Shown here piece after piece: positions 1-64,000 of a DNA stretch of 64,000 nucleotides. The notes under the pieces were generated by a model. That model did not search any database. It was given only the letters and a program-made list of their open reading frames with translations, and was not told the origin of the DNA. Location of the stretch: the NCBI GenBank assembly GCA_964612715.1, contig CAZTCY010000004.1:1989-65988 (forward strand), in the 5' to 3' direction. This DNA is from an uncultured Nitrosomonas sp. (GTDB lineage: Bacteria; Pseudomonadota; Gammaproteobacteria; Burkholderiales; Nitrosomonadaceae). The position numbers and the translations under genes were made by a program. Position 1 is the first letter of the stretch, and each line of letters begins with the position of its first letter.

Positions 1-2967
1 TGCACCGTGAATACCCGGGACGACTTCCAGACGATAATTAATGCCCGGCAGCAGGCGGCCGACCGTGCCGGGTCTGTTATGCATCGGCGTATTGAGACTC
101 AGTATGGGCGAAGTTTCCGTTGAACCGTAACCTTCAAAAATACGTATGCCGAATCTTTCCGCCCACTGCTGGCGCGTTTCATCCTTCAGTTTCTCCGCGC
201 CGGCGAAAACATACCGTATGCTCTGGAAATCATAGGCATGCGCGAAGCGCGCATAACCAGCAAGAAAAGTATCGGTTCCGAACATCAATGTCGCGTTGGT
301 ATCATAAACCAGTTCCGGAATGATGCGGTAATGCAGCGGTGACGGATAGAAAAAAGTCCGGATACCCGACAGAACAGGCAAAAGTGTTCCTCCTGTGAGG
401 CCGAATGAATGGAAAACAGGAAGTACATTAAAAACGATATCCGTCGGCCCAAAATCAATGCGCGATGATACCTGATAGCGATTGGCCTGAATGTTTTTAT
501 GACTCAGTGAAACACCTTTAGGGACATCCTCCGATCCGGATGTAAACAAAATCACTGCCGCGGCATCCGCATCGGCTGTCTTATTGACGAATCGATAATA
601 GAATTGTGGAATCAGACTGAACAACGCGCCTTTAATTTTGGCCGGAACAGCAATCCGCGAAACCAGATCTTCCAGATAAACTATCCTGACCCCTTGAGAT
701 TCAAGTCCTTCAATCAGATGTGTCAGCTTGCCTGCCTGAATAAAACGCCGGGATGTAATGACGGTCTCAATGGTGGCGGCCTTGCAAGCGGCAATCAAGT
801 TTTTTGTGCTGCCGGAATAATTCAGCATCGCGGGAATACGCCCGTAAGCCTGCAGCGCAAAAAAGCAAATCAATGTACTGACCATATTCGGCAGCAGCAC
901 CCCTGCAGCCGTGTTATTGTTCGCATACTGCTTTAATGCTGTACCCAATATGAAACAGCGCATAATCAACTGCCGGTAATTGACCGGTTTGCGTTCCACG
1001 TCTTCGGCGATGATATGCCGGCTGCCATGTATTGAGCGGGCATCCAGTAACGACTGGAACAACGTCTGATTCAGATTGTTACTCTGAAACATCATATAAG
1101 ACATCACGTCGTAGAGCCTGATTCCGGCAGCCTGGCGCCGTTTTCTGCCGCGGATGTCCGGTGGTAAATCAAACTTCAGCGGTGGCATGACGGTCATAGT
1201 GATTTTGGGGAACCAGCGGATACGTACTTTACCGCGCAACCGGGAAAAAGGCGTGTACTGCGCGCCGGAAATGATAATCGGCAAAACTTGCGCTGCCGCC
1301 TTATCAGCTATCAGCGCCGGCCCTTCATAGATTTTCATCAGCGCACCCGTAACGGTTAACCGCCCTTCCGGAAAAATAACGATTCTGCGCCCTTTTTTTA
1401 CCCGGTCGATCAACATTCGCGTCGACAATGGGTTTGCCGGATCGAGTGCAATCGTGTCAGCCAGAAACAAGAAAGGCCTCAACCACCAGCGCCGGGCGAT
1501 ATGAGTGTTGATTGCAAAGCTGACATGGTATGGCATATAGGCGCCGATCAGGACCGCATCCAGAAACGACAGATGATTGGCGACAATAATGGTTCTGCCG
1601 TCCAATTTATGTAAATGTTCAATCCCCTTAACATCCAGCCGGTAACATACCTGAAACATCCAGCGCAGTATGGATTTGACCAGCGCCTGTGGCAACAGAC
1701 TGGCGATGTAAATCGCCATAAAACCATTAATGACCGCAATAGCGAGAAATACATCGACAACGGAAAATTCATAAGTCAGCATAATGCTGATCGCGACCGC
1801 CGAAATCACCATGAATAAAGCATTCAGAATGTTATTCGCGGCAAATGTGCGTGACATATGCGACATTTCGGCACGATCCTGAATAATCGCATACAACGGG
1901 ACGATATAGATACCACCACAGATCGAAATCCCCAGCAGGTCAATCAGAATGCGCCAGTGCGTCAGCGATTCCAGAAACGCACCTGCGCCGATCAGTATGC
2001 CGGTATTGCCATGCGCCAGATTACTGCTGGCCAGATACATATCCACGGTAAATAGCGTCATTCCGATAATACCCAGCGGCACATAGGTGGTCGCAATTTC
2101 GCCTTTAAGCAGCCGGTTGCACAGTAGTGCGCCAATAGCGATGCCGATCGTGAATGTCGCCAGAAAAAGCGTGACAACCTGTTCATTGCCGCCAATCACT
2201 TCTTTAGCGAATGTCGGAAACTGGGACAAAAAGCTGGCGCCAAACAGCCAGAACCAGGAAATGCCCAGAATGGAGCGGTAAATGACCGGATACCGGCGTA
2301 CCTGTCGAATGATGGCATGTGTTTCGGTGAGAAAATTATAATTAATCTTCAGACCGGCATCCGCAGGCCGGGTAGCAGGTATCGAAAAACTGCTGAACAA
2401 GCCGAGCACAGCAACAGCGATAACGATCACTGAAATAATCAGCACACCGTTCTCAGCCATGATCAACAGTCCTCCGCAAATCGTGCCCAGCAGAATGGAC
2501 ATAAATGTGCTGCTGTCGATCAATGCATTTCCGCCAATCAATTCATTTTCCCCGAGCTGATCGGGCAGAATACCGTACTTGAGCGGCCCGAAAAAAGCCG
2601 ATTGCGCCCCCATCAGAAACAAAATCAGCATCAATACTCCGGTCTGCTGCCAGAAAAACCCCAGTGCGGCGCCGAGCATCAGCACGATCTCAACCGCCTT
2701 AGTGATACGAATCACCCGTGCCTTATCGTACTTGTCAGCGATCTGCCCCGCTATCGCCGAGAACAGAAAAAAAGGCAGGATAAAAATACCCGCAGCAACA
2801 GTGATCATCACCTGCGGACTCAGTGCGGACTGTTCAATCGCAGTATAGGTAATCAGGATAATCAGCGCATTCTTGAATACATTGTCGTTAAACGCGCCGA
2901 GGAATTGGGTTATAAAAAGCGGCAGGAAACGTTTGGTTTTCAGTAAATGCCATTGATCGGAATGCAT
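1..2967 (-). CDS. Fused lysophospholipid transporter (MFS, LplT-like) / PlsC-type acyltransferase / acyl-ACP synthetase (Aas-type); 3' end cut by window edge
   Basis: Not in the ORF track because it has no stop inside the window. Own translation from the ATG (complement of 2965-2967) gives MHSDQWHLLKTKRFLPLFITQFLGAFNDNVFKNALIILITY..., an MFS N-terminus. The HX4D acyltransferase motif NHLSFLD is encoded near 1558-1578. The frame is still open at base 1, reading ...NTPMHNRPGTVGRLLPGINYRLEVVPGIHGA (adenylate-forming domain). The + strand ORFs listed between 120 and 2946 are shadows of this gene. Confidence 0.8.
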   Translation of the reverse strand, partial: MHSDQWHLLKTKRFLPLFITQFLGAFNDNVFKNALIILITYTAIEQSALSPQVMITVAAGIFILPFFLFSAIAGQIADKYDKARVIRITKAVEIVLMLGAALGFFWQQTGVLMLILFLMGAQSAFFGPLKYGILPDQLGENELIGGNALIDSSTFMSILLGTICGGLLIMAENGVLIISVIVIAVAVLGLFSSFSIPATRPADAGLKINYNFLTETHAIIRQVRRYPVIYRSILGISWFWLFGASFLSQFPTFAKEVIGGNEQVVTLFLATFTIGIAIGALLCNRLLKGEIATTYVPLGIIGMTLFTVDMYLASSNLAHGNTGILIGAGAFLESLTHWRILIDLLGISICGGIYIVPLYAIIQDRAEMSHMSRTFAANNILNALFMVISAVAISIMLTYEFSVVDVFLAIAVINGFMAIYIASLLPQALVKSILRWMFQVCYRLDVKGIEHLHKLDGRTIIVANHLSFLDAVLIGAYMPYHVSFAINTHIARRWWLRPFLFLADTIALDPANPLSTRMLIDRVKKGRRIVIFPEGRLTVTGALMKIYEGPALIADKAAAQVLPIIISGAQYTPFSRLRGKVRIRWFPKITMTVMPPLKFDLPPDIRGRKRRQAAGIRLYDVMSYMMFQSNNLNQTLFQSLLDARSIHGSRHIIAEDVERKPVNYRQLIMRCFILGTALKQYANNNTAAGVLLPNMVSTLICFFALQAYGRIPAMLNYSGSTKNLIAACKAATIETVITSRRFIQAGKLTHLIEGLESQGVRIVYLEDLVSRIAVPAKIKGALFSLIPQFYYRFVNKTADADAAAVILFTSGSEDVPKGVSLSHKNIQANRYQVSSRIDFGPTDIVFNVLPVFHSFGLTGGTLLPVLSGIRTFFYPSPLHYRIIPELVYDTNATLMFGTDTFLAGYARFAHAYDFQSIRYVFAGAEKLKDETRQQWAERFGIRIFEGYGSTETSPILSLNTPMHNRPGTVGRLLPGINYRLEVVPGIHGA

Positions 2968-3404
2968 TGATTTCCCCTATAACAAAATTGTTCGCCATCA
3001 ATACGGACAGAACGCCAGATACATTGAGCAGCACGGCATAAAACAAACGCATATTAGCATGGCGCAAAATGCTTAACCGTGCATTTATGTTCGATTCATA
3101 TCGATACCGGTTTTTGCATTTTTTATATAACTGCCGGATCAACTGTTTAACTTGCATGTCACTCAACCGCATTAAGAGAATTTCCATAAAATTACAAAAC
3201 AATTTTTATTTGTGTTTACAAATCGAATTCGTATTGTATATACTACCAGTCATGTATTCGTGTCATAAGGATACAACATATAGTGGTTAAAAGTGTTATA
3301 CCAGTTATCCAATTTATTCAGATTCAACCGGATAATTATCCGGTTAACGCTTTGGAATCACATTGGTTTATTTCATACCAATGAATCAAAGGGAGTCAAA
3401 AACG

Positions 3405-6272
3405 ATGCAGCTGGTCACTGAAACTTCAAGCGCAACCCCCAAATCCGATATCAATGCTTTCGTGGATATTCATACCGACACCAGGCAATTCTCTCAATAT
3501 AAAATCATTCGCCGCAATGGCGCTGTCGTCGCGTTTGAACCCATCAAGATTTCAGTCGCCATGACCAAAGCGTTCATCGCTGTGGATGGCGGCCAGGGTG
3601 CCGCATCGGTTCGTGTACGCGAACTGGTTAACCGTCTGACGCTGGATGTCGTCAATGCCCTGATACGCCGCAAACCCGACAGCGGCACGTTTCACATCGA
3701 AGATATCCAGGATCAGGTTGAACTCGCGCTGATGCGCTCCGGCGCACATGACGTGGCACGCGCTTATGTGCTGTATCGTGAGGAACGTGCACGCGAACGC
3801 GCGCGCCTGAAGGAGCAGAATGCGGCACAATCCCAGGAAGATATACGCTATGTCACCGACAAAGGGCATCGTATCCCGCTGGATTTATCCCGATTGACTG
3901 CACTGATCGAATCATCCTGTGCAGGCCTTGGCGATATCGTCAATCCCGCGCTGATTTTGAAAGCGACTTTACGCGAGCTGTATGATGGCGTCACGCTGGA
4001 AGAAGTCAGGAAATCCGCCATTATGTCAGCACGCGCGCTGATTGAAAAAGAACCGGCCTACGGTTATGTCACCGCGCGCCTGTTGCTGAACAATATCCGC
4101 GCCGAAGTACTGGAAGAGGAAGTGCTGCAACAGGATATGCAGACACATTATGCTGAATATTTCCCGGTCTTTATCAGAAAAGGCATTGAAGCCGGCCTGC
4201 TTGACGAGCGCCTTGCACAATTTGATCTTGCCAGATTATCCGAAGCGCTTCAGGCCGACCGTGACCTGCAATTTGATTATCTCGGCCTGCAAACATTGTA
4301 TGACCGCTATTTTCTGCATATCAGGGAAAAACGCATTGAACTGCCACAGGCATTTTTCATGCGCGTTGCAATGGGACTCGCACTCCATGAAATCGACCGT
4401 GAAGCGCGTGCCGTCGAATTTTACAACGTTTTATCCAGCTTCGATTTCATGAGTTCGACACCAACGCTGTTCAATTCCGGCACCTGCCGTTCGCAGTTGT
4501 CCTCATGCTATCTGACCACCGTATCCGATGATCTTGACGGTATCTATGAAGCCATCAAGGAAAACGCATTACTCTCCAAATATGCGGGCGGCCTCGGTAA
4601 TGACTGGACGGCTGTACGCGCCATGGGTTCGCGCATCAAGGGCACTAACGGTAAATCGCAAGGTGTTGTGCCTTTCCTCAAAGTGGTATCCGATACCGCT
4701 GTCGCAGTCAATCAGGGCGGCAAGCGCAAAGGTGCGGTATGTGCCTACCTGGAGTGCTGGCATCTCGATATCGAGGAATTTCTCGAATTGCGCAAAAACA
4801 CCGGCGATGACCGCCGCCGCACGCATGATATGAATACTGCGACATGGATTCCCGATCTGTTCATGAAACGCGTCATGGAAGGCGATGAATGGACTCTGTT
4901 CTCTCCAGCGGATGTTCCGGATCTGCACGACAAATTCGGCCGCGTGTTCGAACAGGCTTATCTTGCTTATGAGGCAAAAGTCGAACGCGGCGAATTTGAT
5001 TTGTATAAAAAAGTTCCTGCCGTGCAGCTCTGGCGCAAAATGCTCAGCATGCTGTTTGAGACCGGCCACCCCTGGATTACTTTCAAAGACCCGTGCAACG
5101 TACGTTCGCCGCAAAATCATGTTGGCGTAGTACACAGCTCGAATCTGTGCACGGAAATCACGCTCAATACCAGCGAAAAGGAAATCGCGGTCTGCAACCT
5201 GGGTTCCGTCAATCTGGTCGCGCACCTGAATAATGGCGCACTCGATGCGGAAAAACTGAAACGCACCATCCGTACAGCCATGCGCATGCTCGATAACGTC
5301 GTAGACATCAATTTCTACGCGGTGTCCAAGGCAAGAAACGCCAATCTCCGCCATCGCCCTGTGGGTCTGGGTATCATGGGTTTCCAGGATTGTCTGCACC
5401 ACCTCGGCATTCCTTACGCTTCTGCAGAAGCCGTCGAATTTGCTGACCGTTCCATGGAACAGGTCGCTTACGAAGCCTATTGGGCTTCCAGCGAACTCGC
5501 CAAAGAGCGCGGCTGCTACAGCACCTTCAGGGGCAGCCTGTGGGATCGCGGCATACTCCCGCATGAATCGCTCCAGTTGTTACTGGAAGAACGCGGCGGC
5601 TATGTCGAGGCCGATATGTCCGCCACGCTCGATTGGGAAGCGTTACGCAAACAGATCAAAAAACATGGCATGCGCAATTCCAACTGCCTGGCGATTGCGC
5701 CAACGGCGACGATTTCCAATATCGTCGGCGTATCGGCAAGCATCGAGCCGACCTACCAGAATCTATACGTCAAATCCAATCTGTCCGGTGAATTTACCAT
5801 TACCAACAAATCCCTGGTGCGTGATCTGAAAGAACGCCATTTATGGGACGAAGTCATGATCGCCGACCTGAAATACTTCGATGGCGCGATCAGCAAAATC
5901 GACCGCATTCCCGAAGATATCCGCACACTTTACGCCACGGCTTTTGAAATGGACCCGCGCTGGCTCATTGAAGCGGCGGCGCGCCGGCAGAAATGGATTG
6001 ATCAAGCGCAATCGCTCAATATCTACATGGCAGGCGTTTCCGGCAAAAAACTCGATGACACGTACAAGCTGGCATGGCTGCGCGGTTTGAAAACGACCTA
6101 TTATCTGCGTTCTCTGGGTGCGACCACAGCGGAAAAATCCACTGTCCAGGCCGGCGCACTTAACGCCGTGCCTGCGCATGGCGGCATTCAGGGGATCAGC
6201 AGTATGGAAACCACAACGGTTGAAATTAAATACTGTGCCATTGACGATGAAAGCTGCGAATCCTGCCAGTAA
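3405..6272 (+). CDS. nrdA: Ribonucleotide reductase class Ia alpha subunit, long N-terminal form
   Basis: ATP-cone KIIRRNGAVVAFEPIKI followed by a second, degenerate cone. Active-site SSNLCTEI. C-terminal redox tail CESCQ. Start moved from the track's TTG at 3363 to ATG 3405, which has GGGAG 8 nt upstream. Confidence 0.95.
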   Translation: MQLVTETSSATPKSDINAFVDIHTDTRQFSQYKIIRRNGAVVAFEPIKISVAMTKAFIAVDGGQGAASVRVRELVNRLTLDVVNALIRRKPDSGTFHIEDIQDQVELALMRSGAHDVARAYVLYREERARERARLKEQNAAQSQEDIRYVTDKGHRIPLDLSRLTALIESSCAGLGDIVNPALILKATLRELYDGVTLEEVRKSAIMSARALIEKEPAYGYVTARLLLNNIRAEVLEEEVLQQDMQTHYAEYFPVFIRKGIEAGLLDERLAQFDLARLSEALQADRDLQFDYLGLQTLYDRYFLHIREKRIELPQAFFMRVAMGLALHEIDREARAVEFYNVLSSFDFMSSTPTLFNSGTCRSQLSSCYLTTVSDDLDGIYEAIKENALLSKYAGGLGNDWTAVRAMGSRIKGTNGKSQGVVPFLKVVSDTAVAVNQGGKRKGAVCAYLECWHLDIEEFLELRKNTGDDRRRTHDMNTATWIPDLFMKRVMEGDEWTLFSPADVPDLHDKFGRVFEQAYLAYEAKVERGEFDLYKKVPAVQLWRKMLSMLFETGHPWITFKDPCNVRSPQNHVGVVHSSNLCTEITLNTSEKEIAVCNLGSVNLVAHLNNGALDAEKLKRTIRTAMRMLDNVVDINFYAVSKARNANLRHRPVGLGIMGFQDCLHHLGIPYASAEAVEFADRSMEQVAYEAYWASSELAKERGCYSTFRGSLWDRGILPHESLQLLLEERGGYVEADMSATLDWEALRKQIKKHGMRNSNCLAIAPTATISNIVGVSASIEPTYQNLYVKSNLSGEFTITNKSLVRDLKERHLWDEVMIADLKYFDGAISKIDRIPEDIRTLYATAFEMDPRWLIEAAARRQKWIDQAQSLNIYMAGVSGKKLDDTYKLAWLRGLKTTYYLRSLGATTAEKSTVQAGALNAVPAHGGIQGISSMETTTVEIKYCAIDDESCESCQ

Positions 6273-6338
6273 AACTGGTGGATTTTAGCCAACAGAAAAA
6301 CACATTACGTACCATTATGTACGATGAGGAGCTTAAAC

Positions 6339-7505
6339 ATGCTGACATTTGAAGACGAACCCAAACAGCCGCAGAAACCTGCAAGCCCGATGCTTTCCAG
6401 CAGTCACCGCCATACTGAATTGCTCAACACGCGCCACGACAGCACCGAAAACACATCCGACGAACTGCCCGCGGCGGGCAATCCGCTCCGCCGCGTCGCC
6501 GTGGAAGACAAGAAAATCATCAATTGTAGCGCGGATGTAAATCAGCTGGTGCCTTTCAAGTACAAATGGGCCTGGGACAAATATCTCGCTGCCTGCGCCA
6601 ACCACTGGATGCCACAGGAAATCAGCATGAGCCGTGACATTGCGCTATGGAAAGATCCCAATGGCCTGACCGAGGATGAGCGCCGCGTCGTCAAACGCAA
6701 TCTGGGGTTCTTTGTCACTGCAGACTCGCTGGCGGCGAACAATATTGTGCTCGGCACCTACCGGCATATCACCAATCCCGAATGCCGCCAATATCTGTTG
6801 CGCCAGGCATTTGAAGAGGCCATTCATACCCATGCGTACCAATACATCGTCGAATCGCTCGGCCTCAACGAAGGTGAAATTTTCAACGCCTACCATGAAA
6901 TCGAATCTATCCGCGACAAAGATGAATTCCTGATTCCATTCATTGACACGCTGACCGACCCGAACTTCAAAACCGGCACCACGGAAACCGATCAGCAACT
7001 GCTCAAAAGCCTGATCGTGTTTGCATGCATCATGGAAGGTTTGTTTTTTTACGTCGGATTCGTCCAGATTCTGGCGCTCGGCCGGCAAAACAAAATGACC
7101 GGTGCGGCAGAACAGTATCAATACATTCTGCGCGATGAATCAATGCATTGCAATTTCGGCATCGATGTCATCAACCAGATCAAAATGGAAAACCCGCATC
7201 TGTGGACCAAAGCATTCCGCGAAGAAATCGCCGCACTGATGCGCAAGGCGGTGGCACTGGAATACCGCTATGCGGAAGACACCATGCCACGCGGCGTACT
7301 GGGCTTGAATGCGCCGATGTTCAAGGAATATCTGCGCTATATCACCAACCGCCGCTGCCAGCAGATCGGGCTGGATCCGCTCTACCCGGATGCGAACAAC
7401 CCATTCCCATGGATGTCGGAAATGATCGACCTGAAGAAAGAGAAGAATTTCTTCGAAACTCGGGTCATCGAGTATCAAACCGGTGGAGCACTTTCCTGGG
7501 ATTGA
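6339..7505 (+). CDS. nrdB: Ribonucleotide reductase class Ia beta subunit
   Basis: Diiron ExxH motifs [10 protein letters not shown] and [10 protein letters not shown]. Lies immediately downstream of nrdA. ATG 6339 is preceded by AGGAG, which sits inside the track's earlier start at 6324. Confidence 0.95.
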
Positions 7506-7580
7506 AGAATTCAATTACGTTCATGACACATCCGATACCCAGTAAGAACCTGAAATTTATAACCGTTGAGGAGATACAGG

Positions 7581-8981
7581 ATGGGTTACCGCGAAGAACG
7601 TGATGCAATGGGCAATATACAGGTGCCCGAAACAGCGCTGTGGGGCGCGCAGACCCAACGCTCCCTGGAAAATTTCAGGATCTCCGGCGAGCTCATGCCA
7701 GCGGCGCTGATCCATGCGCTGGCGCAGGTAAAACGCTGTGCCGCCACCGTTAACCACGATCTTGGACTGCTGAACGCGGCAGCGACCGCAGCGATTATTC
7801 AGGCGGCGGACGAAGTCATCAACGGCCAGCATGACGATGAATTTCCACTGGTTGTCTGGCAGACCGGATCAGGCACGCAGACCAACATGAACATGAACGA
7901 GGTACTGGCCAACCGTGCTTCGGAGCTGCTCGGCGGCGGGCGCGGCGCGGCGCGCAAAATTCACCCCAACGATGACGTCAACAAGGGCCAATCTTCCAAC
8001 GATGTATTTCCCACCGCAATGCATGTCGCAGCCGCGCAAAGCATCCAGCATCGACTGATACCGGCGATACGCCGGCTGCACGGCACGCTGGCGCAAAAAG
8101 CCGAGGCATTTTCAGATATTGTCAAAATCGGCCGCACGCATTTACAGGACGCCACACCGCTCACCCTCGGGCAGGAATTTTCCGGCTATGTCGCGCAGCT
8201 TGACCACGGACTGAAGCATATCGAAGCCGCCCTGCCCCATTTATACGAACTCGCACTTGGCGGCACTGCGGTTGGCACCGGCCTGAATGCGCACCCGGAA
8301 TTCGCGCCGCGCGTTGCGGGCGAGATCGCCTATCTCACCCAGCTGCCGTTCGTCACCGCGCCGAACAAATTTGAAGCGCTGGCCAGCAACGATGCGCTTG
8401 TTCACGCGCATGGCGCGTTGAAAACACTGGCCGCATCGATGATAAAAATCGCCAACGATATCCGCTGGCTCGCATCCGGCCCGCGCTGCGGCATCGGCGA
8501 ACTCAAAATCCCGGAAAACGAACCCGGCAGTTCGATCATGCCCGGCAAAGTCAACCCGACGCAATCGGAAGCCATAGCCATGCTGTGCTGTCAGGTAATG
8601 GGCAACGACGTCGCCATCAACATAGGCGGCGCGATGGGTAACTTCGAACTGAACGTGATGAAACCGCTGATCATCCATAATTTCCTGCACAGCGTACGCC
8701 TGCTCGCCGACGGCATCACCAGCTTCAACGACCACTGCGCCACCGGCATCGAAGCCAACCTGGAACGCATCGACACACTGATGCATCACTCGCTGATGCT
8801 CGTCACCGCGCTTAATCCGCATATCGGCTATGACAAAGCCGCGGAAATCGCCAAAAAGGCGCACCGTGAAGGCACGACACTCAAAGTTGCCGCAATCGCC
8901 ACCGGTTATGTCACCGCTGCACAGTTTGACGCCTGGGTCGACCCGCGGAAAATGGTCAACCCGGATAATGGAAGCATCTGA
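7581..8981 (+). CDS. fumC: Class II fumarate hydratase
   Basis: Fumarate-lyase signature [16 protein letters not shown] and N-terminal [22 protein letters not shown] 7581 is preceded by GAGGAG. Confidence 0.95.
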
Positions 8982-9093
8982 TTATAATAAGCAATACATT
9001 GATCCAGCACACAAAACAAAGACTGTAATAAAACCTTAATAATTGAAATATATACTTGCACGGTATTGATAAACATCCTATTAAGGCGTTTTT

Positions 9094-9363
9094 ATGTTTT
9101 GTTACATCAAGGAATGGCCGAACAAAATGGCCACGCTCATGACCGTCGACGGCATCGTACTGTGCACCTGCAAAAACACTGACGAAGCACGGAAAATCTG
9201 GCATGACTGGAAACGGCAGCAGTTAAACCCGCAAGTGCTGGATCCATCCGATACCATCCCCGACCTCAAAATCCTGCCCTACTCCCCAACCGTCGTAGAC
9301 CGGTTAAAAACAGTTGTGACGGGTTATTATGCACGCATGGAAAAGAAAGTGGTGAATGCGTGA
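9094..9363 (+). CDS. Small hypothetical protein (89 aa, or 78 aa from the internal ATG)
   Basis: ORF only. No recognisable motif, no TM segment, weak RBS. Convergent with the ABC exporter gene. Confidence 0.25.
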   Translation: MFCYIKEWPNKMATLMTVDGIVLCTCKNTDEARKIWHDWKRQQLNPQVLDPSDTIPDLKILPYSPTVVDRLKTVVTGYYARMEKKVVNA

Positions 9364-9460
9364 TTTTATGGGCTCATCTCCAGATATTGCAGAAATTACT
9401 TTGCCTGCGGCTACAATTGAATACTATTTCAATGCACACAAATTGAACGCACTTCTCCGG

Positions 9461-11641
9461 TTATCCCACCCTATACGTACTTGCAACGTTATCCAGATTC
9501 AGTTCCGAACCATAATCGGAAATACCAATACTCTTTGCGGCCGCATCACTGACCACTCTTCCGGCAGCCAGTCTAATTACCCGATCGGCGCTTGCAATCG
9601 TTTCAGGGCGATGCGCCACGATAATCCGTGTCAGTTTAAGTAAGCGTATCGCATGATTGACGTTTTGCTCACAATGGATGTCCAGGTGACTTGTCGCTTC
9701 ATCCAGAAAAAGAATAGCCGGTTGCCGGTATAAGGCGCGGGCCAGCAATAACCGCTGTTTCTGGCCACCCGACAACACTGCGCCCATATCCCCTACTAAT
9801 GTGTTGAATTGCATGGGCATCGCAATAATATCCTGATGAATTGCAGCAAGGCACGCACTTGCTTCAATGCGTTCAAAATCAGGCCGCGGGTCAAAAAAGC
9901 AAATGTTCTCGGCAATCGAACCGGCAAAGAGCTGATCATCCTGCATCACACTCGCAACCGCCTGGCGGTATCGTGTAATCCCCATGCGATTCAAAGGCAA
10001 CCCGTCAACCTCAATATCCCCCTGTGTAGGCTGTAGCAAACCGAGCATAAGTTTTACCAATGTTGTTTTGCCACAACCCGAAGGCCCCACGATCGCTACT
10101 GATTCTCCTGCCTGAATACTAAAATTCATATCCTGCAACACCAGTGGATCGTTTTCTGTGTAACGGAAAGCGAGATTCTTAACCTCAATGCGACCGGCAG
10201 GCGGCATAAAAGAAACATTCTGAAGTTCATCCACCGGTTCAACCGGTGTAAGCGCCACGTCACCGACCCGTTCAGTATGAAGCTCCAGCATGCGCAACTC
10301 CAGTCCTTTCTCGATCAGGGCGGAAATCCGCTGCACAAACTGGGTTTTATAAGCTATAAATGCAAACAACATACCAATGGAAAAACCGCTGCCATTGGCC
10401 GTATCCAGTATCAGCATGGCACCCAGCCCAACGGTAATAATATTTTCGATCCCGAACAAAAGGCCATTCAGTCCCTGATATAAAATATTCAAACGTTGTG
10501 TCCGGATATCTGCATTGAACTGATCGGTGAGCAGATTCTGCCAACTGGCAGCGCGGGATGCTTCATAAGCGAACAGTTTAATGCTTTGCATCCCCCTCAC
10601 GGTTTCCAGGAAATGGCTGTGCTGTTTCGCGCCGCGTACGATATGATCTTCAGTCGCCAGTCGCAGCGGGCGGTACAGCGCAACGCGCAACAACCCATAC
10701 AACATCGCCGCGGTAAGCGCGACCAAAGCCAATTTGATACTGTAAAAAAGCATCATCGCGAATGTGATGATCACCATCACACCGTCGATCAAAGCTTCCA
10801 GAAAACCGGTTGTCAATGTACGCTGGATAGCATTCAATGAATCGAAACGCGACACGATATCCCCAATATGGCGCTTATTGAACCACTGCATGGGCAAGCG
10901 GATCAGGTGACGAAACAGATTCGTCATCATCTGTAAATTCAATGTCGTGCTTAACACCATCAATACCCAGGCTCTTAACGCTGTAACACTGACCTGTACT
11001 ATGGCCAGCAAAAAAAAGCCCGTACCTAAAATCGTCACCAGATCATGATCATGCGCAACCAGGGCATGATCAACTACCCACTGCATATAGAAAGGCGCCA
11101 GAATAGCAAAAATCTGCAATATCATCGCAAGCACCAGAATTTGGGTGATGGCCCCTCCCAAACCCTGCAGACGACCGATCAACGAACGTAGTTTTATCTT
11201 GCGAATGTCGTTACGCGCAGCAAACGTATTCGTTGGAGTCAGTTCAAGTGCAATACCTGTAAAATGTTTCGAAAATTCAGCCAAAACGATATCACGTTCC
11301 CCCATTGCGGGATCATGCACTGTCACGCGATCACGCTGTACCTTTGTCAAAACCACGAAATGATTAAAATCCCAATGCAGCAGGCAAGGTAATGTCAATT
11401 CAGGTAAATGTTCGAGATCAAGGCGCAAAGGGCGTGAAGCCAGCTTTAACTGATCAGCGATCAGAATTAAATCAGCCAATGTCGAACCCCGTAGTGAAAC
11501 GCTATGCTGCGCCCGTAACGTGGTCAGATTAATCCGATGGCCATGAAAGCTGGCAATCATCGCTAAGCAGGCCAGACCACATTCAGCCGCTTCGGTTTGC
11601 AGGATAACCGGGGTTCGATTCCGTAGTGAAAAATCAAGCAT
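9461..11641 (-). CDS. Peptidase C39 domain-containing ABC exporter (CvaB/LagD-type bacteriocin/RiPP leader-cleaving transporter)
   Basis: N-terminal C39 domain with catalytic Cys (QTEAAECGLACLAM) and His (LLHWDFNHFVVL). Six-TM region. Walker A GPSGCGKTT, ABC signature LSGGQKQRL, Walker B ILFLDEATSHLD. Confidence 0.9.
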   Translation of the reverse strand: MLDFSLRNRTPVILQTEAAECGLACLAMIASFHGHRINLTTLRAQHSVSLRGSTLADLILIADQLKLASRPLRLDLEHLPELTLPCLLHWDFNHFVVLTKVQRDRVTVHDPAMGERDIVLAEFSKHFTGIALELTPTNTFAARNDIRKIKLRSLIGRLQGLGGAITQILVLAMILQIFAILAPFYMQWVVDHALVAHDHDLVTILGTGFFLLAIVQVSVTALRAWVLMVLSTTLNLQMMTNLFRHLIRLPMQWFNKRHIGDIVSRFDSLNAIQRTLTTGFLEALIDGVMVIITFAMMLFYSIKLALVALTAAMLYGLLRVALYRPLRLATEDHIVRGAKQHSHFLETVRGMQSIKLFAYEASRAASWQNLLTDQFNADIRTQRLNILYQGLNGLLFGIENIITVGLGAMLILDTANGSGFSIGMLFAFIAYKTQFVQRISALIEKGLELRMLELHTERVGDVALTPVEPVDELQNVSFMPPAGRIEVKNLAFRYTENDPLVLQDMNFSIQAGESVAIVGPSGCGKTTLVKLMLGLLQPTQGDIEVDGLPLNRMGITRYRQAVASVMQDDQLFAGSIAENICFFDPRPDFERIEASACLAAIHQDIIAMPMQFNTLVGDMGAVLSGGQKQRLLLARALYRQPAILFLDEATSHLDIHCEQNVNHAIRLLKLTRIIVAHRPETIASADRVIRLAAGRVVSDAAAKSIGISDYGSELNLDNVASTYRVG

Positions 11642-11643
11642 GA

Positions 11644-12891
11644 TCAGATACGGCCGGTGATCGACAATACAGGATCAAAAACCCATTCGATCAGACGCCG
11701 CCGGTCAATATGAATATCCGCGTCCAGCACCATTTCCGCCTGTAACGGTATAGCCTGCCCATAAGCCTGAACCTGTTGTTGAGGCAGGCGAACTGTAGCG
11801 CGATAAACCGGTTCTTGAATTGCTACCGGCAAATTAGACGCATCCGGTTGAATCACTGCACGGCTGATTTCAATCACTTCACCCAAATGATGCCCAAAAC
11901 GCTGATAAGGAAAAGCCTGGTAGCGCAGAGAAACCGGCTGTGCAGGCTTAATGAATCCTGCGGAGCGCGTCGGTATTAACAGTTGCGCCTGTAATTCCGC
12001 ACCCGCAGGTAAAATGGAAAGCAGAGGCAGATTGGCATGGGCGGTCTGCCCGACTTCTGCCAGAATGGTGGTCACTGTACCGTCGGCGGGCGCAGTCAAA
12101 ACAATACTGCGCCGGATATCAGTTTCCGTGAGCTGTTGTTCCAATTCTGAAATTTGCCGCTCAATGGCTGCCTGGTTATTAACCTGCTTTAAACGCGATG
12201 CGGATAATTCAATACGCGCCGTGCTCAATTCACGATTCAGACTTGAAATGCTGCGCCGGATCTGCGCCAGTTGATTACGTTGATCGATTAATTCTTCATG
12301 CTTCTGCTGCACGGCAGCTTCGGACATAAACCGTTCCGCAACTAATTTCTGATACCGTGCGACCGTACGTTCAGCGCTGGCAACACGACTGGATTGCAGC
12401 ACTAATTGTGCTTCTGTCTCACGGATTTCTGTTTCGAGCCCGCGAATACGCCCGGCAATACCGATTCCAGTCAGTGCATCAATCTCACTTTGCTGACTTT
12501 GTTCGAATCGCAAACTCGCTTGCCGTTGTTTGAGTTCGGCAAGCATAGTGGCTTGCGCTTCGCGTGCATTGGCTGTCGTGCGCTCACTGGAAATCGTCAG
12601 CAAGGGATCACCCTGTTTGACAGATTGCCCTTCACGCACATGCTTTTCCTGAACCGTGCCCATTTGGGGGGAATAAATCCGGATCATGCCTGTAGTCGGT
12701 GACAGATACCCCACGACATGCGCTTTACGTGTATATTCGCCCCAGAAGGCAAACCCTGTCAGAGCTGCCGTGAATATCACGGCTATCCAGATCAGCAGGT
12801 TGATCGCCGGTGATCGCGCAATCAGCACATCGCCCTTTAACGGATCATACTGGTAAGCTAGAGCTTCTGAGCGAAAAAGAGCGTGTGACAT
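11644..12891 (-). CDS. HlyD/CvaA-family membrane fusion protein (bacteriocin export accessory)
   Basis: N-terminal FRSEAL motif typical of CvaA/LcnD, a single TM (INLLIWIAVIFTAALTGFAFW), and a long coiled-coil middle region. Its stop lies 2 nt from the ABC gene's start. Confidence 0.9.
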   Translation of the reverse strand: MSHALFRSEALAYQYDPLKGDVLIARSPAINLLIWIAVIFTAALTGFAFWGEYTRKAHVVGYLSPTTGMIRIYSPQMGTVQEKHVREGQSVKQGDPLLTISSERTTANAREAQATMLAELKQRQASLRFEQSQQSEIDALTGIGIAGRIRGLETEIRETEAQLVLQSSRVASAERTVARYQKLVAERFMSEAAVQQKHEELIDQRNQLAQIRRSISSLNRELSTARIELSASRLKQVNNQAAIERQISELEQQLTETDIRRSIVLTAPADGTVTTILAEVGQTAHANLPLLSILPAGAELQAQLLIPTRSAGFIKPAQPVSLRYQAFPYQRFGHHLGEVIEISRAVIQPDASNLPVAIQEPVYRATVRLPQQQVQAYGQAIPLQAEMVLDADIHIDRRRLIEWVFDPVLSITGRI

Positions 12892-12972
12892 GGCGCAGCC
12901 CTTGGAAAATAAACTGTCGTTACATTCAATGATGACGTGTCAGAACTATGCTGAAAATCGCTATGCATAAAC

Positions 12973-14010
12973 TCACATCGACATAAGATGCACGGCTTGA
13001 TTTTGAGCAGTCCTGCTCGCTTCCTCAGCGCGTTTACCAATCAGGTTATACCAATCAAAGAAGAAAGGCGCAGGCGCACGCACGATTTCCGCATAAACGT
13101 CGCGACATAATGAATAAAATGCGGGTAAACCTTGTTTACGCCATTCTGAAACCAACACACCGAGTGGCGCATGTTTTAAATTACCCATCGTATAATCACG
13201 TGAGAAACCGTGTTGGATCGGACTGACCGTGCCGTCCGCTTCGATCACCAGTGGCGCTATGAGCTCGCCAAACCGTTTTCTTTCTGCGCCGGATACATCG
13301 CCGGCAAACACCAGTTCCGGTTGTTGTTTGATCATTTCACTAAACACAAGATCAATTTGTATCCGGATATCGCTATTGATTTTCTGCTGGGCCAGCATCC
13401 AGGCATAGGCACTTTCAGTTGCATCCGGTGAATTGCCGCGCAGCAGCGTTGCCGCATTCCCCACCTCTTCCAGCGGATGTATCTGCAGCAGTTTTGCACC
13501 TTCACTTACCGCGAAATTGCGCACCCAGTCGAGCTCATCCAGGTTATATTGGGTTAAGGTAAAGATAAATCCAAAAGACATATCCGCTGCGCGCAATAGC
13601 GGCAAGCGTGATTTCATGGTATCGAACGCAAGCTGTGAGCCCCTGATCCGGTTATGCGATGCCGGAACACCATCGATACTGATAGCGAGCACATCCACCA
13701 CATCACGTAGCCGTTCGATTTTCCGCTCGGTTAATAACATGCCATTGGTTGTAACCGCTGTTCTCATACCTAGACGGCGTGCGTGTTCCAGCAGTTCAAT
13801 CAATGGTTTGTAAAGCACCGGCTCACCTCCCGAAAGGCTAACATAGTTGAAGCCTTCATGAGCGGCATCTGAAATCGCATCACATAATAGTTCCAATGTT
13901 AAATGTCCCTTTTCATTCGGGGATGAAGACGAGTAGCAATGGAGACAACTCAAATTACATTGCCGACTTGGGTGAATCTGTAAAGCACGTGATAATCCGG
14001 TTGGCCCCAT
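12973..14010 (-). CDS. Radical SAM enzyme, predicted peptide maturase; no SPASM/twitch cysteine set
   Basis: CX3CX2C at residues 18-25 (CNLSCLHC) and SAM-binding GGE motif (SLSGGEPVL). Only 5 Cys in total, with a single Cys in the C-terminal third (FYSLCRDVY). AAGGAG RBS upstream. Starts 29 nt downstream of the precursor ORF. Confidence 0.85.
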   Translation of the reverse strand: MGPTGLSRALQIHPSRQCNLSCLHCYSSSSPNEKGHLTLELLCDAISDAAHEGFNYVSLSGGEPVLYKPLIELLEHARRLGMRTAVTTNGMLLTERKIERLRDVVDVLAISIDGVPASHNRIRGSQLAFDTMKSRLPLLRAADMSFGFIFTLTQYNLDELDWVRNFAVSEGAKLLQIHPLEEVGNAATLLRGNSPDATESAYAWMLAQQKINSDIRIQIDLVFSEMIKQQPELVFAGDVSGAERKRFGELIAPLVIEADGTVSPIQHGFSRDYTMGNLKHAPLGVLVSEWRKQGLPAFYSLCRDVYAEIVRAPAPFFFDWYNLIGKRAEEASRTAQNQAVHLMSM

Positions 14011-14039
14011 CGCTAACTCCTTATTAGAATCGCTGTTAA

Positions 14040-14270
14040 TTAATATTTATTCACCTGTGTCTGCAATAACTTAGATACAAACAGATCTGGAGGAGGCATA
14101 CCATTAATAAAAATCCCAGGAAAAATATTTATATTTCCTGATACAGGGATACGAAAATCAGGATTTGGAATATGCCCCCCTGCTATTTGTGCAATTTCTT
14201 CCGACGTCAGGCTGGCCATAGTCCGGCACTTCGCTTTCAGTTTCTCTGAACCACGCATTTCTTGTGACAT
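14040..14270 (-). CDS. RiPP/microcin-like precursor peptide with double-glycine leader (76 aa)
   Basis: Start trimmed to ATG 14270 (MSQEMRG...), which has AAGGAG 7 nt upstream. The leader ends LTSEEIAQIAGG, matching the double-glycine consensus L-S-x-x-E-L-x-x-I-x-G-G at positions -12, -8, -7, -4, -2 and -1. The predicted core is HIPNPDFRIPVSGNINIFPGIFINGMPPPDLFVSKLLQTQVNKY, encoded at 14043-14174. Confidence 0.7.
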   Translation of the reverse strand: MSQEMRGSEKLKAKCRTMASLTSEEIAQIAGGHIPNPDFRIPVSGNINIFPGIFINGMPPPDLFVSKLLQTQVNKY

Positions 14271-14310
14271 GATTGTTCTCCTTAAAAAAGTTGAATACAT
14301 TTCAATGATT

Positions 14311-14320
14311 GATGATCATC
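14311..14320. promoter_or_regulatory. Perfect 10-bp palindrome GATGATCATC in the precursor promoter region (candidate operator)
   Basis: Lies 41-50 nt upstream of the precursor ATG. The flanking AATGATT gives GATAAT-like hexamers loosely reminiscent of Fur sites. Confidence 0.3.
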
Positions 14321-14899
14321 TGGCGGAATCAATAACAAAAAATGAATTACTGTCCAGCACCTCACGCAATCAAGGTTCAAGATAGCTTTAATCGAAAAAA
14401 TACGCAGTGGGAAAAACCACACCAGCAATAGCATTTCTGGGTCAAGAATCGGAACTTACGGGAAATTACATTAAAAATCAGTAGGTAATACGGAAGAGCA
14501 AATGTGTCAGGATTAATTGACGAAGAAAACGGATCAAGGTATTTTTCAGTTCCGCTGGAATCACTGATTCCTGTGAGACACTGTAACACAAACGGGAGAG
14601 CATTTTACCGGCAAGCGGCGATAATCCCGTTTCAGTACGGTTTTTTTCAATCGCCTGGAACACCCCAGCGCGCTTAACACAAATACCGCTTCCCAACGTC
14701 GTTCAGGTCGGTTATTTAAGAAGGCACTGCTACCGGAGATGCCGATCGATCTCCGTGTAACAGTATTTTTGGAAAAACTTCGTTCTAATACAAAGTGATC
14801 TACTGCAGGGATATGATTTTGATTTAAGAGATAAAGATCATGTATATTACATTGTCCAGAACGTGGAAAGCCGATCATCAGGCTTGCAACCGGTGCAGA

Positions 14900-15430
14900 T
14901 CATTTGCTTCCGAACTCCCGCTCCAGCCAGCCATCGAGCAATGTTTTTTCGTGGCGCAGGGGATCATTATGGTACATGATCGTAGTCATCAGAAAGGCCA
15001 TGTCGCGCAGCTCGCGCTTCCCGTCCTTTACGACGGCGCCATCGGCGTCAGTGAGCTGGAAGTACAGATCGATCCGGGGCGGATAGCTATCCCGCACGAT
15101 CCGTACATCGTTCATGAGTGGCCGCCACGGTTCAAAGCTGCCGGCCATATCCACATCGATAATGGTGACGGTAAGATTCTGCCCATCGGCCAGGAGGTGG
15201 CTTGCGCGCCATTGGATATGCCTGCGCAGTTCCTCGAGGTAAGTGGCGCGAGCGGCCTTATTGCTGCCGGAATAACTGTCTCCAACATCGCTGAACTTCT
15301 CGGGGTCGGCATATTCAATGTGAATGGAAGGCGCAGGCGTTACGGCATCTCCCTGTGCCGTTGCAGAAACGGCCCACATGCTAAACAGCGTAAGAATCAG
15401 GACTGGGGCAAGCGCATTGTTCGAAGTCAT
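14900..15430 (-). CDS. Secreted hypothetical protein, DUF3016-like
   Basis: Start trimmed to ATG 15430 (AGGAG RBS). Signal peptide MTSNNALAPVLILTLFSMWAVSATAQG. Downstream of and co-directional with a TonB-dependent receptor. The family assignment is from memory of DUF3016 sequences and was not verified. Confidence 0.6.
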   Translation of the reverse strand: MTSNNALAPVLILTLFSMWAVSATAQGDAVTPAPSIHIEYADPEKFSDVGDSYSGSNKAARATYLEELRRHIQWRASHLLADGQNLTVTIIDVDMAGSFEPWRPLMNDVRIVRDSYPPRIDLYFQLTDADGAVVKDGKRELRDMAFLMTTIMYHNDPLRHEKTLLDGWLEREFGSK

Positions 15431-15625
15431 GATGTTCTCCTGTTTTATTGTGTTCATTACGAAAAAAACCGAGGTGATGTATCTGGTTTTTGGCCTGTTT
15501 CTGACCCGGAAGGTTCCATCATTCATCTGTGGTACAGAGCCGATTACTGTGCAAAATCAGATGCAGGCCTATTATGATCTGTACCAAATCGCGTGATTTA
15601 TATTACGGATCAGCGGCGCATTCTA

Positions 15626-15666
15626 TAGAAACATTCAATGAGAATAATCCTCATTGAATGTTTCTA
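15626..15666. repeat. Perfect 17-bp-arm inverted repeat (TAGAAACATTCAATGAG / CTCATTGAATGTTTCTA) with a 7-nt loop
   Basis: Read directly from the sequence. Lies 8 nt beyond the stop of the receptor gene and about 200 nt upstream of the DUF3016-like gene. There is no flanking U-tract on either strand. Confidence 0.6.
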
Positions 15667-15673
15667 CTTGTAT

Positions 15674-17812
15674 CTAGAAAGTATATCGAATACCCCCCTG
15701 GAACAACCGTGGCATTCCCGGGATGATCCCGCGGGTTCTGTCTACAATATAAACGTCGTCCGTCAGGTTTTTGATCATGAAGAAGAACGTGGTTTTCAAC
15801 GGCGCATGGTGATAATTGATGGCCAGATTGAAAATGGTATAAGGATCAATCAGACCGGCCTGGCCATTTTCTGAAGATGCGACGGTATTGGCGAAGTCGG
15901 AAAATTGCCGGCTGACATGAACAGCTTCGATTTGCGAATCCAGTCCCCATTTGGCAAAACCCACTGCGGCCGTGACCAGATGCTCAGGTGCATAAGGCAG
16001 ACGGTTGCCGTGCGCACTGCCGGGTACGACGGCGCCTGTGTCAACGCGCGTGAATGGTGATTCCTGCCGCGCTGTAGGCAGCCAGGTATAGGCGGTGCGG
16101 ATATAAGTGCCAAACGGCATATCAATTCTGCCGGAGAATTCAACCCCTTGATACAAGGTTTCACCTTGTGCAAGTGGGGTGCTTCCTCCCGCAATCGAAC
16201 CTACCGCAATCTGCTTCTGAAAATCATTGCGGAAGAAGGAAGCCTGCAGATTGACACCTTCCACCACATTCACCCTGGCGCCGACTTCCCAGTTGACTGA
16301 TTTTTCCGCGCCGACATCGGTGCTGGTTCCGGTACCGCCAATGACATCCTCGGTGCGCGGCGGTGCAAAGCCACGGTGCGCACTCGCAAACGCGGTTACT
16401 TTATTGTGCGGATTCCAGGTCAAACCGAGACTGGGCAGCCAGGCATCCAGATTGTCGCTGCCACTCACGCCACTCATCCGGTTCTTGCGTTCATAATCAA
16501 TGTATTCATACCGTATTCCGGGTGTCGCGGTAAATTGCCCGAGATTGAAGCGGTTGGTCATAAACCAGGAATAGGCCTGTGTTTCCCGTACATTGTTCTC
16601 CTGCAATCCATTTTGCGATGGATTAAATTGCCCGATATTCACCTGACGGCGATCCTGCGTTTCGAAGTGTGCCCTGAAACCAAAATCCAGATTGCTCTGT
16701 ACGCCGAGAAGATTATGATTGTATCTTAAGCGTGGTTCCACACCCCAGGTATAGTATTCGCGCAAACGTCCCTGTGTGCCGCAGGTATTAACGTCAATTG
16801 CCTGACCGCCCGCCCGGGCCGTCGTAAAATCGTTGCCGCACTGTGTATCGGTGGTGGTGCTGGCTGCCCGCCACCAATCCCGGTCAAACCGGGCAAAGTA
16901 GAGATTGGTTGTCAGTGAAAGATCATTGGTGATGAATACATCATGCGTAGCCGATAAACCGACACGGCCGCTGTTGAATTTGTCATTCTTAAACGGATTA
17001 TAGCGCGCACCGAAATTGTTGAATTCTGCGGTAGTCAAACCGCTGTAGGTGAGCTGCGAATCCTCGGTATAGTAATTGGCGCGAAGCGTAAGCGCCTGAT
17101 TATCTGTCAGACCCACCACGTATTTCAGGTTATAGTCTCTCAGTTCGCTATGAATGTTGTCACGCGCACCATCGGACTGTTTGTGCGTGAAATCGAACAG
17201 CAATCCCCTGCCGCCCACTTGCAACTTACCGTTGAAATAATCGCGGCTGCCGCCGATCGCCTGGATATGGCCGCCGAATTTCTGCGGCGGGGTTGGCGTA
17301 ATATAGTTGATGACGCCACCGATTGTTTGCGGACCAAACCGGATCTGATCGGCGCCTTTGAGTATCTCAATGCTCTCAAAACGCTCAATGGGCGGATGAA
17401 AGTAACTGGCATTGTCACCATAAGGCGCATAAGACAATGGGACACCATCCTCCAGCAGGTTGATTTTGGTCGAACGTGTCGGATTCAAACCACGTATCCC
17501 GATATTGGGACGCAATCCCAGTCCTTCCTCATCCCGCATATGAATGCCCGGCACTTTGCGTAAAGCTTCGTTAACAGTGAAAACCCTGCTCTGCTCGAGC
17601 GTTTCCTTGTCAAGAACATTCGCGGTACCGGACACGTTGGTCAGATTCTCAGGCACGCCAACAACGTCAATGCGAGGCATAACGATCTGTTTTTTTTCCT
17701 GTTCCCCGGTTGTTTTATCCTTGTCGTGCGTATCGCTCTGCTGTGCCTGCAGCGACGAAGCGATAACTGCTGCGGATACAGCTGAAAAGAGCCTGTACTT
17801 GAAATACCGCAT
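15674..17812 (-). CDS. TonB-dependent outer-membrane receptor (FecA/ferric-siderophore-like)
   Basis: Signal peptide, plug-domain motifs (FTVNEALRKVPGI, IEILKGADQIRFGPQTIGGVINYIT), a beta-barrel and a terminal aromatic residue (GGIRYTF). Confidence 0.9.
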   Translation of the reverse strand: MRYFKYRLFSAVSAAVIASSLQAQQSDTHDKDKTTGEQEKKQIVMPRIDVVGVPENLTNVSGTANVLDKETLEQSRVFTVNEALRKVPGIHMRDEEGLGLRPNIGIRGLNPTRSTKINLLEDGVPLSYAPYGDNASYFHPPIERFESIEILKGADQIRFGPQTIGGVINYITPTPPQKFGGHIQAIGGSRDYFNGKLQVGGRGLLFDFTHKQSDGARDNIHSELRDYNLKYVVGLTDNQALTLRANYYTEDSQLTYSGLTTAEFNNFGARYNPFKNDKFNSGRVGLSATHDVFITNDLSLTTNLYFARFDRDWWRAASTTTDTQCGNDFTTARAGGQAIDVNTCGTQGRLREYYTWGVEPRLRYNHNLLGVQSNLDFGFRAHFETQDRRQVNIGQFNPSQNGLQENNVRETQAYSWFMTNRFNLGQFTATPGIRYEYIDYERKNRMSGVSGSDNLDAWLPSLGLTWNPHNKVTAFASAHRGFAPPRTEDVIGGTGTSTDVGAEKSVNWEVGARVNVVEGVNLQASFFRNDFQKQIAVGSIAGGSTPLAQGETLYQGVEFSGRIDMPFGTYIRTAYTWLPTARQESPFTRVDTGAVVPGSAHGNRLPYAPEHLVTAAVGFAKWGLDSQIEAVHVSRQFSDFANTVASSENGQAGLIDPYTIFNLAINYHHAPLKTTFFFMIKNLTDDVYIVDRTRGIIPGMPRLFQGGIRYTF

Positions 17813-18060
17813 AAACCAATTCCTCCCGTAAAGTTAAATTAATGCGCAGTCTGAAAAATATTCCACTTTCCTGCCTACTCACCTGAGAATCAAATGCTAT
17901 TAAGAATTCGATGGATTTTTAGAATGATCGCGTGAGATTGTACAAATCCGTATTTTCAGCCATAACTTTTGTGGTGTCTGTCAACCAGTGTTGCGTTGAC
18001 TGCTTAAGCAGATGTTGTTATCGAATTTTATCAATCATGAAAACACTAATCACTAATGCA

Positions 18061-18079
18061 AATAATGTTAATTCGAATT
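18061..18079. promoter_or_regulatory. Candidate Fur box (AATAATGTTAATTCGAATT)
   Basis: 12 of 19 matches to the E. coli consensus GATAATGATAATCATTATC. Lies in the divergent intergenic region between two TonB-dependent receptor genes. Confidence 0.25.
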
Positions 18080-18287
18080 ATATTGGGCTTGCGATAAATT
18101 GTTAAGAAATTGTTAAAAGTTAGTTAAAAACTAATTCAATGATTACTGAATAATGACCGCTAGCACAGTGCTTATCCATTCGCCTATCCATTGAACAGGA
18201 ATCTCATGGTTTGCACGCGGTTACGTCTTGCACACTAGTATTCATCCACATATTCAAACCCTTCCTGATGTTTTGATCCTAAAAATT

Positions 18288-18306
18288 AATAATAATAATT
18301 CTTATT
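18288..18306. promoter_or_regulatory. Candidate Fur box (AATAATAATAATTCTTATT)
   Basis: 14 of 19 matches to GATAATGATAATCATTATC, about 110 nt upstream of the Fiu-like receptor start. The sequence is low-complexity (AAT repeats), so the match is weak evidence. Confidence 0.3.
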
Positions 18307-18416
18307 TGTGTTATATTTACGCTAATTTTTCGTTAAATTTACGTTAAATCTACATTAGATTTACAATGTAAGCACTTGATTTTTAACTAACTAAATAAAA
18401 AAACACTACGGAGATA

Positions 18417-20642
18417 ATGGAAATGAAAATGGCAAAAATAGACCGTCCATGGGACATATTCCCAATAAAACCGGCTGTGTCCGCATTGGCACTGGCTTTC
18501 GGCGGAATGGCAAATGCGAACGAGCAGTCACTGGTACTGCCCGAAATCGAGGTTAAAGCGCTCAAAAGCAATGAAAGAAGTAATGCTTATAAAGCAGAGA
18601 AATCGGACAATCAAAAATTCACCGCCCCACTGATCGACATGCCTAAATCAATTACTGTGATTACCGATGAGGTCATCAAGGATACGGGTTCACTGTCACT
18701 TCAGGATGCTTTGCGAACAACGCCGGGTATTACTTTTGGTAGTGGTGAGGGCGGTATCGCAACAGGTGACCGCCCGTTTATTCGTGGATTTGACGCTTTT
18801 TCATCGATTTTCGTAGATGGTTTGCGTGATCTGGGCACTCAAACACGTGAGATATTCGCAGTCGAACAAATGGAAGTGCTGAAAGGCCCAAGTGGCGCTT
18901 TTGATGGCCGAGGCTCTGCCGGGGGTAGTATCAATATCGTTACCAAACAAGCAAGAGCCGGGAATTTTATGACCGGATCCGCTGGCTTTGGGAGTGACAA
19001 ATTCGTGCGCGGAACCGTCGATGTTAACCGTATGATTAGTGATAATGTCGCCGTTCGGATAGTCGGTATGGGGCATACAGCAGATACACCCGGACGCGAT
19101 AATGTCAATGTACAGCGTTGGGGGGTGATGCCATCTGTCACACTGGGTTTGAATACACCGACCAGCGCCACACTGAGCTGGTATCACCTGGAAACGGATG
19201 ATCGCTCAGACTGGGGTATTCCATATGTTCAGAACGCCGCCAATGCCGCTGTTCCGGAAGGTAAGCCGGTGGGTCCGCGGGATGCCTGGTATGGCGTTAA
19301 AGGCCGGGATTTCCATGACACTCAAGCGGATATCGGTACATTTAAGCTTTCGCATGCCTTCAACGACAATCTGATAGTACGTAATACCACGCGCTATGGC
19401 ATAACAAGCAACGAAATTTTTGTGGGACGTCCCAATATCAGCAGCGCTCAGCTCGCAGATGGTTTCGTGGATAGAACTAATTCCAGAAACCGTGGCACCG
19501 AAACTGAGACGATTGCCAATTTGACGGATGTGTCATTTAAATTCGATACCGGCCCCGTTAAGCATAATTTAAATGCGGGTGTCGAAGTAAGCTGGGAAGA
19601 TTATTCGAACCGTGCCTATACGGGCGGTGCGATCACCAATGCAGGTGACCGCCTGACACCGATCAACAACCCTGATCCCAATGTTGCTTTTGACCGCGTT
19701 GTCCGGAATAACCACCCCAGTACTGAAATGAAGGCGGATAATCAATCTGTCTACATATTTGACAGCATGGATCTGACAGAGAAGTTGTTGCTGAATGCGG
19801 GCGTTCGTTTTGACCATTACCGTGTCAGAGCGCATAACTTCAATGTCGATACAGGTGCGAATACCTCTAGTTTCACGAATGATAAGAGTTTCTTCAATTA
19901 TCAGGCGGGCGCAGTTTACAAGGTGCTGCCTAATGCGAACGTCTACGCATCCTTCGCGACTTCATCTTCGCCGATAGGTTTGGCGATGGGTGATTTCGGC
20001 TACGCGGGCAGTGCTTTAGACGCAAATACACAGAACCTGAAACCCGAGCGTACTGAGACTTATGAAGTGGGTACCAAATGGAATGTAATGCGTGATTTAG
20101 CCGTTACCTTAGCCGGATTCCATACCAAAAAAACCAATGCGCGTGTGAATACCGGTCTGAACATTGAGAATGTGGGCGAAGCCGAAGTAAACGGTATGGA
20201 ACTGGGTCTGGCAGGTAGTATTACTGACAAATGGAACATATTTGGCGGTTATACTTTTCTGGATGCCGAGCAAACTAAGGTTGGTGACAGCACTGATCCG
20301 AATGCGGTTGGCTCAGCCAGCAGTAAAGGTAAACGACTGCATGGCACCCCGGAGCACGCTGCCAGCGTGTGGACGACCTATGAGATATTTCCACGTTTTA
20401 CGTTAGGCGGCGGTGCATTCTACAAGGGCAGAGTGTACTCTGACCCGAGCAATAACGGTTATATGCCTGCCTACGTGCGCTTTGACTTAATGGCGAAATA
20501 TGCCATCAACAGGAATCTGGATCTTCAGCTGAATGTTCAGAATCTGACGGATAAACGGTATTTCGACACAACCTACTTCCGTCACTATGCCATACCCGCA
20601 CCGGGACGCTTTGCGTTTGTTAATTTGATCCTTAAGATGTAG
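18417..20642 (+). CDS. TonB-dependent catecholate-siderophore receptor (Fiu/PiuA-like)
   Basis: Plug motifs (SITVITDEVIKDTGSLSLQDALRTTPGITFG, MEVLKGPSG) and a large barrel. Followed by a PiuC/YbiX-type hydroxylase, as in E. coli fiu-ybiX and P. aeruginosa piuA-piuC. The start could also be ATG 18423 or 18429. Confidence 0.9.
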   Translation: MEMKMAKIDRPWDIFPIKPAVSALALAFGGMANANEQSLVLPEIEVKALKSNERSNAYKAEKSDNQKFTAPLIDMPKSITVITDEVIKDTGSLSLQDALRTTPGITFGSGEGGIATGDRPFIRGFDAFSSIFVDGLRDLGTQTREIFAVEQMEVLKGPSGAFDGRGSAGGSINIVTKQARAGNFMTGSAGFGSDKFVRGTVDVNRMISDNVAVRIVGMGHTADTPGRDNVNVQRWGVMPSVTLGLNTPTSATLSWYHLETDDRSDWGIPYVQNAANAAVPEGKPVGPRDAWYGVKGRDFHDTQADIGTFKLSHAFNDNLIVRNTTRYGITSNEIFVGRPNISSAQLADGFVDRTNSRNRGTETETIANLTDVSFKFDTGPVKHNLNAGVEVSWEDYSNRAYTGGAITNAGDRLTPINNPDPNVAFDRVVRNNHPSTEMKADNQSVYIFDSMDLTEKLLLNAGVRFDHYRVRAHNFNVDTGANTSSFTNDKSFFNYQAGAVYKVLPNANVYASFATSSSPIGLAMGDFGYAGSALDANTQNLKPERTETYEVGTKWNVMRDLAVTLAGFHTKKTNARVNTGLNIENVGEAEVNGMELGLAGSITDKWNIFGGYTFLDAEQTKVGDSTDPNAVGSASSKGKRLHGTPEHAASVWTTYEIFPRFTLGGGAFYKGRVYSDPSNNGYMPAYVRFDLMAKYAINRNLDLQLNVQNLTDKRYFDTTYFRHYAIPAPGRFAFVNLILKM

Positions 20643-20649
20643 TAACCAG

Positions 20650-20679
20650 CGAGCACCTGATTGGTGCTCGTTTAGTTTA
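20650..20679 (+). terminator. Rho-independent terminator-like hairpin after the Fiu-like receptor
   Basis: Stem CGAGCACC / GGTGCTCG (8 bp), loop TGATT, followed by TTTAGTTTA. Confidence 0.6.
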
Positions 20680-20699
20680 TTCAATCAATGCTTTAACGT

Positions 20700-20740
20700 A
20701 ATCTCTGCGGGAGCACGCTGCCGCAGAGATTATTTCTTTG
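20700..20740 (+). terminator. Second hairpin: 11-bp perfect stem AATCTCTGCGG / CCGCAGAGATT
   Basis: 10-nt loop GAGCACGCTG, followed by the T-rich ATTTCTTTG. Lies between the receptor and the hydroxylase gene. Confidence 0.5.
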
Positions 20741-20786
20741 TGGATTGCGTTTACAATATCAATTTTGTGTCAAAAAGGTTTTCAAA

Positions 20787-21470
20787 ATGCTCCTGACTAT
20801 TCCGGATGTACTCACAAAAGCACAAGTTGCAGAATGCAGAAAGTTGATGGATCAGGCTGAATGGGTGGATGGTAATGTAACATCAGGGCACCTGTCGGCG
20901 CTGGCCAAAAATAATATGCAACTGCCCGAGGAATCGGATACCGCACGCAAAATTGGTGAATTTATTCTGGATGCTATCGGCATGAGCCCCTTGTTCATCT
21001 CTGCGGCTTTACCGTTAAAAGTATTTCCGCCGTTGTTCAATCGTTATGAAAGCGGACAGTCATTCGGCACGCATGTGGATAATGCGATCCGCCAGTTGCG
21101 CGGGACAAATTTCCGGATTCGTAGTGATCTCTCCGCAACACTGTTTTTTTCTGAACCGGAAGATTATGACGGTGGCGCACTAACAATAGAGGATACATTT
21201 GGCGTGCAAGCGGTAAAACTGCCTGCCGGTTCCATGGTGCTGTATCCCTCAAGCAGCTTGCATCATGTCACACCGGTAACGCGCGGCGCGCGCGTATCTT
21301 CATTTTTCTGGATGCAGAGCATGGTGCGCAATGATGCACATCGTACACTGCTATTCCAGCTGGATAACGCGATACAGAAACTCACAGTCGACCGTGGCGG
21401 CAAAGATCCTGAAGTGATCAGTCTGTCCGGGGTATATCATAACTTGCTGAGAATGTGGGCAGACAGCTGA
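20787..21470 (+). CDS. piuC: Fe(II)/2-oxoglutarate-dependent PKHD-type hydroxylase (PiuC/YbiX family)
   Basis: The N-terminus [34 protein letters not shown] parallels YbiX. Contains the HxD...H facial triad region (GTHVDNA ... [11 protein letters not shown]). Start trimmed to ATG 20787. Confidence 0.85.
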
Positions 21471-21529
21471 TTTCAAAACGATATCCGGAAGATATGAATA
21501 ATAATAGACTTTTATCTGTGAAAAGGCTG

Positions 21530-22240
21530 CTATGGCTGAACTTCGACGATGCTGTTATGCCTCGCCAAACCACTGATAATGCGTCCACCCGGATTACGCA
21601 CCTGCAACACCTGTCCATCGAATGCATCCGACAATGCCTGGCCTTCTGAACTGACACTGAATCCCCGCCCTACCACCGTCAGCTTTACATTCTGCCCTCT
21701 CAAAATAATGAAAGGTTCGCGAACCATATTCGGTCGCACGGGTTGGCCGGCGGTGATATTTACTGCGGCAATTTTTCCCACGGCTTGCGAATGTTCTGTA
21801 AAAACACCTTCCGGGAATTGCGCCAGATTAACCATCTGCAAGGATACATCGTCGAATCCGATGGTCTGGTCACGCGCAACCGGCCGGGCTACATAGAGCA
21901 CATTGGTCATGATTCTGACTTCTGCGGGCACGTAAATGGTCCAGCCGAATTCACCGTCGCACCGCACACCCACCGAAGTTTTTCCCCATAACCGGCTGCC
22001 GGGCGGTATAAAGGGCTCCAAACGGGAACATTTAGGCAACGTAATGCGATTGTCAATCTGGCCCACTTCGACTTGAACAGCTGCGTTAGGATTAATCGTA
22101 TGGCTGTAGATAAAGTCTTTTACCGCATTTTGTATTAAAGAAATGTCCTGATATTGCGATAAGGTGTTTTCAGCAGACAAATGGAAGGATATTTTAATAA
22201 GGAGAAGAAAAACCAGTGATTTTAATAACCTGTTACGCAT
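21530..22240 (-). CDS. flgA: Flagellar basal-body P-ring formation chaperone FlgA
   Basis: Signal peptide, SAF-like C-terminal region, and the conserved position divergent from flgB. Confidence 0.85.
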   Translation of the reverse strand: MRNRLLKSLVFLLLIKISFHLSAENTLSQYQDISLIQNAVKDFIYSHTINPNAAVQVEVGQIDNRITLPKCSRLEPFIPPGSRLWGKTSVGVRCDGEFGWTIYVPAEVRIMTNVLYVARPVARDQTIGFDDVSLQMVNLAQFPEGVFTEHSQAVGKIAAVNITAGQPVRPNMVREPFIILRGQNVKLTVVGRGFSVSSEGQALSDAFDGQVLQVRNPGGRIISGLARHNSIVEVQP

Positions 22241-22441
22241 TATGAGTTCCTGGAATACATGCTGTTACGACAGTTATTGACAGTCAGAACATCTTAAAAC
22301 GATATGACATCCTGAATCATTCAAGTAAAGGGTGATTTCCGGTTTTGTTCTCAAATTCATCCACCGTAAAAATACCCTAGCATAGCAGACCATACGACTA
22401 CTTCAACCGGCCTGCAGTACATCAGGCCATTTCCAGCGAGA

Positions 22442-22852
22442 ATGGGTATGATCAGCAAGTTAGACAAAACACTTAATTTTCATCATCAGGCTCTGGGGCT
22501 CAGAGCGGCAAGGCAAGAACTGCTCGCCAGCAACATTGCCAATTCGGATACACCGAATTTTAAAGCCAAGGACATTGATTTCTCAGGCGTGTTGCGTGAA
22601 AAACTGTCCGCATCGCTTCCGGCAACCGCACTCAATACAACCTCGCCGCTGCATATCAGTAACGGTAAGGATCATGGCATTGGTAACAGCACGCTTTACC
22701 GTATCCCCATGCAGCCCAGTATCGATGGAAATACGGTGGATATGGATTCGGAACGCACCCGCTTTGCGGATAATTCAATTCAATATGACGCGAGCATAAC
22801 GTTCATCAATATGCAATTCAGAAATCTGATGACCGCGATACAGGAGCGATAA
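22442..22852 (+). CDS. flgB: Flagellar basal-body rod protein FlgB
   Basis: N-terminal rod motif LLASNIANSDTPNFKAKD. First gene of the flgB-L order. Confidence 0.9.
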   Translation: MGMISKLDKTLNFHHQALGLRAARQELLASNIANSDTPNFKAKDIDFSGVLREKLSASLPATALNTTSPLHISNGKDHGIGNSTLYRIPMQPSIDGNTVDMDSERTRFADNSIQYDASITFINMQFRNLMTAIQER

Positions 22853-22854
22853 TC

Positions 22855-23259
22855 ATGTCTTTATTCAAAGTTTTTAACATTGCAAGTTCGGCAATGACCG
22901 CGCAATCCCACCGTCTGAATGTCGTCGCCAGCAATCTTTCCAACGCGGATAGTGTCACCGATTCTTCCGGCGAACCTTACCGTGGGCGGCAGGTGGTATT
23001 CAGCACACTCAAAGCGGATGAAAATGGCGCCAGCGGTGTCAGAGTCGCCGGGGTTGTGCATGATGCGTCACCCATGAAAAAAGTTTTTGAGCCGCATCAT
23101 CCACTCGCGGATCAGGACGGCTACATTATCAAACCCAATGTCAATGTTGTCGATGAAATGGTCAATATGATGTCGGCATCGCGTTCTTATCAGAATAACG
23201 TGGACATGATGAACACAACCAAGTCTTTACTGCAGAAAACACTCACTATCGGTCAATAG
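22855..23259 (+). CDS. flgC: Flagellar basal-body rod protein FlgC
   Basis: VVASNLSNADSV motif, C-terminal SRSYQNNV, 134 aa. Confidence 0.92.
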   Translation: MSLFKVFNIASSAMTAQSHRLNVVASNLSNADSVTDSSGEPYRGRQVVFSTLKADENGASGVRVAGVVHDASPMKKVFEPHHPLADQDGYIIKPNVNVVDEMVNMMSASRSYQNNVDMMNTTKSLLQKTLTIGQ

Positions 23260-23272
23260 AAGGTAAATCACC

Positions 23273-23947
23273 ATGAGTTCAGTTCAGGAAACCAACAGAC
23301 AAGCATCTCCAGTAGTTACAACAGCGACAACAGGCACGTCTTCCACTAAAGACAGTGTCGAAAATCCACAAGACCGGTTCCTCAAGCTGCTGGTCACACA
23401 AATGAAAAATCAAAACCCGCTTAAGCCGCTTGATAATGCGGAAGTCACCAGTCAACTGGCACAAATCAGCACCGTCACCGGTATCGAAAAACTCAACGGC
23501 ACGCTGCAGAAACTGCTTTCCGGCGTTGAAGACAGCCGCGTTGTGGAAGCAGCCAATTTGATCGGACACAAGGTATTGGTCCCCGGAGATACATTGTCGC
23601 TTGAAAACAGCGTTGCGGTGGGAGGATTCGAACTGACGCAACCCGTTGACGAAATGACCATCACTATTCTGGATGGCTCAGGTATCGCAGTACACACGAT
23701 ACCGCGTGGCGCACAACCTGCCGGCATCAATACATTTATGTGGGACGGCATAACCAGCAGCGGCACCCCGGTGGCCGATGGCAATTATACCTTTGCCATC
23801 AGCGCAAAACAGGGCGATAAGGAAATCACCGCCAATCCGCTCGCGCTGGGTTTAGTCAACAGTGTCTCGCCCGGTGAGCATGATGCAATACTTGACATGG
23901 GCAAACTTGGACTTTTCGGCATGGCCGACATTAAACAGATTTTTTAG
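23273..23947 (+). CDS. flgD: Flagellar hook capping/assembly protein FlgD
   Basis: FLKLLVTQMKNQNPLKPLD motif and its position in the operon. Confidence 0.9.
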   Translation: MSSVQETNRQASPVVTTATTGTSSTKDSVENPQDRFLKLLVTQMKNQNPLKPLDNAEVTSQLAQISTVTGIEKLNGTLQKLLSGVEDSRVVEAANLIGHKVLVPGDTLSLENSVAVGGFELTQPVDEMTITILDGSGIAVHTIPRGAQPAGINTFMWDGITSSGTPVADGNYTFAISAKQGDKEITANPLALGLVNSVSPGEHDAILDMGKLGLFGMADIKQIF

Positions 23948-23963
23948 CAAAAAGGAGTAAATC

Positions 23964-25226
23964 ATGGGTTTTCAACATGGACTGAGTGGTCTTAACGCAG
24001 CGTCCCAGAGTCTTGATGTTATTGGTAATAACATCGCAAATGTCAATACCGTCGGTTTTAAGCAATCACAGGCGCAATTCGCGGATGTTTATGCCCGATC
24101 ATTATCAGGCGCAACCAGTGAAAGCAAAGGACTCGGTGCCACAGTCGCTGCTGTTGCGCAACAATTTTCACAAGGTGCAATATCCACATCGAACAATCCG
24201 CTGGATATCGCGATCAATGGCAACGGGTTCTTCCGCATGAGTGATAACGGCGCGATATCGTTCAGCCGTAATGGGCAATTCCATCTTGATAAAGACGGCT
24301 ACATCGTTAACAGTAACAATCTTAATTTAACCGGTTATGCAGCGGATGCAGAGGGGAAAGTATTTAATTCCACCCCGACTAATCTAAGAGTCTCGACAAC
24401 TGCATTACCGCCTCGTCCGACTTCAAGCTTTGGCCTGGAACTCAATCTGGATTCCAATACGCCTATACCCACACCACTTCCGGCTTTTAATGCGACAGAC
24501 CCAACCACCTATAACGGTACAACGTCAGGCACGATCTACGACAGTTTGGGAAATTCTCATGTGCTCTCATTGTATTTCCAGAAAAATGCGGCCAACACCT
24601 GGGATATGTATGCAACCGTTGACGGCGCATCGACACCCGCGGGTGTTCCAATCGGCATTACACTGGGCGGCGGTGCATCCCAGGCAATCACTTTCGATAG
24701 TAATGGTATTTTAACTGCACCCGCAACGCCTATTGCCGTATCGGTTGATCTGGCAACTATAGATCCGACAATTGGAGCAACATCACCACTCGACTTCACT
24801 TTCGATTTGAACAACTCAACCCAGTTTGGCACCGGATTTGGCGTCACTGAAATTACACAGGAGGGTTATACCGCAGGAACACTGGCCGGTTACACGATTA
24901 GCGCTGAAGGTTTTATTACCGGCAACTATACCAATGCTGAAACCAAAATACTGGGCCAAATCGCATTGGCCAATTTCACCAATCCACAGGGTTTAACACC
25001 GATTGGAAACAATTTATGGCTTGAAACGGCCGCATCCGGACAACCACTGGTTGGTGCGCCGGGTACCGGAACACTGGGCGTATTACGATCAGCAGCCGTT
25101 GAAGATTCCAATGTAGATCTGACCGCTGAACTGGTCAAAATGATCACGACACAGCGGACTTATCAGGCCAATGCCAAAACCATCGAGACTCAGGACGCTA
25201 TATTGCAAACTCTGGTTAATCTTTAG
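23964..25226 (+). CDS. flgE: Flagellar hook protein FlgE
   Basis: N-terminal GLSGLNAASQSLDVIGNNIANVNTVGFKQS and C-terminal MITTQRTYQANAKTI. Confidence 0.92.
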   Translation: MGFQHGLSGLNAASQSLDVIGNNIANVNTVGFKQSQAQFADVYARSLSGATSESKGLGATVAAVAQQFSQGAISTSNNPLDIAINGNGFFRMSDNGAISFSRNGQFHLDKDGYIVNSNNLNLTGYAADAEGKVFNSTPTNLRVSTTALPPRPTSSFGLELNLDSNTPIPTPLPAFNATDPTTYNGTTSGTIYDSLGNSHVLSLYFQKNAANTWDMYATVDGASTPAGVPIGITLGGGASQAITFDSNGILTAPATPIAVSVDLATIDPTIGATSPLDFTFDLNNSTQFGTGFGVTEITQEGYTAGTLAGYTISAEGFITGNYTNAETKILGQIALANFTNPQGLTPIGNNLWLETAASGQPLVGAPGTGTLGVLRSAAVEDSNVDLTAELVKMITTQRTYQANAKTIETQDAILQTLVNL

Positions 25227-25243
25227 TAGGACATAACCACTGA

Positions 25244-25385
25244 GAACCTGTTCATGATCTCACTGAAGGGCGCATTGCGGCGTTAAAATCGAACTCAAAA
25301 TGCTCACATACTTCAAAGTATGCTCCGCTTTTTCGTTCAATTTTGCCTTGCACTGCACCCCTTGATCAAGACCTTGAACAGATTC
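25244..25385. repeat. 142-nt imperfect palindrome (MITE/REP-like or structured RNA) in the flgE-flgF spacer
   Basis: The arms 25244-25314 and 25315-25385 are reverse complements at roughly two thirds of positions (manual alignment). The best-matching parts are the termini (GAACCTGTTCATGATCT vs AGACCTTGAACAGATTC) and the centre (CATACTTCAAAGTATG). Confidence 0.6.
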
Positions 25386-25404
25386 TAAGACATAGGCAAA
25401 CAAA

Positions 25405-26148
25405 ATGGATCGTTTAATCTATACCGCAATGTCAGGCGCAGTTCACGCGCTGAATCACAAAGCAAGCGTATCGCACAACCTGGCGAATGCATCCACTACC
25501 GGTTATCGTGCAGAAACAAGTGCATTTCGTGCCGTTCCCGTATATGGCGACGGCCTTCCCACACGCGCTTTTGTAATCGATTCAACAACTGGCGCAGATT
25601 TTACGCCAGGCCCCATACAACAGACCGATAGAAATCTTGACATTGCCATTCGTGGATCAGGATGGATTGCAGTGCAGCTGCCGAACGGTGAGGAAGCTTA
25701 TACACGTAATGGCAGTCTTCAAGTCAATTCGGCCGGGATTCTGCAAACGCATAACGGCCTGAATGTCAAAGGTGATTACGGCACCATTACGGTACCACTG
25801 GAAAATCGTATCACTATCGCGAAAGACGGCACGGTCTCTGCTGTACCGATAACCCCTTTGCCTAATACGGTATCTATTGTCGGCCGTATCAAATTAGTCG
25901 ATCCACCTGAAGGCCAACTGATTAAAGGCGCTGACGGATTATTTCGCATGAAAGATGGTACGACACCATTACCGGCAGCGCATGTCACACTCGTTGATGG
26001 CGCACTGGAAGGCAGTAATGTCAATCTTGTTCATGAAATGGTCAGCATGATTTCGCTTGCGCGTCAGTTTGATATGTACATGAAAATGCTGGAAAGCGCT
26101 GATCGCAATGCGCAACAGGCCAGTGAAATCCTGGTGGTCAGGGCATAA
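25405..26148 (+). CDS. flgF: Flagellar basal-body rod protein FlgF
   Basis: SHNLANASTTGYRA motif, C-terminal MISLARQFDM, and its position in the operon. Confidence 0.92.
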   Translation: MDRLIYTAMSGAVHALNHKASVSHNLANASTTGYRAETSAFRAVPVYGDGLPTRAFVIDSTTGADFTPGPIQQTDRNLDIAIRGSGWIAVQLPNGEEAYTRNGSLQVNSAGILQTHNGLNVKGDYGTITVPLENRITIAKDGTVSAVPITPLPNTVSIVGRIKLVDPPEGQLIKGADGLFRMKDGTTPLPAAHVTLVDGALEGSNVNLVHEMVSMISLARQFDMYMKMLESADRNAQQASEILVVRA

Positions 26149-26199
26149 GTTGTCAGCCAATGGCCACGCTCAATTGATACAGAAAAATCGGAGTAAATT

Positions 26200-26982
26200 A
26201 TGATACGTTCATTATGGATATCAAAAACCGGCCTTGACGCACAACAAACTAAAATGGATGTTGTCGCCAATAATCTGGCTAATGTCAGTACAAATGGATT
26301 CAAGCGCGCACGCGCGGTTTTCGAGGACCTGCTCTACCAGACGATACGCCAACCCGGAGCGCAATCGTCCCAGCAAACACAAATTCCTTCCGGGCTTCAA
26401 CTGGGTGTCGGCGTACGTCCGGTCGCCACAGAAAGCATTTTTACGCAAGGCAATCTGCAGCAAACCGGAAACTCACGTGATGTCGCGATACAAGGTGAAG
26501 GTTTTTTTCAGGTGCTGATGCCGGATGGCACAACCGCTTATACCCGGGACGGCGCATTTCAGTCTGACATTAACGGGCAGTTTGTCACATCCAGCGGCTA
26601 CGTCGTACAGCCCGCCATTACTGTTCCACCGAATACGCTCAGTATTACTATTGCACGCGACGGTACCGTTTCAGCACTGGTTCCCGGAGCACAGACGCCC
26701 ATACAGGTCGGCAATATCCAGCTGGCGAGTTTCATCAATCCAGCCGGTTTGCAGAAAATGGGGGAAAATCTTTATCTGGAAACAGCCTCCAGTGGCGTGG
26801 CTACGCCGAATGCTCCCGGCACCAATGGTTTAGGACTGCTTAACCAGGGTTTTGTAGAAACATCCAATGTCAATGTGGTGGAAGAATTGGTTGGCATGAT
26901 TCAGACGCAGCGCGCTTATGAAATCAATTCCAAATCCATAGAAACATCTGATCGCATGCTCCAAAGATTGACGCAATTATAA
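26200..26982 (+). CDS. flgG: Flagellar distal rod protein FlgG
   Basis: [36 protein letters not shown] and C-terminal [13 protein letters not shown]. Confidence 0.95.
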
Positions 26983-27009
26983 ATCCTGAATCATTTTCGG
27001 AGTCATCTC

Positions 27010-27720
27010 ATGGCACACTTTTTTGAACGACAAAATAACACGCTGGTTTTTTTATCGTTAGTCTTGTGTGCCCTATTACTCAGCGGATGCACAACACCAC
27101 CCGTAACGAGCGCATACCAGCCTTTTACGATACCGCCCAGAGAACCTCTTGTCATGAATGAAGCACATGGCGGCATCTTTCAGGCCGTCGGAAACATCCC
27201 CGGCAGGCGTTACACGCCGCTATTTGAAGATCGGCGCGCACGCGGTATCGGCGATACCATTATTGTTACCCTGAACGAAAGAACCAATGCACGCAAAAGC
27301 TCAGGCAGTAATGTTAACCGCTCAAGTGAAATGGGGTTTTCCATACCGACAGCCATCCTTGGGATACCGTTAAACTTCCTCGGTGGCACCGAGCTTGAAA
27401 CCGCATCAAACAATACATTCGACGGTAAAGGCGCCAGTTCAAGCAATAATGATTTCACTGGCACGATATCCGTAACTGTCATTGATGTTTTACCCAATGG
27501 CAATTTACTCGTGAGCGGTGAGAAACAGGTCGGTATCAACCAAGGCCATGAATTTATCCGCCTCTCAGGCGTTATCAATCCGATCAATGTCATTAATAAT
27601 ACTGTTTCATCGATACAGGTCGCTGATGCACGCATTGAGTATCGATCAAACGGTTATATCGATGAAGCACAGACAATGGGCTGGCTGTCGCGTTTCTTTC
27701 TCAATGTTTCACCTTTTTAA
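27010..27720 (+). CDS. flgH: Flagellar L-ring lipoprotein FlgH
   Basis: Lipobox LLLSGC. Motifs [14 protein letters not shown] and [13 protein letters not shown]. Confidence 0.92.
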
Positions 27721-27767
27721 TACTTTAATTGCCACCTGAAAAAGAGAAGAGATCAGTGATCATTGCC

Positions 27768-28877
27768 ATGAAAATTCATATTAAGCTTTTTTCTTTGATA
27801 TTGATGAGTGTTCTTTTTACTTCCGGTCTTGCCCAAGCGGAACGCATCAGGGATCTGGTCAGCATTCAAGGTGTGCGTAATAATCAGTTAATCGGTTACG
27901 GCCTGGTTGTGGGTCTGGATGGCACCGGGGATCAAACAACACAGACGCCTTTTACCGTACAAAGCATTATCAATATGATGGGGCAACTCGGTATCAATCT
28001 TCCGCCCGGGACAAATTTGCAATTACGCAATGTCGCAGCGGCAATGGTCACCGCCACCCTGCCCCCTTTTGCCCGGCCCGGTCAGCAAATCGATGTCACC
28101 GTTTCTTCCATGGGTAATGCCAAAAGCTTACGCGGCGGTACACTGTTGATGACACCGTTAAAAGGTGCCGACAATCAGGTCTATGCCATCGCACAGGGCA
28201 ATCTTCTGGTCGGCGGAGCCGGTGCGGCAGCAGCTGGCAGCAGTGTGCAGATTAATCACTTGAATGCCGGAAGAATCAGTGGCGGTGCGACTGTAGAACG
28301 CGAGGTTCCTGCCGCACTGGGCCAAGAGGATCACATTCACCTGGAACTCAATTCCACCAATTTCACAACAGTTACGCGCATCGTTGAAGCGATCAACATG
28401 ATTTATCCCGGTAGAGCATCTGCAGTCGATGGACGTCTCGTGCAGGTAAGAGCACCACTCAACATGAATGAACGCGTGGTGTTTATATCACAAATCGAAA
28501 GCCTGAACATTACACCGGCAAGAGATGCTGCAAAAGTAGTCGTTAATTCCCGCACGGGTTCTATCGCCATGAATCAAGCGGTAACCTTGGAGCCCAGCGC
28601 CATAGCGCATGGAAATCTTTCCATCATTATCAATAGTGAGCCGGTCATCAGCCAGCCAGGTCCTTTTGCCGAACGTGGCGAAACCGTTGTCGCACAACGC
28701 GCACAAGTTGAAATACGCAGCGACGAAGGCAATTTGATGCTTTTATCGGGCGGCGCGGATCTGGGTGAGGTTGTTAAGGCATTGACCGCCATCGGCGCAA
28801 CCACACAAGACTTATTATCAATACTACAGGCACTTAAAGCAGCAGGTTCATTGCGCGCCGAACTGGAAGTTATATAA
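27768..28877 (+). CDS. flgI: Flagellar P-ring protein FlgI
   Basis: Signal peptide MKIHIKLFSLILMSVLFTSGLAQA, followed by ERIRDLVSIQGVRNNQLIGYGLVVGLDGTGD. Start trimmed from the track's 27729; GTG 27756 is also possible. Confidence 0.9.
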   Translation: MKIHIKLFSLILMSVLFTSGLAQAERIRDLVSIQGVRNNQLIGYGLVVGLDGTGDQTTQTPFTVQSIINMMGQLGINLPPGTNLQLRNVAAAMVTATLPPFARPGQQIDVTVSSMGNAKSLRGGTLLMTPLKGADNQVYAIAQGNLLVGGAGAAAAGSSVQINHLNAGRISGGATVEREVPAALGQEDHIHLELNSTNFTTVTRIVEAINMIYPGRASAVDGRLVQVRAPLNMNERVVFISQIESLNITPARDAAKVVVNSRTGSIAMNQAVTLEPSAIAHGNLSIIINSEPVISQPGPFAERGETVVAQRAQVEIRSDEGNLMLLSGGADLGEVVKALTAIGATTQDLLSILQALKAAGSLRAELEVI

Positions 28878-28890
28878 GGATCATATCACC

Positions 28891-30012
28891 ATGATGAATT
28901 CGCTCGATTTTACCGGCAAACTTGCCATAGACAGCAAAAGCATTGATGATTTGCAATTGTTGTCAAACAAGGATTCTAAAAAAGCATTACGGGAAGCCGC
29001 AAAACAATTTGAAGCCTTGTTTTTTCATATGCTTGTTAAAAGCATGCGCGATGCAACAGTTAAAAGTGGGTTGATCGATAGCCAGCAAACCCAGTTCTAT
29101 ACTGAAATGTATGACCAGCAATTATCGCAAACCCTCGCTTCCAAAGGTATCGGACTCGCCGATATGATGGTCGAACAACTGACGCGGACTTATGGTGAAT
29201 TTGATCAGGCAGCGCCTTTAACAAAATTGCTCGAAATTGAACCATTTGCGTCATATCCACACGACAAACCGGATAACTACGCCGCGCCCTCACAGGCCCC
29301 GCAGGCTCATCCAGTGAACCCGCTTTGGCCAGCAAACCCATCATCGCTCAATACGCACCCAGACAGCGGGGATGCTGATGCTTCTTCTACTGCAATGATA
29401 GACAAGTCTCACAAGCTCTGGCCTCTTGCACAAGATACAGCGAAAATTTCAGTACATGAAAATACGGCTTCAGTAAACAATAATCCGAATCCCGTTCTCG
29501 CAGCACAACAAGTATTAAGCAAGACAGCGGGGGCCGTATTCAGTAAAACAACCGATTTTATCAATACGCTGATGCCGCATGCGCACGTCGCATCACAATC
29601 AACCGGAATACCTGCACATTTTATGTTAGCGCAGGCTGCGCTCGAAAGCGGCTGGGGCAAACATGAAATACGCCGCGCTGATAATTCTCCAAGTTATAAC
29701 TTGTTTGGTATCAAAGCTGGCAGTAATTGGAAAGGCGAAACGGTTGAAACGGTAACGACGGAGTACGTCAACGGTGTTCCACAAAAAATGGTCGAAAAAT
29801 TCCGTGCTTACAATTCTTATGCAGAAAGTTTCCGTGATTATGCCAATCTGCTTGCCAACAATCCACGATACGTCAATGTTGTAAATACACAGAATGCTGC
29901 TGAATTTGCATATGGTCTACAAAAAGCAGGCTATGCCACCGATCCGCAATATGGCAATAAACTGATGCGTATTCTGAATAATCCGGCTTTATATAAACAG
30001 GATGTTATTTAA
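28891..30012 (+). CDS. flgJ: Flagellar rod-assembly protein / peptidoglycan hydrolase FlgJ
   Basis: N-terminal rod-binding domain (AAKQFEALFFHMLVKSMR), a long low-complexity linker, and a C-terminal glucosaminidase domain (LAQAALESGWG ... GYATDPQYGNKL). Confidence 0.9.
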   Translation: MMNSLDFTGKLAIDSKSIDDLQLLSNKDSKKALREAAKQFEALFFHMLVKSMRDATVKSGLIDSQQTQFYTEMYDQQLSQTLASKGIGLADMMVEQLTRTYGEFDQAAPLTKLLEIEPFASYPHDKPDNYAAPSQAPQAHPVNPLWPANPSSLNTHPDSGDADASSTAMIDKSHKLWPLAQDTAKISVHENTASVNNNPNPVLAAQQVLSKTAGAVFSKTTDFINTLMPHAHVASQSTGIPAHFMLAQAALESGWGKHEIRRADNSPSYNLFGIKAGSNWKGETVETVTTEYVNGVPQKMVEKFRAYNSYAESFRDYANLLANNPRYVNVVNTQNAAEFAYGLQKAGYATDPQYGNKLMRILNNPALYKQDVI

Positions 30013-30053
30013 TTTTTAGCTTTTTTTACCGTTAAAACACTACAGAAGTGATA

Positions 30054-30081
30054 GAAATTCATACATGCAGTTTGTCGATAA
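30054..30081 (+). promoter_or_regulatory. Weak sigma-28-like promoter candidate upstream of flgK (GAAAT-N15-GTCGATAA)
   Basis: GTCGATAA at 30074-30081 resembles the -10 element GCCGATAA. The -35 element matches only partially. Confidence 0.2.
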
Positions 30082-30128
30082 GAAACGAGACAACTTATAT
30101 CTAAAACTTTCAGAATTTAATTTCAGCT

Positions 30129-32042
30129 ATGGGTAATATACTAGGAACGGGTGTTTCAGGATTGAATGCGGCGCAAGCCAATTTGCTTACTACAAGCCAT
30201 AATATTACAAATGTCGATACACCGGGATATTCAAGGCAGCAAGTCATTCAGAGTACCAATATTCCGCTAGCAACGGGGGCAGGTTTCATTGGCAGCGGTG
30301 TGAATGTCGCAACCGTAAAGCGCATTCACAATCAGTTCCTGACCACACAATTGATACAGGTACAGTCGCAAAGCAGTCAAATGGCTGTGCACCATAGTCA
30401 GATCAGCCGGATTGATAACCTCCTGGCCGATCCGGTTTCCGGATTATCTCCGTTTTTAGAAGGATTTTTTAACGGCGTTAATGACGTTGCATCGAATCCC
30501 TCTTCAATACCTTCACGTCAGGCCATGCTCAGCAATGCGGAATCTTTGGTATCACGCCTGCATAGTCTGGATCATCAATTGTCCGAAATGCGTACTGGTG
30601 TTAATACTGAAATCAAAAGCACAGTGAGCGAAATTAATTCACTGACTGAGCAGATCGCCAAATTGAATCGCAATATCATGCAGGCCGACGGCGCAGGCGC
30701 CGGTCATCCGGCAAATGATTTATACGATCAGCGCGACGCGCTTATCAATCAACTGAGCAAATTTATCAACACCGACGTAGTAAAACAAAGAGACGGCACA
30801 TACAACGTTTTTATCGGTACCGGCCAAGCTGTAGTTGTGGGTACTGAAGCAATGTCGCTTAAGGCTGTGATATCGCCCGAAAACCCCCAGGAACTGACCA
30901 TCGGTATCAGCACGGGCAGCAAAACGGTTATATTACCCGAGAATCAGATACAGGGTGGCAGTCTGGGTGGCATTTTAAATTTTCGCAGTGAATCGCTGAA
31001 TGAGGCACAGAATGCATTAGGCCGCATTGCTATTAATATCGCGCAGACGTTTAATGATCAACATCGATTAGGGATGGATTTGAACGGCAATCTGGGGACC
31101 GATTTCTTTACTGTGCCTCAGCCACAGGTTTCTTCATCTGCGTTCAATGATCCAGCATCCGGTATTACAGTCGATATCAGCAATGTGAGTGAATTAACAA
31201 CGAGCGATTACCGCTTCTCTTACGACGGTACAAATTACAGTCTAACGCGATTATCCGATAACAGCTCAGTCAGCACAGCCACAGTACCATCGCCGGGATC
31301 ACCGTTGATTATGGATGGCGTCAGAATTACGAACGCGACGATCAATGCAAATGAAAGGTTTCTGATTCAGCCGACAATCAATGGCGCGAAAAATATTTCC
31401 ACCACTATTTCGGATACTTCCAAAATAGCTGCTGCAGCACCCATCCGCACCGAAGCCGCATTGGCCAACACAGGCAATGCCACTATTGGTCCGGGCAGTA
31501 TTAATCCTTTGCCGCTGAATCCAGATCTGCAACAGCCGGTTACCATTACATTTCATTCTCCCTATGACGGTCAATTCGATGTTACCGGAACAGGTGCCGG
31601 ACTACCGGCAACAAATCTTGTCTATACAGAAGGCGCCGACATCAGCTTCAATGGATGGACTGTAAAAATCGAAGGTCAACCGGGCGCTGGCGATATATTT
31701 TCCATTAAACCTAACAATGGTGGAAATGCTGATAATCGTAACGCCTTGCTACTCGCCGGACTGCAAACGAAAAACGTCATGGCGAATGGAACAGCCTCAT
31801 TTCAGGAAGTTTATGGGCAAATGGTCAGCCTGATTGGCAACAAAACGCGCGAACTTGAAGTGACCAGCACAATACAAGCCAATCTGCTCACTCAGACGCA
31901 ACGCTCTATAGAAGCGTTATCCGGTGTCAATCTGAATGAAGAAGCGGCCAATTTATTGCGGTTTCAGAAAGCCTTTCAGGCTGCTGGTAAAGTTATCGAG
32001 ATTAGTAGTACCCTTTTTGACTCCATACTTCGAATTCGTTAA
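30129..32042 (+). CDS. flgK: Flagellar hook-associated protein 1 FlgK
   Basis: N-terminal GVSGLNAAQANLLTTSHNITNVDTPGYSRQ and C-terminal EEAANLLRFQKAFQAAGKVI. Confidence 0.92.
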   Translation: MGNILGTGVSGLNAAQANLLTTSHNITNVDTPGYSRQQVIQSTNIPLATGAGFIGSGVNVATVKRIHNQFLTTQLIQVQSQSSQMAVHHSQISRIDNLLADPVSGLSPFLEGFFNGVNDVASNPSSIPSRQAMLSNAESLVSRLHSLDHQLSEMRTGVNTEIKSTVSEINSLTEQIAKLNRNIMQADGAGAGHPANDLYDQRDALINQLSKFINTDVVKQRDGTYNVFIGTGQAVVVGTEAMSLKAVISPENPQELTIGISTGSKTVILPENQIQGGSLGGILNFRSESLNEAQNALGRIAINIAQTFNDQHRLGMDLNGNLGTDFFTVPQPQVSSSAFNDPASGITVDISNVSELTTSDYRFSYDGTNYSLTRLSDNSSVSTATVPSPGSPLIMDGVRITNATINANERFLIQPTINGAKNISTTISDTSKIAAAAPIRTEAALANTGNATIGPGSINPLPLNPDLQQPVTITFHSPYDGQFDVTGTGAGLPATNLVYTEGADISFNGWTVKIEGQPGAGDIFSIKPNNGGNADNRNALLLAGLQTKNVMANGTASFQEVYGQMVSLIGNKTRELEVTSTIQANLLTQTQRSIEALSGVNLNEEAANLLRFQKAFQAAGKVIEISSTLFDSILRIR

Positions 32043-32076
32043 ATAGGGACTAAAACAAAAACCGGAGGACTATATT

Positions 32077-33288
32077 ATGCGTGTCAGTACCAGTGGAATG
32101 TTCGATTCAGGCACAGCCACAATATTGCAGATGCAAGAAGCCTTAATCAAAACACAGCAACAGTTATCAACAGGCCGGCGCATTTTAACACCGGCAGACG
32201 ATCCTATTGCAGCAGCGCAGGCAATCAATCTGTCGCAAGCGGCATCAATCAACACACAGTATTCGACCAACCGCGGTCATGCGATCACTTCACTCGGATT
32301 AGTTGAAACAGCGTTAGATAATGTTTCCACAAATTTGCAGGATATTCGCCAAATAGCCGTACAGGCGGGCAATACATTTTTAACCGATTCTGATCGAAAA
32401 ATCCTGGCCGTCGAGCTTCGCAGCCGATTTGAAGCATTACTGGGGCAAGCCAATACTACGGACGGCACAGGAAATTACCTGTTTTCGGGTTTTCAGGGAA
32501 AAACACAGCCTTTTACCCATTCCGGCTTGAACGTTCAATATCAGGGTGACCAAGGACAACGCTTAAATCAAGTTGGCCCAGCCCGCCAAATTGCTGTCAG
32601 CAGCTCCGGCACCGATGTTTTTGAACGCATTAAAAATGGCAATGGTATCTTCACCACGGCCGCAAATCCTGCAAATACCGGTGAAGGACTTATCACTGCC
32701 GGTTCAGTAACAAATCCGGCCAATCTGACCGGACATAACTACGAAATCACATTTTCTGCCGGTGTTGGCGGCTTAACCTATGATGTTGTGAATACAACAA
32801 CAGGAGCGACGCTATCCACCGGTAATGCTTTTGCCGACAACGATATTATTCAATTTGACGGCCTACAATTCAGCATTAATAACACCCCTGCGCCTGGAGA
32901 CACATTCACTGTATCGCCGAGTACTCATCAGAGTATTTTTAAAACGATGGGTGATTTAATCACAGCATTGGAAGCACCTGTCAGAGGCGTGCCAGGTGGC
33001 GACGCAAGATTAACAAACAATTTGAATTCTGCACTGCAAAACCTGGACAACGGACTGGAACAGATTCTGACGACACGTGCTTCAATCGGCTCAAAAATGC
33101 AGGAAATTGAGGCACTTAACAGTCAAGGAAGCGATCTCGGAATTCAGTATGAAAAAAGGATTTCAGAGCTGCGTGATGTGGATTTTGCTGCAGCAATATC
33201 AGAACTGAACAAGCGACAAATCTATCTGGAAGCGGCACAGAAATCTTTCTCTACGGTAACACGCTTGTCTTTGTTTGATTTTATTTAA
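32077..33288 (+). CDS. flgL: Flagellar hook-associated protein 3 FlgL
   Basis: Flagellin-like N-terminus (MRVSTSGMFDSG...LSTGRRILTPADDP) and C-terminus (VDFAAAISELNKRQIYLEAAQKSF). Follows flgK. Confidence 0.9.
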   Translation: MRVSTSGMFDSGTATILQMQEALIKTQQQLSTGRRILTPADDPIAAAQAINLSQAASINTQYSTNRGHAITSLGLVETALDNVSTNLQDIRQIAVQAGNTFLTDSDRKILAVELRSRFEALLGQANTTDGTGNYLFSGFQGKTQPFTHSGLNVQYQGDQGQRLNQVGPARQIAVSSSGTDVFERIKNGNGIFTTAANPANTGEGLITAGSVTNPANLTGHNYEITFSAGVGGLTYDVVNTTTGATLSTGNAFADNDIIQFDGLQFSINNTPAPGDTFTVSPSTHQSIFKTMGDLITALEAPVRGVPGGDARLTNNLNSALQNLDNGLEQILTTRASIGSKMQEIEALNSQGSDLGIQYEKRISELRDVDFAAAISELNKRQIYLEAAQKSFSTVTRLSLFDFI

Positions 33289-33309
33289 CGGCTGTTAATG
33301 CTCTTCCGA

Positions 33310-33963
33310 CTATTCTCTAAATTGGTAAACAACACTCGAGGACGGTGTCAGAATCAGCGGCGGATCAAATGATCCCGCATCCGCAAAAGATGGGATGATG
33401 ATTTCTGTAAAAGGTATCAGCAATCCCGTCGATCCACTGGTATGCACAAGACCCTTATTGTGAATCACTTTTTTCAGCCTGAATGAGGCGCTTGCGTCGT
33501 TATACTCAAGAAACAGCGTATTGGTTACCGGTTGAATACGGCTGGTGCTGAATGAAGAAAAAGTGCCGCGCGATTGACTCAGATCGGTATAAATCGAGCT
33601 GATGACGATAACCAGATCATGTCCGTTAAAATAAGCCGTTGCATCAATACTATCGAGCCTTAAAGGTAATCCGGATTCAGGTGTCCCGGTAAAACCAATC
33701 GCCGTATCGCTATCGATACAAATACGCTGATCCTCTTTAACAAATCTTGGCAAACCACCGCTCAAGCGTAAACGAAACATTCCGTCATCCAGGTTTTCGA
33801 TAACTTCAAATCGGCTTTCAACCAATATGGTTGACGGCGCAGGATCACTAGCATTTGCCGGATTTGCGCATTCAAAACCCCGATAGATGATTGATTGCGC
33901 GATTACATTCCATGAAAACAGCCCACCGGCAACAATCATTAGTAACGCTTGAGAAACTTTCAT
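33310..33963 (-). CDS. Secreted hypothetical protein (217 aa)
   Basis: GAGGA RBS and signal peptide MKVSQALLMIVAGGLFSWNVIAQS. I recognise no family. Confidence 0.6.
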   Translation of the reverse strand: MKVSQALLMIVAGGLFSWNVIAQSIIYRGFECANPANASDPAPSTILVESRFEVIENLDDGMFRLRLSGGLPRFVKEDQRICIDSDTAIGFTGTPESGLPLRLDSIDATAYFNGHDLVIVISSIYTDLSQSRGTFSSFSTSRIQPVTNTLFLEYNDASASFRLKKVIHNKGLVHTSGSTGLLIPFTEIIIPSFADAGSFDPPLILTPSSSVVYQFRE

Positions 33964-34006
33964 GACATTTCCTCGTGGTTAGGAATGCACTGTAAACACA
34001 AAAAGC

Positions 34007-34324
34007 CTATTTCCGGATTTTGTTTCCGGATACACGTAATTTTCTGGCTTCCTTGGGATCAATCAACAGGGGCCGGTAGATTTCCACTCTGTCGCGCGAT
34101 TTCACGAGTGCATCCCTTTCAGCAAGCCTGCCAAAAACCCCGATTCTATTTTTACCCAAGTCAATTTCAGGAAATTGTTTCATGATGCCAGACAAGTGAA
34201 TAGCCTGTTCAAGCGTTGTTCCCGCTGGCACCTGTATTTTTTTCAGTACCTGTCGAGACAACAATGCATAGACGATTTCCACTTCTATTGCAGTTGCAGT
34301 ATTGCTTGAATCATGAATCGCCAT
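34007..34324 (-). CDS. RnfH-family ubiquitin-like protein (UPF0125, RatB-like)
   Basis: IEVEIVYA...VGVFGRL...RDRVEIYRPL pattern typical of RnfH. Start trimmed to ATG 34324, overlapping the ratA 3' end by 14 nt. This is the conserved ratA-rnfH pair. Confidence 0.75.
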   Translation of the reverse strand: MAIHDSSNTATAIEVEIVYALLSRQVLKKIQVPAGTTLEQAIHLSGIMKQFPEIDLGKNRIGVFGRLAERDALVKSRDRVEIYRPLLIDPKEARKLRVSGNKIRK

Positions 34325-34748
34325 AAATAGCATCGGCACGTTCGATAAATGATTCCACAAAGCTGTTGGCGATCATATGAAATACCGGCCCTACCAGTTT
34401 TTCCAGAATCTTGTGCGAAAACGTATAATGCAGCCGGAATTCGATTTTACAGGCATCGTCGGATAAAGGGATAAAACGCCAATGACCATCCAGATGCTCA
34501 AACGGCCCATTCAGTAACGTCATTTCAATAAGCACGGGCGGGGTGCGTTTGTTTTCAGTCGAGAAACTGTGTTTAACATGATGATAATTGATATTGACGG
34601 TTGCGTGCGTGACGGTTTCACTCAGATGAATCACCGTCGTGCCGTCACACCAGGGAAGAAATACCGGATACTGCGCGACATCATCCACCAGATTAAACAT
34701 CTTCTCTGCTGAATAGGGTACTAAAACTGTTTTTTCTATTTCTGCCAT
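34311..34748 (-). CDS. ratA: SRPBCC-fold ribosome-association toxin RatA / CoQ-binding COQ10-like protein
   Basis: 145 aa with VLVPYSAEKMFNLVDDVAQYPVFLPWC. Divergent from smpB, as in E. coli. Confidence 0.85.
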   Translation of the reverse strand: MAEIEKTVLVPYSAEKMFNLVDDVAQYPVFLPWCDGTTVIHLSETVTHATVNINYHHVKHSFSTENKRTPPVLIEMTLLNGPFEHLDGHWRFIPLSDDACKIEFRLHYTFSHKILEKLVGPVFHMIANSFVESFIERADAIYGDS

Positions 34749-34852
34749 AAAAGGAAACCACTTCGCTTATTTGCGGTGCGTTACTGGAAAACTGATAAAA
34801 TACACAAAATTTAAAGAATAATCACCTTTTTTACACTATTGACACCGCCTGA

Positions 34853-35299
34853 ATGAGCATTATTCAAAATAAAAAAGCATTCCACGATTATTTTATAGAA
34901 GAAAAATACGAAACAGGCCTGGTGCTGGAAGGTTGGGAAGTCAAGGCGATCCGGGCCGGCCGCGTTCAATTGAAGGAATCCTATGTTATCATCCGCAACG
35001 GTGCATTATACCTTATAGGCTGTCATATCAGTCCTCTGAAAACGGCTTCGACCCATATTCTTCCTGACCCGGTGAGAACGCGTAAGCTGCTATTACATGC
35101 CGAAGAAATTAAACGGCTTATCGGCAAAGCGGAACGCGCAGGCTATACACTGATCCCATTGGACATGCACTACAAAACAGGCAGAATCAAACTGGAAATC
35201 GGCCTTGCGAAAGGTAAAAAACTGCACGATAAACGGGAATCCGAAAAGCAGAAAGAATGGGAACGTGAAAAGCAGCGTTACGTAAAAAGCAACGTTTAA
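34853..35299 (+). CDS. smpB: SsrA-binding protein SmpB
   Basis: [32 protein letters not shown] and a basic C-terminal tail. Confidence 0.95.
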
Positions 35300-35352
35300 T
35301 CCGATCCAAATAAGAAAACGATTACATTTTTAATTTTCAACTGTATTTTTCC

Positions 35353-36381
35353 ATGAATTCAGAAAAAAAACCTGTTGCAATCTGGTTGCTTATTTGCTGT
35401 GCTTTAGTTTTCGCCATGATCGTGGTCGGCGGCGTGACACGATTAACCGACTCGGGATTGTCAATCGTCGAGTGGCAGCCCCTAATTGGCACCCTCCCTC
35501 CGATCACCCAGACGGACTGGGACGAACTGCTGGATAAATACCGCACATCACCGCAATACCAGCAGATCAACAAAGGCATGAGCATTGATGAATTTAAGAC
35601 GATTTTCTGGTGGGAATACTTTCACCGACTACTCGGACGGTTGATCGGCCTGGTATTTTTCATACCGTTCGTTTATTTCCTGCTCAAAAAGAAAATTGAT
35701 AAACCCCTTGGCCTGAAACTTACGGGTATTTTCATTCTTGGCGGGCTGCAGGGCTTTATGGGCTGGTATATGGTCATGAGTGGTCTGGTTGACAACCCCC
35801 ATGTCAGCCAATACCGGTTGACAGCACACCTTGGGCTTGCATTTGTCATATTTGCAGCCATGTTCTGGGTCGCTTTGGGATTGCTGTCTCAATCCGACGC
35901 AACTGCCGCCAGTCCGGACAAGGATGGCCTGCGGCGTTTCGCGTATGGATTGTCCTGGCTTATCTTTATCATGGTCTTATCGGGTGGCTTTGTGGCAGGG
36001 ATTCGCGCCGGACTGGCCTATAATACGTTCCCGCTGATGAACGGTCATTTCATTCCACCGGACCTGTTCATACTGGACCCCTGGTACCGCAATTTCTTTG
36101 AAAACATGACCACGGTACAGTTTGATCACCGCATGATCGCATGGATACTCATGTTTAGCGTACCGCTGTTCTGGTTCAAGGCGATACGCGCCAGCCTGTC
36201 GAAGACAACACAGCTGGCCTGCCACCTGTTTTTATTGATGCTGATCATCCAGGCCACACTCGGCATCACCACGCTACTGCATGTTGTGCCGATTCATCTG
36301 GCAGCGTCGCACCAGGGCGGTGCGGTATTATTATTTGCCGCTTCACTCTGGGTCAGCCATCGCCTGCGTAAGCCAGCATAA
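35353..36381 (+). CDS. ctaA: Heme A synthase (COX15/CtaA family)
   Basis: Eight predicted TM segments. [18 protein letters not shown] motif. Conserved His residues in the TM helices. Confidence 0.9.
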
Positions 36382-36456
36382 AGATCGCCGCATCATTGCA
36401 TTTTAATGTTACTACTATAATTCAATATTAAAAACCAAACCGGAGAGGTTAAAGAA

Positions 36457-37080
36457 ATGGTCTTAAAAACAAGAATGTATTTCATGATTACTACCGTAGT
36501 ATTTGCGTTGTTTTTGTCAGCCTGCTCAACCACGCAAAAAATCACATCCTCCGCAAGAACCCCCATCGAACAATTGCTGCATAGCGAAGCGATAGCCAGG
36601 AGTCTGGCGAAACAAAACGATGTACAGTTGCACATCCCGGCAGGCGCAAAAGTAGCGCTGAGTACCGCCGGATTAAGTGCGGACAACCCGTTTGCCGGAG
36701 AAATGATCGGCAGCTGGCTGGGCAGACAGGGATATATCGTCGACAATTCCGAAAACGCCCAGTATAAAATCCATGTCATTGTAAGTGCGCTGGGAACAGA
36801 ACTCGGTGAGACTTTTTTTGGCATACCCCCTGTCAGCGGCTCCCTTATTCCGATTTCGCTGCCCGAATTATCCATCTATAAATCACAAAATCAGGTCGGC
36901 TATACCAACTTCCGGATGGATATCTATGAATTGCCGTCCGGCCGTTTCGTGCATTCAACGATGCCGTACACCGCGGAAGCCTATTTTAATGACTACACTT
37001 TCTTGTTCATGTTTAAATTCAGCAGAACGGATTTGATAAACCCGCCTCAATTCAGATCGTTAAGCAGAATTATTGAATAG
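36457..37080 (+). CDS. Hypothetical lipoprotein (207 aa)
   Basis: GGAGAGG RBS and lipobox ALFLSAC. I recognise no family. Confidence 0.65.
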   Translation: MVLKTRMYFMITTVVFALFLSACSTTQKITSSARTPIEQLLHSEAIARSLAKQNDVQLHIPAGAKVALSTAGLSADNPFAGEMIGSWLGRQGYIVDNSENAQYKIHVIVSALGTELGETFFGIPPVSGSLIPISLPELSIYKSQNQVGYTNFRMDIYELPSGRFVHSTMPYTAEAYFNDYTFLFMFKFSRTDLINPPQFRSLSRIIE

Positions 37081-37131
37081 CGGACGGAAAAAACCGGTCA
37101 TTTTACGCTTCCGCCACAACTGGATTAACAG

Positions 37132-37198
37132 CTGAAAATCAACCCGGGCAGATTCACCTGTCACCTGCTGACAGTGAATCTGCCCGGGTTGATTTCAG
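37132..37198. repeat. Long hairpin/inverted repeat (about 30 bp stem, two 1-nt bulges, 5-nt loop) between convergent genes
   Basis: CTGAAAATCAACCCGGGCAGATTCACCTGTCA / TGACAGTGAATCTGCCCGGGTTGATTTCAG, read directly. No strong U-tract on either side. Confidence 0.6.
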
Positions 37199-37277
37199 TC
37201 TTTGAACAATCGGCCGGAATATCTGATGTCATCAATACAAATTATGAGGGTACGCGGACACCGCGTTCATAATCCGG

Positions 37278-39500
37278 CTAATCCTGCAGCGAAAAAATAA
37301 CACCCGCCAGCGGCGGTAAAGTGATGATCAGTGAATGCGGCAATCCCATCCACGGCTCACAGCTGGCGCTGATATGTCCGGCATTGCCCATATTGCTCCC
37401 GCCGTAATAAAACGAGTCGCTGTTGAATCTTTCCAAATAAATGCCTTTTACCGGTACGCCGATGCGATAATTCTCACGCGGAACCGGCGTAAAGTTAAGC
37501 ACCACGATGACAAACTGCCCGTCGCGCGACTTACGCATATAACTGATAATTGATTGATCGGAATCGTGGCAGTCTATCCAGGAGAAGCCTTCACTCGAGA
37601 AATCAAGCTGATACAGCGCAGGCGTGTTTTTGTATAAATGATTCAGATCTTTCAAAGCCGTCTGTATCCCGGAATTTGCCTTGTTCTCGAGTAATTTCCA
37701 GTCAAGTTCCCGTTTGACATCCCATTCGGCACCCTGCGCAAATTCATTGCCCATGAAATTCAGCTTCTTTCCGGGACATGTCAACTGGTAGGTAAACAAC
37801 AGGCGCAGATTGGCGAATTTCTGCCATGCATCGCCGGGCATTTTATCGATTAAAGCACCTTTGCCATGGACAACTTCATCATGGGAAAAAGGCAGCACGA
37901 AATTCTCGGTATACGCATAAAGCTGGCTGAAAGTAAGCTGGTCATGGTGATAACGCCGGTAGATAGAATCCTGCCGGATGTACAACAGTGTGTCGTGCAT
38001 CCAGCCCATATTCCATTTCATCGAAAAACCCAGTCCACCCAGGTACGTCGGGCGTGATACCGCCGGCCAGGCAGTAGACTCTTCCGCCAGCGTCAATGCG
38101 CCGGGAAATGCTTCATGCACCATGATATTGAGTTCGCGCAGAAAATCGATCGCATCCAGATTTTCCCGCCCGCCGAACGGATTCGGCAGCCATTCGCCTT
38201 CATTGCGCGAGTAGTCCAGATAAAGCATGGAGGCAACCGCATCGACCCGCAATCCATCAAGATGAAATTCTGCAAGCCAGTAATACGCGCTGGATAACAG
38301 AAAAGATTTCACTTCGTTGCGGCCGTAATTGAAAATATACGTGCCCCAGTCCTGATGATAACCCAGCCGCGGATCTTCATGTTCATACAGCGCGGTGCCA
38401 TCAAAGCGCGCCAGCGCAAAGGCATCCAGCGGAAAATGACCCGGCACCCAGTCAAGAATCACGCCGATCTGCGCCTGATGACAGGCATCAACGAAATATT
38501 TGAAATCATCGGGAGAACCATAGCGGCTTGTCACGGCAAAATACCCGGTGGTCTGATAGCCCCAGGATTCATCAAGCGGATGCTCTGAAACCGGCATCAG
38601 TTCGAGATGGGTATAGCCCATCTTCAACGCATAGGGAATGAGGTGCTGGGCGATTTCCCGGTAATTATAAAAGCGGCCGTCAGGATGCTGTTTCCATGAA
38701 CCGGGATGGATTTCCAGAATATTCAATGGCGCATGCAACCAGTCCCAGCGCGCACGTTTTTCCATCCATGCCCTGTCAGACCACGGGTAGGCATGGTTCG
38801 CGGGCGTCAATGCCGCCGTATTGGGGCGCAATTCGAAACGTGTCGCATAGGGATCCGTTTTCAGCAGGATTTCTCCACTATGACGGTTGCGTATTTCATA
38901 TTTGTACAACGCGCCAGACGGCAGCTCCGGAATAAACAACTCCCAAACACCACTGTTATGGTGCACGCTCATCGGGTGCATGCGGCCATCCCAATGGTTA
39001 AAATCACCCACGACACTGACACGTTCGGCGTTCGGTGCCCACACCGCAAACCGCATGCCTTCTATTCCGGCATTGCACACGCGATGCGCACCCAAAGTGC
39101 GGTAGGCCTGTTTAAGCTTACCTTCGTTAAACAAATACAGATCATGGTCAGTGATTTGCAATGGCAATGAATAGACATCGTAAATGTCATAAACCTGCTT
39201 CGCCTGCGTCGCAGAGTCCCGTGTTTCAATCCGCAGCCGGACGGGTAACGGTGGGGATGCCGCGCCACGCCATTCATAGACGCCTTCGGCATGCATGCGC
39301 GTCATCGGCTCAAAACCCTGCGCTGTTTTAATCGAGACCGCATGGACGCGCGGCTGAAAAACCCGCATCCGGTACTCATGGGTTGTCTTGTGTATGCCGA
39401 GATAAGCGAAAGGATCATGCAGCCGCCCGCCCAAAAGCGCATCCTGAAGCGGGTCTCGGGAAGCAGTTAACGTTGCGTGTTTTAAGATATTGGAAGACAT
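37278..39500 (-). CDS. glgB: 1,4-alpha-glucan branching enzyme (GH13)
   Basis: GH13 motifs DWVPGHF, GLRVDAVASMLY, AEESTAWP and FSHDEVVHGK. Start placed at MSSNILKH (39500) by comparing N-terminal length with E. coli GlgB. The track's start at 39551 remains possible. Confidence 0.9.
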   Translation of the reverse strand: MSSNILKHATLTASRDPLQDALLGGRLHDPFAYLGIHKTTHEYRMRVFQPRVHAVSIKTAQGFEPMTRMHAEGVYEWRGAASPPLPVRLRIETRDSATQAKQVYDIYDVYSLPLQITDHDLYLFNEGKLKQAYRTLGAHRVCNAGIEGMRFAVWAPNAERVSVVGDFNHWDGRMHPMSVHHNSGVWELFIPELPSGALYKYEIRNRHSGEILLKTDPYATRFELRPNTAALTPANHAYPWSDRAWMEKRARWDWLHAPLNILEIHPGSWKQHPDGRFYNYREIAQHLIPYALKMGYTHLELMPVSEHPLDESWGYQTTGYFAVTSRYGSPDDFKYFVDACHQAQIGVILDWVPGHFPLDAFALARFDGTALYEHEDPRLGYHQDWGTYIFNYGRNEVKSFLLSSAYYWLAEFHLDGLRVDAVASMLYLDYSRNEGEWLPNPFGGRENLDAIDFLRELNIMVHEAFPGALTLAEESTAWPAVSRPTYLGGLGFSMKWNMGWMHDTLLYIRQDSIYRRYHHDQLTFSQLYAYTENFVLPFSHDEVVHGKGALIDKMPGDAWQKFANLRLLFTYQLTCPGKKLNFMGNEFAQGAEWDVKRELDWKLLENKANSGIQTALKDLNHLYKNTPALYQLDFSSEGFSWIDCHDSDQSIISYMRKSRDGQFVIVVLNFTPVPRENYRIGVPVKGIYLERFNSDSFYYGGSNMGNAGHISASCEPWMGLPHSLIITLPPLAGVIFSLQD

Positions 39501-39630
39501 ATGTAAATTATAATATAACCGCGTTTGGGTTTGCCTATTTACTGATATCATAGTACCGTAATGCCTTGTGATACCCGTTAGAACCTGGATTTAACGGAAA
39601 AATTACCCCTATTCGAACAGGAGGTCATCG

Positions 39631-40911
39631 ATGGAGCAGCAGTACGCGCTAAATAATGTTCCCAACAAAATCACATGCAACACCATCGCGCTGATACTGG
39701 CCGGCGGCCGCGGCACACGCCTGAAACAAATGACCGACTGGCGGGCCAAGCCCGCCGTACCCTTTGGCGGCAAGTTCCGCATCATCGATTTTCCGTTGTC
39801 AAACTGCGTCAATTCCGGCGTGCGTCAAATCAGCGTTCTGACGCAGTACAAGGCGCAAAGCCTGATTCAGCATATCCAGCGCGGCTGGAGTTTTCTGGAC
39901 GGGCGTTTCAATGAATATGTCGAACTGGTGCCTGCGCAGCAGCAGATCAAGGAATCCTGGTATCAGGGAACAGCCGACGCGGTATTTCAGAATCTCAGTA
40001 TACTGCATCATCATGACAATGATTATGTTTTGATTCTGGGTGGAGACCATGTCTACAAAATGGACTATGGTAAATTACTCGCCGAACATATCGACAAAAA
40101 AGCCGACCTGACCGTCGCCTGTATCGAAGTCCCGTTGGAAGAAGCGAGCGCTTTCGGCATCATGGGCGTTGACGATGACTGGCGCGTAACCAGCTTCACT
40201 GAAAAACCGGAAAACCCCCAGCCCATGCCAGGTCATCCTGATAAAGCGCTTGTCAGCATGGGTATTTATGTCTTCAATACGGCGTTTCTGTTCGAGCAAC
40301 TGATCCGCGACCACGAAACCGAAACTTCGTCGCATGATTTCGGCAAGGATCTGATCCCCTACCTGGTGCCGCGTCATCGTGTCTTCGCACACCGGTTCCG
40401 GGACAGCTGCGTCAATATGGTTGCAGGCGTGCCGTACTGGCGTGATGTCGGCACGGTGGACGCCTACTGGGAAGCCAATATCGACCTGACGACGGTAACC
40501 CCGGAATTGAATCTGTATGACAACGGCTGGCCTATCTGGACTTATCAGGAACAATTGCCGTCAGCGAAATTCGTTTTCGATGATGAAGACCGGCGCGGTC
40601 AGGCGCTTGACTCCATGGTATCCGGCGGATGCATCATCAGCGGCGGCACGGTACGGCGTTCCTTGCTGTTTTCCAATGTACAGGTACGCAGCTACAGCAG
40701 GGTCGAGGATTCGGTCATTCTGCCCAACGTCGATGTCGGCCGGAATGCGCATCTGAAGCGTGTCGTGGTTGAAAAAAATTGCAAAATTCCGGAAGGTCTC
40801 AAGGTCGGCTTCGATGCAGTTGAAGACAGCAAGCAGTTTCATGTGACTGAAAAAGGCGTCACGCTGATCACACCTGAAATGCTCGGACAGAGGACACATT
40901 ACCAAGGCTGA
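39631..40911 (+). CDS. glgC: Glucose-1-phosphate adenylyltransferase
   Basis: LAGGRGTRLKQMTDWRAKPAVPFGG and an AGGAGG RBS. Confidence 0.95.
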   Translation: MEQQYALNNVPNKITCNTIALILAGGRGTRLKQMTDWRAKPAVPFGGKFRIIDFPLSNCVNSGVRQISVLTQYKAQSLIQHIQRGWSFLDGRFNEYVELVPAQQQIKESWYQGTADAVFQNLSILHHHDNDYVLILGGDHVYKMDYGKLLAEHIDKKADLTVACIEVPLEEASAFGIMGVDDDWRVTSFTEKPENPQPMPGHPDKALVSMGIYVFNTAFLFEQLIRDHETETSSHDFGKDLIPYLVPRHRVFAHRFRDSCVNMVAGVPYWRDVGTVDAYWEANIDLTTVTPELNLYDNGWPIWTYQEQLPSAKFVFDDEDRRGQALDSMVSGGCIISGGTVRRSLLFSNVQVRSYSRVEDSVILPNVDVGRNAHLKRVVVEKNCKIPEGLKVGFDAVEDSKQFHVTEKGVTLITPEMLGQRTHYQG

Positions 40912-40918
40912 TGTATCC

Positions 40919-42619
40919 ATGAAAAAAATTGAGCTCGTCTTGTTGTGGCACATGCATCAGCCCGATTATCGTCATTACGACACCCGGGAATTTGAAATGC
41001 CCTGGGTGTATCTGCACGCCATAAAAGATTACACCGATATGGCCTATCACCTGGAAACGCACCCTGGAATCAAAGCGGTTGTCAATTTCGTGCCGGTGCT
41101 TCTCGATCAACTGGAAGACTATGCCGCACAATTTGCTTCAGGGCAAATACGCGATCCCTTGCTGCGCCTGCTGGCTACGCCGGATCTGGAAACAATTTCC
41201 CACGAGGATCAGGCGCGCATCTTAACCAACTGCTTCAAAGGCAATCACAATAACATGCTGAAGCCTTATCCGGCTTATGCGCGTTTGCATGATCTGTACG
41301 ATACGCTGCAACAAAAGCATGCATCGGGCCTGGTTCATTTTTCGGCACGCTATCTGGCCGATTTGCTGGTATGGTACCACCTCGCCTGGACAGGCGAGAG
41401 TGTGCGGCGTCACAGCGAAACAGTCATGCGGCTAATGACAAAAAGCGAAAACTTCAATCATGCCGAGAGAATGCAGCTTTTTGACCTGATCGGCACATTG
41501 ATACAAGCGCTGATACCCCGCTACCGCAAGCTTGCCGAGAAGAAGCAGATCGAAATCTCGACGACCCCTTATTATCATCCGCTGGCACCATTGTTGATTG
41601 ATTTTACTTCTGCGCGTGAAAGCGTTGCCGATGCAACCCTGCCCGCCAACTGCACCTACCCCGGTGGACGCAGCCGCGTGGCGTTTCATGTGAACAAAGC
41701 CGTGACCAGCCATGCCCGGCGTTTTTCCACGAAACCGTCGGGTATGTGGCCCGCTGAAGGCGCGGTGTCGTCCGCGCTGATACCGATCCTGACGGAATTC
41801 GGCTGTCAATGGTGCGCCAGCAGTGAAGGCGTGCTGGTCAACAGTTTGCGCCGGTCTTCTGTGAATGAAACACTGTCCGACCGTAATCACTATTTGTACC
41901 GCCCCTACCGCATCCAGGCGAAAACAGGCGACATCATCTGTTTTTTCCGCGACGACCGGTTATCCGATCTCATCGGTTTTGAGTATGCCAAATGGTATGG
42001 ACGGGATGCGGCCGAACATTTTGTCGATTTGCTTGAGCAGATAGCCCAGCATGCCGGCCCTGAAGGAAATATCGTCAGTGTTATTCTGGATGGCGAGAAT
42101 GCCTGGGAATATTATCCCTATAACGGTTTCTTCTTTCTCGATGACCTATATACGCTGCTGGAGAACCACCCCGCCATCGGCACCACGACGTACAGTAACT
42201 ATATCGCTTCAATAGAACATATGGATAATATTGCACTATTACCCGCTCTGACGGCAGGCAGCTGGGTATACGGGTCATTTTCGACTTGGATCGGCGATCC
42301 GGAAAAAAACCATGCCTGGGATCTGCTGTGTGCGGCCAAGCAAAGTTTTGATCTGGTCATACAAAGCGACCGATTGTCGGAGAAAGAAAAAGCCGAAGCG
42401 GAACTGCAACTCGCCTCATGTGAAAGTTCTGACTGGTTCTGGTGGTTTGGCGATTACAATCAGGCCAGTACAGTGATCCGGTTTGATCAGCTCTACCGCG
42501 ATAATCTGGCGAACCTTTATCACCTGTTGAAACTGCCGGTTCCCGCAACACTGACCGAGCCGATCAGCAAAGGCGATGAATATGCCGAAGAAAGCGGCGT
42601 CATGCGGCGGTCGTCATGA
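40919..42619 (+). CDS. Glycoside hydrolase family 57 protein
   Basis: N-terminal LLWHMHQPDY motif characteristic of GH57. Sits inside the glycogen operon. Confidence 0.8.
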   Translation: MKKIELVLLWHMHQPDYRHYDTREFEMPWVYLHAIKDYTDMAYHLETHPGIKAVVNFVPVLLDQLEDYAAQFASGQIRDPLLRLLATPDLETISHEDQARILTNCFKGNHNNMLKPYPAYARLHDLYDTLQQKHASGLVHFSARYLADLLVWYHLAWTGESVRRHSETVMRLMTKSENFNHAERMQLFDLIGTLIQALIPRYRKLAEKKQIEISTTPYYHPLAPLLIDFTSARESVADATLPANCTYPGGRSRVAFHVNKAVTSHARRFSTKPSGMWPAEGAVSSALIPILTEFGCQWCASSEGVLVNSLRRSSVNETLSDRNHYLYRPYRIQAKTGDIICFFRDDRLSDLIGFEYAKWYGRDAAEHFVDLLEQIAQHAGPEGNIVSVILDGENAWEYYPYNGFFFLDDLYTLLENHPAIGTTTYSNYIASIEHMDNIALLPALTAGSWVYGSFSTWIGDPEKNHAWDLLCAAKQSFDLVIQSDRLSEKEKAEAELQLASCESSDWFWWFGDYNQASTVIRFDQLYRDNLANLYHLLKLPVPATLTEPISKGDEYAEESGVMRRSS

Positions 42620-42729
42620 AAACGAACCGGCGATACACCGCCGCACCCGGCAATCATTTACATTCAATGACCGGTTCGAACGTTCAGGCGTATAGCTACA
42701 GAATACACATCAACAAGTAGGAATTTCAA

Positions 42730-44772
42730 ATGCCTCGACCTGTATCACTGCTTTTTGGTGTTCATGCGCACCAGCCGATTGGTAATTTCCCCGAAGTTCT
42801 GGCTGACGCGCATCTACGTTGCTACAAACCCTTTCTGGAAGTGCTGTTCCGCTATCCCGATTTTCATTTTGCGGTCCATTTCTCGGGATGGCTGCTCGAT
42901 TATTTATTCACGCATTTTCCGCAGGACATGGCCATGCTGACGGAAATGGTCCGGCGCGGCCAAGTCGAAGTCTTCGGCGCCGGTGAAACCGAGCCTGTGT
43001 TGGCAGCCATACCCGCCCGCGACCGTACCGGGCAAATCGAAACCTTTTCCAGGAAACTGGAAACAAAATTCGGCCAGCGGCCCAGCGGCGCCTGGTTGAC
43101 AGAACGGGTATGGGATTCAACCGTCGTGCCCGCGCTGGCGGCGTGCGGTATCCGTTATGTGATCGTTGACGATTACCATTTTCTCTGCACCGGCAAAACT
43201 ACCGAACAACTCAGCGGTTTTTTTACAACGGAAGAAGATGCCCGCAGGCTCGATATTTTCCCGATATCCGAAACATTACGCTACAAACTGCCTTTTTCAC
43301 CCGCGAACGATGCAATCGCGCATATTGAATCACTCGCGACCGGAAACGCAGGCGATCAGCATACGGCTGCGATTTACTTTGACGATATCGAAAAATTCGG
43401 CATATGGCCGGAAACCTACGAATGGGTCTATGAACAGGGCTGGCTTGAACAGTTTATTCAAGGCATCCTGTCCTCACCGAAAGTAACGCCGCGGCATTAC
43501 CGCGACTATCATGCTGCCGGAAAAACAAAAGGCATTGTTTATCTGCCCACCACTTCGTACATCGAAATGAATGAATGGACGCTGCCGGCGGAATCCGCCC
43601 GGATATACGCCGACCTGGTGAAACAATCGAAAGCATCCGGCGATTTTGAACGCAATAAAGCTTTTTTACGCGGCGGTATCTGGAAAAACTTCCTGTCACG
43701 TTACCCGGAATCGAACTGGATGCATAAGCGCATGCTCGGCCTGTCCAACCGGCTGGCCGCGCTGCCGGAAAACCCGTACACCAGCGAAATGCAGCGGAAA
43801 CTGTATGCCGCCCAGGCGAATGACGCCTACTGGCATGGCTTGTTCGGCGGCCTGTACCTGCCGCATCTGCGCCGCGCCATATACAACAACCTGATTGCCC
43901 TGGAAGCGATGCTCGACCAATGCGCACCGCGCACAAGCTGCATAACCCAGGATATCGACTTTGACGGCATCGACGAAACCTGCCTGCAGAATGGCACGCT
44001 GCAAATCATTCTGAAACACGACCCATCCGCCGGCATTGTCGAATTCGATGCCTATGACCTGCAACACAATTTTGGCGATATCCTGCGCCGCCATAAGGAA
44101 GACTACTTTGATAAAGTGCAACTGTGCGATCAGAATCCGCCGAATGATGACGCTGATCCCAGCGGTTCCGGCAGCGCTGTCGATGCCGCCAGCGGGATCG
44201 CTTCGGCGCATGACCGCATTGTCAGCAAGCACAGCATCTATGCAGCGGATCTGGAACCGGACGGCCGTGCCCGCGCACTGTTCATCGATCGGCTCAACGA
44301 TACACTGATCGAATACCGGCACATGGATTCCGATGCAGGCAGCATCCGCTTTCAGGCCCGGCATGAATCGTTGCACATTGTTAAGCAATGGGAACTCTCG
44401 GACAACCGGTTACAGGTAATCTATCGTTTCACAGGCGGCTTAAAACACAGCTTCAGTACCGAAATCAATCTTGCCATGCCCAGCTGCGACGGACCGGGCG
44501 GACGCTTCATTGTCCAGGACAAACCGGCCGGTGGTTTCGGCCAACAGCTCGCACTGATGCATCTGACCGAAATAACACTCGACGACGATACATTGCAGGG
44601 CAGCCTTCTGCTCAAGACCTCCATCCCCGGTCAGTTACACGCACAACCGCTTTTTACCGTATCCCAATCCGAACAGGGATTCGAAAAAATCATGCAGGCG
44701 GTTACACTGTTGCTGACGTGGCCTGTTGAAACCGGGACATTAACCCTCTCACTGGATGTCTACCGCCGATAG
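42730..44772 (+). CDS. GH57 alpha-amylase / 4-alpha-glucanotransferase-like protein with a long C-terminal extension
   Basis: N-terminal [12 protein letters not shown] motif, 680 aa. Sits inside the glycogen operon. Confidence 0.8.
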
Positions 44773-44783
44773 ATGACTTCGCA

Positions 44784-46418
44784 ATGACTCCATTAACGCA
44801 ATCCCCCGCCTGGCTGGCATTGAAAGCGCATCAACCGGTAATCGCCAAACAGGCTGTATACGATCTATTCAGGCAGGACGCACACCGTTTTGAGCGATTC
44901 TCCCTGAAATTTGACGATATGCTGGTCGATTTTTCCAAACAGCCGGTTACCAGCGAGACAATCGCTCTGCTGCTTGCACTGGCCCGGCAGCAGGCTATGG
45001 AACACTGGATCGCACAGCTGTTTCGCGGCGCACGCATCAACAATACCGAAGACCGCCCGGCATTGCACATCGCCTTGCGCAGCAAGGAACCTGTCATGCT
45101 CGAAGGCGAGAATGTAACCCTAAAAGTCAATGCCGTGCTCGCGCGCATAGCGGCATTCACTGCGAGCGTTCGCAGCGGCAGTCACAAAGGCTATAGCGGC
45201 AAACCCATCACCGATATCGTCAATATCGGCATCGGCGGCTCCGATCTCGGGCCCTGCATGGTCGCTGAGGCACTCAAGCCCTACGGATCTCCGCATCTCA
45301 GGCCGCATTTTGTATCCAATATTGATGGCACTCAGCTCTATGAAACACTGCAACAACTCGACCCGGCCACAACGCTGTTCATTATCGCCTCGAAAACATT
45401 CACGACGCAGGAAACCCTGACCAATGCACATTCCGCGCGCAGCTGGTTCCTTGCACAGGGCGGACGTGAACAGGATATTGCGCGTCACTTTGTCGCAGTC
45501 TCCACCAACCGTGCGGCTGTCGAAAAATTCGGCATCGACCCCGGTAACATGTTTGAATTCTGGGACTGGGTCGGCGGCCGTTACTCGCTGTGGTCCGCCA
45601 TTGGCCTGCCCATTGCGCTGACGATCGGAATGGATCATTTCCGCGCATTACTGGATGGCGCAAACGCCATGGACCGGCATTTCCGCAATACACCCCTGGA
45701 AAAAAACATACCGGTCATACTGGGTTTGATCGCCGTCTGGCAGATTAACTTTCTTGGCATCACATCGCATGCCATCCTGCCATACGACCAGTACCTGCAT
45801 CGTTTTCCAGCGTACCTGCAGCAGCTCGACATGGAAAGCAACGGCAAACGGATTGACCGCAACGGCCGGGAAGTCGATTACCCCACCGGAACCGTCGTCT
45901 GGGGAGAACCGGGCACGAATGGCCAGCATGCGTTCTACCAGTTATTGCATCAGGGCACCGCATCGATTTCCGCCGACTTTCTGGCCCCCTGCCAGAGCCA
46001 GCATCCGATCGGTAAGCACCATCAACTGCTGCTTGCCAATTACTTTGCCCAGATACAAGCGCTGATGTGCGGAAAGAACGAGCGTGAAGTCAGGCTTGAG
46101 CTGGAATCCGGCAACCTGCCTGCTGAATTGCAGAAAAAACTCATCCCGCATAAAATCCATCCCGGAAACCACCCTGTCACCGCGATTCTTTTCAAAAAAC
46201 TGGACCCCGGAACGCTGGGTATGCTGATCGCACTCTATGAACACAAAGTATTTGTACAAAGCGTTATCTGGAATATCAATCCATTCGACCAATGGGGCGT
46301 TGAACTTGGCAAGCAGCTGGCCGGAAAAATACTGCCGGAACTGGAACAGGAGGAATTGACCGCATCGCATGATGCCTCGACCAATGGACTGATTCATTTT
46401 TACAAACAACACCGCTAA
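44784..46418 (+). CDS. pgi: Glucose-6-phosphate isomerase
   Basis: PGI signatures [10 protein letters not shown] and [11 protein letters not shown]. Confidence 0.95.
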
Positions 46419-46421
46419 AGC

Positions 46422-47930
46422 ATGCCAAAAAACGCTGTATCCGTCCCTTCACGCGATGAACCGCGTGTGCTTTTTATCACACCCGAAGTTTATCCCCTCT
46501 GCAAAACCGGCGGACTCGGCGATGTCAGCGCATCACTTCCCGCGGCCTTACGCGCCCTGGGCATGGATGTCAGACTGCTGATTCCAGGCTACCCACCGGT
46601 ATTGTCCGGACTGAAGCCAAAACGGAAAGTTGCCATATTCGATGATCTTAAACACTTCCCGCCATGCGTATTACGCGCGGCAAAACTGCCGGTCAGCGAT
46701 TCCGGCAGTATTCCGGTATTCATCATCGATTGCCCGGAGCTGTATTCGAGGAAAGGCGGACCCTATCAGGACACGGCGGGACAGGACTGGCCGGATAACG
46801 CCTTACGGTTCGGGCTGCTCGGCAAAATCGGCGCTATCCTGGGCAGCGATGCCAGCCCGCTGAAATGGCAGCCGCATATCGTGCACTGCAATGACTGGCA
46901 AAGCGGTCTGACACCGGCCTACCTGCACTTTCATGTAAGCCACAGTTCAGGCTGGAAAGCGGCGTCTGTCATGACCATCCACAACCTTGCCTTCCAGGGT
47001 AATTTCCCGCCGGAAAATGTCGCCCGACTCGGGTTGCCCGCCAACAGTTTCAACATGCATGGCATTGAATTCCACGGCCGGATGTCTTTTTTAAAAGCAG
47101 GACTTTATTACGCCGACCATATCACGACGGTCAGCCCCCACTACGCCAGGGAAATTCAGTGCGAACCGCTGGGTTTCGGCCTGCAAGGGCTGCTGTCGGC
47201 ACGGCGTGAACAGATTACCGGCATCATCAACGGCATTGACGAGAACGTCTGGAATCCCGCCAGCGATCCTTATATCACCAGCCACTACACCAGCGCCGAC
47301 CTGCCGGCCAAAACAGCCAACAAACGGGCACTGCAGGAAGCCATGGTGCTTACGCCGGACGACACCATTCCGCTATTTGCCGCAATCAGCCGCATCACGC
47401 ATCAAAAAGGATTTGATTTATTGCAGCAGATAGCGCCGCAGCTCGTCGAAATACCTGCGCAGCTGGCGATACTGGGCAGCGGCAATGCAGAAATGGAAAA
47501 AAACCTTACCGCACTTGCCCAGGCGTATCCGGGAAAAATCGCCGTCCGGATCGGCTATACCGAGGCATTGTCGCACTTGATCGAAGCCGGTGCCGATTGT
47601 TTCCTGATGCCGTCGCGCTTCGAACCCTGCGGCCTGAATCAGATGTACAGCCAGCGGTACGGCACGCCGCCACTGGTGCATGCAACCGGCGGACTCATCG
47701 ATACCGTCGTGGACTACACCCCGTCCACGCTCAACGACGGCAGCGCGACAGGCTTCGTGTTTCACCCGATGACTGCGGAACAATTGCTCGCCACGATCCG
47801 GCGTGCCGCGCAAGTATTCCGGGATACCGCAACATGGCGTGTTCTGCAGAAAAATAGCATGGCAAAAGACTTCAGCTGGCACAACAGCGCAGCAGCCTAC
47901 CGGCGGATTTACCGGATGCTTGCCGGATGA
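46422..47930 (+). CDS. glgA: Glycogen synthase (ADP-glucose type)
   Basis: KTGGLGDV motif near the N-terminus; C-terminal GT5 region (PSRFEPCGLNQMY). Confidence 0.95.
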   Translation: MPKNAVSVPSRDEPRVLFITPEVYPLCKTGGLGDVSASLPAALRALGMDVRLLIPGYPPVLSGLKPKRKVAIFDDLKHFPPCVLRAAKLPVSDSGSIPVFIIDCPELYSRKGGPYQDTAGQDWPDNALRFGLLGKIGAILGSDASPLKWQPHIVHCNDWQSGLTPAYLHFHVSHSSGWKAASVMTIHNLAFQGNFPPENVARLGLPANSFNMHGIEFHGRMSFLKAGLYYADHITTVSPHYAREIQCEPLGFGLQGLLSARREQITGIINGIDENVWNPASDPYITSHYTSADLPAKTANKRALQEAMVLTPDDTIPLFAAISRITHQKGFDLLQQIAPQLVEIPAQLAILGSGNAEMEKNLTALAQAYPGKIAVRIGYTEALSHLIEAGADCFLMPSRFEPCGLNQMYSQRYGTPPLVHATGGLIDTVVDYTPSTLNDGSATGFVFHPMTAEQLLATIRRAAQVFRDTATWRVLQKNSMAKDFSWHNSAAAYRRIYRMLAG

Positions 47931-48022
47931 TTTACCCGATATGATTGGCTTGCCGTCTAATTGGTACAGTCGACAGGAACACCGCAGCATACTTTAAGAA
48001 GCCTGTATAAAACCAGACAGCT

Positions 48023-48038
48023 ACCAGTTAAAACTGGT
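48023..48038. promoter_or_regulatory. Perfect 16-bp palindrome ACCAGTTAAAACTGGT (candidate operator)
   Basis: Read directly. About 130 nt upstream of the TauE-family gene. A 10-bp perfect inverted repeat, AAGGATATTA / TAATATCCTT, follows at 48093-48126. Confidence 0.35.
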
Positions 48039-48168
48039 GAATGAGGCAATATTGACTAAAATCAGGATACGGGTTCTCTAAGAATTGGTTATAAGGATAT
48101 TACTTAATGGTATTTATAATATCCTTCAGGATTAGTTATATTGCCGTACATTTTTTAAAAATAACCCT

Positions 48169-49149
48169 ATGAAACTTCGCGATCTTGACCTGACCCAAAA
48201 TCCTGTAAATGAAGAACATCAGCAGTTAGGATTGCCACCTGTTGAAGATACGGTATCTCATCTGGATGCCCATCCTTTTCTACGCGCCTCTGTTTGGTTT
48301 GCAGCTATTGTTCTGATTCTACTCGTTATATTTCTGATTGGCCGTTTTTTCCTGGGACAGGAATGGAGCAATAGCTGGCAGATTATCGGTAATACGCTTG
48401 ATAGCAGAATTTTCTGGAGTGCAGTCGCTGTTGGTTTTCTCGCACAGGTTGTCGATGGTGCTCTGGGTATGGCCTATGGCGTAACTGCAACCACATTTTT
48501 ACTGGCATCCGGAGCGAGTCCTGCCGCGGCCAGTGCCAGTGTACATATCGCTGAAATTTTCACTACGGGTGTTTCCGGCATTGCGCATGCCAAATTCGGT
48601 AATGTCAATAAACAATTATTTATTCGCCTGCTGGTACCCGGAATGCTCGGCGGTATACTCGGTGCGCTGTTAATTACGCACGTCGACGGCGAACTGTTCA
48701 AGCCTTTTATATCGGGCTACCTGATACTGCTGGGTCTTTACATCCTGAGTAAAGCTTTCCGTCAGTTACGTATTCGTAAAGAATCGCCTAAACACGTCGG
48801 CAAGCTGGCCTGTTTCGGAGGCTTCATGGATACCGCAGGCGGGGGTGGCTGGGGGCCTATTGTTACAACTACATTGGTCGGCACAGGTACCGACCCGCGC
48901 ACCACAATTGGTTCGGTCAATTTTGCCGAATTCTTTCTGACATTAGCCAGTGCAGCTGCCTTTGCTTTATTGATGGAAACAAATACCTGGCCGCTGATTG
49001 TAGGCCTGGTATTCGGCGGCTTATTCGCAGCGCCGTTTGCAGCCTATTTATGCAAAAAATTCCATGCGCGCACCTTGCTCATTCTTGTCGGTGTCTTAAT
49101 CACCACGATAAGCATATTTAATCTTTATAAAGCCCTGACCGCATTGTAA
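48169..49149 (+). CDS. TauE/SafE-family (DUF81) anion exporter with an approximately 40-aa soluble N-terminal extension
   Basis: Multiple Gly-rich TM helices (GALGMAYGVTATTFLL, VPGMLGGILGALL, GGGGWGPIV). Confidence 0.8.
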   Translation: MKLRDLDLTQNPVNEEHQQLGLPPVEDTVSHLDAHPFLRASVWFAAIVLILLVIFLIGRFFLGQEWSNSWQIIGNTLDSRIFWSAVAVGFLAQVVDGALGMAYGVTATTFLLASGASPAAASASVHIAEIFTTGVSGIAHAKFGNVNKQLFIRLLVPGMLGGILGALLITHVDGELFKPFISGYLILLGLYILSKAFRQLRIRKESPKHVGKLACFGGFMDTAGGGGWGPIVTTTLVGTGTDPRTTIGSVNFAEFFLTLASAAAFALLMETNTWPLIVGLVFGGLFAAPFAAYLCKKFHARTLLILVGVLITTISIFNLYKALTAL

Positions 49150-49357
49150 ATTACAAATTTTCACGCAACATGGGGTTAACTGAAGTTGGTGATAGTGAAG
49201 CCATTTCTGGGAGAAGTTAACATAGCCTCGTTCCAGAAATCGCAAGACTCTGGACAATCTGAAATAACCGATTAATCCAGAGTCTGAGTCTGATTTATCT
49301 CATACGGAATACAAATAGTGCATGAAGATATAAATACGTCTCTGGATTGTATACAGA

Positions 49358-49495
49358 TCAACTGACATTTTTCCTGGCCAAGCCTGCAAGCCACAGCATA
49401 GGCAGAATCATCAACGACAGCGTTAACGGTTCCGATATGCCGACTGCTGCATCAGGTTGTTAATTGGAATAATCACCCGAAAGCCAATAATTCAT
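49358..49495 (-). pseudogene. PEP-CTERM sorting-signal remnant with an in-frame TAA
   Basis: Own translation gives MNYWLSGDYSN*QPDAAVGISEPLTLSLMILPMLWLAGLARKNVS*. The SEP-hydrophobic-RK tail resembles a PEP-CTERM anchor. There is no signal peptide or mature domain. Confidence 0.3.
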
Positions 49496-49645
49496 ATCTT
49501 GCTGTTTTATATAATATTATATATTGAGTATAACAACTTAAAACAGAGACAAAGGCGAGTGGAAAGTAGGTCAGTTACATAAGCTTGTTGGGTTAATTGA
49601 AGTTCAAAATATACGTACGAACCGCGAGTCCAATTGGTCCGTTGC

Positions 49646-49933
49646 TCAGCAATAATATTGCGAAGGCACCAATACAATTACCGCAGCAACGATCTGTCCT
49701 ATACCGGCGCCAATAGCACCTCCAACGATCCCTCCAATAATCCAGGAAAAACCTTCTTGTTGTGAATTTTCATGAACAGTGGCCGCGCCAAGGAAAAACC
49801 CCACAAACGCCCCGAATGTCATAAGATTTTCTTTTATAGTTTCGCTCTCAGCAATCATACTGCTTACGATACTAAGTATTATGAGGCTTATAATTCCGCC
49901 AATTATTGCTCCAACCACAGGATCCACTTCCAT
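49646..49933 (-). CDS. Small glycine-zipper membrane protein (about 95 aa)
   Basis: Two Gly-rich TM segments (VVGAIIGGIISLIIL and IIGGIVGGAIGAGIGQIVAAVIVL). The track's start at 50104 is rejected because a strong terminator lies at 50076-50100. The next in-frame ATG, at 49933, has no clear RBS. Confidence 0.4.
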   Translation of the reverse strand: MEVDPVVGAIIGGIISLIILSIVSSMIAESETIKENLMTFGAFVGFFLGAATVHENSQQEGFSWIIGGIVGGAIGAGIGQIVAAVIVLVPSQYYC

Positions 49934-50075
49934 CCATGTCGTGCACAATCCATTACAATCCCTTACTTCTCTTTCTTCAGCGATTAAGCATCGTTCCCTT
50001 GCTTGCAACGGAATACATTTGGGAAAATAGCGCCTAAGACACTTGTGCAAAAATTTGGATCCGGAACAATACACG

Positions 50076-50100
50076 AAAAAAAACCCACCGAAGTGGGTTT
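50076..50100 (-). terminator. Rho-independent terminator of the 50141-50509 gene
   Basis: The minus strand reads AACCCAC-TTCG-GTGGGTT followed by a run of eight T. Confidence 0.75.
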
Positions 50101-50140
50101 TCAAGTAAGGTTGGCGTTTTTTATTGCTCGGTGTGTCCGC

Positions 50141-50509
50141 TTAGCTTTTCATTTTGCCTGATGGCACTGATGCAGGACGTAATAATTGTTGTTCGGCAGC
50201 CATTTTTTGATGATGCTCTGCTTTTTTCAGATTGTCTGCAATGGCGATTTCATACTGATGGATTTTAAATTCCACATGTTTTTTGACATGCTGGCCATTT
50301 CTTCCGAGAAAACTGGATTTTGGCTTATGTTTGAGCGCATTGATCTGATCTTCAATTTTGGCCTGCAATTCATTAGCTTGGCTTGTGTAATATTGTGCCT
50401 GTGTTTTGTGATCAACATCCGCTGCGATAGCCTGTACAGGTAAAGCAATCAAAACAAAAGCAAGTATGGATATAACGGTAAAACTTTGAGCTGTTCCGGT
50501 GGCTTTCAT
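50141..50509 (-). CDS. Small secreted His/Lys/Gln-rich helical protein (122 aa)
   Basis: Start trimmed to ATG 50509 (GAGGAG RBS). Signal peptide MKATGTAQSFTVISILAFVLIALPVQAIA. I recognise no family. Confidence 0.55.
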   Translation of the reverse strand: MKATGTAQSFTVISILAFVLIALPVQAIAADVDHKTQAQYYTSQANELQAKIEDQINALKHKPKSSFLGRNGQHVKKHVEFKIHQYEIAIADNLKKAEHHQKMAAEQQLLRPASVPSGKMKS

Positions 50510-50691
50510 GAGTAGAACTCCTCTAATTAAATTCATCATGGTTACCAGTGTAAACAAACCAACGCATTATGAATATTGGGGTAACCATTAATCTTGCTTA
50601 AGTAAAACCATTAGATGATGTACAAACAGGATACGCAATCCGGTTAAATTTGTGCCGTGGAAAGATTATAAGTAACAGGAACACACCGGCT

Positions 50692-52431
50692 TCAGGCGCA
50701 ATGCCTGCGGATAACCTCGCATGCCGCGCCGATAATCAGCGCCAGTGAAACAGCGCCCGGATCCGGCGAGCCGAGGCTTTTTTCCGCATGCGGACGTGCA
50801 CGGCCGATTCTGGGCAGCAGATCGCGGGTCTTTTGCGCGGCCTGACCCGCACTATCAGCAGCATCTTTCCAGGCGGCAGCCAGCGGAACACCGCACGCAG
50901 CCGCCTGGTCCAGCGCGGCCGAGAAAGGCTGCAACACATCCACCAGCGTCTTGTCACCGGGCTGCGCGTTGCCGCGTTGCATCACCTCACGCAGTGCGGA
51001 TGCTATGCCCGCCGCAACGGTTGCAGTATCGGGTATGGCCGCGTCGCCCAGTGCACGTCCAAGGTTGCACAGCATAACACCCCACAACGCGCCGGATGTG
51101 CCGCCCGCACGGGCGGCCCAGGCATCGCCGGACGCCGCCAGCATTGTCCCTGCGCCCGCCTGCGCGGCACGGGCTTTTCCTGCAGCATCAACAGCCGCCG
51201 CCAGTCCGCGCTGCATGCCGATGCCATGATCACCATCACCTGCAATGGCATCCAGGCGTCCGAGTGCTTCCTGCTGCGCGTCTATGATACGTGCGGCCGA
51301 TTCAAGCGCTTCCAGAACGATTGCCGCTACCTTTTGCGAATCGCGGGAACCGGCTACCACGTGCTGATTTATATCCGCAGGCTGCGGCGTAAACGCATCA
51401 TCACGATCGTTTGAAGGGTGCGACAAACGCCCTCGTTTAAATGCCGGTGTATCGGCTGCGGCCAGCCAGTAGTGTTCGAGTTCATCAGTCAACCAGAACA
51501 ATGTCAGCGAAACACCGGCCATATCAAAACTGGTTATGACGCGATCGACAACCGGTTCCGCAATCATCAGTCCGCGTTCGCACAGCAATTGATCAATCCT
51601 GCGATAGACGACAAACAACTCCTCCTGCGCCACATTGCCCAGACTGTTCAATATCACGCCGACACGCGCGCCATCCGGATAACCGGCAACTGCCGGAATA
51701 TCCTGCAATAGCTTGCCGACGAGCATTTCCGCCAGACCGTCGGCATGCAGCGCATCCATTTGGTATAAACCGGATTCGCCATGTATGCCCATGCCGACCG
51801 CCATCTGCCCAGGCGCCACGTCAAACAGCGGTTGCCGGGCACCCGGCAGTGTGCAGCCTGAAAAAGCGACGCCCAGCGTGCGGACGTGCGCATTGGCTTC
51901 AGCCGCAATGCGGCAGACTTCATCCAGTGATTTTCCGGCGTCGGCCGCCGCCCCGGCAGCCTTAAACACCGGCAGCGTCCCGGCTATGCCACGGCGCAGA
52001 TGGCATTCCGCTGCCGGCGCAGCAGCGACATCATCGGTCACCACCACTGTGCGCACAGCCATGCCCTGTGCCTGTAAACGTTCCTGCGCCTGAGTGAAAT
52101 TGAGCACATCACCCGCATAATTGCCATAACAGAACATAATGCCGCCGCCCGCATCCGCAGCCAGTGCCACATTGCAGATTTGCTGCGCCGAAGGCGAAGC
52201 AAAAACATTGCCCATGGCTGCGCCGTGCGCCAACCCCTGCCCCACCAATCCACCGAATGCCGGATAATGCCCGGAACCGCCGCCGATGACGACTGCCACC
52301 TGTCCGGCCTTCGTCTTATGCCGCCGGATCACGCCGCCATCGACCGGAAGAACATGATTCCGGTACGCTGCCGCGAATCCCCGGATCATTTCGTCTACAA
52401 ACATTTCCGGCTGATTAAAAAGATAAGTCAT
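50692..52431 (-). CDS. ATP-dependent dihydroxyacetone kinase (fused DhaK + DhaL domains)
   Basis: DhaK motif VIGGGSGHYPAFGG and DhaL motif IAGDGDHGIGM. 579 aa. Confidence 0.9.
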   Translation of the reverse strand: MTYLFNQPEMFVDEMIRGFAAAYRNHVLPVDGGVIRRHKTKAGQVAVVIGGGSGHYPAFGGLVGQGLAHGAAMGNVFASPSAQQICNVALAADAGGGIMFCYGNYAGDVLNFTQAQERLQAQGMAVRTVVVTDDVAAAPAAECHLRRGIAGTLPVFKAAGAAADAGKSLDEVCRIAAEANAHVRTLGVAFSGCTLPGARQPLFDVAPGQMAVGMGIHGESGLYQMDALHADGLAEMLVGKLLQDIPAVAGYPDGARVGVILNSLGNVAQEELFVVYRRIDQLLCERGLMIAEPVVDRVITSFDMAGVSLTLFWLTDELEHYWLAAADTPAFKRGRLSHPSNDRDDAFTPQPADINQHVVAGSRDSQKVAAIVLEALESAARIIDAQQEALGRLDAIAGDGDHGIGMQRGLAAAVDAAGKARAAQAGAGTMLAASGDAWAARAGGTSGALWGVMLCNLGRALGDAAIPDTATVAAGIASALREVMQRGNAQPGDKTLVDVLQPFSAALDQAAACGVPLAAAWKDAADSAGQAAQKTRDLLPRIGRARPHAEKSLGSPDPGAVSLALIIGAACEVIRRHCA

Positions 52432-52823
52432 AGGTTATTTATCCATTGTGGCAATGCATTGGTATGTCAGGCAATAAGTCGTCGGGTAGCAGTATATCGC
52501 ATGATTATGCCGCGCCGAAAACACACAAAAAAGCCGAAAAAGCAATCCGCTCAACATGGCGAGAACAGCATGCCCTATATATACGCGCAAGTAATTCGGA
52601 TTCATATTAAAATTACGGATTTTGACTGTTCAGCGGCCAATCGAATACATCGCAAACATCACAATCTCGACTGATTTCTGCCGCCATTCCGATCACCACG
52701 ACCCAAAATCATGTGCAACAAAATCTGACGCGTAGCGCAGTACATTGGATCGCTGCGTTATCCGGAAAGGCAAAAACGAAATAATCACACTTTTTAATGT
52801 TCTCTTAACCTTGAATCAAACTT

Positions 52824-53654
52824 ATGCATCCCATGTTGAACATCGCGGTTAAAGCCGCGCGCCGGGCTGGTGACATTATTGTCCAAGCTTCCCGGAATCT
52901 GGATTTACTCAATATCTCAAAAAAAGCGCACAGTGATTTTGTCAGTGAAGTCGATCGCGCAGCGGAAGATGCCATTATCCGGATTTTGCATGAATCCTAT
53001 CCGGATCACGCGGTTCTGGCAGAAGAAAGCGGCGCAAGCGGTGATGCCCGGAATGCCGAATATCAATGGATTATCGACCCGCTCGATGGCACCACGAATT
53101 TTCTGCATGGTTTTCCGCAATACTCGGTTTCCATCGCACTGAAACACAAGGGCGTTCTGAACAGAGCCGTTGTTTACAATCCCACTAACAACGAATTGTT
53201 CACCGCCAGCAGAGGCGGCGGCGCGTATCTCAACAACCAGCGTCTGCGCGTGAGTAAACGTATCCGTCTTGAGGACTGCCTGATCGGCACAGGCATCCCG
53301 TTCAGGGATTTAACCCACATGGATGCTTATTTGAATATCTTCAAGGATGTTATCCCGCGTGTTGCCGGCATCCGCCGCCCCGGATCCGCTGCGCTTGATT
53401 TGTGCTATGTTGCTGCGGGGCGTTATGACGGTTTCTGGGAAATCGGCCTGGCGCCCTGGGATATGGCTGCCGGCGCTTTGATGATCCAGGAAGCCGGCGG
53501 ATTGGTCGGTGATCTGGAAGGTGACGATACCTATCTCGAAAGTGGCCAGATTCTGGCGGGAAATCCCAAGGTTTTTTCCCAGTTACTGCAAATTATTGCG
53601 CCGCACCTGACCGAAGTACTGAAAGCTAATCACCATGCAGCCAGAAAGAAATAA
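52824..53654 (+). CDS. suhB: Inositol monophosphatase family protein
   Basis: Motifs [18 protein letters not shown] and [15 protein letters not shown]. Confidence 0.9.
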
Positions 53655-53697
53655 CCGACGATGAACCGGGGACTGCGCCGCGATGTCATCTTCAGAC

Positions 53698-54420
53698 TCA
53701 TGCCTGGTTTTCAGGGTCGGTTGTAGCTTCTATTTCTGTTTCTGTTTCCGCTTCGGCGGATAGCGCATGCCCGGCGTCCGCCTCCACCAGCGCACCGAGC
53801 TCCTGTAAAGGCGGGAGCGCTTCGAGCGACTGCAATCCCAGATCATCCAGAAACTGCTGCGTTGTTGCGAGCAACGCCGGTTTTCCGGGAACATTGCGGT
53901 GCCCGACCTGATCAACCCAGCCGCGTGACGTCAATGTTTTCAGAACCGACGACGATACGCTGATGCCGCGTATTTCCTCGATGTCGCCACGGGTGACCGG
54001 TTGATGGTAAGCGATGATCGCGAGCGTTTCCAGTACCGCGCGGGAATAACGCGGCGCTTTGGGCGGATCGAGACGGTCAAGGAAGGGCTGCATTTCCTGC
54101 CGGGCCTGGAAACGCCAGCCGCTCGCCACCTGCACAAGCGCTATGCCGCTATCGTTCCAGTCCCCGGCGATTTCATCAATCGCGCCGGAAATCTGCCGGG
54201 CACTCAATGCATTGTCGAACAATTTGCGCAGCGCCGCCATGGGCAACGGTTCCTGTGCTGTCAACAGCGCGGCCTCCAGTACGCGTTTAATCTGCTTCGG
54301 TTCATAGTGCGTTGAAAATTCCGGCGGCATTTCCGTCCCTGTACTCAGGGTATCCACTGCATCGTCCATGGCTATGATCTGCACGTGTCGATCAGGTTGT
54401 GGCGTCGATGGATCGGACAT
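53698..54420 (-). CDS. scpB: Segregation and condensation protein B
   Basis: ScpB winged-helix region ([12 protein letters not shown] ... [23 protein letters not shown]). Overlaps the scpA 3' end. Confidence 0.85.
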
Positions 54421-55195
54421 AAATGGTTCCCAGTAATTCCGGTTGCATGATTTCGATCAAGGTTTCCTTGGCCAATTCAAGTATCGCCAGAAACGTGACA
54501 ATCACTTCTGCGGTCGTCGCCGCTGGACTGAATAAATCGTAGAAGGCCATCTGTCCGCGATGCTGCAATGCCCGCAGCACCTGGCTCATATAAGCCCGCA
54601 CTGACAAGGCCTCGCGGCTGATCTGATGATTGCGGTTGATTCTGGCTCTGGCCAGCAGCGCCAGCCAGACCTGGCGCAGATCGTCAACCGTAACATCCGG
54701 CAAATATTCAGGCAGTTGCGTATCCATCCATACCTGGACAACCATGAAATCACGGTCAATCTGCGGCAGTTCGTTGAGCCGCACGGCGGCCAGTTTGATT
54801 TGTTCGTATTTCAATAGCCGCTGCACAAGTTCGGCTCTGGGGTCTTTTTCTTCATCAGTCTCGCTGACGGGTTCAGGCAACAGCATGCGCGACTTGATTT
54901 CAATCAGCAAAGCTGTCATGAGCAGATATTCGGCCGCCAGCTCAAACTGATCCACACGCATCATTTTCACGTAGGCCATGTATTGCTGCGTCAACTGCAC
55001 CATGGGGATATCGAGAATATCGATATTGTGTTTGCGTATCAGATAAAGCAGCAAATCCAGCGGCCCCTGAAAAGTATCCAGAAACACTTCCAGCGCATCG
55101 GGCGGAATATACAAATCCTGCGGGATTTCCATCAACGGTTCGCCGCAGATTCTTGCGAATGGTTTTTTTTCCAGCGTACCGGCGGTCACTGTCAC
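54392..55195 (-). CDS. scpA: Segregation and condensation protein A
   Basis: [24 protein letters not shown] motif. Lies upstream of scpB. Confidence 0.85.
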
Positions 55196-55266
55196 AGCGG
55201 ATGTTCTATCCTTTTGCCGTCAAATCCCGCTCGGTTCGATCGAACAAAGACGATGGATGCAGCGTA

Positions 55267-56469
55267 TCACGAATAATCGAGTCCCATTGCCGCACGGATA
55301 TCGCGCATGGTTTCTTCAGCCAGCTGATTGGCTTTCTCGCAACCGTCAGCAATGATATTACGCACCAGAACAGGGTCTTCTTCATACATGCGGGCACGGT
55401 CATGCATGGGTTCCTGTTCGGCCAGCACCTTGTCGATGACCGGTGCTTTGCAATCAAGGCAACCGATAGACGCGCTGCGGCAGCCCTGCTGCACCCAGTT
55501 ACGGGTTTCGTCGTCGGAATAAACCAAATGAAACTGCCATACCGGACACACTTCCGGATTGCCGGGATCGGTGCGCCGCACGCGCGCGGGATCAGTCGGC
55601 ATGGTGCGGATTTTTTTGCGCACGCTGTCCGCATCCTCGCGCAGACTGATGGTGTTGTTATACGATTTCGACATTTTCTGGCCGTCCAGGCCCGGCATGC
55701 GCGATGCTTTGGTCAGCAGCGTTTCCGGTTCGCACAGTATCATTTTGCCGCCGCCTTCAAGATAACCGTATAACCGTTCCTGATCGCCCATGCTCAGATT
55801 CTGCTGTTCCTCCAGCAGGGATTTGGCTTCCGCCAGTGCATGCTCATCGCCCTGTTCCTGATAGCGGTTGCGCAGTTCAATGTACAACCGGGATTTCTTC
55901 GAGCCAAGTTTTTTGATCGCAGCCTGTGCTTTTTCTCCAAACCCGATTTCCTTGCCATAAATATGATTAAAGCGGCGGCAGATTTCGCGCGTGAATTCGA
56001 TATGCGGCGCCTGGTCTTCCCCGACAGGCACGCGGTTCGCACGGTAGATCAGAATATCCGCGCTCTGCAGCAGTGGATAACCCAGAAAACCGTAGGTACT
56101 GAGATCTTTTTCACTGAGTTTTTCCTGCTGATCCTTATACGTCGGCACACGTTCGAGCCAGCCCAGCGGCGTCATCATGGACAACAGCAGATAAAGTTCG
56201 GCATGCGCAGGTACTTTGGACTGGATAAACAAAACGGCTTTTGCAGGATCCACGCCCGCGGCAAGCCAGTCGATCACCATGTCCCACGCATTTTTTTCAA
56301 TAATCTCGGGCGCATCGTAATGCGTCGTCAAAGCATGCCAGTCCGCCACAAAGAACAGGCATTCGTATTGCTGCTGCAACGCCACCCAGTTTTTCAATAC
56401 ACCATGATAATGCCCCAAATGCAGATTCCCCGTAGGGCGCATACCTGACAAGACACGATCAGCAAACAT
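55267..56469 (-). CDS. trpS: Tryptophan--tRNA ligase (long, 400-aa form)
   Basis: HIGH-type motif LHLGHYHG and a KMSKS motif. Confidence 0.95.
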   Translation of the reverse strand: MFADRVLSGMRPTGNLHLGHYHGVLKNWVALQQQYECLFFVADWHALTTHYDAPEIIEKNAWDMVIDWLAAGVDPAKAVLFIQSKVPAHAELYLLLSMMTPLGWLERVPTYKDQQEKLSEKDLSTYGFLGYPLLQSADILIYRANRVPVGEDQAPHIEFTREICRRFNHIYGKEIGFGEKAQAAIKKLGSKKSRLYIELRNRYQEQGDEHALAEAKSLLEEQQNLSMGDQERLYGYLEGGGKMILCEPETLLTKASRMPGLDGQKMSKSYNNTISLREDADSVRKKIRTMPTDPARVRRTDPGNPEVCPVWQFHLVYSDDETRNWVQQGCRSASIGCLDCKAPVIDKVLAEQEPMHDRARMYEEDPVLVRNIIADGCEKANQLAEETMRDIRAAMGLDYS

Positions 56470-56528
56470 GTTTTCAATCCCAGAAGTTAATCGTTATAAG
56501 TGAATTTCCGGCTATTCCCAGATACAGC

Positions 56529-57200
56529 CTAGACATATAATCCAAAAAAAGAAACCAGCATCAGCTTGATCAATTTAATCATCGGCCAGACGATCACACC
56601 GAGCACGCCGCTGACCAGCAGAACCAGCAGAATCATAAAACCGTAAGGCTCAATTCTGGAAAACGGATAGGCAATCCGATGCGGTAACAGACTCACTGCC
56701 ATACGGCCACCATCCAGTGGCGGCAGGGGCAGCAGATTCAGAACCATCAAAATGACATTGATTTCGATTCCGGCAATACCCATCAAAATCATGGGCCGGG
56801 TAAATTCGGTGATGGGCAGCAACATCGCCAGCTTGATGAGCAATGCCCAGATGAGTGCCATTAACAGATTTGCGCCGGGTCCTGCAGCGGCGACCCACAG
56901 CATGTCCTGTTTGGGATGACGCAGGTTTGAAAAATTTACCGGCACCGGTTTCGCCCAGCCAAACAGAAAACCGGCGCCCATTGTCATTTTACTGATGATA
57001 AACAAGACAACGGGCACCAGTATGGTGCCGACCGGATCGATATGCCTGGCCGGATTCAGACTGATGCGCCCGGCATTGAATGCGGTAAAGTCGCCAAAAT
57101 GCCTGGCGACGTAACCATGCGCCGCTTCATGCATTGTAATGGCCAGAATGACCGGCAGCGCATAAATCGCGATGCCCTGGATGATACCGTCAAAATCCAT
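56529..57200 (-). CDS. Site-2 protease family membrane zinc metalloprotease
   Basis: HEAAHG (HExxH) within the first TM helix; polytopic. Start trimmed to ATG 57200, overlapping the upstream gene by 11 nt. Confidence 0.8.
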   Translation of the reverse strand: MDFDGIIQGIAIYALPVILAITMHEAAHGYVARHFGDFTAFNAGRISLNPARHIDPVGTILVPVVLFIISKMTMGAGFLFGWAKPVPVNFSNLRHPKQDMLWVAAAGPGANLLMALIWALLIKLAMLLPITEFTRPMILMGIAGIEINVILMVLNLLPLPPLDGGRMAVSLLPHRIAYPFSRIEPYGFMILLVLLVSGVLGVIVWPMIKLIKLMLVSFFGLYV

Positions 57201-57825
57201 CTGTAAGTCCGAAAGGCGCCAGATTCCCTTTTCCGGCCCGCACGAGTTCCGGCGCATCACCGGTTAAATCTATTACCGTAGTCATTTCCAGTCCGCAGGA
57301 ACCCGCATCCATGACCAGATCGACCTGATGCTCGAGCCGTTCGCGGATTTCTTCGGCATCATTCATGGGCAATTCATCATCGGGCAAAATCAATGTCGAA
57401 CTCAGCAACGGTTCATTCAGTTCTTCCAAAAGCGCCAGCGCCACAGGATGGTCCGGAATGCGTAAGCCTATCGTATAGCGCTTGGGATGCTGCAAACGGC
57501 GCGGTACTTCGCGGCTGGCCTGCAAAATAAACGTATAGCTGCCGGGCGTATTGGCCTTGAGCAAACGATACTGGGTATTATCCACGCGGGCATACAGCGA
57601 GATTTCAGCGAGATTCCTGCACACCAGCGTAAAATGATGCCTGTCGTCGACCTGACGGATGGCGCGTATCCGTGCCATCGCGTCTTTATCGCCAATCTGA
57701 CAGCCCAGCGCATAACAGGAATCGGTCGGATACACGATCACGCCGCCGCTGTGCACAATATTGACGGCCTGCTTAATCAATCTGGAATGCGGATTGTCAG
57801 TATGAATCGTAAAAAACTGAGCCAT
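57190..57825 (-). CDS. Sua5/YciO/YrdC-family protein (YciO-like)
   Basis: VIVYPTDSCYALGC motif. Start trimmed to MAQFFTIH (57825). Adjacent to a PHP-domain gene, as in E. coli yciV-yciO. Confidence 0.85.
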   Translation of the reverse strand: MAQFFTIHTDNPHSRLIKQAVNIVHSGGVIVYPTDSCYALGCQIGDKDAMARIRAIRQVDDRHHFTLVCRNLAEISLYARVDNTQYRLLKANTPGSYTFILQASREVPRRLQHPKRYTIGLRIPDHPVALALLEELNEPLLSSTLILPDDELPMNDAEEIRERLEHQVDLVMDAGSCGLEMTTVIDLTGDAPELVRAGKGNLAPFGLTDGF

Positions 57826-57868
57826 CGGGTTAGCGTCTTGGGTTAGTAATATTTGATGCGGATTCAAG

Positions 57869-58717
57869 TTAAGAAGGCAGCGGTATCTTCCAATCATGCC
57901 ATACCGGAACACACCCCGGTGGCAGATCAGGCAATTGTCCGAGATCGTAAAAACTTTCGCCGGGGCCATGAAAATCCGAGCCGCAGGATACCAGAAACCC
58001 CTTGACCCGGGCATAATCGGCAAAAATATCGACCTGCTCCTGCGTATGGCTGGCGCTCACCACTTCAATTCCGGCGCCGCCCAATATGAGAAATTCATCG
58101 AGCAAATCATTCAGGACATTTTTACCCAGATTATACCTTGCCGGATGCGCGATAACAGCTCTGCCGCCGCTGCCGCTAATCCAGTCAACCACATGACTGA
58201 GCTGAGCCCAATCATGATGCGTATAACCAGGCTTGCCTTGAACCAGGTATTTCTTGAAAACCGCTTTCATATCCTTGGCGTAGCCTTTTTCGACCAGAAA
58301 CCGGGCGAAATGCGTGCGGCCGATCAAGCCGCGTTCACCCACATAAGCAAACGCACCTTCAAAGCTGCCTCTGATGCCAATTTTTTCAAGCTCGTCCGCA
58401 ATCGTGCGGGCGCGTTGTGTACGTCCGTCGCGAATACCCGTTAAACCATCAAACAACGGCTTGTAGTCAGGATCAATATTCAAGCCCAGAACATGGATTG
58501 TCCGCCCCCGCCAAGTGACAGAAATTTCCACGCCGTTTATAAATATGATATTTTTCTCGGCAGCGACACGTTTTGCTTCCCCGAGTCCGGCAACATCATC
58601 GTGATCGGTCAACGCAAGTACCCTGACTCCACGCCGATGCGCGCGTTCAACAAGCTGCGCAGGGGTCAGAATCCCATCAGAAACGGTAGAATGGCAATGC
58701 AAATCAATATTGAGCAT
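57869..58717 (-). CDS. PHP-domain phosphoesterase (YciV/TrpH-like)
   Basis: IDLHCHSTVSDG motif. Start trimmed to ATG 58717. Confidence 0.85.
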   Translation of the reverse strand: MLNIDLHCHSTVSDGILTPAQLVERAHRRGVRVLALTDHDDVAGLGEAKRVAAEKNIIFINGVEISVTWRGRTIHVLGLNIDPDYKPLFDGLTGIRDGRTQRARTIADELEKIGIRGSFEGAFAYVGERGLIGRTHFARFLVEKGYAKDMKAVFKKYLVQGKPGYTHHDWAQLSHVVDWISGSGGRAVIAHPARYNLGKNVLNDLLDEFLILGGAGIEVVSASHTQEQVDIFADYARVKGFLVSCGSDFHGPGESFYDLGQLPDLPPGCVPVWHDWKIPLPS

Positions 58718-58845
58718 AAAGAACTTTGGTTGCGCATCGCTTGGAAAGGACACGCATCATAACAAATTAACCGGGTTTAGAAAAACGGGTATTAGGAATC
58801 CATTATATCAAATGCTAAAACAAAGAACGCAAAAGGAATTTTTAA

Positions 58846-60084
58846 ATGCACAATAATTCAGCTCCCTGGCATCATCTTTCGGCAGCACCGCATCGCAGTC
58901 TTTTTCTGGCAGGTGCATTGCAGGGTGTTTTTACCCTGGTCTGGTGGCTCTACGATCTTGCCGGACGCTATGCCATTGCAGGCACGTTTACTGTATGGAG
59001 TACTCCGCCGACATGGGCGCATGCCTTTTTAATGATTTATGGTTTTTTCCCCTTCTTTATCTTCGGTTTTTTGTTTACGACATACCCGAACTGGATGAAT
59101 GGCGCAAAAATCCCGCCGCGCGTCTATATGACTACCGTTCTTTTAATGACCGGCGGTATTGCGTTGTTTTATACCGGATTAATCTACGGTCAGGGTATTG
59201 TCATACTGGGCGTTCTTGCGCTGCTGGCCGGTTTTGGCGTCGCGTTTAACGCCTTACTGCGTGTACTCCTGGCGGCCAAAGGTCAGGACAGACGGCATGC
59301 GATCGTCACCAGCGCCGCGCTTTTCATGGGCTGCCTGGGAATTGCGGCTTATCTGTTCTGGCTGATTACCGACATAAATTTCCTGTTGAGCTTTTCACGG
59401 CACACCGGTGTCTGGTTTTTCCTGATGCCGATTCTGCTGGCGGTTTCGCACCGCATGATCCCATTTTTCTCCAGCCGCGTATTGGAAAACTATGTCATGG
59501 TAAGACCGTACTGGATGCTCTGGATTATGCTTGCATGTGCTGCGGCACATGGCATTCTGCAATTATCCGGCCAAATCCAGTATCTATGGGTGGCCGATTT
59601 TCTGCTGGCAGCATGCACCCTTTATCTGTCGATCCGATGGGGGTTCTTGCGCAGTTTCCAGGTCAGTCTGCTGGCTGTGCTGCATATTTCGTTCGCCTGG
59701 CTCGGTGTTGCCATGCTGCTCTATGGCCTGCAAAGCTATTTGTACATGCAGACCCCGGGAAACACACTGACTCTGGGTCTTGCACCTTTGCACGCACTTG
59801 CCATCGGTTATTTTGCCAGCATGGTGCTCGGCATGGCGTCACGCGTCACCCTCGGGCATTCCGGCCGCCCCCTGGAACTGGACCGGCTCACCTGGCAATT
59901 GTTTATCGGTTTTCAGGCCAGCACTGTAGTCAGAATCCTGCCGGAGATCATCCCTGTGTTCGGATCGTTCACACCCGTGCTCTATCTGCTCGCGGGACTG
60001 ATCTGGCTCGCCTGCTTCTTTTTGTGGGCAGCGCATTATGTGCCGATATACTGGCGCCCTCGAATCGACGGCAAACCGGGCTGA
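58846..60084 (+). CDS. nnrS: NnrS-family membrane protein
   Basis: 412 aa with about 12 TM segments. N-terminal PHRSLFLAGALQG motif typical of NnrS. Confidence 0.8.
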   Translation: MHNNSAPWHHLSAAPHRSLFLAGALQGVFTLVWWLYDLAGRYAIAGTFTVWSTPPTWAHAFLMIYGFFPFFIFGFLFTTYPNWMNGAKIPPRVYMTTVLLMTGGIALFYTGLIYGQGIVILGVLALLAGFGVAFNALLRVLLAAKGQDRRHAIVTSAALFMGCLGIAAYLFWLITDINFLLSFSRHTGVWFFLMPILLAVSHRMIPFFSSRVLENYVMVRPYWMLWIMLACAAAHGILQLSGQIQYLWVADFLLAACTLYLSIRWGFLRSFQVSLLAVLHISFAWLGVAMLLYGLQSYLYMQTPGNTLTLGLAPLHALAIGYFASMVLGMASRVTLGHSGRPLELDRLTWQLFIGFQASTVVRILPEIIPVFGSFTPVLYLLAGLIWLACFFLWAAHYVPIYWRPRIDGKPG

Positions 60085-60343
60085 TCAATCCGATGACTCA
60101 TCGGTGATCTTGACAAGCAGAAAGGGCTTCGCTAGTCTCGTTGAATCGAGTTGCGTCGCATAACGGCGGTGTCAGGCAGGTTATTTTACTGACAGCGTTT
60201 CATTAACAATACAATGCGCGCGCACACTGCCATATGATTTATACTATGCCAGATGCGATGCGCACAGCATTGCTGATCACAATAAAAATAAATGAGATAG
60301 TTTTACTTTTTAAAATTCGTCACATACACAAGGAGAGAGAACA

Positions 60344-60763
60344 ATGGAACTCAAAGGATCCAAGACTGAGGGCAATCTCAAAGCCGCATTTGCCGGAGAA
60401 TCGCAAGCCAACCGCCGCTACCTGTACTTTGCTGCAAAAGCGGATGTTGAAGGTCAGAACGATGTTGCTGCGGTTTTCCGTTCTACAGCCGAAGGCGAAA
60501 CGGGGCACGCGCATGGTCACCTGGAATATCTGGAATCCTGCGGTGATCCTGCCACCGGCCTGCATTTCGGTGCAACCCGCGACAACCTGAAAACCGCGAT
60601 CGCCGGTGAAACGCACGAATACACCGACATGTATCCCGGCATGGCCAAAACCGCACGCGATGAAGGTTTTGATGAAATCGCCGACTGGTTTGAAACGCTG
60701 GCCAAAGCCGAACGTTCACACGCCAATCGTTTCCAGCGCGCTTTGGATAGTCTGACTGACTGA
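60344..60763 (+). CDS. Rubrerythrin-family diiron protein lacking a rubredoxin domain
   Basis: [30 protein letters not shown] and [11 protein letters not shown] (ExxH diiron ligands). No CxxC pairs. AAGGAGAG RBS. Confidence 0.9.
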
Positions 60764-60817
60764 TAAAACCGCTGGGAACTGACCGGCTAAAAGCTGGATC
60801 AGACACAATTAAAGAAT

Positions 60818-60852
60818 GGGGTTTATGGCAGAACGGCATAAACCCCGTTTTC
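60818..60852 (+). terminator. Rho-independent terminator after the rubrerythrin gene
   Basis: Stem GGGGTTTATG / CATAAACCCC (10 bp), 9-nt loop, followed by GTTTTCGGTTGTT. Confidence 0.7.
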
Positions 60853-60894
60853 GGTTGTTCATCTTTTTAATGTTGCTTTTTCTCCCGAAATTCT

Positions 60895-62292
60895 ATGACT
60901 ACTCGTGAAGGCAGTCTGGAAGCACCCAAACGCCATCCCATCGACTGGAAAAACATCGAATTCTATAACGAAGCCAGCCTGATGCATGAAATGGAGCGCG
61001 TGTTCGATATCTGCCATGGATGCCGGCGTTGCGTCAATCTGTGCACTGCGTTTCCACGTCTCTTTGACCTGGTTGACGATGGCGCCACCGGTGAAATCGA
61101 CGGCGTCGATAAACAAAAATTCTGGGAAGTTGTCGATCACTGTTTTCTGTGCGATATGTGCTTCATGACCAAGTGTCCTTATGTCCCGCCGCATGAATGG
61201 AATATTGATTTTCCGCACCTGATGCTGCGCGCCAAGGCAGTCAAATTCAAAGACAAGGGCGCCAGTTTCCGCGACACATTGTTATCCAATACCGACGCGG
61301 TCGGCAAGTTGGCGACAATTCCGGTCGTCGTGCAGACGGTCAATGCCTTGAACAAGACGCCCGCCGTCCGCAAACTCATGGACAGCAAACTCGGCATACA
61401 TGCCGACCGGGTTTTGCCCGAATACACGCCCAACACATTCCGCCCAACAGCACAGACCAATGACACGTTCGCCGTCATCAACGGTGAACGTACTCCCGGA
61501 AAAGTCGCGATCTATGCCACCTGCTATATCAATTACAACGAACCCAGCATCGGGCGTGACTTACTGAAAATACTCGCGCATAACGCAATTCCCACCACAC
61601 TCGTTGAAAAAGAAGTATGCTGTGGTATGCCGAAACTGGAACTGGGTGATCTCGATACCGTCGAGAAACTCAAGGACGTCAATATTCCGCATTTAATGAA
61701 ACTGGCCGAGAACGGCTATGCTATTCTGTCCGCCGTACCGTCATGCACCCTCATGTACAAGCAGGAACTGCCCTTGCTGTTCCCGGATGATCGGGCCGTG
61801 CAAACCGTTGCTGCGGCAATGTTCGATCCTTTCGAATATTTGATGCTGCGCCATCAGGACAGATTGCTGAAAACCGATTTCAAAACTTCGCTGGGCAAGG
61901 TGGCCTACCATATACCGTGCCATCAGCGGGTTCAGAATATCGGCAAAAAAACGCGCGATGTCCTGCAACTGATTCCGGGTACTGAAATTACCGTTGTCGA
62001 ACGCTGTTCCGGACACGATGGTACCTGGGGTGTTAAAAGCGAATTTTTTGCCGACGCAATGAAAATCGGCCGCCCGGTTTTCCGGCAGATGGCAGCGAAC
62101 AAACCCGATTACATCAGTTCGGATTGTCCCATCGCCGCACGCCATATCGAACAGGGCATAGGAGACGAAAACACGGCGCAGAAACTGCACCCGCTGACGC
62201 TGTTGCGTTTCGCCTACGAAGGCCGGCTCTATACTGTCAGCGGACAGGAAGCCGCTGCACCGATTCCAACCCATAACGAGAAAAGTGATTAA
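60895..62292 (+). CDS. HdrD/GlpC-like iron-sulfur oxidoreductase (two 4Fe-4S motifs plus CCG domains)
   Basis: CHGCRRCVNLC and CFLCDMCFMTKCP ferredoxin-type motifs. CCG motif KEVCCGMP. A second, degenerate Cys-rich domain (ERCSGHDG ... SDCPIA). Confidence 0.85.
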   Translation: MTTREGSLEAPKRHPIDWKNIEFYNEASLMHEMERVFDICHGCRRCVNLCTAFPRLFDLVDDGATGEIDGVDKQKFWEVVDHCFLCDMCFMTKCPYVPPHEWNIDFPHLMLRAKAVKFKDKGASFRDTLLSNTDAVGKLATIPVVVQTVNALNKTPAVRKLMDSKLGIHADRVLPEYTPNTFRPTAQTNDTFAVINGERTPGKVAIYATCYINYNEPSIGRDLLKILAHNAIPTTLVEKEVCCGMPKLELGDLDTVEKLKDVNIPHLMKLAENGYAILSAVPSCTLMYKQELPLLFPDDRAVQTVAAAMFDPFEYLMLRHQDRLLKTDFKTSLGKVAYHIPCHQRVQNIGKKTRDVLQLIPGTEITVVERCSGHDGTWGVKSEFFADAMKIGRPVFRQMAANKPDYISSDCPIAARHIEQGIGDENTAQKLHPLTLLRFAYEGRLYTVSGQEAAAPIPTHNEKSD

Positions 62293-62295
62293 AAA

Positions 62296-62880
62296 ATGGC
62301 CCGAATAACCCGCGACAGCCTGTTGACACTTGAAGATTACGCCAAGGTCCGTAAACAGAAACGCGCCGAAGTCATGGCGCATAAGAAACCACGCAAAATC
62401 CCGCTGGGTAAGCACATTACGCTGATTTTCGAAGACGATGTCACTATCCGGTATCAGATCCAGGAAATGCTGCATATCGAACGTATTTTCCAGGAAGATG
62501 AAATCGTTTATGAACTGGAAACCTATCTGCCTCTGGTGCCCGATGGCACAAACTGGAAAGCGACCATGATGATCGAATACCCCGACCCCGCTGAACGCGC
62601 GGCACGGCTTGCGCAAATGATCGGCATTGAAGACAGGGTATGGGTCAGGGTCGATGGTTTTCCACCGGTTTACGCCATTGCCGATGAAGATATCATTCGT
62701 GAGAACAGTGAAAAAACATCTTCGGTGCATTTTCTGCGTTTTGAACTGACACAGGACATGATCCGGGCGCTGAAGCAGCAGTGTCAATTGTCTATGGGCG
62801 TCGATCACCCCGCCTATCAGGCGACCATTGACGCCGTCGATGAGCAGAGCCGCACAGCCCTGGTCAACGATCTGGCTTAG
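62296..62880 (+). CDS. DUF3501-family protein
   Basis: Starts 3 nt after the Fe-S gene's stop. 194 aa. The family assignment is from memory of the conserved rubrerythrin/Fe-S/DUF3501 neighbourhood and was not verified. Confidence 0.7.
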   Translation: MARITRDSLLTLEDYAKVRKQKRAEVMAHKKPRKIPLGKHITLIFEDDVTIRYQIQEMLHIERIFQEDEIVYELETYLPLVPDGTNWKATMMIEYPDPAERAARLAQMIGIEDRVWVRVDGFPPVYAIADEDIIRENSEKTSSVHFLRFELTQDMIRALKQQCQLSMGVDHPAYQATIDAVDEQSRTALVNDLA

Positions 62881-62902
62881 GCATCATTGCGGAAATCCGG
62901 AT

Positions 62903-63439
62903 ATGTTCAACAAATCATCGCTACCGGCATTCGTGCTGCTGTCGTGTCTGCTGATGGCCGCCTGCGCAGCCAAAAAAGAATTCAAGGAAACATTTGATAC
63001 CGAAAAACCCTGGCTGGAACAACTGGCTCAACTGCCCCCCTACCCTGACCTCAGCAACCTGATTCCTGTTAGCGTTCAAACCAGCGCCGATTATCAGCAT
63101 GCTGTCGATCCGGAATCCATCAGCATCGGTGACGATGGCGTCGTGCGCTTTACGCTGGTTTCCCGTTCCTCGGCCGGTGCGATGAATATCAGTTATGAAG
63201 GTATCCGCTGCGAAACCAACGAAAGAAAACTCTATGCCATCGGGCGCGATAATAAAACCTGGGCCAAACCCAGAACATCCGAATGGCAACCGCTGAGTTT
63301 CGTCAAGCAATTCTATGCACAACGCGAATTATCCAAAAATCTGCTGTGTCCGGACAAACACCCTGTCAGAACCCGAGAAGAAGCGATCAGCGTGCTGAAA
63401 GCGGGTAAAAATCCGGCAATTTTTCGTTTCGTAAAATAA
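62903..63439 (+). CDS. CNP1-like lipoprotein
   Basis: Start trimmed to MFNKSSLPAFVLLSCLLMAAC (lipobox). YEGIRCETNERKLYA motif recalled from the CNP1-like family. Confidence 0.65.
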   Translation: MFNKSSLPAFVLLSCLLMAACAAKKEFKETFDTEKPWLEQLAQLPPYPDLSNLIPVSVQTSADYQHAVDPESISIGDDGVVRFTLVSRSSAGAMNISYEGIRCETNERKLYAIGRDNKTWAKPRTSEWQPLSFVKQFYAQRELSKNLLCPDKHPVRTREEAISVLKAGKNPAIFRFVK

Positions 63440-63509
63440 TGTCCATATCAACACAGCCGCAAAACTGAGCGATGAGCGCCGGGCCGCATTACATTAATCC
63501 GCCACAATT

Positions 63510-63950
63510 CTACTGAATTAACGTATCAGGCGGCAGTCCGGAACGCGCCCTGGCCGCAAGTGATTCAAGCCAGATCTGATGATATTTCGACATCCGGTGC
63601 GGCAGAAACAGCCGATTAAGCCGCGCCAGCCAGCCATGCTGCGTTTCTTCCGTCAACACATGACATCCCCGCCCGGCTCGCTGCAACAACCATGCATGAT
63701 AACCGTCAAAACCCGGTCCATGTGCATCCCAGGCGATACGCTCACCGGGAACATACTCAAGTACGGTCGATGAAATCGTGACACCAAACGTTCTCCAGCG
63801 GAATTGCGTATTCAGCTTCAGATCAGGAGCCGTGCCTTCAAGAAAACGTACGTCCGCCGAATTGACATACCACTCCGGCCATAACAGTGCACGCACCAGC
63901 CACGCCCACACGTTCTCCGGCGGCGCATCCATTGTCAGCGCGTTGCGCAC
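63510..63950 (-). CDS. SRPBCC-superfamily protein; N-terminus may extend past the window edge
   Basis: APPENVWAWLVRALLWPEWY motif. The frame upstream of the GTG at 63950 stays open to base 64000 (...EICWPEYYAPQNSAVH), so the true start is unresolved. Confidence 0.65.
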   Translation of the reverse strand: MRNALTMDAPPENVWAWLVRALLWPEWYVNSADVRFLEGTAPDLKLNTQFRWRTFGVTISSTVLEYVPGERIAWDAHGPGFDGYHAWLLQRAGRGCHVLTEETQHGWLARLNRLFLPHRMSKYHQIWLESLAARARSGLPPDTLIQ

Positions 63951-64000
63951 ATGAACAGCGCTGTTTTGCGGCGCATAGTATTCCGGCCAGCAAATTTCCG

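Follow-up and report, generated by a model that had tools for sequence, protein, structure and literature searches.

The radical SAM (rSAM) protein encoded at positions 12973–14010 of the 64,000-nucleotide stretch of Nitrosomonas DNA analysed in the present study (hereafter the window) is probably a single-cluster peptide maturase, with a SPASM-derived C-terminal domain free of ligand cysteine residues, which belongs to a four-gene export operon and acts on a motif in the core of its precursor peptide. To our knowledge, nearly all SPASM-related radical SAM peptide maturases are believed to depend on auxiliary clusters and, as a rule, on an RRE as well. The family to which the window protein belongs has neither, yet it is widespread and tightly paired with an unannotated family of putative substrates, and it is a natural test of what a SPASM scaffold does without clusters and of how a substrate is recognized without an RRE. 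Once the chemistry is solved, the family would provide a new enzyme and substrate class for RiPP genome mining, and misnomers in public annotation, 'Fe-coproporphyrin III synthase' among them, could be corrected. The operon in the window is small, at four genes, and its core peptide has 44 residues and no Cys, which makes it a handy experimental entry point.

A four-gene operon with a double-glycine precursor

The operon lies on the minus strand in the order precursor, rSAM, HlyD adaptor and C39-peptidase ABC exporter:

14040–14270, minus strand: precursor gene, 76 aa, MSQEMRGSEKLKAKCRTMASLTSEEIAQIAGG followed by HIPNPDFRIPVSGNINIFPGIFINGMPPPDLFVSKLLQTQVNKY (split at the leader/core boundary); ORF after AAGGAG
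12973–14010, minus strand: radical SAM maturase, 345 aa; Pfam Radical_SAM 2e-22, AF2 pLDDT 91.4
11644–12891, minus strand: HlyD-family periplasmic adaptor, 415 aa; NCBIfam type_I_hlyD 3.2e-44, Pfam HlyD_3 and HlyD_D23
9461–11641, minus strand: peptidase-containing ABC exporter (PCAT), 726 aa; Pfam Peptidase_C39 1.5e-36, ABC_membrane and ABC_tran

The same four-gene operon recurs at 88% identity in a Nitrosomonas MAG and at 51% identity on a soil contig. Within the precursor gene, whose 76-aa product is identical with that of the public gene call P0121, three features were located:

14175–14270, minus strand: leader, residues 1–32, with RGSEKL and a double-glycine motif (L-12, E-8, I-7, I-4, G-2, G-1); sequence reading
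14043–14174, minus strand: core peptide, 44 aa, Cys-free; sequence reading
14079–14114, minus strand: core motif IFINGMPPPDLF, the family's hydrophobic-x-x-G-x-P-x-P-D, a predicted β-hairpin turn; motif conservation

The consensus of double-glycine leaders is well established, and the leader, which terminates in LTSEEIAQIAGG, carries both the GG motif and the upstream consensus. The adjoining PCAT has all of the expected catalytic residues in its N-terminal C39 domain as read from the sequence (Cys in AECGLAC, His and Asp), and the HlyD adaptor completes the set. The role of peptide maturase, which a first-pass annotation of this DNA had assigned to the rSAM protein, is therefore borne out by its neighbours, and from the gene order and the logic of export we infer that the 76-aa precursor is the rSAM substrate.

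Neither the precursor nor its homologues matched any family in NCBIfam or Pfam, the NHLP and Nif11 models included. A search of the word-indexed protein database with the 76-aa peptide returned only the peptide itself, and homology was therefore shown by means of a profile derived from genomic loci. Against a profile of the partner proteins described below, from which Nitrosomonas-type peptides had been left out, the window peptide scored 24.8 bits, compared with 5.5 bits at most for 1000 shuffled sequences. Five related short precursors shared 55–84% identity with the window precursor in the leader and 14–25% in the core, so that the leaders are conserved and the cores hypervariable except for the motif. 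The motif IFINGMPPPDLF is likely to be the site of recognition or modification.

A probable single-cluster radical SAM protein with a SPASM remnant

Two features of the rSAM protein bear on the number of its clusters:

13936–13959, minus strand: CX3CX2C motif, CNLSCLHC; sequence reading, unchanged in 44/44 intact family members
13066–13251, minus strand: SPASM remnant, Cys-less at the ligand positions, residues 254–315, with a β-hairpin LVIEADGTVSPIQHGF and then helices; profile alignment, Pfam sub-threshold match and AF2

The translation contains cysteine residues at positions 18, 22, 25, 43 and 302 only, in agreement with the count of five and the motif position given in the first-pass annotation; residues 18, 254 and 298 are the first of CNLSCLHC, LVIEADGTVSPIQHG and FYSLCRDVY, respectively. 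Together with the CX3CX2C motif and the core, a PF04055 score of 80.6 bits (cut-off 29.5) places the protein in the radical SAM superfamily, and SGGEP and the other core motifs are invariant among homologues. Radical_SAM and Fer4_12 were the only Pfam matches, with neither PqqD nor an above-threshold SPASM found in that search.

The reading frame cannot be extended upstream, since an in-frame stop lies 5′ of the ORF, only 29 nt separate it from the end of the upstream precursor gene, the ATG is preceded by the Shine–Dalgarno sequence AAGGAG, and the N-terminal MGPTG is shared with homologues. With the cluster motif at residue 18, there is therefore no room for an N-terminal RRE, as had been claimed at first pass. 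The C-terminus beyond the SPASM remnant is modelled by AF2 as one helix (residues 320–344), and the absence of an RRE from either end is thus supported.

The C-terminal domain is derived from a SPASM domain that has lost all of its auxiliary-cluster cysteine residues. In a profile alignment, residues 254–315 matched the SPASM hairpin and helix of anSME (residues 265–320; VVESDGSVYPCDF...GN) with E = 3.7e-4, and the anSME ligand Cys276 corresponded to an isoleucine residue. The Pfam SPASM model gave sub-threshold matches to 13/22 homologous C-terminal domains (best 1.1e-4), and 12.4 bits against a threshold of 21.5 for the window protein. The AF2 model contains the elements of the SPASM fold, namely a β-hairpin over residues 254–264 (strands 254–256 and 261–264) followed by helices within 283–311 (283–293 and 295–311). 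The earlier impression that this stretch resembles the start of a SPASM domain without its cysteine residues was thus correct. A twitch domain provides cysteine ligands for one auxiliary [4Fe-4S] cluster and a SPASM domain those for two (seven to eight cysteine residues), and only Cys43 and Cys302 are found outside the radical SAM motif; as two such residues cannot ligate a [4Fe-4S] cluster, and Cys43 is not conserved among homologues, the protein appears to have no auxiliary cluster. The sequence therefore gives good support to the earlier proposal of a single-[4Fe-4S] enzyme, every auxiliary ligand cysteine having been replaced.

A different explanation would be that the rSAM protein is a misrecognized member of a non-peptide family, such as the haem enzymes AhbD and NirJ, anSME or a viperin-like nucleotide dehydratase. 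JGI names of the kind 'Fe-coproporphyrin III synthase' and 'AslB' point in this direction, as do the top NCBIfam matches (NirJ, AhbD and viperin_w_prok) and the pVip models, which match residues 12–182. All NCBIfam scores of the protein, however, were far below the respective cut-offs (for example 95.7/515 bits for NirJ, 90.2/500 for AhbD, 78/180 for viperin and 55.2/349 for anSME), and the matches were confined to the generic radical SAM core; the viperin model NF038283, for example, covered residues 11–124 only, the pVip score was likewise below its cut-off, and neither match indicates membership or the C-terminal CTP-binding extension of viperin. Moreover, the auxiliary-cluster cysteine residues of AhbD, NirJ and anSME are missing, and the neighbourhood is a peptide-export operon. 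At the level of family membership, the sequence comparisons already refute this explanation, which we consider scarcely tenable, and the orthology to a characterized non-peptide enzyme that would have overturned the first-pass reading was not found among the NCBIfam families.

A widespread family paired with a small upstream partner

The rSAM protein represents a widespread family of ~340 aa proteins that neither Pfam nor NCBIfam resolves. We obtained 1405 word-indexed matches and 555 genomic relatives, and the family-specific C-terminal domain was found in 556 representatives of 50% identity clusters, 300 of them at E ≤ 1e-10. The hosts include Nitrosomonas, Nitrospira, Acidobacteriota, cyanobacteria and actinomycetes, among others. 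Literature searches on cluster-poor rSAM enzymes, rSAM epimerases, Nitrosomonas rSAM precursors and the strings RGSEKL and FPYGIP yielded no description of the family.

In nearly every intact locus, the gene directly 5′ of the rSAM gene encodes a small unannotated protein or peptide (43/51 of all loci), recognizable by one or two hydrophobic-x-x-G-x-P hairpin-turn motifs and, usually, by RGSEKL at its N-terminus. Two of the eight loci without such a partner hold ordinary double-glycine peptides whose cores contain FPHGIP, or LPNGIP plus FPYGIP, and the remainder are for the most part incomplete or carry a disrupted CX3CX2C. The hairpin-turn motif was present in 160 of the 163 partner sequences, its 256 copies representing an approximately 7-fold enrichment over shuffled sequences (37±6), and it was retained in loci L012 and L020 despite a different type of leader. 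In one cyanobacterial locus, the rSAM gene lies within a LanM cluster; the precursors there are without the RGSEKL leader, and only one has a motif-like stretch. Conserved-neighbour clusters C1, C2 and C6 were discarded as shadow ORFs overlapping the rSAM gene.

The partners did not match any model in NCBIfam, Pfam, PADLOC or PHROGs. Those of the long type (~105–130 aa) are found mostly in bare two-gene cassettes with no protease or exporter, and one long partner is predicted by AF2 (pLDDT 76) to consist of a β-hairpin, a helix and a second β-hairpin, with the motif forming the hairpin turns. A folded protein in such a setting could be an accessory subunit, either a stand-in for the RRE or an activator, with the true substrate located elsewhere or being a small molecule. 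Three observations stand against this idea. First, in the window and in loci L089 and L087, what remains of the partner is a short peptide headed by a canonical double-glycine leader, and a C39-peptidase exporter follows, an arrangement that is sensible only for an exported product. Secondly, the combination of conserved leaders and hypervariable cores is the usual RiPP pattern and argues against a non-substrate role. Thirdly, when the partner model was compared with solved structures in Foldseek, no fold was matched significantly, RRE/PqqD included (best match the PilO core, E = 1.2e-3). An accessory role is therefore very unlikely in our judgement, and we continue with the partner as the putative substrate.

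Role of Cys302

The first-pass annotation had also named the lone C-terminal cysteine residue as a candidate hydrogen-atom donor in an epimerase-type or otherwise non-canonical reaction.

13105–13107, minus strand: codon of Cys302, the sole conserved non-cluster cysteine; homologue alignments

Cys302 was kept in 33/33 close homologues. Of 46 divergent representatives whose CX3CX2C motif is intact, 34 have this residue and 12 do not. At seven species-level loci in which CX3CX2C is retained, Cys302 is replaced by serine, alanine, threonine, methionine, serine, leucine or valine, and the upstream partner was found at all seven; in one of them, the Roseateles flavus family member, the three cluster cysteine residues are the only ones in the protein. 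The Cys302-less relatives P0296 and P0336 also have an upstream gene, of 116 or 108 aa, which may encode a partner. Conversely, some relatives without CX3CX2C retain the equivalent cysteine residue, which hints at a structural role.

The invariance of Cys302 in the close clade and the precedent of Cys372 in PoyD favour the donor idea. Its loss from seven partner-bearing lineages speaks against it, as does the absence of both the C-terminal RRE and NHLP leader of the PoyD type and the auxiliary cluster of the EpeE type. Donation of a hydrogen atom by Cys302 is thus possible but weakened, and as a conjecture we rate it as rather unlikely.

Proposed working and chemistry

We propose that the rSAM protein would bind the 76-aa precursor with no need for an RRE, recognition being through the hydrophobic-x-x-G-x-P motif of the core and probably helped by the leader RGSEKL. 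The enzyme would then take a hydrogen atom within or beside the hairpin turn, after which the exporter would cleave past the Gly-Gly of the leader and the 44-residue product would be secreted.

None of the reactive side chains (cysteine, tryptophan, tyrosine or lysine) is conserved in the substrates. As there is also no auxiliary cluster to accept the electron of a substrate radical, a redox-neutral, backbone-centred reaction would be the most economical, the first choice being Cα epimerization with Cys302 as the hydrogen-atom donor in the close clade. Epimerization of any kind is nevertheless a conjecture that we hold to be somewhat doubtful. The conserved glycine and proline residues of the hairpin may be β-turn residues rather than a modification site.

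The rSAM protein could instead cross-link or dehydrogenate the hairpin motif (C-C, C-N or C-O; −2 Da) without an auxiliary cluster, the electron returning via the radical SAM cluster or to an external acceptor and Cys302 being structural. The closest structural relatives, SkfB, SuiB and CteB, are cross-linking SPASM/twitch maturases, several lineages do without Cys302, and many partners have aromatic or hydrophobic residues next to the motif (e.g. FPYGIP and WWxxGQP). The partners, however, share no conserved residue whose side chain could form a cross-link, the −3 and −4 positions of the motif being frequently isoleucine, leucine or methionine. Every ligand cysteine has been lost from the family, and the known peptide cross-linking rSAM enzymes of this clade all have at least one auxiliary cluster, as is established (PMC13012085). 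On balance we regard cross-linking as unlikely.

Three more specific products were considered and rejected. A three-residue cyclophane (triceptide) at F-P-N or F-I-N is disfavoured in that the first position is often isoleucine, leucine or methionine and such enzymes need SPASM clusters, and a spliceotide (XYG in FPYGIP) in that the tyrosine residue is not conserved. A glycyl-radical 'Gly finger' at the hairpin-tip glycine was dismissed because many hosts are aerobes by taxonomy (Nitrosomonas, Nitrospira, cyanobacteria and streptomycetes) and the window peptide would be exported.

A broader reading, which we put forward tentatively as a possibility, is that an rSAM enzyme which has shed its auxiliary clusters and any RRE, and which reads a motif of the core rather than a leader, introduces an undescribed modification at the invariant Gly-x-Pro turn. 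The ancestral substrates (~105 aa) would have been small, folded, intracellular proteins with two modified hairpin tips, and the Nitrosomonas form would be derived, one hairpin having been trimmed to a secreted peptide processed at the double glycine.

Comparison with known systems

The best Foldseek matches of the rSAM model were SkfB, BlsE, viperin, EpeE, SuiB, CteB and anSME, and the fold is nearest to the SPASM/twitch RiPP maturases (TM 0.53–0.64). Among the enzymes named for structural comparison at first pass, SuiB and EpeE (YydG) were thus recovered directly, and PoyD and OspD were set beside the window protein by their published descriptions.

The enzymes most similar in both sequence and fold were SkfB, SuiB, CteB, PqqE and anSME, with which the window protein can be aligned over the rSAM core and the initial hairpin and helix of SPASM. 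Unlike the window protein, these enzymes have one or two auxiliary clusters held by 4–8 cysteine residues, and in SkfB, SuiB and CteB an RRE is present at the N-terminus as well. BlsE, DesII and viperin, which have a radical SAM core and are not known to bind auxiliary Fe-S clusters, occupy the same structural neighbourhood of the superfamily; they act on nucleotides or sugars rather than peptides, and their gene context is wholly different.

PoyD-type epimerases have the radical SAM cluster only and one conserved cysteine residue (Cys372 of PoyD), the proposed hydrogen-atom donor, and the activity of the proteusin epimerases PoyD, OspD, AvpD and PlpD depends mostly on the core rather than the leader (PMC8326336, PMC13012085). 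Judged by sequence, and with PoyD taken from its description only, the single cluster is common to both. In contrast with the C-terminal RRE and long NHLP-type leaders of the PoyD type, the window protein has a SPASM remnant but lacks an RRE, the leader of its precursor combines RGSEKL with a double glycine and hits neither NHLP nor Nif11 models, and the extra cysteine residue is not strictly family-wide.

EpeE was matched structurally (8ai4, Foldseek E ~7e-13, TM 0.53–0.56) and is of similar size (~320–345 aa). An RRE is absent from both proteins, and the hydrogen donor of EpeE is a protein cysteine residue, Cys223. Sequence similarity extends over residues 8–105 only, and the ligands of the auxiliary cluster are missing from the window protein; in EpeE, this [4Fe-4S] cluster lies in the T-SPASM domain, and its proposed role is re-reduction of the thiyl radical (PMC13012085).

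Finally, the operon resembles double-glycine bacteriocin export by PCAT and HlyD proteins in that the leader fits the L-12/E-8/I-7/I-4/GG pattern and C39-ABC and HlyD genes adjoin. It differs in that an rSAM enzyme free of auxiliary clusters is placed between precursor and exporter, and in that the leader also carries the family's own RGSEKL.

Cysteine inventory and N-terminus of the maturase

The maturase and its neighbouring genes for precursor and export are as follows.

12973-14010 (-): radical SAM (rSAM) maturase ORF, 345 aa
14040-14270 (-): precursor peptide ORF, 76 aa, AAGGAG upstream, partner-profile match
11644-12891 (-): HlyD adaptor, downstream of the rSAM gene (NCBIfam/Pfam matches)
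9461-11641 (-): ABC transporter with C39 peptidase domain (PCAT; Pfam match), catalytic Cys kept on reading the sequence

Translation of 12973-14010 gave cysteines at 18, 22, 25, 43 and 302 only, confirming the first-pass annotation, in which the rSAM enzyme had just five and a CX3CX2C motif from residue 18; CNLSCLHC starts there, LVIEADGTVSPIQHG at residue 254 and FYSLCRDVY at 298. The same annotation left no room for an N-terminal RRE (PqqD-like recognition element). Since ORF inspection showed upstream extension of the frame to be impossible, an AAGGAG Shine–Dalgarno sequence lies 5′ of the ATG and the MGPTG start itself is kept among homologues, such a domain is excluded by the gene model. 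Pfam matched the protein to Radical_SAM and Fer4_12 only, and no NCBIfam family came near its curated cut-off (top scores: NirJ, 96 vs 515; AhbD, 90 vs 500; viperin, 78 vs 180; anSME, 55 vs 349). With scores this far below the cut-offs and matches spanning the generic core only, viperin, AhbD/NirJ and anSME were rejected as identities.

The C-terminal domain and the number of clusters

With a 33-homologue profile, residues 256-315 paired with the anSME SPASM domain as a second matched stretch, and anSME was recovered again (E = 3.7e-4) when the profile was restricted to the C-terminal domain, with LVIEADGTVvPiqygF...GN opposite VVESDGSVYPCDF...GN and isoleucine in the rSAM family at the position of an anSME ligand cysteine. 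Of 22 C-terminal domains from homologues, 13 matched Pfam SPASM below its threshold. The AlphaFold model (pLDDT 91.4) contains a hairpin at 254-264 followed by helices, and its closest structures were SkfB, BlsE, viperin, EpeE, SuiB, CteB and anSME (TM 0.53-0.64). The profile and structural comparisons upheld the first-pass view that this stretch resembles the start of a SPASM domain without the cysteines: the domain is a cysteine-less SPASM remnant. As Cys43 is not kept among the homologues and the remnant has no ligand cysteine, the enzyme cannot, to judge from its sequence, ligate an auxiliary [4Fe-4S] cluster through cysteine. The earlier claim of a single-cluster enzyme therefore stands, with all the support that sequence evidence can give.

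A large, unnamed family

A word-indexed protein search gave 1405 matches, the best 120 of which were ~335-365 aa long and at least 49% identical, lacked a SPASM Pfam domain and had generic or wrong names. In species-representative genomes, 555 relatives turned up (Nitrosomonas, Nitrospira defluvii, Acidobacteriota, cyanobacteria, Kitasatospora, Streptomyces, Rhodanobacter, Bradyrhizobium, Chloroflexia and others), and the C-terminal-domain profile matched 556 proteins representing 50% clusters (300 at E <= 1e-10), with the domain always at ~residues 215-340 of ~340-aa proteins. The enzyme is a member of a large, unnamed family, and the literature searched, whose coverage is incomplete, gave no description of this family or its substrate motif. 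Public names on members (P0015, P0016, P0020, P0088 and other database relatives) include 'Fe-coproporphyrin III synthase', 'sulfatase maturation enzyme AslB' and 'radical SAM/SPASM domain-containing protein', none of them backed by the model scores. Four distant relatives (P0280, P0320, P0345 and P0347) keep the family C-terminal domain and a Cys302 equivalent without CX3CX2C, and are presumably catalytically dead.

The upstream partner

When neighbouring ORFs were clustered over 51 rSAM loci (shadow ORFs discarded), the sole conserved neighbour was a small, co-oriented gene directly 5′ of the rSAM gene, found by profile search at 43 loci. This partner had no match in Pfam, NCBIfam, PADLOC or PHROGs, and its listed database relatives (236 found) were all unnamed or 'hypothetical'. 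It carries an N-terminal R-G-S-E-K-L motif with invariant G and S, and one or two copies of a hydrophobic-x-x-G-x-P-x-P-D motif (256 copies in 163 sequences vs 37 ± 6 in shuffles; at least one copy in 160). For a typical 108-aa partner, AF2 modelling (pLDDT 76) gave a low-confidence helical N-terminus, a β-hairpin, a helix and a second β-hairpin, with both G-x-P motifs as the predicted hairpin turns; compared with known structures, the model had no significant relatives. Partners of a ~130-aa type (loci L035-L046) have VVGG in place of the first G-x-P motif and an extra conserved GDDxPxCGND segment with invariant Cys; two of their cognate enzymes (L040 and L043) lack Cys302.

The window precursor and its operon

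The 76-aa precursor begins with MRGSEKL, and its C-terminal half contains IFINGMPPPDLF. With all Nitrosomonas-type peptides left out of the partner profile, the precursor scored 24.8 bits with both motifs aligned, the best of 1000 shuffles reaching 5.5 bits. Residues 21-32 (LTSEEIAQIAGG) fit the double-glycine leader consensus, and the window partner reads as the short, exported form. An identical four-gene layout occurs in a Nitrosomonas MAG (rSAM 88% identical) and a soil contig (51%). Within a set of six short precursors, leaders were 55-84% identical to that of the window precursor and cores only 14-25% identical, sharing essentially the G-x-P motif alone. All short double-glycine-type leaders have a conserved Cys seven residues past the invariant Ser (GSEKLKxxC), here Cys15 (14226-14228) and likewise in L001, L002, L087, L088 and L089; the long ~105-aa partners lack it. 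No second precursor or rSAM gene lies within the 64-kb window.

The flanking genes showed no link to the peptide operon.

14900-15526 (-): DUF3016 protein, directly upstream of the operon, as are the next three genes
15674-17812 (-): TonB-dependent receptor
18417-20642 (+): TonB-dependent receptor
20745-21470 (+): PKHD-type 2OG-Fe(II) hydroxylase
3363-7505: class I ribonucleotide reductase, other side of the operon
7566-8981: fumarase C, other side of the operon

Further off, 48001-50000 has a G+C of 0.438 vs ~0.50-0.55 in adjoining sequence and could be a foreign insert.

Core motif and leader

At two cyanobacterial loci the upstream peptides have ordinary double-glycine leaders instead of RGSEKL, and cores with FPHGIP (L012) or LPNGIP and FPYGIP (L020). 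At another, the rSAM gene lies inside a LanM and C39-ABC cluster; of the five Cys-rich precursors there, one has ILPNGICIDP in its core. Judging by these peptides, the constant element is the core motif and not the leader, which fits a motif read by an rSAM enzyme without RRE and probably also modified by it. Between lanthipeptide precursor genes of L083, a 46-aa ORF at 6914-7054 (+) (MIFNPLYQEVTTPAELPITDWDEAIACYAG...) matches the family C-terminus and appears to be left over from a second maturase copy that has decayed.

Cys302 as a candidate hydrogen donor

The first-pass annotation had proposed the lone C-terminal cysteine as H-atom donor. Cys302 is kept in all 33 close homologues (48-88% identity), resembling Cys372 of the PoyD-type epimerases, a single conserved cysteine in enzymes with the RS cluster only (PMC8326336, PMC13012085). 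However, 12 of 46 divergent representatives with intact CX3CX2C lack it, and in the species-level set another residue stands there at seven loci that keep CX3CX2C and all have the upstream partner (L011, Ser; L027, Ala; L029, Thr; L034, Met; L040, Ser; L043, Leu; L048, Val); the L043 enzyme, from Roseateles flavus, has three cysteines in the entire protein. Some relatives without CX3CX2C retain the equivalent residue. Residues at least 93% conserved in 44 intact members included H13, H24, Y26, Y67, D113, H119, R123, Q176, H178, D220, P264, W290 and W320, Cys302 not among them. Given these losses outside the close clade, Cys302 may be the donor within that clade but is not required across the family. 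EpeE C223S keeps some activity (PMC13012085), which by analogy could account for the Ser variants, not for Ala, Leu or Val.

Proposed chemistry and comparison with known systems

The analysis shows a single-cluster enzyme coupled to a motif-bearing precursor, in an operon with export and leader-cleavage machinery. The enzyme would install its modification on or close to the precursor's G-x-P turn, after which the PCAT would cut the leader behind Gly-Gly and export a 44-residue product. With no auxiliary cluster that could oxidise a substrate radical, and no reactive side chain conserved among the substrates, we conjecture that a redox-neutral backbone reaction is the simplest fit. Cα epimerisation is our first choice, a tentative one; cross-linking or dehydrogenation, which would have to proceed without that cluster, comes second, only slightly less likely, and the reaction may also be of a new type.

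PoyD-type epimerases, likewise without an auxiliary cluster, are closest in working. They have a C-terminal RRE and act on substrates with an NHLP leader, whereas our enzyme and its precursor lack both and so fall outside that group. An EpeE-type enzyme was also rejected. Relative to SPASM/twitch enzymes, the maturase is a structural derivative, yet without the defining auxiliary-cluster ligands. We rate the system as an rSAM-dependent RiPP system with a cysteine-less SPASM maturase and a new substrate family.
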